Notes: generated from the sequence alone by a model not told the origin. A DNA stretch of 64,000 nt from an uncultured Bacilli bacterium (GCA_944349335.1 CALVMW010000001.1:615671-679670), one strand, 5' to 3'; shown: positions 1 to 64,000, counted from the stretch's first letter. Numbers and translations: made by a program.

Positions 1-8728: not shown

Positions 8729-10714
8729 ATGGCTTGTAGTCATTGCAAAGTTCAACATAAAGAGTTAAGCGAAGAGAAAAAAGAAACAATAAAGAAAATA
8801 ATTTCTCTTGTCGTAGGTATTATCTTTTTAGTTATAGCTTATGTCTTAGTTAAAAATGATCCTACTATATATAAAGGAATAGAATGGGGATACTTTAGTC
8901 AAAGAGAATTTTATTCTTCCTACTCATTCATCTCTTTTATTTTATATTCAGTAGGTTACATTTACTTAGCTATCGATATCATCAAAGAGATGATAGAAGG
9001 GTTTAAAGAAAAAGAATTTTTTAATGAATCAACTCTAATGTTTATTGCGACCATAGGAGCCTATGCTATCTGTGAATTTCCTGAAGCTTTATTTGTTCTT
9101 CTTTTTAATATCGTCGGAGAAACTTTAGAAGAATATGCAACTAATAAATCAAAAAAATCTATCAATAAATTAGTTAATTCGATGCCATTATATGCTCATT
9201 ATGTAAATAGTGATGGTATGATTATTGAAAAAACACCGGAAGAAATTAATGTCGGTGATATTTTAGAAATTCATCCAGGAGAGAAAGTTGCAATCGATGG
9301 CGTTTTAATTAAAGGAAACACCTCTTTAGACTTATCTTCTATCAATGGAGAATCTTTACCAAAAGATATCATAATCGGTGATTTTGTATACTCTGGTTCT
9401 ATCAACCTCACTTCTAATATTCAAATTAAAACAACTAAAAAATATGAAGATTCTACTTTAAGTAAAATTATGTATTTAGTTGAAACTGAACAGAGCAAAA
9501 AAGCAAAAACAGAGAAATTTATAACTCGTTTTAGCCGCATTTATACACCGATAGTTATCCTCATCTCCCTGATAGTTTTCCTTACAGGATACGGCTTATC
9601 TGGTTTTGTTTGGGAGGGGAGTAATGGTGGTAGCATCTGGCTTTACCGCGCTTTATCTATTCTCCTTGTTTCTTGCCCTTGTGCTCTTATTATTTCTGTC
9701 CCGATCGGTTTCTTTGCTTCTATTGGTAAAGCGAGCTCTTTAGGCGTGTTAATTAAAGGTTCACTACCGATTGAAAATATGTCCAAAAGTAAATACTTTT
9801 TCTTTGATAAAACAGGAACTTTAACTAAAGGAAACTTTATTCTTAAAAATAAAGTTGACAATAAATATTTAAAGATAGCTGCCTCTATTGAATCAAAGAG
9901 TAATCACCCCTTATCAAAAGCGATATGCGATGCATATACGGGTGAACTTTTAAAAGTAGATGATGTAATAAATCATCCAGGATTTGGAATCGAAGGTTCT
10001 CTTGATGGTGATAAATATTTAATAGGCAGTAAAGAGTTTTTAATAAATAATGGAGTAAAAGATTTTGAAGAATATCAGACACCTTATAAAGTTCTCTACT
10101 TAGGTAAAAAAGGTGGTAATATGCTTTCTTATTTCATCGTCGCTGATGAAGTTAAACCTTCTGCTAAGGTTATGCTTTCAGCTTTAAAAGAAGAAAAAGT
10201 AAAAGAGACTATTATGCTGAGCGGAGATGAAGAAAAAATCGCTAAACAAGTCGCAAGCGATGTCGGTGTAGATAAAGTATTAGGCAATCTTTTACCAGAG
10301 GATAAACTAAATGAAATAAAATCAGCTTCTCAAAAAGGTAAAACTTGCTTTGTCGGTGATGGCGTCAACGATTCTCCTTCTCTTCTTGCAAGTGATGTCG
10401 GTGTAGCTATGGGCGCTTTAGGTAGCGATGCCGCTATTGAAGCGAGCGATATTGTTATTATGGATGATAATATCTTAAAAGTTGCTGAAACTAAAAGACT
10501 TTCAAAATATTCATTAGGAATTATCATCTCTGCTATTATCTTTTCTATTTTAGTTAAAGTTGCAGTTATGATTATTATCACCATTGGTTTAGCTGAAGAT
10601 TATGCGATGATTTTAGGATCGATATCAGATACAGCTGTTATGGCTTTATGCGTCCTCTACACTATGTCTATATTACTTTACAAACCTAAATATCTAAAAA
10701 GAGTACAAGCTTAA
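8729..10714 (+). CDS. cadA: Heavy-metal translocating P1B-type ATPase (Cd/Zn/Pb type)
   Basis: CPC transmembrane metal site (SCPCALI), DKTGTLT phosphorylation motif, GDGVNDSP hinge. Short N-terminal CxxC (MACSHC). GGGAGG RBS at 8718..8723. The ORF-track start at 8702 lies inside the -10 element, so the ATG at 8729 is preferred. Confidence 0.9.
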   Translation: MACSHCKVQHKELSEEKKETIKKIISLVVGIIFLVIAYVLVKNDPTIYKGIEWGYFSQREFYSSYSFISFILYSVGYIYLAIDIIKEMIEGFKEKEFFNESTLMFIATIGAYAICEFPEALFVLLFNIVGETLEEYATNKSKKSINKLVNSMPLYAHYVNSDGMIIEKTPEEINVGDILEIHPGEKVAIDGVLIKGNTSLDLSSINGESLPKDIIIGDFVYSGSINLTSNIQIKTTKKYEDSTLSKIMYLVETEQSKKAKTEKFITRFSRIYTPIVILISLIVFLTGYGLSGFVWEGSNGGSIWLYRALSILLVSCPCALIISVPIGFFASIGKASSLGVLIKGSLPIENMSKSKYFFFDKTGTLTKGNFILKNKVDNKYLKIAASIESKSNHPLSKAICDAYTGELLKVDDVINHPGFGIEGSLDGDKYLIGSKEFLINNGVKDFEEYQTPYKVLYLGKKGGNMLSYFIVADEVKPSAKVMLSALKEEKVKETIMLSGDEEKIAKQVASDVGVDKVLGNLLPEDKLNEIKSASQKGKTCFVGDGVNDSPSLLASDVGVAMGALGSDAAIEASDIVIMDDNILKVAETKRLSKYSLGIIISAIIFSILVKVAVMIIITIGLAEDYAMILGSISDTAVMALCVLYTMSILLYKPKYLKRVQA

Positions 10715-11058
10715 TGCTCGTACTCTTTTCTTTCACTATAAACTTTCTCATCTTTCTCAGAAACGTGCTCTAGACCTGTTTTAAATATATCTTTAATGTG
10801 ATTATCTTTTAAAGAATATAAAACTTGTTTTCCAGAGCGAGTAAAAATAACAATATCATGTTTACGAAGAATAGCTAGTTGATGAGATACTCTCGATTGC
10901 TCTAAAGAAAGTATTTCTGCTATCTCATTAACACAAAGCTTATTATCAATAAGAAGAGAGATAATCGCTAATCTAGTCTTATCAGCAAAAAGAGAGTAGA
11001 AAGAAGATAATGTTTCATAGGTGTTTTCAGACAATATCTTTATTTTGTTCTTTTCCAT
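10711..11058 (-). CDS. ArsR/SmtB-family metalloregulator (CadC/CzrA-like)
   Basis: 115 aa with a winged HTH (LFADKTRLAIISLL...CVNEIAEIL...VSHQLAILR). His/Glu/Asp-rich C-terminus. Convergent with cadA and overlapping its stop. Confidence 0.8.
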   Translation of the reverse strand: MEKNKIKILSENTYETLSSFYSLFADKTRLAIISLLIDNKLCVNEIAEILSLEQSRVSHQLAILRKHDIVIFTRSGKQVLYSLKDNHIKDIFKTGLEHVSEKDEKVYSERKEYEH

Positions 11059-11191
11059 AGTTCTTACCTTCTTAATTTATTATAAACTTTTCTTCATGAG
11101 TGTAAAATAGGCTAATTTAAGTAAATCAACCTATATATATGTTAAGGAAAAATACTAGATATATATATATTTATAATATATAATATATAAG

Positions 11192-11434
11192 TTGATTTTT
11201 GAGGTGAACATGAACACTGAAACTATCTATATATACGGAGAATATATCACTTTAGGACAGCTCATCAAGAAGATCGGGTTAGTTGAAAAAGGTGGGGATG
11301 AGAAAAGTTTCTTACAATCTCACTCTATCTTTTTTGGTGGTGTCGAAGAAAAAAGAAGAGGAAAAAAGTTACACATAGGTGAATCGATAACTATCGATTC
11401 TATCACCTACACTATATGTTCATCAAAGAATTAA
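11192..11434 (+). CDS. yaaA: S4-domain RNA-binding protein YaaA
   Basis: 80 aa located immediately upstream of recF, as in Bacillus. GAGGTGA RBS. Confidence 0.75.
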   Translation: MIFEVNMNTETIYIYGEYITLGQLIKKIGLVEKGGDEKSFLQSHSIFFGGVEEKRRGKKLHIGESITIDSITYTICSSKN

Positions 11435-12486
11435 CCCTAAGTAACTTTCGCTCCTATAAAGATCTTCACATTACTTTTCCTAATTCAACTATTTTTATTA
11501 TAGGTAAAAATGGTTCAGGAAAAACAAACATCCTTGAATCTCTCTATTATCTAAGTATTGGACGTTCATTTCTAAAAGTTGAAGATAAAAACTTAATCAA
11601 CGATAAAAGTTCAAGTGCGACTATCTTTATACGATACCATAGTGATAAAGACCATACTATCTCCTCTCTTATAACTCCTAAATATAAACAGATATATTTC
11701 GATGATGATAAAGTTAAAACACTATCTTCTCTACTCGGAAAGCTTTTAATAACTTATTATCTACCTAATCAAGTTTATCTTTTTAAAGAGGAGCCAAGTG
11801 AGAGAAGACGCATACTAGATGAGACTTTAAGTCAATTAGATAGCGACTACTTATATGAAATATCGCGCTATAAAAGATTACTTAAAGAGCGAAACTCCGC
11901 AATCGTTCAAAACTTCGATATAGATGTTATTAACGTCCTTAAAGATCAACTGATAAATCTTTCCTACTCCATCATCAAAAAAAGAAAGAAACTTATCTCC
12001 CTTCTTTCAGCTAGAACAGATGGAACTTATCACTCTTTATTTGCAAATAATAAAAAACTCAATCTCTTCTATAAAACTTCTTGCTCTTTAGCTGATGATA
12101 AAGACAAATTCATAAGCGAGATGGAGATTCTCTTCGAAAAGAACCGCTCTATTGAAAATATCAGACGCTCTACTATTATCGGTCCCCATAGAGATGATTT
12201 CTTCGCTCAAATTGATGACAAGAATCTTTCTTCTCATGGCTCTCAAAGTGAAAATAGATTAGCTTCTTTAAGCCTCCGTTTAGCTATAAGAGATGAGATA
12301 GAGTATGAAAAGAAGGAAAAACCGATTCTCTTGCTTGACGATATCTTATCGGACTTAGATAAAACGAGGCAAGATAACTTATTATCTTATATCAAAGATA
12401 AAGGTCAGGTATTTATAACTTACGCTAAGAGAGATGATAGGTTTAAAAATAATTTCATTTATACAACTTCAGACATGGAGGAATAA
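11416..12486 (+). CDS. recF: DNA replication and repair protein RecF
   Basis: Walker A GKNGSGKTN at the N-terminus, LLLDDILSDLD signature region, and synteny with gyrB. Confidence 0.95.
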   Translation: MFIKELTLSNFRSYKDLHITFPNSTIFIIGKNGSGKTNILESLYYLSIGRSFLKVEDKNLINDKSSSATIFIRYHSDKDHTISSLITPKYKQIYFDDDKVKTLSSLLGKLLITYYLPNQVYLFKEEPSERRRILDETLSQLDSDYLYEISRYKRLLKERNSAIVQNFDIDVINVLKDQLINLSYSIIKKRKKLISLLSARTDGTYHSLFANNKKLNLFYKTSCSLADDKDKFISEMEILFEKNRSIENIRRSTIIGPHRDDFFAQIDDKNLSSHGSQSENRLASLSLRLAIRDEIEYEKKEKPILLLDDILSDLDKTRQDNLLSYIKDKGQVFITYAKRDDRFKNNFIYTTSDMEE

Positions 12487-12488
12487 TT

Positions 12489-14660
12489 ATGACTGACGAA
12501 GAAAGAAGACAGATGTTAGAGAAATTGACTGAAAAACAAAAAAGAAAAGTTGAATCAGTCGCTCAAGCAGAAAAGAAACAAGAAGTACAACCTAAAAAGT
12601 TAGAAGAAACCCCCGCTGAATCTTTTGATGAAGAACATATTGAACATACTAATATTAGTGAAGCGGATGAAGAAAAAGCTTTAAAAGCTAAAGAAGAATA
12701 TACCGGAAAAGATATTGAAATATTAGAGGGTCTTCAAGCTATTAGGCAAAGACCTGGTATGTATATAGGTACAACTTCCTCTAAAGGTTTACACCACCTC
12801 ATCAGAGAAGCTGTTGATAATGGTGTTGATGAAGCCTTAGCTGGTTATTGTAAACATATCCATGTCACTATTCTTCCAGGAACTGAAGATAATCCAATAA
12901 ATAGAGTCCGCGTTGAAGATGATGGTAGAGGTATACCTTGTGATATCAATGCTCAAACTGGTCTTTCAACAGTAGAAACTGTTTATACATATCTACACGC
13001 TGGTGGTAAATTTAATAATAAAACAGCTTTTAAAATCTCTGGTGGTCTCCACGGTATAGGTGTTAAAGCTGTTAACGCTCTCTCCACACTTGTTATCGTC
13101 ACTGTCTACCGTGAAGGAAAAATCCATCAGATTAAATTTACTGATGGTGGACATACTGTCGCTCCTGGTCTACAAGTTATCGGATCATGCCCTCTTGAAA
13201 AAACAGGAACAACAGTAGAATTCACCCCTGATCCTTCTATCTTTAAAGAAACAACAACTTTTGATTATTCTACTATCAATAATTATTTAAGACAGACTGC
13301 ATATTTAACTAAAGGATTAGATATTACTTTAGAAGATTTAAGAGATCCTTCCAATAAACTTCATAATCATTATTGCTTTGAGGGTGGAATTAAAGAATAT
13401 GTTTCTTACATCAATGAAACTAAAGATAAAGTTTTTGATGCTATCCCTTATTGTATCGGTGAAGTCTCTTTACCTAGTGGAAATGAAGAAGGAGAAATGT
13501 CTACAATTATCTGTGAATGCGCTATGCAACCTACTAAAGGAGCAATTGAAAATATTAATTCCTTCTGTAACAACATCAGAACAATGGGTGGAGGAACACA
13601 TGAAGAAGGTTTATCTTTAGCTGTCGGTAGAGAATTAAGAAATTACTTTATGGCTAAAGGATGGATCAAAGATAAAGATGCTAAATTTGTAAGAAATGAT
13701 TATTTTGAAGGTTTAACCGTCGTCATATCTATCAAGCATTCCTCACCTCAATATGAAGGTCAAGTTAAAGATAAATTAGGAAATGATGAAGTTAGAAAAG
13801 TCGTGTCTTCTATCGTCGGTGATTTCTTAAAAGAATGGTTATTAGAAAATCCAAAAGAAGGTCGTCTCTGGTTTGAGAGAGTCGAACTTGCTTTTAAGAG
13901 TCGTCGCGCTTCTGAAAGAGCGATAGCACAAACCCAAGGTAAATTATCATCTGGTTCTGGTTTACCTGATAAATTGACAGATTGTGTAAGTAAAGATCCG
14001 CGTGAAAGAGAACTTTTTGTTGTTGAAGGTAATTCAGCTGGTGGTTCTGCTATCAGCGGTAGAGATGCTCGTACACAAGCTATTTTACCTTTAAGAGGTA
14101 AAGTCTTGAATGTTGAAAAAGCTCCTGCTGTGCGCATTGAAAAGAACGCTGAAATCAATACTCTTGTCACTGCTATTGGAGCCGGTCAAGGTGAACACTT
14201 CGATGTTTCAAAAATAAAATATGATAAAGTTATCATCATGACCGATGCCGATGTCGATGGTAGTCACATCAGAATCTTACTTCTTACTTTCTTCTATCGT
14301 TATATGCGCCCTCTTATCGAATATGGTCACCTTTATATCGCTCAACCTCCTCTTTATAGAGTAAGTTATCAAAATAAACTTTACTACGCTTATTCTGATG
14401 AAGATTTAGAAGAAATTAAAAGTAAGCTTCCTGCTAATGCTCGTTATGGTTTACAACGCTATAAAGGTTTAGGTGAAATGGATCCTAAACAACTTGATGA
14501 GACGACAATGAATAAAAATAATCGCCATATGTATCAAGTTACAATGTTAGATGCTCAAAGTGCCAATGATGCGATTATTGACCTTATGGGTGAAAATGTT
14601 ATGCCGAGAAAAGATTTCATCACGGCTAATGCTAAATTTGTTAAGAATCTTGACATCTAA
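12489..14660 (+). CDS. gyrB: DNA gyrase subunit B (with about 65-aa Lys/Glu-rich N-terminal extension)
   Basis: GHKL ATPase motifs, Toprim EGDSAGG, PLRGKVLNVEKA. GGAGGA RBS 6 nt before the ATG at 12489. Confidence 0.97.
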   Translation: MTDEERRQMLEKLTEKQKRKVESVAQAEKKQEVQPKKLEETPAESFDEEHIEHTNISEADEEKALKAKEEYTGKDIEILEGLQAIRQRPGMYIGTTSSKGLHHLIREAVDNGVDEALAGYCKHIHVTILPGTEDNPINRVRVEDDGRGIPCDINAQTGLSTVETVYTYLHAGGKFNNKTAFKISGGLHGIGVKAVNALSTLVIVTVYREGKIHQIKFTDGGHTVAPGLQVIGSCPLEKTGTTVEFTPDPSIFKETTTFDYSTINNYLRQTAYLTKGLDITLEDLRDPSNKLHNHYCFEGGIKEYVSYINETKDKVFDAIPYCIGEVSLPSGNEEGEMSTIICECAMQPTKGAIENINSFCNNIRTMGGGTHEEGLSLAVGRELRNYFMAKGWIKDKDAKFVRNDYFEGLTVVISIKHSSPQYEGQVKDKLGNDEVRKVVSSIVGDFLKEWLLENPKEGRLWFERVELAFKSRRASERAIAQTQGKLSSGSGLPDKLTDCVSKDPRERELFVVEGNSAGGSAISGRDARTQAILPLRGKVLNVEKAPAVRIEKNAEINTLVTAIGAGQGEHFDVSKIKYDKVIIMTDADVDGSHIRILLLTFFYRYMRPLIEYGHLYIAQPPLYRVSYQNKLYYAYSDEDLEEIKSKLPANARYGLQRYKGLGEMDPKQLDETTMNKNNRHMYQVTMLDAQSANDAIIDLMGENVMPRKDFITANAKFVKNLDI

Positions 14661-14671
14661 GGAGAATTATT

Positions 14672-17236
14672 ATGAACGATAATAACGAAAAAGATAATAA
14701 AATTGAAGGCCTTCAAGAAGGTATTCAAAATGGTCTTTCACCCTTAGAATTCTCTGATGAAGTTAAAACTGCTTTCCTTGATTATGCCGTCTCTACTTTA
14801 ACTTCAAGAGCTATTCCTGATGCAAGAGATGGTTTAAAACCTGTCCAAAGAAGAATTATCTATGGTATGTGGAATATGGGCGTATCACCTGATAAGCCTT
14901 ATAAAAAATCCGCCCGTATTACTGGTGAAGTCATGGGTAAATATCACCCTCATGGTAATTCTTCTATTTACGATGCGATGGCAAGATTAGCCCAACCTTT
15001 CGCTATGCGCTATCCTTTAGTCGATGGTCATGGTAATTTTGGTTCTCCTGATGGATATGCTCCTGCCGCTGAAAGATATACTGAAGCCCGCTTAAATAAG
15101 TTAGCGATGGAAATGACAAGAGATATCGAAAAAAATACTGTCTCTTTCATCGATACTTATGACTCTGAAGGAAAAGAACCGACCGTTCTTCCCTCTGTTT
15201 TCCCTAACTTACTTTGCAATGTCACTACTGGCATCGCTGTCGGTATGGCTACTTCTATTCCTCCTCATAATCTTTCTGAAGTTACAGAAGGTATTAAAGC
15301 TGTCATCAATAATCCTGCTATTACTACTGAAGAATTGATGGAAATAATCAAAGGACCTGATTTCCCTGATGGCGGTATTATCATCGGAAGAGCTGGTATC
15401 AAAAAATATTTTGAAACTGGTCGCGGCTCTATTCGTGTACGCAGCAAATATCATATCGAAGAGAAGAATGGTCATACTTCAATAGTCTTTACTGAATTGC
15501 CTTATATGACAAATAAAAAGCTATTAGCGAAGAAAATCGCTGATTTAGCTGATAGGAAAGTTATTGAAGGTATCGCCGCTATCGCCGATTACTCAGATTA
15601 TAAAACTGGTGTTAACTTCACTATTGAATTAAAGAAAAATACTAATGTCGATATAGTATTAAATCACTTATTTAAGTATACTGAACTTCAATCTAACTTC
15701 GCTGTCAATATGCTAGCTATCAATAATGGAACACCAGAAATTTTATCGATGAGAAAAGCGATAGATATCTATATCAATTTCCAAGAAGATATCATCACAA
15801 AAAGAACAAAATTTAATCTTCAAAAAGCTGAAAATAGAATTCATATATTAGAAGGTTTCTTAAAGATTACTGATAATATCGACCGCTGTATTCATATCAT
15901 CCGTTCTTCAGAAACTGATGAAGAAGTTATCGGAAAACTTTATGAAGAATTTGGTCTTGATGAGATTCAATCTAGAAGTGTTTTAGACATGCAGTTAAAG
16001 AGATTAAAGAAGCTTGATGAGAATAAATTTAAAGAAGAAAAAGCTTCTTTAGAAGCAGATTGTGTCCATTATAATAAGATTCTTTCTGATAAGCATGAGT
16101 TAGAGAAAACCTTAATAGAAGAACTCGACTATATCAAAGAAAACTATGGGGATGATAGAAGAACTACCATCTCTGATATGATTTATGATGAAAGCGATGA
16201 AGATCTTATTCCAAATAAAGAAATTCTTATCATGCTCACTAAATCTGGTTATATCAAGAGAGTCGATACTTCCGAATTTAAAACTCAAAATCGTGGAGGA
16301 ATCGGTGTTCAAGGCATGAAGACAAAAGAAGATGACACTGTAGAAATAATGATTCATAGTCATAATAAAACAGATGTTCTCTTCTTTACAGATAGAGGTA
16401 AAGTATATCGTTGTCGAGCTTATCAAATCCAAGAAGGTAGCCGCACCTCAAAAGGAATACCTGTTATCAACTTCTTACACTTAGATAAAGAAGAAAAAGT
16501 AACCTCTATCATCTCTATCGATAAATGTGATGATGATAAATACTTCTTCTTTGCTACAAGAGATGGTATTGTTAAACGCACTAAAGCCTCTGATTTTAAA
16601 CTAATTAACTCTAATGGTAAAATCGCTATAACATTAAAAGATAATGATGTTCTCATCGGTGTCAAATTAACTGATGGTAATGCCCTTATATCTCTAGGTA
16701 GCTCTAATGGCAAAGTCTGTACTTTCCATGAAAATGACGTTCGTTCGATGGGACGTACTGCTGCTGGTGTTAAAGGTATCAACCTTGAAGATGACTCACA
16801 TGTTATCGGTATTATTACTTCCTTAGAAGGTGATAAGATCTTCTCCTTATCAAGTAAAGGCTATGGTAAAATTACCGATATAAGTGAATATCGTATTACT
16901 TCAAGAGGTTCAAAAGGTGTTATCTCTTTAAAATCCACTGAAAAGAATGGTGAACTTATCGCCATTAAAACTGTAACTGGTGCTGAAGAGATTCTTATCA
17001 TCACTGACCATGGAACAATCATCAAGACAAGACTAGATCAAGTCAGTAATCTCTCAAGAAATACTATCGGTGTTAAGATCATCACTTTAAAAGATAATGA
17101 AAAGATCTCATCCTGTACAATCGAACCACCTGAAGAAGCATATCAAGCAGAAGATAAAGAAGAAGTTGAAGATGATACAAATATTGACGAAGAATTAAAT
17201 GCCATGTTAAATACTGAAAGTGAAGATGATGAATAA
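14672..17236 (+). CDS. gyrA: DNA gyrase subunit A
   Basis: AIPDARDGLKPVQRRI active-site region (Tyr in ERYTEARL), C-terminal beta-pinwheel repeats, acidic tail. Confidence 0.97.
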   Translation: MNDNNEKDNKIEGLQEGIQNGLSPLEFSDEVKTAFLDYAVSTLTSRAIPDARDGLKPVQRRIIYGMWNMGVSPDKPYKKSARITGEVMGKYHPHGNSSIYDAMARLAQPFAMRYPLVDGHGNFGSPDGYAPAAERYTEARLNKLAMEMTRDIEKNTVSFIDTYDSEGKEPTVLPSVFPNLLCNVTTGIAVGMATSIPPHNLSEVTEGIKAVINNPAITTEELMEIIKGPDFPDGGIIIGRAGIKKYFETGRGSIRVRSKYHIEEKNGHTSIVFTELPYMTNKKLLAKKIADLADRKVIEGIAAIADYSDYKTGVNFTIELKKNTNVDIVLNHLFKYTELQSNFAVNMLAINNGTPEILSMRKAIDIYINFQEDIITKRTKFNLQKAENRIHILEGFLKITDNIDRCIHIIRSSETDEEVIGKLYEEFGLDEIQSRSVLDMQLKRLKKLDENKFKEEKASLEADCVHYNKILSDKHELEKTLIEELDYIKENYGDDRRTTISDMIYDESDEDLIPNKEILIMLTKSGYIKRVDTSEFKTQNRGGIGVQGMKTKEDDTVEIMIHSHNKTDVLFFTDRGKVYRCRAYQIQEGSRTSKGIPVINFLHLDKEEKVTSIISIDKCDDDKYFFFATRDGIVKRTKASDFKLINSNGKIAITLKDNDVLIGVKLTDGNALISLGSSNGKVCTFHENDVRSMGRTAAGVKGINLEDDSHVIGIITSLEGDKIFSLSSKGYGKITDISEYRITSRGSKGVISLKSTEKNGELIAIKTVTGAEEILIITDHGTIIKTRLDQVSNLSRNTIGVKIITLKDNEKISSCTIEPPEEAYQAEDKEEVEDDTNIDEELNAMLNTESEDDE

Positions 17237-18113
17237 AATTCTTCTTTCATATGATAATAGGAGATTAACCGCTCCTTTTAATTACATTGCTAAATTATTT
17301 TTCAGTAATAATCTATCTAATAAAGGATACATTGTCACTGAAGATTATAATGATGATTATGAAGCTGTCATTTTCCCTTCAAGTGAAGATATGATGAGCA
17401 ACTTTCCTAAAATTAAAAAAGGTGTTAAAACCTATCTTCTCGCTCTTAACGATATAGAAGATTATGCTGATAATCATAAAAAAATTCAGCTTTCTATGAC
17501 TGCTTATAATTATTTTCAAAAAGCAGATTGTTTATTAGTCTTCTATGAATCTCAAAAAAAATTTCTTCTTGAGAATAAAGTAACAACCGAAATAAAAGTT
17601 ATTGATCTTAATCCGACTTATTCAGACGACAATATTTCACAAGAAGAAAAAGAGAGTTTTCGTCACTATCTTCAATTAGAAAAAGAAAAAGTCACAATTG
17701 TAACTTTCGGTGCCCTCAATTCTAAAGATGATTATAATCTCTTTGAATCAATCGCCAGACTTTTCCCGGATAAAGAATTTCTCTACTTTGGAAAGCTTGA
17801 CAAAGAATTCTATCATCTGCGTTTACAAGAAAGATTATCTCAACCGATCAATATTCGTTACTGCTTACCTTTAAGAGAGGAGCTTTACCATTCAGCTTTA
17901 CTTACTGCTGATTGCTTCTTTAGCACTCAGAAAGTATTACCTAACATCTTAGCGATAAATGATTTTAATGCTCACGGTGTACCGATCATCTTCTCAAATG
18001 AACCTTATGTTCCTGAAATAACTGAACTTAAAAACACCCAAATAATTACTAATTTTGAAAAACTCTATCAAAAGATAAAAGATATTCAAAAAATTGAGCG
18101 CAATCATGTTTGA
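17220..18113 (+). CDS. Hypothetical protein, possible GT-B glycosyltransferase-like C-terminal domain
   Basis: 297-aa ORF overlapping the gyrA stop. The C-terminal half resembles a GT4 EX7E region (REELYHSALLTAD...GVPII). Start uncertain (ATGs at 17220, 17226, 17229). Confidence 0.5.
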   Translation: MKMMNKILLSYDNRRLTAPFNYIAKLFFSNNLSNKGYIVTEDYNDDYEAVIFPSSEDMMSNFPKIKKGVKTYLLALNDIEDYADNHKKIQLSMTAYNYFQKADCLLVFYESQKKFLLENKVTTEIKVIDLNPTYSDDNISQEEKESFRHYLQLEKEKVTIVTFGALNSKDDYNLFESIARLFPDKEFLYFGKLDKEFYHLRLQERLSQPINIRYCLPLREELYHSALLTADCFFSTQKVLPNILAINDFNAHGVPIIFSNEPYVPEITELKNTQIITNFEKLYQKIKDIQKIERNHV

Positions 18114-18155
18114 TTATATATAATAATAACGATTAAAGAAGGAGAAATAAAAATT

Positions 18156-27890: not shown

Positions 27891-29495
27891 TTGGCTTATC
27901 AAGCTTTATATAACAAATATCGTCCGCAAACCTTTGAGCAAGTGGTTGGACAAAAAGCTATCGTTCAAACCTTAAAAAATGCGATAGTAGAAAATAAAAT
28001 TGCTCACGCTTATCTTTTCTGTGGCCCAAGAGGCACAGGTAAAACAACAATGGCTCGTCTTTTTGCTAAAGCTTTAAACTGCAAGGAAGGTTTAGGTCAT
28101 CAATGCTTAGATTGTCCTTCTTGTAAAGCGATAGCTAAAGGTGATCATCCTGATGTTATAGAAATAGATGCTGCTTCAAATTCTACTGTAGATAGTGTAC
28201 GTTCATTGATTGAAAACGTCTCTTATCAACCTATTATGTCAGATTATAAAATCTATATTATTGATGAAGTACATAATATGTCAAATTCCGCTTTTAATGC
28301 TCTACTAAAAACTTTAGAAGAGCCACCTTCTTTTGTTATTTTTATCCTCTGTACAACTGAACCCCAAAAGATTATTCCGACTATCCTTTCTCGCGTTCAA
28401 CGTTTTGATTTTTCAAAAATAAGAAAAGACGAACTTATTGAGAATATGAAAAACATCTTAAAATCTGAAAATATTGAATATGAAGATGAAGCCTTAAAAA
28501 TGGTTGCTAGTTTATCAGATGGTGGGGTTAGAGATTCGTTATCATTATTAGATCAACTCGTTTCTTATTGTGATAAAAAGATAGAAGCTAAAGATGTATA
28601 TACTCTTTTTGGAATTATGTCCAAAGAGGATGAAATTAAAATTATTAAAGATATATCTAATAATGATGCTGATGATTGCTTAAAGTTAATAAGAGATAAA
28701 TATCAACAGGGAGCTAATCTATTATTCTTGCATGATGATATGACTGCCATATATAAAGATATAATTATCTATAATATAACAAAAAATGTTTCTTTGCTTG
28801 AAAAAATAACTGTAGATGATATAACCAATCTTAATGTTTCTCTTGAAAATGCTAAAAATAATATAACTAGATTAACTGAGATGAGAAAAGAATATCGAAA
28901 TTCTGATAATCCTCTCTCTATCCTTGAATTAACTTTACTATCTTTCTTTGAAAACAAAAAGAAGGAATTGACTTCAACTCCTATAAAAGTTATTGCAGAT
29001 GATATTAAAATAATCCCCGAAGAAAATAAAAAAGAAGAGAAGAAAGAATATATCAAATATACTTTAAATGATATAGTAGATTTGATGCTAGATGGTCAAA
29101 ATCGAAAAGAAGAAAGAAAAAGCATCTCTTCAAAATGGGAAGAAATTTTATCTATTGAAGATAAATCTCTTACTATCGAAGCTAAAGCATTAGCTTCTTC
29201 TGTTTTGCGCTGTGTTGGTTTTGATATTCTTATAGTTTCCACTAAATATCTACAAGATTCACAATTACTCCAAGAAATAGATGTTCAACCTAAATTAAAG
29301 AAGATTGCAAATACTATCTTTAATAAAGAATACAATATTCTTGTTATCACTGATACTGAATTTAAAGAAGCATATAACATGTTTAAATCTGCTGATAAAT
29401 CTACTCAACCATTAAAACCAAATATTTACTTTGGCAAAGAAAAGAATTTATTAGCTTCTACTGAATTCTTCAATTCACTTAAAATAGATGATTAA
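27891..29495 (+). CDS. dnaX: DNA polymerase III subunit gamma/tau
   Basis: AAA+ clamp-loader motifs (GPRGTGKTT, IIDEVH, SRVQRFDF). 534 aa. Confidence 0.95.
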   Translation: MAYQALYNKYRPQTFEQVVGQKAIVQTLKNAIVENKIAHAYLFCGPRGTGKTTMARLFAKALNCKEGLGHQCLDCPSCKAIAKGDHPDVIEIDAASNSTVDSVRSLIENVSYQPIMSDYKIYIIDEVHNMSNSAFNALLKTLEEPPSFVIFILCTTEPQKIIPTILSRVQRFDFSKIRKDELIENMKNILKSENIEYEDEALKMVASLSDGGVRDSLSLLDQLVSYCDKKIEAKDVYTLFGIMSKEDEIKIIKDISNNDADDCLKLIRDKYQQGANLLFLHDDMTAIYKDIIIYNITKNVSLLEKITVDDITNLNVSLENAKNNITRLTEMRKEYRNSDNPLSILELTLLSFFENKKKELTSTPIKVIADDIKIIPEENKKEEKKEYIKYTLNDIVDLMLDGQNRKEERKSISSKWEEILSIEDKSLTIEAKALASSVLRCVGFDILIVSTKYLQDSQLLQEIDVQPKLKKIANTIFNKEYNILVITDTEFKEAYNMFKSADKSTQPLKPNIYFGKEKNLLASTEFFNSLKIDD

Positions 29496-29507
29496 GGAGG
29501 AAATAAT

Positions 29508-29852
29508 ATGGCTGAAGATGAAAACATTAAAAAATCAAAACAAGCTGTCGACCTTTTAATGCTTCAAAATAAAGCTAAAGAGTTTCAAGAACGCTCTAAC
29601 AACCTTTTAAATAAAAATTATCAAGGACGCGTTCAAGGCGTAACTATTACAATGAAAGGTAATCACGATATAGTTGAAATTCATATTGATCAGTCTTTTT
29701 ATGAGACTGCTGGTAAAGGAGAATTAGAAATAGCTTTTATTAAGTGTTTATCTAATCTCAATACAGCAATAAATAATGAGCAACAAGAATTACAAAATGA
29801 GTTGCAAAAAGAAATTATAATGATGCAACAGAAACAAAATGAAGAATATTAA
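29508..29852 (+). CDS. ybaB: Nucleoid-associated protein YbaB/EbfC
   Basis: 114 aa in the conserved position between dnaX and recR. Confidence 0.85.
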   Translation: MAEDENIKKSKQAVDLLMLQNKAKEFQERSNNLLNKNYQGRVQGVTITMKGNHDIVEIHIDQSFYETAGKGELEIAFIKCLSNLNTAINNEQQELQNELQKEIIMMQQKQNEEY

Positions 29853-30450
29853 AACAATAGACGATCTTATTCGCTGCTATAAAACTTTACCCGGTATCGG
29901 CAGTAAAACTGCTGAAAGATTAGCCTATGCTACTTTACAATTATCTAAAGAAGAGAGAGATGACTTCATCTCCTCTTTTATTAAGTGCAATGATGAAGTA
30001 AAAATATGTGATAAATGTGGTTTTTTCTACGAAGGCGAATGTCCTATATGTAATGATCCAAAGAGAGAACATTCTTCTGTTATGATCGTCTCAAGCTCTA
30101 AAGATGTCTTAACTATTGATAATACAGAAGAATATAATGGTTTATATTTCATTTTAAAAGGAACGATCTCTCCTTTAAAAAATATTACTGCTCAAGATAT
30201 TGGACTTGATAAGTTAGAAAAATACATCACCCAAAATAATTGTCGAGAAATAATATTAGCTTTACCTACTAATATCGAAGGAGAAACTACTTCTTTATAT
30301 ATAACTAATATGTTCAAAGATTCTTCTCTTAACATCTCACGCTTAGCTTCTGGCATCCCTTTAGGAACTAATTTAGAGTATATAGATAATATGACGATTT
30401 CTCGTTCAATAAAAGATAGAATATTTATTAAAGGAGTTAAAGATGAATAA
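29839..30450 (+). CDS. recR: Recombination protein RecR
   Basis: HhH (LPGIGSKTAERLAY), C4 zinc finger (CDKCGFFYEGECPIC), Toprim domain. 203 aa. Confidence 0.95.
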   Translation: MKNIKTIDDLIRCYKTLPGIGSKTAERLAYATLQLSKEERDDFISSFIKCNDEVKICDKCGFFYEGECPICNDPKREHSSVMIVSSSKDVLTIDNTEEYNGLYFILKGTISPLKNITAQDIGLDKLEKYITQNNCREIILALPTNIEGETTSLYITNMFKDSSLNISRLASGIPLGTNLEYIDNMTISRSIKDRIFIKGVKDE

Positions 30451-31081
30451 AGGCTTATTTTTAACCTTTGAGGGTTGTGATGGCTGTGGAAAAACAACAG
30501 TTATCAAAGAAGTATATGAGGAATTATTAAAAAGAAATATTTCTTGTCTTTTAACAAGAGAACCTGGTGGAAGTAAAATTGCTGAAGAGATTAGAAATAT
30601 TATCCTCGATAGAAAAAACACCGAAATGGATATTCGTACAGAAGCTCTTCTTTATGCTGCTTCAAGAAGACAACATTTAATAGAAATAATCTTACCTGCT
30701 CTAAAAGAAGGAAAAATTATATTATGTGATCGCTATTTAGATTCCTCTCTAGCTTATCAAGGATATGCGCGCGGTATCGGAATTGAAGAGGTTTATAGTA
30801 TCAATCTTTTTGCTACAGATAATCAATTGCCTGATGTAACTTTCTTCTTTGATTTAAGTGCTGAAGAAGGATTAAACCGAATCTCCAAAAACAAAAATAG
30901 AGAAATTAATAGATTAGACTTAGAAAAATTAGATTTTCATAAGAAAGTATATGAAGGATATAAAAAGATCATCGATAAATATCAAAACCGCACTTTTAAA
31001 ATTATTGATGCTCATAAAACAATAGAAGAAGAAAAGGAAGAGATTCTTTCTATCATTTTAAATCTTATAAACAATGGATAA
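30443..31081 (+). CDS. tmk: Thymidylate kinase
   Basis: P-loop FEGCDGCGKTT, DRY motif (CDRYLDSSLAYQG). 212 aa. Confidence 0.93.
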   Translation: MNKGLFLTFEGCDGCGKTTVIKEVYEELLKRNISCLLTREPGGSKIAEEIRNIILDRKNTEMDIRTEALLYAASRRQHLIEIILPALKEGKIILCDRYLDSSLAYQGYARGIGIEEVYSINLFATDNQLPDVTFFFDLSAEEGLNRISKNKNREINRLDLEKLDFHKKVYEGYKKIIDKYQNRTFKIIDAHKTIEEEKEEILSIILNLINNG

Positions 31082-32066
31082 AGAGACATTACTTAAGACT
31101 GAACCAAAAATAGCAAAGTTATTTATCAACTCACGAAAAAAAGATAGGCTTGCTCATACTTATCTTTTATATGGAGATAAAATATCTCCTTTAAAAGAAA
31201 TAGCTTTTTATTTAGCTCAATCACTAAACTGTAAACAGGATTTTTTAGCATGTAACAACTGTCCTTCTTGTCAAAGATTTTTAAAAGGAATTCACCCGGA
31301 TTTTACTTTTATTGATGGTGATAAAGAAACAATTAAAAAAGAACAGATTCAAAACATCTTAAAAAAATATTCTCTTTCTGCTGTTGAAAAAGGACATATT
31401 CTTTCTTTAGTTATTCATAAAGTGGAAAATATGACTGATGAGGCTTCAAATACACTTTTAAAATTCTTAGAAGAACCTAAAGAAGAACAAGTAGTATTTT
31501 TAACCACGTATAATCCAGAAAAAGTTTTAAAAACTATTTTATCTCGCTGTATCACTTTAAATTTAACACCTTCAAAAACAAATAATTATCAACAATATTT
31601 AGACTATAACTATAAAGATGAAAAAGATAAAAATTATAATCTCACCGCTTTTACTAGTTATATCGCCTCTTTTCTTTTTGCTTTTCCTTTTGAATTAGAA
31701 GAAAATTTAAAAGAAGATAAAACATTCTTATTAGCAAGCGAAGTAGTAGAAAACTTTTTAACTAATCTAACACATAATATATCTCTCGCCACATATAATT
31801 TATTGAAAGATACCACACAAATTAAAGATAATAAATGTTATAATTGGATATATCTGTCTTTAGATGTTATTTTTTCATTAGCATTAAATAATAAAACAGA
31901 TATAAAAGGACCAGCTGAAGAAGTTCTTTCTTTTTTAAAAAGGAAGGAAAATTTGGTCATAGACGGTGAAAAGATATTGAAAGAAGCAATAAATTTGAAA
32001 TCTTTAAATTTAAATCCCACTTCAACTCTCAGCCGCTTTTTATTAACTTTAGATAAGGACTATTAA
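31074..32066 (+). CDS. holB: DNA polymerase III subunit delta'
   Basis: AHTYLLYG degenerate P-loop, CxxCxxC zinc module (CNNCPSCQRF), TILSRC sensor. Synteny after tmk. Confidence 0.85.
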   Translation: MDKETLLKTEPKIAKLFINSRKKDRLAHTYLLYGDKISPLKEIAFYLAQSLNCKQDFLACNNCPSCQRFLKGIHPDFTFIDGDKETIKKEQIQNILKKYSLSAVEKGHILSLVIHKVENMTDEASNTLLKFLEEPKEEQVVFLTTYNPEKVLKTILSRCITLNLTPSKTNNYQQYLDYNYKDEKDKNYNLTAFTSYIASFLFAFPFELEENLKEDKTFLLASEVVENFLTNLTHNISLATYNLLKDTTQIKDNKCYNWIYLSLDVIFSLALNNKTDIKGPAEEVLSFLKRKENLVIDGEKILKEAINLKSLNLNPTSTLSRFLLTLDKDY

Positions 32067-32067
32067 T

Positions 32068-33189
32068 ATGGCTACTTCATTAATTGGAATCTCATTTGAT
32101 TTTACAGGTTTATGTTATTACCAAACAAATAAAGATGTTGAAATCGGTTCTTTAGTTGTTTGTAATACCCCTCATGGAAATTACATCGGAAAAGTTTCAA
32201 AGATTAGAAAACCCACTGAAAAAGAATTAAATAATCCTGACTTTGAAACACTCTATCCACCTGTATTAAGAATGGCAACTTTTCAAGATCAAAGATTTGC
32301 AGAAGAAAACAAAGATAAAGAGATTGAAATTTCAAGGATGACTCAACAAGAAGCAGATCTGTTATCTTTAGATATGAAAGTTTTAAAATCTTATCTTGAT
32401 GTTGAAGATAGCAAAGTGTTAATCACTTTTATCGCTGATGGTCGTATCGATTTTAGAGAATTAGTCAAAATATTAAATGGTATATTCCATCTTCGTATTG
32501 AGCTTAGACAAATTGGACCAAGAGATAAAGCGCGTCTAGTTGGAGGTATTGGTCTTTGTGGCCTACCTATTTGCTGTTCTGTCTTTTTAAAATCTTTCGA
32601 TGGCATATCTATCGCAATGGCTAAAAATCAATTATTAGTTATCAATATACCTAAATTATCCGGTCAATGCGGTAAACTCATGTGCTGTTTAAAATATGAA
32701 GATGAAACTTATACTGAAATTCGTCCTCTTTATCCTAAGATTGGCGAGAAGATCACTTATAAGAATTCGACCTATGAAGTTTCTTCAATCAACATACTTA
32801 ATGATACTATCACTCTTTATAATGGCAGCAACTATGAATATTTCACTAAAGAACAATTAGAAAGAGTTAAAAACGGTTTAGAAAAGGTTGAAGAAGTAGT
32901 CTTTAAAGATATAAATTCTGGGGTTGATCTTTCTGGTTTTGGTTTAAATGAAACTAATAATCGTATCAATAAAATAAAAATATTTGAAGAAAAACATATT
33001 GAAGATATTAAGAACGCTAAAGAGAAAAAGACTAAAAATAAACCCACTAATAAAAATAATCGTTATTATACTCATACATATCAAAACAAGAGCAAAAAAG
33101 ACTCTGGTTTTATCCCTGTCTCCCAAATTGCTGATAAAGAAGTTCTCTCCATCAAAGGAGTAGTAAAAAAAGAAGATGATAATAAATAA
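32068..33189 (+). CDS. ricT: PSP1-domain protein RicT/YaaT
   Basis: PSP1 C-terminal domain with Cys cluster (GLCGLPICCSVFLK...QCGKLMCCLKYE). Conserved position after holB. Confidence 0.85.
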   Translation: MATSLIGISFDFTGLCYYQTNKDVEIGSLVVCNTPHGNYIGKVSKIRKPTEKELNNPDFETLYPPVLRMATFQDQRFAEENKDKEIEISRMTQQEADLLSLDMKVLKSYLDVEDSKVLITFIADGRIDFRELVKILNGIFHLRIELRQIGPRDKARLVGGIGLCGLPICCSVFLKSFDGISIAMAKNQLLVINIPKLSGQCGKLMCCLKYEDETYTEIRPLYPKIGEKITYKNSTYEVSSINILNDTITLYNGSNYEYFTKEQLERVKNGLEKVEEVVFKDINSGVDLSGFGLNETNNRINKIKIFEEKHIEDIKNAKEKKTKNKPTNKNNRYYTHTYQNKSKKDSGFIPVSQIADKEVLSIKGVVKKEDDNK

Positions 33190-34033
33190 TCCTTATCTAA
33201 AAAAAGATAAGCCTTTAATAACATTAGTAAGTACGCCTATCGGTAATCTTGAAGATATAACTATCCGAGCTTTAAACTATTTAAAATCTTGCGATATTAT
33301 TGCTTGTGAAGATACTCGGGTTACTATGAAACTACTAAAACACTATAATATCGAATCTAAACCGCTCGTCTCTTTATATGCCCAAACAGAGAGAAAAAAT
33401 TGCATTGCTCTTATTGAAAAAGTAAAAAAAGATAATCTTAAACTAGCTTATTGTTCTGATGCTGGTATGCCTTGCATTTCTGATCCTGGCAATATTTTAG
33501 TTAGCGAAGCTTATAAAGCCGGAGTCAGCGTTTCAATTATTCCAGGGCCTTCGGCATCTTTATCCGCTTTAGCAATATCAGGTTTAAATAGTGCTGATTT
33601 TGCTTTCTATGGATTTTTACCAACAAAATCAGGTGCAATAAAAGAGATGTTAAACAAAATAAAAGATGATAGTAAAACAGCTATCTTTTATGAATCTCCA
33701 AAAAGAATTTCAAAAACTATCTCTTATATGAAAGAAATATATGGTAAAGATAGAAAAGCTGCTATTGTAAGAGAAATAACTAAATTATATGAGGAATCTT
33801 TAATCGGAACTTTAGAAGAATTAGAAAAGATTGAAGAACTTAAAGGAGAATGTGTAATTTTAGTTGAAGGTGTTCTAGAAAAAAAACAACTTTCAGAAGC
33901 AGAACTAATTGAACTTATCAGGGAAGAACTAAAAAATGGTTCTTCAGTAAAAGATTTATCTAAAAAAATCGCTGAACAAGAAAATATTAAAAAAAGCGAT
34001 GTTTATAAATTAGCTCTATCACTTATTAATTAA
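33176..34033 (+). CDS. rsmI: 16S rRNA (cytidine1402-2'-O)-methyltransferase RsmI
   Basis: Tetrapyrrole-methylase fold signature (LVSTPIGNLEDITIRAL...IACEDTR). 285 aa. Confidence 0.9.
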   Translation: MIINNPYLKKDKPLITLVSTPIGNLEDITIRALNYLKSCDIIACEDTRVTMKLLKHYNIESKPLVSLYAQTERKNCIALIEKVKKDNLKLAYCSDAGMPCISDPGNILVSEAYKAGVSVSIIPGPSASLSALAISGLNSADFAFYGFLPTKSGAIKEMLNKIKDDSKTAIFYESPKRISKTISYMKEIYGKDRKAAIVREITKLYEESLIGTLEELEKIEELKGECVILVEGVLEKKQLSEAELIELIREELKNGSSVKDLSKKIAEQENIKKSDVYKLALSLIN

Positions 34034-34868
34034 TGATATCTTTTGCTTGTTTATTATGTAAGCGTACAAGATCATCTTTAATTTGAATGTGTTGAATTAT
34101 CATTTTAACAATTTTAGTAAGAGTGCTATTTTCTGTATAATCAGCTGCTGCAATATAATCGACACGATTATCTGCAAAAAGCTGACTAGCTGTAAGTTTC
34201 TTCTTGCTATAAACAGCAATAGAAAATCCACCCTTTTCTCTTACTAATTTCATACAAGGAACATCGGTTAATCCATCTGCGATATAAATCATATTCCTAA
34301 AAGGAATCATTCTCTCAGATTCAGGAACAAAAGAATTAACTTTATCATTGTCTGCAATATCAAATACACCTTTGTTAATACGGAAAAGATATTGTGTTTT
34401 TGTTGTATAGTTTATGACATTTTTAGGCCATATAGCAACATCGTTTTCATAAAGAAATTCACAAGCAAAAACTTCTTTGAAATATTTAAAAACATCAGAG
34501 CCTTCAATTATTTCTTTATTACCTGACGAGATAACATAATGTTCAATATCAACATTTAATGATTTACCATATTCATTTATATTATTAAACCATTCTTTTA
34601 CCCCTGGGAAAAATTGGATATTTTTACCCATGTTGACAAAAGCTTCTCTATTAATAGGTAAATTCTTTTCTTTCGAATACTTAATCATTAAATACATATA
34701 GACTAAAAGCGACTCCATATGTTCTTTCTTCGAAAATTCGTTACACTGCTCCCAAAATTCTTGAGGTTTAATGTTCAAAGCCGGTATGAATGAATAGTTC
34801 TGCATATCGGTAGTGCAAAGAGTCTTATCAAAGTCATAAATAAGTGCTATTTTTGCTTTATATTTCAT
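34026..34868 (-). CDS. HAD-superfamily hydrolase
   Basis: DxDxT motif I (IYDFDKTL) near the N-terminus, late GDGxxD-like motif (IADGLTD). Preferred start is MKYKAK at 34868 with a GAGGAA RBS; the ORF track extends to 34946. Confidence 0.75.
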   Translation of the reverse strand: MKYKAKIALIYDFDKTLCTTDMQNYSFIPALNIKPQEFWEQCNEFSKKEHMESLLVYMYLMIKYSKEKNLPINREAFVNMGKNIQFFPGVKEWFNNINEYGKSLNVDIEHYVISSGNKEIIEGSDVFKYFKEVFACEFLYENDVAIWPKNVINYTTKTQYLFRINKGVFDIADNDKVNSFVPESERMIPFRNMIYIADGLTDVPCMKLVREKGGFSIAVYSKKKLTASQLFADNRVDYIAAADYTENSTLTKIVKMIIQHIQIKDDLVRLHNKQAKDIIN

Positions 34869-35091
34869 ACTTTCCTCACTTCTATTTTTATTGTAACATA
34901 AATAAGATGCTTTCTTTACATCATTTTTTCTTTTAAATAACTTCATGCCTATTATTTTCCTTATCTCTACTTATATTTGAGTTATTAGTCCTTTTATTAA
35001 AAATAACTTGAATAAAAATGCTAAATAAGATATAGTATTGAATGCTCATTTATTAAAATGATGTTTTTTTAGAATTAATAGGAGGCTTAAA

Positions 35092-35313
35092 ATGAAGAAG
35101 GACATTCACCCTGAATATCATCGCGCTAAAGTCACCTGCATGACTTGTGGTAACACCTTTGAAACTGGTTCTACTTTAAAAGAAATTAAAGTTGATACTT
35201 GTTCTAATTGCCACAGCTTCTATACAGGTAAGTTAACTTTCACTGCTGACACTGGTCGTGTTGCAAAGTTCAACAAAAAAGTTCAAGATAGCGAAGCTAA
35301 AAAGAATAAATAA
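35092..35313 (+). CDS. rpmE: 50S ribosomal protein L31 (type A, zinc-binding)
   Basis: MKKDIHPEY...CxxC...CSNCH. 73 aa. Confidence 0.95.
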
Positions 35314-35337
35314 TCCGCTTTAATTGCGGATTTTTTA
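35312..35337 (+). terminator. Rho-independent terminator after rpmE
   Basis: AATCCGC-TTTAATT-GCGGATT followed by TTTTT. Confidence 0.85.
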
Positions 35338-35365
35338 TTATCCCTTCTCTTTAATGTTCTAAACG

Positions 35366-38011
35366 ATGTCACAAAATTTAAGTTTTTCTTTTTTATCAAA
35401 TAAATATAATTCCTCTTTAAAGATTTTACACGCCAGCACCCTTTCTATTATTTCAAAAAACTCTTTAGAGAGTTTTTTTATTGGTTCTCCGTTAACTTAT
35501 AGTGGCACCATCAAAGAATATTTTGCTCCTGTTTTATTAGTCGAGAATGAAATTGATGTTGCCTATCCTATCTTCTTCATTTCTATTATTAAAGAGAAAA
35601 AAGATGATTTGATCTCTTCTTTTATTTCTACTAAAAAAGTTTTACTTAATTCATTAGCTATCGATAAACTTAAAGAAATAAATATCGATTTAACTGATAT
35701 ATCACGATTAGATGACCTCTCTTCTTTTGTCTTTTCTTTATCTTCAATGATCAATTTAAAAGATGAGAAAGAACACTACTCTCTTATTTTTGCTTACTCT
35801 TTCTTTAATGAAGAAGATATTATTATCAATTCTTTATATCCTATCTTAAAAAATAATACTCTTTTTTCTTTGCCTGCTAAATATCAAAATTTATATTCTC
35901 CTAATAAAACTCATATTCAAAAAAATGATAACTTTATTATTAATATTCTTTCTCTATTAGAAGAAGAAAAAATAGTATCTTTAAAATATAGTAATGAAAA
36001 AGATATTATAAATATATTAATTAATCTCGCTTTTGAAAATCTAAAAAATAATAAAAATATAGCTGTTTTTATAAGTGATGATAAAAGTGAAAAATTAACT
36101 TCTTTTACTGAAAATGATTTTTTATTCTCTTCATTTCCTAAATCTAAACAAGAAAAGACAATAGATTTTGACCATCGTTATAATGAAGCAAAAGATACTC
36201 TTCTTTCTTATATAAAAAAGAAAGAAAATATTTATTATTTATTAAAAGTAATCTATTCTTCTTTAAATAAGGATGAAATAAAAGAGATATCAGAAAGTAA
36301 AAATAAAATTTTTACATTAAATACTTCTAATTATTCTGAAGAAGATTATGAAGTAGATCTAGTATTTTTAAATAAACTTTCTTCTTTTCCAACTTTATTT
36401 AATACTAAATTAAAAGATCATGTTTATTATGGCTTGAGCTGCTCTGATAAAAAAGAAAATTACAACATTATCCACTCTTTAATTTCACAAATAATTTCTG
36501 ACATTCAACAATTCAAAGAAATCCTTTCAAAAAAAAATATTTTAGATCTATACAATAATCCCATTTCTTCTTTTTCTTCTTTTGAAAAATACGGTGAAGA
36601 ATTATATCTATTAGAAACAATTCCAAATATAACTAAAGAATACGACACTAAAGATATTGATTTAAATTCATTAAAAAAGTTATATCAATCTATCTCTTCC
36701 ATTATTTTATTAATTAATAATATATTAGACTCAAATATCTATAATGATAACATTAATGATATTGTTGAAAAATATAACTCTGCTACTTTTTTACAAAAAA
36801 GAAAGATTAAAAAACATATCGAAAACTTATATATAGATAAAAGCAAAAAAGAAAAAAATAAATTTTCGACAATCATGCGTTTATTAAAGCTCTATGTAGA
36901 ACAAAATCAAGAAATTATTTCCTTATTACCTGCTTCTTTCTATCAAAATGAAAGAGGTATCGAATCATTAAAAGATATTCAAAACATTGAAAATCAAATT
37001 AATAATTACAATCGTTTTAAACAATATAAAGAAAAGAATCCTGAATTCTCTTTAAATAATCCTCTTATTTCTGCTTGTTTAGATAAACCAGAAGTTTTAG
37101 CTAAAAGGATTTCTGATTATCGGATAATAAATAAACTTTATCTTTCTTTAAAAACAAAAATAAACACTTTTATCGGTTATTTCTTAGATGATAACTATCC
37201 TTTCTTTACTAGTAATATAAATGAACTTTTAACTTACTTCCAAAATAAAACTCGTGGAGACTATCAACTATTCTCTAATTATGCTGATTTTAAAACTGAA
37301 TTAAAAAAGACTTCATTTACTTTACAATTAGCTTTAAGAAGATTCCAAAACTTCAATATAAAATATCAAGATTATAAAGTAACTTATTTAAAGTCGCTAA
37401 TCTTATCCATTAAAGATAATGCTGATGAAAACTTTGAAGAGATTGAAAAAGAGTTTAATCAGGCAGAAGAAAACTATAAAAATATGATTTTAAATATTAA
37501 AGATATAGTGATCAATAATCTTTGTTATTATACCTATACCAATGAAAATAGTGCTCTTTATCTATTCACTCCAGATGATTTATATTTATTAAACAAAGAT
37601 ATTTTTGATTTAGCAATAATTTTTAATACAGAAGATTTCTCACAAGTAGAAATATTTAAAATATTATCTTCAGCTAAAACTCTTCTTTTATTAAATAAAA
37701 ACTCTTCTTATGATGAAAGAATAATTGATTTTAATTCTTTATCTTGCGACTTAAAAGATCAATTTATTTTCTATAAACTTACTCATGAGGAGTTAAATAA
37801 TCATTATCAAAAATATTTAGAAGATAATTCTTATCAAGAAATAGATAATGATTACCCATATTTAATTAAAGATGATGATAATATTATATGCCTCTTTTTC
37901 AATACTGATATTTATGATAAGGAAGAAGAATTTATACAGCTTTCAACAAATTTAAATATTTTATATAGTTATCAAATTAAAGTTATCGATATTATCGAAC
38001 TCTTAAAATAA
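35366..38011 (+). CDS. Large hypothetical protein (881 aa), no recognisable domain
   Basis: Long intact ORF, N/K/I/L/S-rich with no TM segments. Only a faint helicase-motif-II-like stretch (LAIIFNTEDFSQ). No SD sequence before the annotated ATG. Confidence 0.55.
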   Translation: MSQNLSFSFLSNKYNSSLKILHASTLSIISKNSLESFFIGSPLTYSGTIKEYFAPVLLVENEIDVAYPIFFISIIKEKKDDLISSFISTKKVLLNSLAIDKLKEINIDLTDISRLDDLSSFVFSLSSMINLKDEKEHYSLIFAYSFFNEEDIIINSLYPILKNNTLFSLPAKYQNLYSPNKTHIQKNDNFIINILSLLEEEKIVSLKYSNEKDIINILINLAFENLKNNKNIAVFISDDKSEKLTSFTENDFLFSSFPKSKQEKTIDFDHRYNEAKDTLLSYIKKKENIYYLLKVIYSSLNKDEIKEISESKNKIFTLNTSNYSEEDYEVDLVFLNKLSSFPTLFNTKLKDHVYYGLSCSDKKENYNIIHSLISQIISDIQQFKEILSKKNILDLYNNPISSFSSFEKYGEELYLLETIPNITKEYDTKDIDLNSLKKLYQSISSIILLINNILDSNIYNDNINDIVEKYNSATFLQKRKIKKHIENLYIDKSKKEKNKFSTIMRLLKLYVEQNQEIISLLPASFYQNERGIESLKDIQNIENQINNYNRFKQYKEKNPEFSLNNPLISACLDKPEVLAKRISDYRIINKLYLSLKTKINTFIGYFLDDNYPFFTSNINELLTYFQNKTRGDYQLFSNYADFKTELKKTSFTLQLALRRFQNFNIKYQDYKVTYLKSLILSIKDNADENFEEIEKEFNQAEENYKNMILNIKDIVINNLCYYTYTNENSALYLFTPDDLYLLNKDIFDLAIIFNTEDFSQVEIFKILSSAKTLLLLNKNSSYDERIIDFNSLSCDLKDQFIFYKLTHEELNNHYQKYLEDNSYQEIDNDYPYLIKDDDNIICLFFNTDIYDKEEEFIQLSTNLNILYSYQIKVIDIIELLK

Positions 38012-38012
38012 A

Positions 38013-38034
38013 AAGAGAGGATTTCTCCTCTCTT
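38013..38034. terminator. Bidirectional terminator between the 881-aa ORF and the convergent SOR gene
   Basis: AAGAGAGGA-TTTC-TCCTCTCTT, a 9-bp stem flanked by A/T runs on both strands. Confidence 0.7.
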
Positions 38035-38401
38035 AAGCGATCTCTTTAACCCAAAGGCCGTGAAGATTACAATATTCGTAAACAGCCTTTACTTTTTCAC
38101 CCTCTGCTAATTCAAAATCAGCCTTAGGTTCACCTGTTTTTTCAAGATACTTAACTTGAACAACATCATCTGTTACACAAGCAATAAAAGCTATATGATG
38201 TTCAACAGTCATCGGATGGATTGTACTTCCGACTTCAACATGAACCTTATTGCCTTCGATTGAAACAACAGGAACATGCTTTTCAGTAGCTGCATCTATT
38301 GAGTTAGCTTTTAACTCAATATAATTATCATCTCCTTCTTTAGGAAGTAAAGAAAATACAACCAAACCACTCTCTTTCTCTTTGTAAAATTTAACATCCA
38401 T
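38033..38401 (-). CDS. Superoxide reductase (1Fe-SOR / neelaredoxin-desulfoferrodoxin family)
   Basis: EKHVPV, HP...EHHI and CNLHGLW ligand motifs. 122 aa. AGGAGG RBS. Confidence 0.85.
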   Translation of the reverse strand: MDVKFYKEKESGLVVFSLLPKEGDDNYIELKANSIDAATEKHVPVVSIEGNKVHVEVGSTIHPMTVEHHIAFIACVTDDVVQVKYLEKTGEPKADFELAEGEKVKAVYEYCNLHGLWVKEIA

Positions 38402-38433
38402 AACATTTGCCTCCTATCTTTATTTTATCATTA

Positions 38434-38688
38434 TTAACGGAAATATTCGCGAAAATCGAACTGATATTTATGACGGCAATATTGAATAATATCAAAAATA
38501 TTCCATAAAACACCGACAAAAATAAGGTTATATAAAAGTTTAACTAAAGCAAACTTCCAACCTAATTTAAATGATTTAATATAAACAAATTTATCGATTC
38601 CTAACCATCCTAAGAATATTAAACAAAGCAAGAATAGTGGAGAAAACTCTTCTTTTTCATTACTATAATCAGTTTTTGCCATCTGCAT
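38434..38688 (-). CDS. TM2-domain small membrane protein
   Basis: 84 aa, two TMs, with LGWLGIDKFY resembling the TM2 GxxGxHRFY signature. Confidence 0.6.
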   Translation of the reverse strand: MQMAKTDYSNEKEEFSPLFLLCLIFLGWLGIDKFVYIKSFKLGWKFALVKLLYNLIFVGVLWNIFDIIQYCRHKYQFDFREYFR

Positions 38689-38777
38689 TCCTCCTATAGA
38701 CTAAATAATTATAACTTACTTTTTTCTTTTTTTGTATCGTCTAGCATTTTTATTTGAATTATTATCACTACTAACCC

Positions 38778-40493
38778 TTATTTTAACCTAATAAGAGATG
38801 AACTATACTCCTTTCCGAATATATCATTAACATTGATTGATACATAATTTGCCTTTTTAATTTCACTTCTTTTAATATTTTCACCTTTATAAACCATATC
38901 GTGATTATCAATATTGATTACATCCCCATAATTTAAGCTCTCCATATATTGTTCATTTTCTTCTAATATAGGAACAAATCCGATTATCTCATACACTCCA
39001 TTTAACTCATCATCTATAGCATATTCATAACTAAAATATAAATTACCTTCAACATCGTTAACTTCTACATTAGTCTTATATGTAATCTTAGCCGTATATG
39101 GATCAGTATCATCTTGAAATGAAGTTATTGAATAATTTAAAAGATAATCTCCTAAAGTCAATTCAAATAAAGCAGAATTATCTACAGAAATTATGGTATT
39201 CTTACTACTATCATCAAAAATAGAATTCAAGGAAACTTTATCTGATTTAATAACTTTTTTATCATTATCATAAAATACATATTCAAATATAGCTGCATAA
39301 GTAGGAGCTAATTCATCTAATGTAACTTTAATTATTTGATCTACTTCACCACGGGAAGTATTAAGAATATTTATATAATTCTTATTTTTCAAGTCATTAC
39401 GATGCTTTAAAAAAGAAAGATATTCTGGATAAAAACAACTGGAAGAATAATTGTTAATATCATTAGCTAAAAGTTCATCCTTATAAAAAATAGATAAACC
39501 TGAAGTATCAAATCTTGTTCCATGTATTTCATGAACTATAGCCTCTTTAAGTTTATTTTTTAAAAAATTACCTGAGGATGTCTCACTAAATAAATCAAAA
39601 ATATCTTTACCAAATGATCCAACATTATTTGTATTACTTACTCCCTTTAAAAAATCAGTAAATTCTTCGAGTGAACTATTATATAAAAGAGAAGCAAAAT
39701 ATTGATCAAAACTCTCCCTTACATCATTAAGAGCACTTAAATCAATGAGCGATAGAGTCAAAGTATCTTTTAAAGAACTATTTTCATATTTTCTTAAAGT
39801 ATCATCAATGATTTTGACTCCAATCTCCTCTATGCTTTCTGAATTATTATTAATAAAATAATTTATCATTGAAGTATAACTATAACCTAAAGAAGGAAAA
39901 ACATGCTCAGAAGCGATAGCATAATCAGCACTAGTTGAAACTGAAGTTAAAAGGTCAAGATTAGAAGTATAACAAGCATTAAAAATTAAAAGATCATAGA
40001 ATGAATCTTCTAAAGCTTCATGTATTTCTTCATAAGTTAAATAATCCTCATATAAAGAATCAATACATAAAGAATAAGTTGAACCATGTCCCCAAAACAA
40101 TAATACTTTTTTATCCGCTTTAATATCTTTAGAAAAAGAAACAAAATCTTTTAAGGTGCTCATTTCACCCATATTTGCTTTATAACTATCCAGCAAAATT
40201 AATTCATTTTCTACTTTAAATCGGGAAACTAAAGTAGAAATATTTTCATTTGACCAGGTTTTAGCGCCACCAGTTTCAAGATATATCTCAATATTATCAC
40301 TTTTTTCTATCGCTAATATTTCATTAATAACTTCACTAGCAGCCCCGACATTTTCTTCTAAATCTCCCCCGCACATATAAATGAAAAGAGCATAAGATTC
40401 ATTATTAAAAGTCATACTGCTAGTACTACTACAAGAAATTAATGAAAATAAAATAAGGAAAAAAGATAATATCTTATTGCTTAGTTTTTGCAT
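38778..40493 (-). CDS. Clostripain-like (peptidase family C11) lipoprotein
   Basis: Lipobox LISC at the signal peptide end. YMCGGDLE, catalytic-dyad-like FWGHGS and FNACYT motifs. 571 aa. Confidence 0.75.
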   Translation of the reverse strand: MQKLSNKILSFFLILFSLISCSSTSSMTFNNESYALFIYMCGGDLEENVGAASEVINEILAIEKSDNIEIYLETGGAKTWSNENISTLVSRFKVENELILLDSYKANMGEMSTLKDFVSFSKDIKADKKVLLFWGHGSTYSLCIDSLYEDYLTYEEIHEALEDSFYDLLIFNACYTSNLDLLTSVSTSADYAIASEHVFPSLGYSYTSMINYFINNNSESIEEIGVKIIDDTLRKYENSSLKDTLTLSLIDLSALNDVRESFDQYFASLLYNSSLEEFTDFLKGVSNTNNVGSFGKDIFDLFSETSSGNFLKNKLKEAIVHEIHGTRFDTSGLSIFYKDELLANDINNYSSSCFYPEYLSFLKHRNDLKNKNYINILNTSRGEVDQIIKVTLDELAPTYAAIFEYVFYDNDKKVIKSDKVSLNSIFDDSSKNTIISVDNSALFELTLGDYLLNYSITSFQDDTDPYTAKITYKTNVEVNDVEGNLYFSYEYAIDDELNGVYEIIGFVPILEENEQYMESLNYGDVINIDNHDMVYKGENIKRSEIKKANYVSINVNDIFGKEYSSSLIRLK

Positions 40494-41148
40494 AAAACCT
40501 CCTTGTTAATATAATTAAAATTATTCCAATAATAATAGAGATAAGAGCAAAAATATGAGATATAGAAAAAATAGAAAATAAATTTGTTCTCACCCTAAAA
40601 AACTCAATAATAAACCGCAATAGTCCATAAATCAAAAAGAAAAGATAAAAGCATTGACCTTGATATAATTTTTTATAATGAGTAAAAAAGATAAACAATG
40701 TAGCCATCAATAAACAAGAAACAGATTCAATAATCTGTGTTGGAATTTTAAAACCATCAATCGTAATTCCACCACAACAACCTGATATCCAGCAATCCAC
40801 TCTATAAAACCCGAGCATAATTAAGGAAGCGATAGTAATAAAAGAAGCGACATTAAGATAATCTTTTTTAAAAATAAGAGATACAATAAAAGCAGATAAT
40901 GGTAAAAAGAAGATTGCTCCAAATAACGAAAAACCGCTAAAAGTTAAACCATAATGAATTACAAAATCCAAATTTTCAAATATATATAATAGTTTTGCTC
41001 CAAGAGAAAGAATTATTAAATTAATAATTCCATAAAGAAATGCATATAACTGCTTTTCTTTAAAAAAAGGAGCATCAATTAGAAAATATATTTGTGAAAA
41101 AACAATACCTACAATCCAAAAGAAATAACCGGAAGTTATGATATCCAT
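40474..41148 (-). CDS. lgt: Prolipoprotein diacylglyceryl transferase (short variant)
   Basis: Polytopic 224-aa protein with the C-terminal Lgt signature LLRFIIEFFR and HYG. The central motif reads YRVDCWISGCCGG instead of GR.GNF.N.E. Confidence 0.65.
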   Translation of the reverse strand: MDIITSGYFFWIVGIVFSQIYFLIDAPFFKEKQLYAFLYGIINLIILSLGAKLLYIFENLDFVIHYGLTFSGFSLFGAIFFLPLSAFIVSLIFKKDYLNVASFITIASLIMLGFYRVDCWISGCCGGITIDGFKIPTQIIESVSCLLMATLFIFFTHYKKLYQGQCFYLFFLIYGLLRFIIEFFRVRTNLFSIFSISHIFALISIIIGIILIILTRRFYAKTKQ

Positions 41149-41153
41149 AACTA

Positions 41154-42995
41154 TTAGAATGAAAGCTTTGTTCGACTAATAGTACCTGTTTTTGGATTAT
41201 TAGATAAATCAGTAATCGAATAATATCTTATCGGACTATTATGAATACTAGCGTTCCAATTTATCAAATCTTGAGTGCCATATGTAATATTTCTAATATA
41301 ATCAGAAGCGCTATTTCCTATTCCTTCAAACAAATACCATCTTTCTTCAAACTTAGGTCCACAATTAGAATTGACAGAATGTTTTTCACAATAAAGAGAA
41401 TAATATACTTTATTATAATTATGAGACTTTACAAATTCAGAGATCTTCATATTAATATCAACACAAGTTACTGCAACACAATTTTTGAATTTTCTTCCGT
41501 TATTATAATAATCATCATAATTACCTAAACCTTTTTCAGCACCTAAAATAAGATAAGAAGATTGATTATTAGTTGGGAATAAGAAACCTTCATTACTTAA
41601 AAATTGCTTAAAAGTTAAATCATCATCTTGTAAAACATTGTAAATATCATCAACAAATTTATTGAAGTCCTCTTTAGTAATATTTCCAAAAGAATCATAT
41701 TTTATACTGATATCACCATTATCACTGATCTCAGAAACCGATAATATATCCTTAGCCCAAACAGTCTTTATTGTTTTATCAGCTGTTTGAGTATATGAAC
41801 CACCAGCATTTAAAGTGCGTTTACTAGAATCGATAGTAACTTTATCTAAACCATTTGTCGTAATAAAGTCATCATATAATTCACATATCTGATTATAGTC
41901 AGATAACATATTAGAAAAATTATTTGCTATTAAATAAGCGGTGCCGCTGATGTTATTTATCATCAAAGGCTCAGCCTCTACTAAGGTCGTATCTTTTATA
42001 AGATCACCATAATATTTTTCATATGTCTCTTTATCTGAACTATTATTATGGCAATTTCTATAGACTGTACTTACACCATCACTAGTATATTGATAACCGA
42101 TAACTGTTACAGCAGTATCTGAAAGTTCTTTAGTTTGAGAATCGATAGCTGGGGCAAAATAAATTTGATCGATTCCAAAATCATCTAGTTTCATAGAAAA
42201 ATCTAAAGAAGCTAGTTTAAGTCCCGAACTATAGGCAGTAAATGGAGCAGCGATAGCATCTGTAAATAAGGCTAATTGATTTTCTTTATAAACATTTTGA
42301 AGTTTAGCAAATCTATAAACAATTTCAAATATATTATCTCTAGCTAAACTAGCAATAGATGTTTGATCACCGACGATGCAATGAGCTAAATTTGTGAGAG
42401 AGGTATAAATTTCAGAAGCTGCTAAACCGCTAGGATTAATTTCAATTAATAAATCATCAATCTGACTTTCAATATTAGTGGCAGTTTTATCTTCAATATC
42501 TTTTTCTAAATCCATCAATAACTTATAAGGACCATCAATAAAATCAGCTAGCTCTGTATAAGTACTATAAAAATTAGTATATATATTGCGGTAATTTTCA
42601 TTTTCAAAACTAGAAGATAATCTATCAAGCTTTTTATTAATATCCTCTAATTCAGCATTAATATTAGATAAGGAATCTAAAACATTCTGCATGAATTGTT
42701 CTTCACTAACATAAGAGAAGCCTATCTTATCTAAAATATTTCCAATAACGCTTGAAACAATAGGAGAAACAACACTAGAAACACCAGATTCAATACCAGA
42801 ACTAACTGCACTAAGAGCAAAATCTAATAATTTTGAACCGATGCTAGCTAATCCGCCATCCATATCATATGAATCAGGTTCAACAACAACAGGAATACTA
42901 TCATTACTACTGCTGGTATCGCTACAACTAGTAAGACCAGTCGTGAGTAAAGTGAGGGTAGATAAAGTGAATAATAAAGCGGATTTTCTTTTCAT
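41154..42995 (-). CDS. Large surface lipoprotein of unknown function (613 aa)
   Basis: Signal peptide with lipobox LTSC followed by a Ser/Asp-rich linker. No recognisable catalytic motif. Confidence 0.7.
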   Translation of the reverse strand: MKRKSALLFTLSTLTLLTTGLTSCSDTSSSNDSIPVVVEPDSYDMDGGLASIGSKLLDFALSAVSSGIESGVSSVVSPIVSSVIGNILDKIGFSYVSEEQFMQNVLDSLSNINAELEDINKKLDRLSSSFENENYRNIYTNFYSTYTELADFIDGPYKLLMDLEKDIEDKTATNIESQIDDLLIEINPSGLAASEIYTSLTNLAHCIVGDQTSIASLARDNIFEIVYRFAKLQNVYKENQLALFTDAIAAPFTAYSSGLKLASLDFSMKLDDFGIDQIYFAPAIDSQTKELSDTAVTVIGYQYTSDGVSTVYRNCHNNSSDKETYEKYYGDLIKDTTLVEAEPLMINNISGTAYLIANNFSNMLSDYNQICELYDDFITTNGLDKVTIDSSKRTLNAGGSYTQTADKTIKTVWAKDILSVSEISDNGDISIKYDSFGNITKEDFNKFVDDIYNVLQDDDLTFKQFLSNEGFLFPTNNQSSYLILGAEKGLGNYDDYYNNGRKFKNCVAVTCVDINMKISEFVKSHNYNKVYYSLYCEKHSVNSNCGPKFEERWYLFEGIGNSASDYIRNITYGTQDLINWNASIHNSPIRYYSITDLSNNPKTGTISRTKLSF

Positions 42996-43285
42996 TTTTT
43001 TCTCCTTTAAGAAACTTGTTTTCTAATTTTATTATTTTAAAATACGATAAAAGATAACATTTTAAGATAAATATAGAGGATTAATATGTTGTCATCTAAA
43101 TTATCCTTTCTTCTATTATTATAAAAATAGAAAAGTCTATATAATTATAACTTTTTAAAACTAATATTTACAATCATAAACATAAACCTTTACATATAAT
43201 AATTATCAGCGATCACTTATCTCTTTTTCTCTCATACTTTAAAAAACAGACAGTTTTTTTTATAATAATTAAAGGAGGGTAAACA

Positions 43286-43930
43286 ATGGTTAAAACATTT
43301 TTATGCGATGAAACTAAACATGAATTTAGTGCAAATACTTATATTATCGGTAAAATTAATTCTTCTTGTTTAGTTATCGATATCGGTATGAGGGATGAAG
43401 CTATTTACGATTATATTGATTCTCACTATACCCGCTGCTTAGGTGTACTTTTAACACATGGACACTTTGACCATATTAGAGGTTTACCCGCATTTTTAAA
43501 ACATTATAAAGATACACCTGTCTACCTTCATCCAGAAGATGCCCATCTTTTATATGATTCTACAGCCAATGCCTCTTATTTAACTGGAGAATCTGTCTCG
43601 ATGAATTTACAAACAATCGATGTTAAAGATGGAGAGACTCTACACATCAAAGAAACTAATATTCGCGTTATTCACACTCCTTTCCACACAAAAGGAAGCG
43701 TCTGTTATCTATTTGAAGATGATAATGCTCTTTTTACTGGAGATACTTTATTTAAAAATGGCATCGGAAGATTCGATTTAGAAACTAGCGATGCCACTCA
43801 AATAATACCTTCTTTAAAAAAATTAGCAGGACTTAAAGATACTTTAGTCGTTTATCCTGGACATGGTTCTTATACAAGACTAGGCGAAGAAAAGCAAACC
43901 AATCCATATTTAGTTGAAGCTTCGTTATAA
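43286..43930 (+). CDS. MBL-fold metallo-hydrolase
   Basis: THGHFDH metal-binding motif. 214 aa. Confidence 0.85.
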   Translation: MVKTFLCDETKHEFSANTYIIGKINSSCLVIDIGMRDEAIYDYIDSHYTRCLGVLLTHGHFDHIRGLPAFLKHYKDTPVYLHPEDAHLLYDSTANASYLTGESVSMNLQTIDVKDGETLHIKETNIRVIHTPFHTKGSVCYLFEDDNALFTGDTLFKNGIGRFDLETSDATQIIPSLKKLAGLKDTLVVYPGHGSYTRLGEEKQTNPYLVEASL

Positions 43931-45526
43931 CTACTCCGCTTTGCCATCAATTAATTCAGTTAAGAATTTTATTTCTTCATCTTTCTTTAAACGAGGGAAG
44001 AGAGGTTTTATCTCTCCGATTTTTACATTAGAGAGGCATCCTATTTTATCAAGAGAATCAACTTTTCTAAATTCAACAGGAACATTCTCTTGATTTAAAG
44101 CTTCTTCAGTTTTAATAGGCATAATAGGTGATAAAAGAATACTTCCTATTCTAATGAGTTCACAAGCTGCATATAGCGACTCAGCTAAAATAGTTTTATC
44201 TTCTTTTTTGGCTTGATTCCATGGGGCGATTTCATCAAAATACTTATTACCTAAATCGATAAACTCCATAGCTTTTAAAGCACCTATTGTAATGTCATAT
44301 TGATCCATCGCAGCAAAATATTGATTGATTTTAATTTTTGCATCTTCATAAAGCTTAATAGTTAAAGGATCAACAGGCGTTTTATATTCAGGAATAACTC
44401 CATCAAAATAACGATTAACCATAGAAAGAGTACGATTAACAATATTGCCATAATTATTAGCAAGATCAGCATTCATCCTGTCAACAAATTGTAAGGGAGT
44501 AAAAGCTCCATCCTCACCTATCTGCATTTCTCTAACTAAATAATATCTTAATGCATCAGTTGAATATCTTTCAATTAAAGGATAGGGGGAAGGCGCGTTA
44601 CCTAATGACTTAGATAATTTAACACCCGATTTAGTAAGTAATAGTCCGTGAACTAAGATTTGATCAGGGCATCTTAAACCTAAAGCCATGAGTAAAATTG
44701 GCCAGTAAACAGTATGGAAACGATTGATATCACGACCAGCTAATTGAACAATCTCTGTATCATCAGACCAGAATTTTTTCATTAGTGAGTCATCTTCGCT
44801 CTTATAACCTAAAGCAGAAACATAATTTAAAAGAGCGTCAATCCAAACATAAATAACATGCTTTTCACTTTCTTTGATCGGAATACCCCAATCAAAAGAA
44901 GTTCTTGTAATACAAAGATCATCTAATCCAGGCTTAATAAAAGTATTAATGACTTCATTAAGTTTATCTTTTTTACAGAAATTTGGATGAGTATCATAGA
45001 AAGCTAAAAGCTTATCAACAAACTTTTTAAGATTAAAGAAAAAAGCATCTTCACTTTCCCAGCGGACAGGGCGATGACAATCAGGACAAAGATGATCTTC
45101 ACCGACTTGACTATCAGTAAAAAAAGATTCACAAGGGGTGCAATACCACCCTTCATACTTTCCTAAATAAATATCATCTTTATTTAATAATTCTGTAAAA
45201 ACTTTTTGAACACAAGAAATATGATAATCATCAGTAGTTCTTACATAATAATCATATGAAATCTCCATCGCTTCCCATACTTGTTTAAATGAAGCGGCTA
45301 TTTCATCTACATATGTTTTAGGATCTTTATGTGCAGCGATAGCATTCTTTTCAATTTTTTCGCCATGTTCATCCGAACCTGTCATAAACCTGACTTCATA
45401 GCCCATCATTCTCTTATAACGAGCAATAGTATCAGCGATGACTGTACAATAAGTGTGTCCGATATGAATATTTCCAGAAGCGTAATAAATCGGAGTTGTA
45501 ATATAAAAATATTTTTTCTTATCCAT
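43931..45526 (-). CDS. metG: Methionyl-tRNA synthetase (short form lacking the C-terminal tRNA-binding domain)
   Basis: HIGH-type motif (NIHIGHTYC), zinc knuckle CPDCHRP, KMSKS (VKLSKSLGN). 531 aa. Confidence 0.95.
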   Translation of the reverse strand: MDKKKYFYITTPIYYASGNIHIGHTYCTVIADTIARYKRMMGYEVRFMTGSDEHGEKIEKNAIAAHKDPKTYVDEIAASFKQVWEAMEISYDYYVRTTDDYHISCVQKVFTELLNKDDIYLGKYEGWYCTPCESFFTDSQVGEDHLCPDCHRPVRWESEDAFFFNLKKFVDKLLAFYDTHPNFCKKDKLNEVINTFIKPGLDDLCITRTSFDWGIPIKESEKHVIYVWIDALLNYVSALGYKSEDDSLMKKFWSDDTEIVQLAGRDINRFHTVYWPILLMALGLRCPDQILVHGLLLTKSGVKLSKSLGNAPSPYPLIERYSTDALRYYLVREMQIGEDGAFTPLQFVDRMNADLANNYGNIVNRTLSMVNRYFDGVIPEYKTPVDPLTIKLYEDAKIKINQYFAAMDQYDITIGALKAMEFIDLGNKYFDEIAPWNQAKKEDKTILAESLYAACELIRIGSILLSPIMPIKTEEALNQENVPVEFRKVDSLDKIGCLSNVKIGEIKPLFPRLKKDEEIKFLTELIDGKAE

Positions 45527-45649
45527 AGTTATCCTCTCAGGTTTATTATTACTTAAATATTATATACTTTTTTCCTCTTTTAGTATATTTTTGACTAAAT
45601 ATTAAAAGAAATACTATCCTCTAAAAAATTATTCTCTATAATTTATAAT

Positions 45650-46555
45650 GTGACAAGAATAAAACGTATCATCTCCAAAGTATTCTCTATTCCTATCTTT
45701 AATAGAATCATCGTAATAGTCGCCTTAGTCCTCTTTCTTATCATTCCTGTTGTTTCATTACAATTTACTTTTTTTATGCCTTACGCTTTAAATTCTTCTT
45801 ACCCTTCCCTTCTGATTATTGGTGCTATTTTAGGAATCGGGGCTGTCGCTTTATATAAGCCGACAAACATGACTTTATTTTTCTTTATTGAATTATTTTT
45901 TATCATGTTCTTTTTCCACGATTATATTCTTGATTTACCGGGAAAGATTATTTTTAATATCGAACCTATCTTTAACTTAGAATTAATATATTGCACGTTA
46001 GCTTTATTTATTTTCTTTATTCAAATGTTCTATGTTTATTTTTCAAAAAAGAATTTAAAAAAAACAATAAAAGAGGATGCAAACCACGATTCCATTTTTG
46101 AATTTTTATGCGCTTCTGATTCTAATAAGAAAATAGAAAAGAAAATTGAAAATATCGCTAAAGATTCTAAAATTGAATTATTAATAAAAAAGAAAACGAG
46201 CTTATCAAAAATATGTCGTTTTTTAACTTATATCCCTTTCTTAATATTTTCAGTAATTTCTCTAAGTCACTTAAATGAAGCTCTATTATATAGTAACTTA
46301 TTAACAACAAATATTATTACTAGTTTATTTATTGTAACAATATCTTTTATCTTCTCTTTTTTAGCTCCCAAAGATTTTAAATATGTCTTTTTCTTTAATA
46401 TCTATTTATTTACTGCTGGCAATATTATCATCAGTTATTATTTACAACATCTACCTTTTTTATTCATTATAATTTCAATCATCACTACTTTAAATCTGAT
46501 AATAACAATGATTCCCGAAGGAAGAAGATGGATGGGTGCAAAACTTGACGCTTAA
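45650..46555 (+). CDS. Hypothetical polytopic membrane protein
   Basis: 301 aa with at least 6 hydrophobic segments and no motif. Confidence 0.5.
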   Translation: MTRIKRIISKVFSIPIFNRIIVIVALVLFLIIPVVSLQFTFFMPYALNSSYPSLLIIGAILGIGAVALYKPTNMTLFFFIELFFIMFFFHDYILDLPGKIIFNIEPIFNLELIYCTLALFIFFIQMFYVYFSKKNLKKTIKEDANHDSIFEFLCASDSNKKIEKKIENIAKDSKIELLIKKKTSLSKICRFLTYIPFLIFSVISLSHLNEALLYSNLLTTNIITSLFIVTISFIFSFLAPKDFKYVFFFNIYLFTAGNIIISYYLQHLPFLFIIISIITTLNLIITMIPEGRRWMGAKLDA

Positions 46556-47346
46556 AATTGAATCTTTAAATATCTATTCTTATTTTCCCAATCTTTAATA
46601 AAACTTAAACTTATCGGATTTAACATCTTTTCAGCAAGAATATAAACATTCTCTGCATTTGTACTTTCTAATTCAAAATATGCTTCACCACCTCTTAAAA
46701 TATGCTTTTCTAAATCAGTAAATATTTCTTTATAAGATGAAAGTCCATCTTTTCCAGCATAAAGAGCTAGTTTAGGCTCAAAAGGAGCAAAAACATCAAG
46801 ATTATCTTCTTCAATATAAGGAGGATTAGAAATTATTAAAGAATATTTTTTATCAATATTTTTTAAGTAATCAGATTGAATAAATTCAATTTTAGTGTTA
46901 TTGGTTTTCGCATTCATTTCTGCAATATTTAAAGCAGAAATAGAAATATCACTAGCTGATATCAACGCGTTAGGGAATTTCTTTTTTAAAAGTATAGCGA
47001 TGAAACCAGAACCAGTACAAAGATCTAAAACAGTTTTACCATTCAAATCTTTTTTGTTTACTATCTCTTCTATCAGAAAATTTTCTGTTTCTACTCTTGG
47101 AATTAAAACATTTTCATCAACATACAAGTCTATATCTTGAACTTTAACATGCTTTACTAAATAAGCGATAGGATAATTTATTTTTATCGCTTCTAAAACT
47201 TTATTAACTAATTCATCATCAATATTGAAAGATGAAGTATAAATCTTGTCAAAATCGCATTTAAAAAACTCATTAAAAATTATTTTAATATCAGCCAAAG
47301 GAACCTTTTCTTTAATTAATCTATAAAATATTTCTTCAGCCTTCAT
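46552..47346 (-). CDS. prmC: Release-factor glutamine N5-methyltransferase PrmC (HemK)
   Basis: NPPY motif (IISNPPYIEE) and SAM-binding VLDLCTGSG. Directly downstream of prfA. Confidence 0.9.
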   Translation of the reverse strand: MKAEEIFYRLIKEKVPLADIKIIFNEFFKCDFDKIYTSSFNIDDELVNKVLEAIKINYPIAYLVKHVKVQDIDLYVDENVLIPRVETENFLIEEIVNKKDLNGKTVLDLCTGSGFIAILLKKKFPNALISASDISISALNIAEMNAKTNNTKIEFIQSDYLKNIDKKYSLIISNPPYIEEDNLDVFAPFEPKLALYAGKDGLSSYKEIFTDLEKHILRGGEAYFELESTNAENVYILAEKMLNPISLSFIKDWENKNRYLKIQF

Positions 47347-48436
47347 CCTTCATCTTTTCTTTTAGTTTTTCTGTTTCTTCTTTAATTAAATCAGCTTGAT
47401 TAGCTTCATTTAAAGCAGACAATAACTCATCTAAATCACCATCCATAAACTTAGGTAAGTTAAGCATTGTATAACCTATTCTATGATCAGTAACACGATT
47501 TTGTGGATAGTTATAGGTTCTTATTCTTTCATTTCTTTCACCTGTACCAACTTTAAGGCGTCTTTCAGAGCCTAATTTTTCTTCTTGTTCAGTATCATAC
47601 TTGTTTTGTAATTTAGCTTTTAACATCTCCATCGCAAGTTCTTTATTCTGCATCTGAGATCTTTCAACCTGGCAAGAAACAACAATTCCTGTAGGTTTAT
47701 GAGTAATACGAACAGCAGATTCTGTCTTATTAACATTTTGACCACCAGCACCTGAGGAATGATAAGTGTCAATCTGTAAATCAGCGGGATTGATAACAAT
47801 ATCTATCGTTTGTTTTTCAGGCATAACTAAAACTGTTGCCGTTGAAGTTTGAATACGTCCGTTCGCTTCAGTAACAGGAACTCTTTGAACACGATGAGCA
47901 CCAGATTCAAACTTTAATTTAGAATAAACGCCTTTTCCAATAATTTTAAAAGATACAAGAGAATAACCACCTAAAGCTGTCGGTTGAGAATCAAGTATTT
48001 TAATTTTCCAACCTTGTTTATCCGCATAATGAGAATACATTCTAAAAAGATCACCAGCAAAAATATTAGCTTCATCTCCGCCAGCAGCTCCTCTAATTTC
48101 CATAATAATATTACGTGAATCATTTTCATCTTTAGGAAGAAGAGCAATCTCTAATTGTTTTCTTTTCTCTTCAATCTTTTTAGATAATTCTTCATATTCA
48201 CTTTTAGCAAGCTTACGAATCTCTTCATCTTCATCCTTCATCATTTCTAATGAATCTTTTTGATTTTCTTCAGCTTTAACTATTTCACCATATATTTCTA
48301 CCGGCTCTTCTAAAGCTGCTCTTTCTTTTGAAAGGCTTGCAACCATCTTATTATCTTGAATGCCATTAGATAATATACGATCAATATCCTCTAATCTTTC
48401 TTTCATCGCTTTTACGCGTTCAATCATATAATCCAT
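47336..48436 (-). CDS. prfA: Peptide chain release factor 1
   Basis: GGQ motif (SSGAGGQNVNK), no SPF motif, prmC neighbour. 366 aa. Confidence 0.93.
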   Translation of the reverse strand: MDYMIERVKAMKERLEDIDRILSNGIQDNKMVASLSKERAALEEPVEIYGEIVKAEENQKDSLEMMKDEDEEIRKLAKSEYEELSKKIEEKRKQLEIALLPKDENDSRNIIMEIRGAAGGDEANIFAGDLFRMYSHYADKQGWKIKILDSQPTALGGYSLVSFKIIGKGVYSKLKFESGAHRVQRVPVTEANGRIQTSTATVLVMPEKQTIDIVINPADLQIDTYHSSGAGGQNVNKTESAVRITHKPTGIVVSCQVERSQMQNKELAMEMLKAKLQNKYDTEQEEKLGSERRLKVGTGERNERIRTYNYPQNRVTDHRIGYTMLNLPKFMDGDLDELLSALNEANQADLIKEETEKLKEKMKDEG

Positions 48437-48799
48437 ATCAATTCACCTTTAAATAACTTTATGATTTTATCATATTCTTTAAAGTAATGGGATATTAGGA
48501 TATATATATCCTATTCATTCAAACAAAAAAATTTACAATTATTTTTATTTAAAAAATAAAATAAAAAATTCATTTTTAATTATCTTAATAATTACCTAAT
48601 AAAGGGAGTATTTAAAAGTAACAATTTAACCAACTTTATAAAGCATAAATCTATACAGGTCAATTTTGAAGAGCATCTGCCTTTTTTTTAATTCTTGATT
48701 GTTCTATAATTTTAAACGTTCAAAAAGTTAAATGTGATATCGAGAAGATTCATGTAATTGCTTTTATAACCCTTAAATATCGAAAAAGGAGATAAAACG

Positions 48800-51175
48800 A
48801 TGATATCAAGACTTACAAATCCATTTTCTGTCAATAATGTCGTTACAAAAATAGTTAAAAGAGATGGTCGCGTCGTTACTTTTGATAGTACCAAAATTCT
48901 TTTAGCTATTGCTAATGCTGCAAGAGCAACAAAAGAAACTTTACCTTTAGGCCCTTTAACAGATGAAGTCGTCTCCATTATTAATAGAAATTTTAACGAT
49001 AATACTCAAAAAGCGACAGTTGAGGATTGTCAAGATATCGTCGAAGATGTTCTTATAGAACATAATTATGCTAAAACAGCAAAAGAATACATCCTTTATC
49101 GTGCTAATAGATCCCGCATAAGAGAAGCGAAAACTGATCTTATGTCGACTATTGATGGTATCGCCACTCAGGATGCAAGTGAAAATAATAATAAGAGAGA
49201 AAATGCTAATATCGATAGCAATACAGCTATGGGTACCATGCTTAAATTTGGATCAGAAACCGCAAAAACTTATTATTTAGAAAAGATGATTGATCCTAAG
49301 ATTGCTTTTGCTCATAAAAATGGTGATATCCATATTCATGATCTCGATTTCTATTCTTTAACTTTAACTTGTTGTCAAATTGATTGTTTAAAATTATTCC
49401 AAAAAGGTTTTTCTACTGGTCATGGTTTCATCAGAGAACCTAATTCCATTCGCACTTATGCTTCTTTAGCCTGCATTGCTATTCAGGCTGATCAAAATGA
49501 TATGCATGGTGGTCAATCTATACCTAACTTTGATTTCTCTATGGCACCTGGTGTTATTAAATCATTTAATAAAGCTTTCCGTAATAACTGTATTAAAATT
49601 GCTGAATATGAAACTAATACGGATGACTATGAAGAAGAACTCAAAAATCTTTTCAAAGATCTTTTAGCACAAAATAAAGAGCCGCGTTATAAGAACGAAG
49701 AAAGAATCAATGCTACTTTTGAAACCTTAAAAGAACAAATCCCTGAGATTGATTGGGAAAAGAATAGAAGAAATATTATCGAGTTTTCTTATAAAGAGAT
49801 TGAAAACGAAACCTATCAAGCGATGGAAGCTTTAATCCATAACCTTAATACCATGCATTCTCGTGCTGGTGCTCAAGTCCCCTTCTCTTCCTTAAATTAT
49901 GGAACCGATACTTCTGAAGAAGGTAGATTGGTTATTAAGATGCTCTTAAAAGCGACAGAAGCTGGATTAGGAGATGGTGAAACTCCAATCTTCCCTATCC
50001 AAATCTTCAAAGTAAAAGAAGGCATCAATTATAATCCTGGCGATCCTAATTATGACCTTTTTAGAGAAGCTATTGTCTGCTCTGGAAAAAGATTATTCCC
50101 TAACTTCTCTTTCTTAGATGCACCTTATAATCTTAAATATTACAAAAAAGGTGATTATAACAGCGAAGTTGCTTATATGGGTTGCCGCACTCGTGTCATG
50201 GCAAATGTCTATGATCCAACTAACGAAGTTACTTGTGGACGCGGTAATCTCTCCTTCACTTCAGTTAATTTACCTCGTTTAGGTATCGATTCTCATGGTG
50301 ACTTAGATCTTTTCTTCAAAAAATTGAATGATATCTCTGATTTAATTATCAAACAATTATTAGATAGACTTGAAATTCAAAGACATCGTCACGTTAAAAA
50401 TATGCCTTTCCTTATGGGACAAGGTATTTGGTTAGGTTCTGATAAATTAAGTTGGGACGATGAAATTGACTCTGTTATTCGTCATGGTTCTTTAACTATG
50501 GGCTTCATCGGCTTAGCTGAATGTCTAGTTGCCCTTATCGGTAAACATCACGGTGAAAGTGAAGCCGCTCAAGATTTAGGTTTAAAAATTGTCAAAACAA
50601 TGCGTGATAAGATGGATGAAGCTTGCGAAAAATATAAACTTAATTTTGCTTTAATCGCTACTCCAGCTGAAGGATTATCAGGTCGTTTTATCAATATTGA
50701 TAAACAGCGCTATGGTGTTATTAAAGGCATTACTGATAGAGAATACTACACAAACTCATTCCATGTTCCTGTCTACTATCCTATCAGTATGTTTAAAAAG
50801 ATTGATATTGAAGCTCCTTACCATAACTTTACAAATGGTGGCCATATTACTTATATTGAAGTTGATGGTGATGTTGCTAAGAATCCCGATGCATTTGAAA
50901 AAATTGTCCGCCATATGAAAGAAAGAGGCATCGGTTATGGTGCTATTAATCATCCTATCGATCGTGATCCTGCCTGCGGATATAATGGTATCATTAATGA
51001 TGTTTGCCCTAAATGTGGAAGACATGAATTTGATCAAGGCGTAGGATTTGAAAGAATAAGAAGAATAACTGGTTATCTTGTCGGTACACTCGATAGATTT
51101 AATGACGCTAAAAAAGCTGAGGTTCATGATCGTGTTAAACACAATCGTTATTCTGACGCTTCTGAATTAAAATAA
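48800..51175 (+). CDS. nrdD: Anaerobic ribonucleoside-triphosphate reductase
   Basis: N-terminal ATP-cone (VVKRDGRVVTFDSTKI), C-terminal Zn ribbon (CPKCGRHEF) and glycyl-radical motif RITGYLVG. 791 aa. Confidence 0.95.
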   Translation: MISRLTNPFSVNNVVTKIVKRDGRVVTFDSTKILLAIANAARATKETLPLGPLTDEVVSIINRNFNDNTQKATVEDCQDIVEDVLIEHNYAKTAKEYILYRANRSRIREAKTDLMSTIDGIATQDASENNNKRENANIDSNTAMGTMLKFGSETAKTYYLEKMIDPKIAFAHKNGDIHIHDLDFYSLTLTCCQIDCLKLFQKGFSTGHGFIREPNSIRTYASLACIAIQADQNDMHGGQSIPNFDFSMAPGVIKSFNKAFRNNCIKIAEYETNTDDYEEELKNLFKDLLAQNKEPRYKNEERINATFETLKEQIPEIDWEKNRRNIIEFSYKEIENETYQAMEALIHNLNTMHSRAGAQVPFSSLNYGTDTSEEGRLVIKMLLKATEAGLGDGETPIFPIQIFKVKEGINYNPGDPNYDLFREAIVCSGKRLFPNFSFLDAPYNLKYYKKGDYNSEVAYMGCRTRVMANVYDPTNEVTCGRGNLSFTSVNLPRLGIDSHGDLDLFFKKLNDISDLIIKQLLDRLEIQRHRHVKNMPFLMGQGIWLGSDKLSWDDEIDSVIRHGSLTMGFIGLAECLVALIGKHHGESEAAQDLGLKIVKTMRDKMDEACEKYKLNFALIATPAEGLSGRFINIDKQRYGVIKGITDREYYTNSFHVPVYYPISMFKKIDIEAPYHNFTNGGHITYIEVDGDVAKNPDAFEKIVRHMKERGIGYGAINHPIDRDPACGYNGIINDVCPKCGRHEFDQGVGFERIRRITGYLVGTLDRFNDAKKAEVHDRVKHNRYSDASELK

Positions 51176-51197
51176 AGCACCTTATTGGTGCTTTTTT
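51176..51197 (+). terminator. Hairpin + T-tract between nrdD and nrdG (intrinsic terminator/attenuator)
   Basis: AGCACC-TTATT-GGTGCT followed by TTTTTT. The nrdG ATG follows 4 nt later with no SD. Confidence 0.6.
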
Positions 51198-51201
51198 AAA
51201 T

Positions 51202-51750
51202 ATGAAACTAGCAGGATTTACTGAAGAATCAATCGTTGATGGACCTGGAGTAAGAATCGTCTTTTTTTTCCAAGGTTGTGTTCATCACTGCCCATTTTGT
51301 CAAAACCCTACTACTTGGAGTTTTGATAATGGGACAGAAATATCACTTGAGCAAATTGAAAAACTTTTAGATAAAAAATATAAAGAAACTTCTGGTGTTA
51401 CTTTATCAGGAGGTGATCCTTTTTGTAATTTAAAAGATGCTATTAGTCTTGCAAAACTCATTAAAGAAAAATATCACATTAATCTGATTGCATTTACTGG
51501 ATATACTTTAGAAGAGATATTAATATTGAGTGAAAAAAATAAAGATTATCTAACTTTATTATCATATTTAGATACATTAATTGATGGACGTTTTATTATG
51601 GCATTAAGATCAATAGATATAAATACGCGCGGTTCAAGAAATCAAAGATGTATCGATATGAAAAAGACAATTGAAAATAATTATCAGATTGTCCTCGCTT
51701 CTGAAATGATGGATATGTCTTTTTATAATAATAAATATGAGTCATTTTAA
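51202..51750 (+). CDS. nrdG: Anaerobic ribonucleotide reductase activating protein (radical SAM)
   Basis: SIVDGPGVRIVFFFQGCVHHCPFCQNP. 182 aa. Confidence 0.9.
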   Translation: MKLAGFTEESIVDGPGVRIVFFFQGCVHHCPFCQNPTTWSFDNGTEISLEQIEKLLDKKYKETSGVTLSGGDPFCNLKDAISLAKLIKEKYHINLIAFTGYTLEEILILSEKNKDYLTLLSYLDTLIDGRFIMALRSIDINTRGSRNQRCIDMKKTIENNYQIVLASEMMDMSFYNNKYESF

Positions 51751-51752
51751 TT

Positions 51753-53270
51753 ATGGATAAAATAATTGTTTTAGATTTTGGTGGTCAATATAACCAACTT
51801 ATCGCAAGAAGAATCAGAGAACTTCATGTATACTCAGAAGTATTACCTTTTAATACTGATTTAGAAAAACTCAAAGATAAAAATGTTAAAGGTATTATTT
51901 TAACAGGTGGCCCCAATTCAGTTTACTTACCATCTTCTCCAAAAATAGATAAAATGATTTTTGATATAAACAAGCCTCTTTTAGGTATATGTTATGGTGC
52001 TCAATTACTGGCTTATCTATCAAGCGGAAAAGTAAAACAGGGTGCTGTCGGTGAATATGGTTCAGCTATTATAACAACGAGTAAAAGTAATCTATTATCA
52101 ACAATGTTAGATAAAGAAGAAGTATTCATGTCTCATAGAGATTGCATCTATTCATTACCTGAAGATTTTATTATTACTTCTTCAACAAAAGATTGTCCGA
52201 TCGCAAGCTATGAAAATATCAAAAAAAATATTTATGGTACTCAATTTCATCCTGAAGTTAAACATACAAAACATGGAAATAAAATATTTAAAAATTTCCT
52301 CTTTAATATTTGTCATTGTAAAAAAGAATGGAAGTATGATACCTTTATTGAAAATAAAATAGAAGAGATTAAGGAAAAAGTTCAAAATAAAAAAGTATTA
52401 TTAGGATTATCTGGAGGAGTTGATTCTTCTGTCACCGCTGCATTATTATCTAAAGCAATCGGTAAAAATCTTTATTGTGTTTTCATTGATCACGGACTAA
52501 TGAGAAAAGATGAAGGCAAAGAAATAGAAGAAACGTTTAAAAAATATGATTTAAATTTTATTTCAATTGATGCTTCATCCTTATTTTATGACAAATTAAA
52601 AGGTATTATAGATCCCGAAATGAAAAGAAAGATAATAGAATCTACTTTTCTTGAAGTGTTTGAAAAAGAAGCTAAAAAATTAGGCGAGATTGATTATTTT
52701 GCTCAAGGGACAATTTATCCTGATAGAATTGAATCAGGATTAGGTATTTCTGCAAAAATCAAATCGCATCATAATGTAGGTGGTCTTCCTAGTAAAATAA
52801 ATTTCCAAGGAATTATTGAACCTTTAGATATGCTCTTTAAAGATGAGGTAAGAAAAGTTGGTATGAAATTAAATCTTCCTTCTTCTCTAATTAATAGACA
52901 ACCTTTCCCTGGACCAGGTTTAGGCATTCGTATCATTGGAGAAATAACTAAAGAAAAAGTAAAGATAGTTCAAGAAGCTGACTATATCTTTAGAAAAGAA
53001 TTAAAAAAGAATAATTATAAAGCTGATCAATACTTTGCCGCTCTAAGTTCTATGAAATCAGTAGGAGTAATGGGAGATAGTAGAACTTATGAGTATGCTT
53101 TAATATTAAGAGCAGTTCAAACTGATGATTTTATGACTGCTAAACCTACTCTACTTCCTCCAACATTTTTAGAACATATAAGCGATCTTCTTATAAATAA
53201 TGTTAAAGGAATCAACAGAGTATTTTATGACTATACTTCAAAACCTCCTGCAACAATTGAATTTGAATAA
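51753..53270 (+). CDS. guaA: GMP synthase (glutamine-hydrolysing)
   Basis: N-terminal GATase (GICYGAQ), ATP-PPase SGGVDSS, C-terminal dimerisation domain. 505 aa. Confidence 0.95.
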   Translation: MDKIIVLDFGGQYNQLIARRIRELHVYSEVLPFNTDLEKLKDKNVKGIILTGGPNSVYLPSSPKIDKMIFDINKPLLGICYGAQLLAYLSSGKVKQGAVGEYGSAIITTSKSNLLSTMLDKEEVFMSHRDCIYSLPEDFIITSSTKDCPIASYENIKKNIYGTQFHPEVKHTKHGNKIFKNFLFNICHCKKEWKYDTFIENKIEEIKEKVQNKKVLLGLSGGVDSSVTAALLSKAIGKNLYCVFIDHGLMRKDEGKEIEETFKKYDLNFISIDASSLFYDKLKGIIDPEMKRKIIESTFLEVFEKEAKKLGEIDYFAQGTIYPDRIESGLGISAKIKSHHNVGGLPSKINFQGIIEPLDMLFKDEVRKVGMKLNLPSSLINRQPFPGPGLGIRIIGEITKEKVKIVQEADYIFRKELKKNNYKADQYFAALSSMKSVGVMGDSRTYEYALILRAVQTDDFMTAKPTLLPPTFLEHISDLLINNVKGINRVFYDYTSKPPATIEFE

Positions 53271-53338
53271 AAATATAATCTATACCATTATTTTTAATTT
53301 TTATATAATCTTGTGAAATATATATTTTATAAATAAAA

Positions 53339-53872
53339 TCAATTTTTATTTGCATCAGTTACCAGAAAAGTAATAATTTGTTTACCTATTTTTATCATGG
53401 TTTCTGGCGATTCTTTAAATCTATTTAAAATCCATGCATTTAAAATTCCAAAAAGACCATATTTAAAAAATGAATTAGCATAATACTGATCCTGCTCATT
53501 TTCTTGATATACAAAAATAGCATCAAAAACTGAAAGTATTGTTTGTGATAAACCGGCATCAGACACTAATAAAATTATTTCTCTATTAACATAATTAAAA
53601 TTAAAAAAGGCTTCCATATTTTCAAGAGCAAAACCATTTATCATCCTAAGTTTTGCTTCTTTTGCCCACCTTTCCCAGCTAACTTTTAATTTAAATACAA
53701 TTAATTCTTCTTTATTTTTAATATGTCGAAAATAGGTTGCTCTACCTACACCTGATTTTTCTGTAATCTCATTAATTGTTATTTGATTAAATGCTTTTTC
53801 TTTCATCAAAGAAATTAATGAATCTGCCATACATTCTAATAAGAATTCTGTCGACTTGTTTTTATGTTTCAT
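53339..53872 (-). CDS. TetR/AcrR-family transcriptional regulator
   Basis: N-terminal HTH (ITINEITEKSGVGRATYFRHIKNKEEL). Preferred start is MKHKNK at 53872 (AAGGGGA RBS); the ORF track extends to 53935. Confidence 0.8.
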   Translation of the reverse strand: MKHKNKSTEFLLECMADSLISLMKEKAFNQITINEITEKSGVGRATYFRHIKNKEELIVFKLKVSWERWAKEAKLRMINGFALENMEAFFNFNYVNREIILLVSDAGLSQTILSVFDAIFVYQENEQDQYYANSFFKYGLFGILNAWILNRFKESPETMIKIGKQIITFLVTDANKN

Positions 53873-54011
53873 AGCTATCCCCTTAAGATACTTTTTATTC
53901 ATAAAAGTATCAATTATCTTTAGCAAAATTGACACTGCTTATATTCGTTGTTAAGATTATTTTTAAGATACAAAAGTATCATAAATAAGTCAAGAAGAAA
54001 GAGAGAGGACT

Positions 54012-54971
54012 ATGAGTTATAAAAAAATAGTTGTTGCTGGTGGTGGTGTTCTTGGAAGTCAAATCGCTTTTCAAAGCGCTTATTGTGGATTTGATGTAAC
54101 AATATGGCTTAGATCAAATAGTTCTATTGGCCGAACTCAACCAAAAATCGATAATCTAAAACAGATTTATCTAAATACTATCGACAAGATGAGTAAAGGT
54201 GAGGGTGTTTGGGCTACCGGTATTTCTGATGTCGAATCTTTTGATAAAGAAGCATGTATTGAGAAAGTTAACCATGCCTATTCTAATTTAAAATTAGAAT
54301 TAGATCTTAAAAAAGCTGTAGAAGATGCAGATTTAGTGATTGAATCTATGGCCGAAAATGAAAAAGATAAAATAGAATTCTATAAAAAACTCGCTCCTTA
54401 TCTTCCTGATAAAACTGTAATTGTTACTAACTCTTCTACATTACTTCCCTCAACTTTTGCAAAATATACCGGAAGACCAGATAAATATTTATCTCTTCAT
54501 TTTGCAAACTCTATCTGGCAAAACAATACTGCAGAAATTATGGCTCAAGAAAAAACTGATCCTCGTTATTTTGATGAAGTTATTGAATTTAGTAATGAGA
54601 TTAGAATGATAGCTTTACCTGTTCATAAAGAAAAGAATGGTTATCTTTTAAATTCTATGTTAGTTCCATTTTTATTAAGTGGCCTTGACCTTTATGTATC
54701 TGGTGTTTCAGATCCTCAAAGTATTGATATTGCTTGGACACACGGAACAGGTGCTCCAAAAGGTCCTTTCCAAATCATCGATACTGTTGGTCTTACAACT
54801 GCCTATAATATCGTTATGCAATATCAAAAAGTACCCGGTCTAATTTGTCCTCTCTTAAAGAAAATGATGATGCCTTATAATTTTAAAGAGATGGCTAAAG
54901 TATTAAAAAAATATATTGATGAAGGTAAATTAGGCATATCTTCTAAAGAAGGCTTCTATAAATATAAATAA
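54012..54971 (+). CDS. 3-hydroxyacyl-CoA dehydrogenase family NAD-binding protein
   Basis: Rossmann GGGVLGSQIA at the N-terminus, 3HCDH-like core (ESMAENEKDK...VTNSS...HFANS). Divergent from the TetR gene. Confidence 0.7.
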   Translation: MSYKKIVVAGGGVLGSQIAFQSAYCGFDVTIWLRSNSSIGRTQPKIDNLKQIYLNTIDKMSKGEGVWATGISDVESFDKEACIEKVNHAYSNLKLELDLKKAVEDADLVIESMAENEKDKIEFYKKLAPYLPDKTVIVTNSSTLLPSTFAKYTGRPDKYLSLHFANSIWQNNTAEIMAQEKTDPRYFDEVIEFSNEIRMIALPVHKEKNGYLLNSMLVPFLLSGLDLYVSGVSDPQSIDIAWTHGTGAPKGPFQIIDTVGLTTAYNIVMQYQKVPGLICPLLKKMMMPYNFKEMAKVLKKYIDEGKLGISSKEGFYKYK

Positions 54972-54977
54972 AAATAA

Positions 54978-55008
54978 ATATCTCCTTACTAAGTAAGGAG
55001 ATATTTTT
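54978..55008. terminator. Bidirectional terminator between the 3HCDH-like gene and the cassette-3 B-type ABC gene
   Basis: ATATCTCCTTACT-A-AGTAAGGAGATAT perfect 13-bp inverted repeat flanked by T/A runs. Confidence 0.8.
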
Positions 55009-55015
55009 ATAATGA

Positions 55016-56989
55016 CTATTTCTTATCAATCTTTTTGTTTTTTAAAATATAAAACAACAACAATATAATAGGTATAAGTGAGACAAATATACTGAATGAA
55101 AATGTTTGAAAAGCCACTGGAGCGACAACATCATTAAAATGTATATCCCCTAAACAAGATGAATAACTTCCATAAACATCATAAATAAAACTATAAAGTA
55201 AAGCATTTTCACTATTAATAAATAAAGGATAACTAATAATAGTAATAAGTAAAAGTAAAATAACTGGAATAAATATATAAAATGAAAGAATAAATCTTGT
55301 CATCCTATTTGTATATCCTAATCTTTTATAGAAAAACATTTCATCTTTAATATCTAATTTTCTCTTTTTATTAGAAATAGATAATACTATAACTGCTAAA
55401 ATAAATATTAAAACAGCACTTAAAACAAAAGCTAAACCATTTATAAATGTTTCTTCAAAATTATCAGGTATTATCCCTAAAACGACAAAATCGTTTTTTG
55501 CTAGTTCTATTGTTGTGTCCTTATTTTCTATAAAAATCAATCCTCTAGAATTGCTAACCACATAAGAAAGAGATAATAAATATAAATAAACATCATATCC
55601 GATCACGGGGTGATTTTCTGAAGTATCATCAGTAGTATTTATACTAGAGATTTCCTCATCATTTTTAATAATCGAAACACGTTCCCCTTTAGCTACATTA
55701 GGAATAGCAAAATAGCCTGTTTCAGGTGTTAAAATAACTTGAGTTTCATTTTCAGTATTAATATTAATTTGATTATTATGAATATTAAATATTGAATGTA
55801 AATTAAATTGCAAAACATTATTAACAACGCAATTAAATCCACCACTTTCAAGAATTGAATATAATGTGTTTTTTGTTATTGCATGTACACGATAATATTT
55901 ATCTCTTCGAGAAATATGAGGTAAATCAAGTGATATTTCAATATTTTTACCTGGCAAACTTAATATATCATTAAATAAAAAAGATGAGCCATCTTCATAA
56001 GCTGATGAATAAATAATACCATCCTTTAAATTCATTTTATCAGTAACTAAAAAAGAATCCCCCTGTACAATATTAACTAAAAATTGAGAATCATCGTCAT
56101 ACAATTCTTTAAAGTCATCATATGATTTATTATCCGTTGTTACTTCAAAATATGAATGAGGATCCACTTGAACACTATAAACATCTGGATCTCTTAATTC
56201 AGATGGTGAAATTCTTGTTATTCCAAACGAATAAAAAATAGAAAACATTATGGACATTATAAATAACAGAGCAAAATTAATTTTATGTTCCTTAATATTA
56301 TTAAAAAGAAGGTTAGAAGTTAATTTTTTATCATGTGCGTTTTTTATTGGTTTTTCATTTAATTCATATCCTATATTATTTATAACTATAGTTTCTTCTG
56401 GTAGATTAAGAATCTCTTCTACAGAAATAGTAATATTTTCATGAGAGACTAAAATAATTAAATGATTCTCTTTTTCTTTATCTAATATTTCTAAAATTTG
56501 TTCAATAGATTCTTCATCTAATCCATCTAATGGTTCATCTAAAACTAAAATTGGTTTATCACATAAAAGAGCATATATTAATTCTGATTTTCTCCTATTA
56601 CCATAGCTTAATTCATTTATTGGAGAAGTTGTACTAGAAACTTTTAATTTTTCAACTAAAAAAGAATATTTTTCAGTATCAAAATCAGGAAGTAAAATAT
56701 TTAAATTTTGAATGAGACTCTTTTTAGGTAATAATGATCTTCTATCACCTACATAAGAAATTTGACTAGCAAAATCAGGAATATTCTTTTCATTTACTTC
56801 TTCATTAAATAGTTTTACTGTTCCACTATCTGGTTTTAAATCACCAAAAATAATATTAATAAGAGAAGTTTTACCACATCCCGAAGGCCCTTTGATCCAT
56901 AATATACCACTATTTATTTTTAAATTTATATTTTTAAGAATTTTCCGTAATCCAAAATTGAGTGATATATTTTGTAATTCTAGTGTCAT
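55016..56989 (-). CDS. ABC transporter, fused ATP-binding / MacB(FtsX)-type permease, B-type paralog (657 aa)
   Basis: GPSGCGKTS, degenerate signature LSYGNRRKSELIYAL, ILVLDE. TM, large extracytoplasmic domain, then C-terminal TMs. ATGA overlap with the upstream gene. Confidence 0.85.
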   Translation of the reverse strand: MTLELQNISLNFGLRKILKNINLKINSGILWIKGPSGCGKTSLINIIFGDLKPDSGTVKLFNEEVNEKNIPDFASQISYVGDRRSLLPKKSLIQNLNILLPDFDTEKYSFLVEKLKVSSTTSPINELSYGNRRKSELIYALLCDKPILVLDEPLDGLDEESIEQILEILDKEKENHLIILVSHENITISVEEILNLPEETIVINNIGYELNEKPIKNAHDKKLTSNLLFNNIKEHKINFALLFIMSIMFSIFYSFGITRISPSELRDPDVYSVQVDPHSYFEVTTDNKSYDDFKELYDDDSQFLVNIVQGDSFLVTDKMNLKDGIIYSSAYEDGSSFLFNDILSLPGKNIEISLDLPHISRRDKYYRVHAITKNTLYSILESGGFNCVVNNVLQFNLHSIFNIHNNQININTENETQVILTPETGYFAIPNVAKGERVSIIKNDEEISSINTTDDTSENHPVIGYDVYLYLLSLSYVVSNSRGLIFIENKDTTIELAKNDFVVLGIIPDNFEETFINGLAFVLSAVLIFILAVIVLSISNKKRKLDIKDEMFFYKRLGYTNRMTRFILSFYIFIPVILLLLITIISYPLFINSENALLYSFIYDVYGSYSSCLGDIHFNDVVAPVAFQTFSFSIFVSLIPIILLLFYILKNKKIDKK

Positions 56990-58962
56990 TTTTCATTAAG
57001 TCTCTTTAATTTAGATGAAATATCTTTAGGTGATAAGTACAAAGCATAAATAAAATAGAATACTAAACAACTAAAAATAGGAATAATTATTGATAATGAT
57101 AAATAAAGAGGAGATAAATATAAAAGGAGAATCTTTGCACCAATCATATTATGTGAAAAGAAATTATTAAGACATACAAACGAAATAACCGAAATAATAA
57201 AACTTAAAATAGTTGGGATTAATGATGATAAAGAATAAACAAAAGTGCTACGCATAATCTGAACTTTTCTATCAACACTAATTACTCTCTCTAATAAAAT
57301 GCGTTTTCTTTCACTTAAGGCATAAGATAAAGGTATTAAAATTGCAGATACAGCTAAATATATTAAAATAATCAAAGGAATAAAGTTATACTGCACCATA
57401 TCATAAAGCACATAAAGATAATTTGTTCCATCAAAAGTTACTGCATAACTTAAATTATCGTTTTCATTTTCAGGTTTTATTAATTTAGATACTATATAAT
57501 CTAGATAATAAGAATCAAACATATCTTGGTTGATTATTTTTTCTGTTTCTTCAGTACGAAGAATCATTGTTTTATCATTATAATTTACTACATTAAATAC
57601 ATTATTCTCATTAACAAATGCAGTCTCTACTCCAAAACCAAATAATAATCTAGAATCATCATAAAAATAATCAGAAGATAATTTATCAAATGCTTTAATA
57701 AATCTTTCTTCCACCATACTTATTGGTTTATAAAAACCACATACATGGACATTAATTGGGCTATTAAACCATTTAAATTCATTAGACTCAAAGAACAACT
57801 CTTCTGCTTCAGAAAAAGAACTCAAATTATTCTGCTGCTGAAAAGTATTAATACAATATTCATATGATTTATATGAAACTAAAACATCATTTTCATTTAT
57901 AGGATATGTTCCTAATGTTTTTCCATCTTTTGTTTCTAACTGAATAATACCATTTTCATAACCACCAACAGGATAAGCAAAACCAAAAGCTGAACCTCCT
58001 ATACTTCCTTCAGAACGATTAGTAAAGGAAATTGTTCCCTCTGTTGCTGGGTGTTGAGAAAAAACAAACTGTGTTTCAGTTGGGAAATTATTAGAATATT
58101 CATTTGACACAACATAACCGCTAGCATTCTTCATATAAGCAGTTAAACCTATTTCAGTTAAATGCTCATTTGAATAATCAAATAAAAAGATTGATCCTAA
58201 TACCAATATAAAAACAGCCAAGAAGCAATTGACTGAATTTAAAATATAAGCAAATTTATGAGAAGAAAATTCATGTTTAATAGTTTCTAAATTGATTTTA
58301 GAAAAACTAACTGCTTTCGTTCTGTTAGTAGATATACCATTTTCACTAACTAAAATAAGATTTTTATTTTCAACCTTTAAGATTGTTCTTTCTGTTTCTT
58401 CTTTTATATGAGATGTATAAATAACTAAACTATTATTAGATAATTCATGCATTATCTCTAATATAATTTTTCTATTATTTTCATCGAGATTATGAATAGC
58501 TTCATCAAAAATAATTATTGCTGGATTTTTAAATATAGCTCGTGCAATCGATAACCTCTGTCTTTCACCTTGTGATAATATTTCAGCTTTAGAATCAGCT
58601 AACTCATCTAATTTTACTTTTTTTAAACATTCAATAGCTTTATTTCTATCTTTACTAGAATATGGATAAAGAACATTTTCTACCACCGTTATATCTTTAA
58701 GAATAATTGGTGTGTCCATAATAAAAGCAACATAATTTGATGTATAACTACTAGCATTCTTTTTATCTATTTTTTTATCATTATAAAGAACCTCGCCTTC
58801 ATAATCCAAATCAAGGCCGGCAATTATTCTTAATAATGTTGTTTTTCCACTTCCATTTTTTCCTTCAATCTGAAAAAGGCCTGTGTCAGGAAAAGTAAAA
58901 GAAATATTACTTAATACATTTAATTTTCCAAATGATTTTGAAAGATTCTTTATTTCTAGCAT
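56986..58962 (-). CDS. ABC transporter, fused ATP-binding / MacB(FtsX)-type permease, A-type paralog (about 658 aa)
   Basis: GKNGSGKTT, LSQGERQRLSIARAI, IIIFDE, DLDYEGEVLYND block. Likely ATG at 58962 (MLEIKNLS); the ORF-track TTG is at 58968. Confidence 0.85.
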   Translation of the reverse strand: MLEIKNLSKSFGKLNVLSNISFTFPDTGLFQIEGKNGSGKTTLLRIIAGLDLDYEGEVLYNDKKIDKKNASSYTSNYVAFIMDTPIILKDITVVENVLYPYSSKDRNKAIECLKKVKLDELADSKAEILSQGERQRLSIARAIFKNPAIIIFDEAIHNLDENNRKIILEIMHELSNNSLVIYTSHIKEETERTILKVENKNLILVSENGISTNRTKAVSFSKINLETIKHEFSSHKFAYILNSVNCFLAVFILVLGSIFLFDYSNEHLTEIGLTAYMKNASGYVVSNEYSNNFPTETQFVFSQHPATEGTISFTNRSEGSIGGSAFGFAYPVGGYENGIIQLETKDGKTLGTYPINENDVLVSYKSYEYCINTFQQQNNLSSFSEAEELFFESNEFKWFNSPINVHVCGFYKPISMVEERFIKAFDKLSSDYFYDDSRLLFGFGVETAFVNENNVFNVVNYNDKTMILRTEETEKIINQDMFDSYYLDYIVSKLIKPENENDNLSYAVTFDGTNYLYVLYDMVQYNFIPLIILIYLAVSAILIPLSYALSERKRILLERVISVDRKVQIMRSTFVYSLSSLIPTILSFIISVISFVCLNNFFSHNMIGAKILLLYLSPLYLSLSIIIPIFSCLVFYFIYALYLSPKDISSKLKRLNEK

Positions 58963-58964
58963 AA

Positions 58965-64000: not shown

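Follow-up and report, generated by a model that had tools for sequence, protein, structure and literature searches.

A candidate lipidation-plus-protease surface-display cassette built around a head-less Lgt-family protein in an uncultured Bacilli bacterium

Extra copies of lipoprotein-maturation enzymes occur outside the housekeeping locus in some bacteria. For example, lgt is duplicated in Streptomyces and mycobacteria; neither these copies nor the lspA paralogues named below are known to lie sandwiched between specific client genes. Tandem genes for large surface proteins are also known, as in the MIB-MIP system of Mollicutes, where a surface binder and a serine protease, both large and surface-tethered, are encoded side by side. 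In Myxococcus xanthus, the lspA paralogues lspA3 and lspA4 reside in specialised clusters away from the housekeeping locus (PMC8689077). A dedicated membrane lipid-transfer enzyme encoded beside its proposed client, a protein with a “GS” lipobox-like signal, has been predicted for the Skillet-1 (Lipocone) operons (bioRxiv 10.1101/2025.01.14.632903). For Lgt itself, the E. coli structures (5AZB, 5AZC) and the 245–280-aa enzymes of Clostridia serve as references; the periplasmic head domain is reported to matter for function, and H103 is thought to activate the Cys thiol (bioRxiv 10.1101/2025.03.27.645668). [quoted passage not shown]

The locus considered here lies in a 64,000-nt stretch of DNA, referred to as the window, from an uncultured Bacilli bacterium (GCA_944349335.1 CALVMW010000001.1:615671-679670). 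Its features, in minus-strand order, are as follows.

43144..43173, minus strand: promoter-like site TTGTAA-18-TATAAT, a consensus match only, in the divergent intergenic region (290 nt) ahead of the 613-aa gene
41154..42995, minus strand: 613-aa lipoprotein of an orphan family, with its lipobox, LTSC, at residues 21–24 (nt 42935–42924)
40474..41148, minus strand: mini-Lgt, 224 aa, with a PF01790 match and seven hydrophobic segments
40498..40504, minus strand: AAGGAGG Shine-Dalgarno sequence of the C11 gene, inside the lgt 3′ end and 4 nt ahead of the C11 ATG
38778..40493, minus strand: C11 cysteine peptidase of the clostripain family, a 571-aa lipoprotein with lipobox LISC at residues 18–21 (nt 40442–40431)
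38434..38688, minus strand: two-helix membrane protein of 84 aa, co-oriented, 89 nt beyond the end of the C11 gene
38033..38401, minus strand: desulfoferrodoxin-family gene, 122 aa, co-oriented, assigned by Pfam/NCBIfam profile search
38013..38034, minus strand: terminator-like hairpin, the sole one on this strand within 37900–43400

The original prediction placed an Lgt-family gene between two genes with lipoboxes, and the ORF calls bear this out. Five nucleotides separate the stop of the 613-aa gene from the lgt start, and the claimed 20-nt overlap of lgt with the C11 gene is exact (40474–40493); the same overlap occurs at another locus, L003, via a GTG start. Because of these 5-nt and −20-nt junctions and the Shine-Dalgarno sequence within lgt, the three genes are, as far as their arrangement tells, translationally coupled. 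The 613-aa gene is itself preceded by a Shine-Dalgarno sequence, AAAGGAGA, ahead of its ATG at 42995, and promoter-like sites in the 290-nt intergenic region are no more numerous than the shuffled expectation. A scan of every ORF of 80 aa or more across the 64-kb window looked for [LVI][ASTVI][GAS]C within ~35 residues of the N-terminus, preceded by a basic n-region and a hydrophobic h-region; the 613-aa and 571-aa products were the only matches. Both have the n-region, h-region and lipobox of a lipoprotein (N-termini MKRKSALLFTLSTLTLLTTGLTSC and MQKLSNKILSFFLILFSLISC, each followed by S), and lipidation itself is predicted.

The gene order large lipoprotein–LGT–C11 recurs in at least nine further lineages, at 27–59% GC and amid unrelated flanks. 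Full triads occur in the window and at L003, L005/L012, L008, L028, L029, L109 and L110. At L013 all three genes are frameshifted together, while at L112 the large lipoprotein and LGT genes are followed by the contig end. The three proteins diverge together (35–46%, 51–63% and 39–47% identity). Elsewhere the cassette sits in variable regions beside ParE, AbiEii or DUF3800 genes, which is not the place expected for a housekeeping lgt. Since the window's only two lipobox ORFs flank the Lgt-family gene and the arrangement recurs in unrelated contexts, it lies above chance. The proposed operon-like grouping thus stands, on tight coupling and on conservation across lineages, and such a conserved unit is a much stronger sign of functional linkage than a single locus alone.

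These features are best accounted for by a self-contained lipidation-plus-protease surface-display cassette, a reading to which a probability of roughly 0.5 is given. The mini-Lgt would act as a minimal phosphatidylglycerol:prolipoprotein diacylglyceryl transferase, translated together with its clients from one tightly coupled message. It would add diacylglycerol to the lipobox cysteine of both neighbours at the translocon exit, after which both would be trimmed by signal peptidase II. This would leave the orphan ~600-aa lipoprotein and the C11 protease tethered together on the external side of the membrane, where the protease would act with or on the large lipoprotein as its substrate, adaptor or regulator. 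The gene order thus points to a surface protease module with a lipid-anchoring unit of its own. A cassette in which an Lgt copy lies between two likely clients has no prior description. Like lspA3/lspA4 and the duplicated lgt genes, it would carry an extra copy of a maturation enzyme outside the housekeeping locus; in contrast to the mini-Lgt, those paralogues are full-size and form no distinct head-less clade. The resemblance to Skillet-1 is one of layout, as the enzyme superfamilies are unrelated and the acceptor proposed there is Ser, whereas the triad combines Cys lipoboxes with an Lgt homologue. MIB-MIP is likewise an analogy, in that two large surface proteins, one of them a protease, are encoded in tandem. 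However, it shares no sequence relationship with the triad, has no lipidation enzyme in its unit, and employs a serine rather than a cysteine protease.

The middle gene had been called Lgt, which holds for the family but not for the standard enzyme. The mini-Lgt matches Pfam LGT (PF01790) at 66.4 bits (cut-off 24.9), but falls far below the cut-offs of both NCBIfam Lgt equivalogs (TIGR00544 and NF000778), at 57.8 vs 334 for one model and 40.1 vs 118.9 for the other. By these profiles it is an Lgt family member and not an equivalog, and the proviso that the gene might belong to another membrane-enzyme family fell away when it grouped with Lgt. Hydropathy gives seven hydrophobic segments and a basic C-terminal tail, a layout that would resemble that of Lgt. 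Residues were mapped onto E. coli Lgt, with the E. coli sequence checked against 5AZB. The signature R116-V-D-C119-W-I-S-G-C124-C125-G-G127 (nt 40803–40768) is of the GCC-G version found in ordinary Clostridia Lgts, and is joined by P136/Q138/E141 and Y174-G-L-L-R178-F-I-I-E182-F-F-R185. In E. coli numbering, R143, G150, G154, P197, Q199, E202, Y235, G236, R239, E243 and R246 are retained, as in ordinary Lgt; these include phosphatidylglycerol-binding and essential residues (PMC4728403; bioRxiv 10.1101/2025.03.27.645668). The core R116, G127, Y174, R178, E182 and R185 (R143/G154/Y235/R239/E243/R246) is invariant or near-invariant throughout the clade, and none of 17 sites that vary within the species falls at an invariant residue.

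In contrast to ordinary Lgts, the mini-Lgt is only 224 aa long, and its periplasmic head loop is cut to 8 residues, compared with 24–25 in Clostridia Lgts and 42 in E. coli. At the H103 position, the window protein and most of its clade have Phe, the canonical Clostridia set has Tyr, and Firmicutes and Actinobacteria have Tyr or Trp. G142 is replaced by Tyr, and Y26 is not clearly kept, with Gly in its column and a Tyr one residue on in a stretch of uncertain alignment. The N146 and E151 positions are both Cys (C119, C124), which is no argument by itself against activity because ordinary Clostridia Lgts, labelled Lgt in their source records, carry the same substitution. Taken together, however, N146→Cys, H103→Phe and a nearly absent head count against the cassette reading, as positions essential in E. 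coli are changed. The mini-Lgt is presumed to be active, with its neighbours as clients.

Alternatively, the mini-Lgt could be the organism's ordinary and sole Lgt, shortened in a reduced genome and serving all lipoproteins, its position being an evolutionary habit. The intact catalytic core would suit this, as would a composition like that of the surrounding core chromosome and the presence of the cassette in all strains sampled. Moreover, the 64-kb window holds no second Lgt, and no canonical Lgt of this species, which is well assembled, was found among the homologues retrieved, low-GC canonical candidates included. Nevertheless, this explanation is considered unlikely. The search for another Lgt covered 64 kb of the genome, while the triad recurs across a wide GC range amid unrelated, often accessory, flanks. 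A neighbour-joining tree separates the mini-Lgt clade from canonical Clostridia Lgts, and in families that MAG titles place in the clade, Lachnospiraceae among them, cultured members possess a canonical Lgt of 270 aa. The joint frameshifting of all three genes at L013 also sits poorly with a sole Lgt. The mini-Lgt is presumed to be an accessory paralogue and not the cell's only Lgt.

Throughout the clade the head loop is cut to 4–16 residues, and the neighbouring genes are distinctive. At 23 of 23 distinct mini-Lgt loci an exported protein of 570 aa or more is adjacent or fused, whereas ordinary lgt loci, which mostly have a ~305-aa gene upstream, show this in 2 of 30 cases (Fisher p = 5e-13). 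At L024 the coupling takes the form of a natural fusion, in which the mini-Lgt is joined via an extra membrane segment to the repeats of the large protein. Given the 23/23 vs 2/30 distribution and this fusion, the clade behaves, so far as gene neighbourhoods indicate, as a partner-dedicated enzyme. In the sister groups the partners are 790–2076 aa long and include BspA-type LRR, Listeria-Bacteroides repeat, VWA and SpaA-domain proteins; their genes often overlap those of the mini-Lgt at stop and start codons. These partners, whose N-termini carry an anchor or a signal of the signal-peptidase-I type, lack the lipobox Cys, so the common function of the clade may be something other than lipobox lipidation, a point against the cassette reading.

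This observation opens a second alternative, that the clade performs partner-specific lipid transfer without a classical lipobox, using another acceptor residue or donor lipid, and that the triad represents one form of a broader anchoring system for very large surface proteins. Besides the sister-group partners and the L024 fusion, the Phe at H103 and the missing head domain would fit, as would a [IV]G[FYA]?[AS]S.[YW] motif that recurs past the h-region in one partner class, although it comes from a handful of sequences and carries no statistics. There is also a precedent in concept, since work on an unrelated family of enzymes has put forward a Ser-type “lipobox-like” signal that its own dedicated enzyme would serve (bioRxiv 10.1101/2025.01.14.632903). 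However, both partners in the triad carry perfect, invariant Cys lipoboxes that most simply match normal Lgt chemistry, and the Cys-rich signature is common to ordinary Clostridia Lgts, which makes this alternative improbable. In its boldest form, and with equally little credence, the head-less mini-Lgts would constitute an unrecognised class of client-dedicated protein-lipid transferases, encoded with or fused to the giant surface protein that they anchor, while sister groups might use a non-canonical acceptor such as Ser in a [IV]G..S.[YW] signal. If true, this would amount to a novel lipidation route for proteins of Gram-positive gut bacteria, with the triad as its lipobox-using, protease-bearing version. 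The ordinary lipoboxes of the triad also count against the cassette reading insofar as it calls for a dedicated enzyme, as there is no evident reason for a general Lgt to be insufficient.

The 613-aa protein had been described as lacking an assignable function, and it indeed has no Pfam or NCBIfam family and no PDB sequence match. Its family has only 18 representatives among 1.84 billion; identity across the large lipoproteins drops to 20%, and 12 of 12 large members retain the lipobox Cys. An AF2 model has a mean pLDDT of 69, with residues 130–613 mostly at 70–94 and an N-terminal region that is low-confidence yet conserved in sequence. The model consists of a long-helix bundle (98–272), a beta hairpin (275–313), helices (319–380) and a beta-rich C-terminal domain (400–613) ending in GLSxxPKTGTxxRxxLSF. 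Neither profile searches nor a fold search with this model gave a significant match (none at E<1e-3 for the fold).

Such an architecture could be that of a lipid-anchored protoxin or pore-former, with helical bundle, beta “tongue” and receptor-binding domain, cleaved to its active form by the C11 protease, as with fragipain and the B. fragilis toxin or gut proteases and Vip3. The best PDB fold matches are in fact Vip3 protoxins, at a non-significant level (E=0.06, probability 0.57); Gly, Ser and hydrophobic residues abound in the N-terminal segment, and the large lipoprotein is always paired with a protease. Even so, this account is very unlikely, as TM-scores are at most 0.22, the probability from comparing profiles with Vip3Aa is 0.3%, conservation of the hydrophobic N-terminal segment does not extend to the family's distant half, and no toxin-like context is seen. 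Membership in the Vip3 or alpha-helical pore-forming toxins was rejected on both fold and profile similarity.

The third gene was correctly predicted to encode a clostripain-type C11 peptidase lipoprotein. Residues 39–274 match Peptidase_C11 (PF03415) at 98.1 bits (cut-off 25.8), and the predicted catalytic dyad, His136 (FWGHGS) and Cys174 (FNACYT), aligns with WSHG and FDACY of solved C11 structures, so that the WxHG and xACx motifs are shared with PmC11 and clostripain. As with other gut C11 peptidases (PMC4850288), the protein is predicted to be secreted and membrane-tethered, and the lipobox Cys is present in all eight complete C11 partners. In contrast to PmC11, Asn172 replaces the S1 Asp two residues ahead of the catalytic Cys. 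This Asn is shared by the window, L003, L005/L012, L008 and L028, whereas the more distant triads L029, L109 and L110 keep Asp. Further differences are the lack of a conserved basic residue in the loop where PmC11 self-cleaves, an additional C-terminal region of ~300 aa that matches no family, and the constant linkage of the gene to those of the orphan lipoprotein and a mini-Lgt.

With regard to the cassette reading, we infer that the C11 protease and the large lipoprotein interact. The earlier idea of a protease/substrate pair is a possible form of this, and is backed by the rearranged locus L111, in which the C11 and large lipoprotein genes still adjoin. The lack of a recognisable fold in the large lipoprotein makes any relation between the two conjectural, and counts against the cassette reading.

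The original prediction also extended the operon to a downstream “TM2” protein, which did not survive comparison. The 84-aa product reaches just 14.7 bits (E=0.037) against TM2 (PF05154), with a gathering cut-off of 27.9, and its gene is missing from all other copies of the cassette, including downstream of C11 at L003, L005, L008, L109 and L110; it was therefore rejected as part of the cassette. In this species alone, the desulfoferrodoxin-family gene probably closes the transcription unit.

The original prediction placed an lgt gene between two lipobox genes, with an overlap of 20 nt into the C11 peptidase gene, and this was borne out by the open reading frames, the Pfam matches and a lipobox scan. 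These three genes are the first of five that share the same orientation:

41154-42995, minus strand: 613-aa product, no Pfam family
40474-41148, minus strand: 224-aa product, Pfam LGT
38778-40493, minus strand: 571-aa product, Pfam Peptidase_C11
38434-38688, minus strand: 84-aa product, no Pfam family
38033-38401, minus strand: 122-aa product, Pfam desulfoferrodoxin

A promoter-like site lies 5′ of the 613-aa gene, and the sole terminator-like hairpin comes after the fifth gene. The first three genes form a 4.2-kb cassette, or triad, in which the 613-aa gene is separated from lgt by 5 nt and an AAGGAGG ribosome-binding site is located within lgt. Both outer products carry textbook lipoprotein signals (...GLTSC/S in the 613-aa protein, ...SLISC/S in the C11 protein), and no further lipobox protein turned up when all ORFs of 80 aa or more across the 64-kb window were scanned. 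No regulatory RNA was found near the operon with Rfam. The TM2 label proposed for the 84-aa gene was dropped, as its score fell below threshold. Converging on the operon terminator is a gene (35366-38011, plus strand) whose 881-aa product matches no Pfam or NCBIfam family; it occupies the most AT-rich stretch of the window (~21% GC).

The window has a GC content of ~29%, and the neighborhood of the cassette is core chromosome (recF-gyrB-gyrA, dnaX-recR-tmk-holB, PFOR, NrdD, MetRS and RF1). The window sequence recurs without differences within a metagenome scaffold of 448,839 bp (ENA ERZ28615593 scaffold_4). The same proteins are also encoded on an NCBI contig of 875,710 bp, and numerous further samples contain them. 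The cassette is fixed in this species. All 15 sampled variants of each triad protein are full length; they are 2-4 times more variable than GyrA, PyrG or MetRS, and none of the variable sites falls on an invariant residue of the 224-aa protein.

The triad is a genuine feature and far from random. Close relatives of the 224-aa protein, referred to here as a mini-Lgt since its periplasmic head loop is cut short, are rare, and 12 of them make up a tight group of 212-233 aa. In their neighborhoods, a ~600-aa protein with no Pfam match is followed by LGT and then by C11, and the remaining genes are entirely different. Additional copies of the triad were obtained from a scan of species-representative genomes (loci L012 and L013), a metagenome scan (L028 and L029/L031), and a look-up of the remotest relatives of the 613-aa protein (L109, L110 and L112). 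Altogether, triad copies span ~10 lineages with GC contents of 27-59%, and divergence runs parallel among the three proteins. One locus alone departs from this order, L111 (63-3634; the lineage of P0044), where the C11 gene directly precedes the gene of a 599-aa lipoprotein with no Lgt gene between them; the contig extends 62 nt beyond the C11 gene on its upstream side. In L013, from an uncultured Eubacteriales MAG, the triad (8113-12446) is frameshifted in all three genes, reflecting either a pseudogene of the whole unit or assembly errors. Because the cassette in other genomes adjoins ParE, AbiEii, DUF3800 and similar genes, its location there suggests accessory regions. The 613-aa protein had no plasmid match, and the only plasmid match of the mini-Lgt was an ordinary 270-aa Lgt on a Lachnospira eligens megaplasmid. 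Some triads have other exported proteases as neighbors: an 899-aa M4 (thermolysin-type) peptidase in L109 (4932-7631) and, in L005 (3583-6170), an S41 peptidase together with a 240-aa lipoprotein. The triad combines members of known enzyme families, in a conserved arrangement that is new, with a new orphan family.

The orphan is the 613-aa protein, whose gene is always accompanied by a protease gene. Among 1.84 billion representatives, exhaustive searching with HMMER returned 18 proteins, nearly all ~600 aa long, and a third, word-indexed homologue search with a 12-sequence alignment returned only three proteins, the same as in the earlier searches of this kind. The lipobox Cys is invariant in the family, which also conserves a C-terminal GLSxxPKTGTxxRxxLS[FW]-like motif. 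The protein is certainly exported and almost certainly lipid-anchored. Searches of Pfam, NCBIfam and PDB profiles yielded coiled-coil noise only. A model from 3 sequences was unusable (pLDDT 37); with 12 sequences, AlphaFold gave a usable model of residues 130-613 (mean pLDDT 69), in which a bundle of long helices is followed by a beta hairpin region of three strands, further helices, and a C-terminal domain rich in beta structure. Foldseek comparison of this model with the PDB and viral models gave nothing below E = 1e-3. Homology to Vip3 or other pore-formers was rejected at the level of sequence profiles, where comparison with an unverified Vip3Aa sequence gave a probability of 0.3%, and the best Foldseek matches, Vip3 protoxins, were non-significant (TM-score ≤0.22). 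With these results against it, the idea that the large protein is a protease-activated toxin is improbable.

The C11 protein aligns with solved C11 enzymes over the catalytic His and Cys, and the FWGHGS and FNACYT motifs are conserved within the window's subgroup. In PmC11, an Asp two residues before the Cys forms the S1 pocket, is "conserved throughout" the family, and gives Arg/Lys specificity (PMC4850288). This position is Asn in the window's protein and in those of L003, L005/L012, L008 and L028. Since the C11 proteins of distant triads retain Asp (GFDACLM), the Asn pocket is a derived feature of the window's subgroup, and the substitution is predicted to alter the P1 preference. No basic residue is conserved in the loop that serves for self-activation in PmC11.

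Lgt is usually regarded as a single housekeeping enzyme, general in its function and inherited vertically, and as an antibiotic target, and its head domain is now thought to position substrates. The window's mini-Lgt passes Pfam LGT, reaches only a fraction of the NCBIfam Lgt equivalog cut-offs, and has no direct sequence match to the solved E. coli Lgt. Its residues were mapped through an alignment with E. coli Lgt (sequence checked against 5AZB) and 22 ordinary Clostridia Lgts. Kept residues, with E. coli numbering in brackets, are R116 (R143), G123 (G150), G127 (G154), P136/Q138/E141 (P197/Q199/E202), and Y174, G175, R178, E182 and R185 (Y235, G236, R239, E243 and R246). These make up the phosphatidylglycerol-binding and catalytic network of the Lgt crystal structure (PMC4728403), and most Lgt residues confirmed as essential are among them (bioRxiv 10.1101/2025.03.27.645668). 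The N146 and E151 positions are Cys; the resulting RxxCxxxGCCxG form is not diagnostic, since ordinary Clostridia Lgts normally have it as well. What sets the mini-Lgt apart is a head loop (signature motif to P197) of 8 residues, as opposed to 24-25 in Clostridia and 42 in E. coli, together with a shorter N-terminus, Tyr in place of G142, and Phe at the H103 position, which is Tyr in Firmicutes. Hydropathy indicates seven membrane segments and a basic C-terminal tail. In a neighbor-joining tree built without bootstrapping, all short-loop Lgts form one clade apart from the canonical ones.

A search of the six-frame translation of the window with a canonical-Lgt HMM found the known gene alone. 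This agrees with the mini-Lgt being the only Lgt of a reduced genome, which we nevertheless consider rather unlikely. Two low-GC homologues, P0027 and P0028, were rejected as the canonical Lgt of this species, both being on short contigs of other organisms.

Large exported partners are a feature of the entire mini-Lgt clade. When distinct loci with sufficient flanking sequence were counted, a protein of ≥570 aa, either fused or encoded next to the gene on the same strand, was present at 23/23 mini-Lgt loci (ORF calls manually corrected at four) versus 2/30 ordinary lgt loci from the same scans (Fisher p = 5e-13). Ordinary loci mostly have a ~305-aa gene upstream, presumably hprK. Outside the triads, stop and start codons often overlap with the partner gene. 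Partners include 790-900-aa proteins with an N-terminal anchor (L009, L015, L018, L023 and L025), ~1000-aa BspA-LRR/Big_2/fn3 proteins (L010, L021 and L032), a 1319-aa VWA protein, an 1810-aa protein, a 2076-aa protein with a SpaA domain and LPXTG signal, and further lipoproteins (L016 and L020). In L024 (9749-12301), a mini-Lgt domain (7 TM) is fused within one 850-aa ORF to Listeria-Bacteroides repeats, through an additional membrane segment that resembles a signal peptide; two proteins bearing SipW-dependent-type signals are encoded upstream of it.

Most economically, the cassette can be read as a self-contained surface module with a private minimal Lgt and two clients, an inferred mechanism to which we give a probability of about one half. 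The mini-Lgt would lipidate two co-translated clients, a protease and its partner protein, which would then act together at the outer face of the membrane. Several clade partners, among them the 835-aa protein of L009 and the 1004-aa protein of L010, lack a lipobox Cys, so the common activity of the clade may differ from classical lipobox modification. Non-canonical, partner-specific lipidation by the clade would accommodate these partners, and is judged a doubtful alternative. A search of the lipobox-less partners for the SipW-type signal (TIGR04088) gave no match, with only the two unrelated L024 neighbors matching.

Proteins encoded beside sister mini-Lgts have a hydrophobic N-terminal segment in common, and after it the pattern [IV]G[FYA]?[AS]S.[YW][IL] (L009 586-3093; L015 7338-9977 and 6571-7320; L023 374-3001; L025 7266-9977; L020 14299-14913); in one copy, Cys replaces the Ser (IGFC-TWY). 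The pattern is a possible lipobox-like sorting signal of a Ser type. The taxonomic labels of L014, L015, L016, L017 and L025 look unreliable: their MAGs are titled Bacteroides uniformis, Alistipes onderdonkii, Hallerella and Paludibacteraceae, the contigs have 34-40% GC and Firmicutes-type genes, and the 879-aa proteins encoded by L015 and L017, which carry different names, are identical.

No paper was found that mentions diacylglyceryl transferase together with clostripain, nor one that describes the triad or a clade of head-less Lgts coupled to clients. A similar logic has been predicted for Skillet-1 and "GS" lipobox-like proteins, although that enzyme family is unrelated to Lgt (bioRxiv 10.1101/2025.01.14.632903), and embedding of pathway paralogues in specialized clusters is known for lspA (PMC8689077). 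If a distinct minimal Lgt subfamily travels with particular client genes, individual surface machines could have lipid anchoring of their own. Such a subfamily would provide a naturally occurring "minimal Lgt" without the head domain, and would point to an uncharacterized surface protease module of recurrent uncultured anaerobes, made up of a C11 enzyme with an altered S1 pocket and an orphan lipoprotein of 600 aa. The 4.2-kb cassette is small enough for direct testing by heterologous expression.

Elsewhere in the window, five genes encode 620-670-aa proteins with an N-terminal ABC ATPase domain and then ~450 residues without a Pfam match:

632-2494, minus strand: ABC ATPase-domain protein
23214-25232, minus strand: ABC ATPase-domain protein
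25229-27121, minus strand: ABC ATPase-domain protein
55016-56989, minus strand: ABC ATPase-domain protein
56986-58968, minus strand: ABC ATPase-domain protein

This unusual, repeated architecture occurs singly or as overlapping tandem pairs, and two of the genes adjoin ORFs with no Pfam match (2497-3378 and 58965-59762). Between MetRS and PrmC lies the gene of a multi-pass membrane protein of 301 aa (45650-46555, plus strand), which starts with GTG and whose product matches no Pfam family. Finally, a Bacterial small SRP RNA (61442-61527, minus strand; Rfam RF00169, 59.4 bits) abuts the start of a tadA-like deaminase gene (61004-61456).
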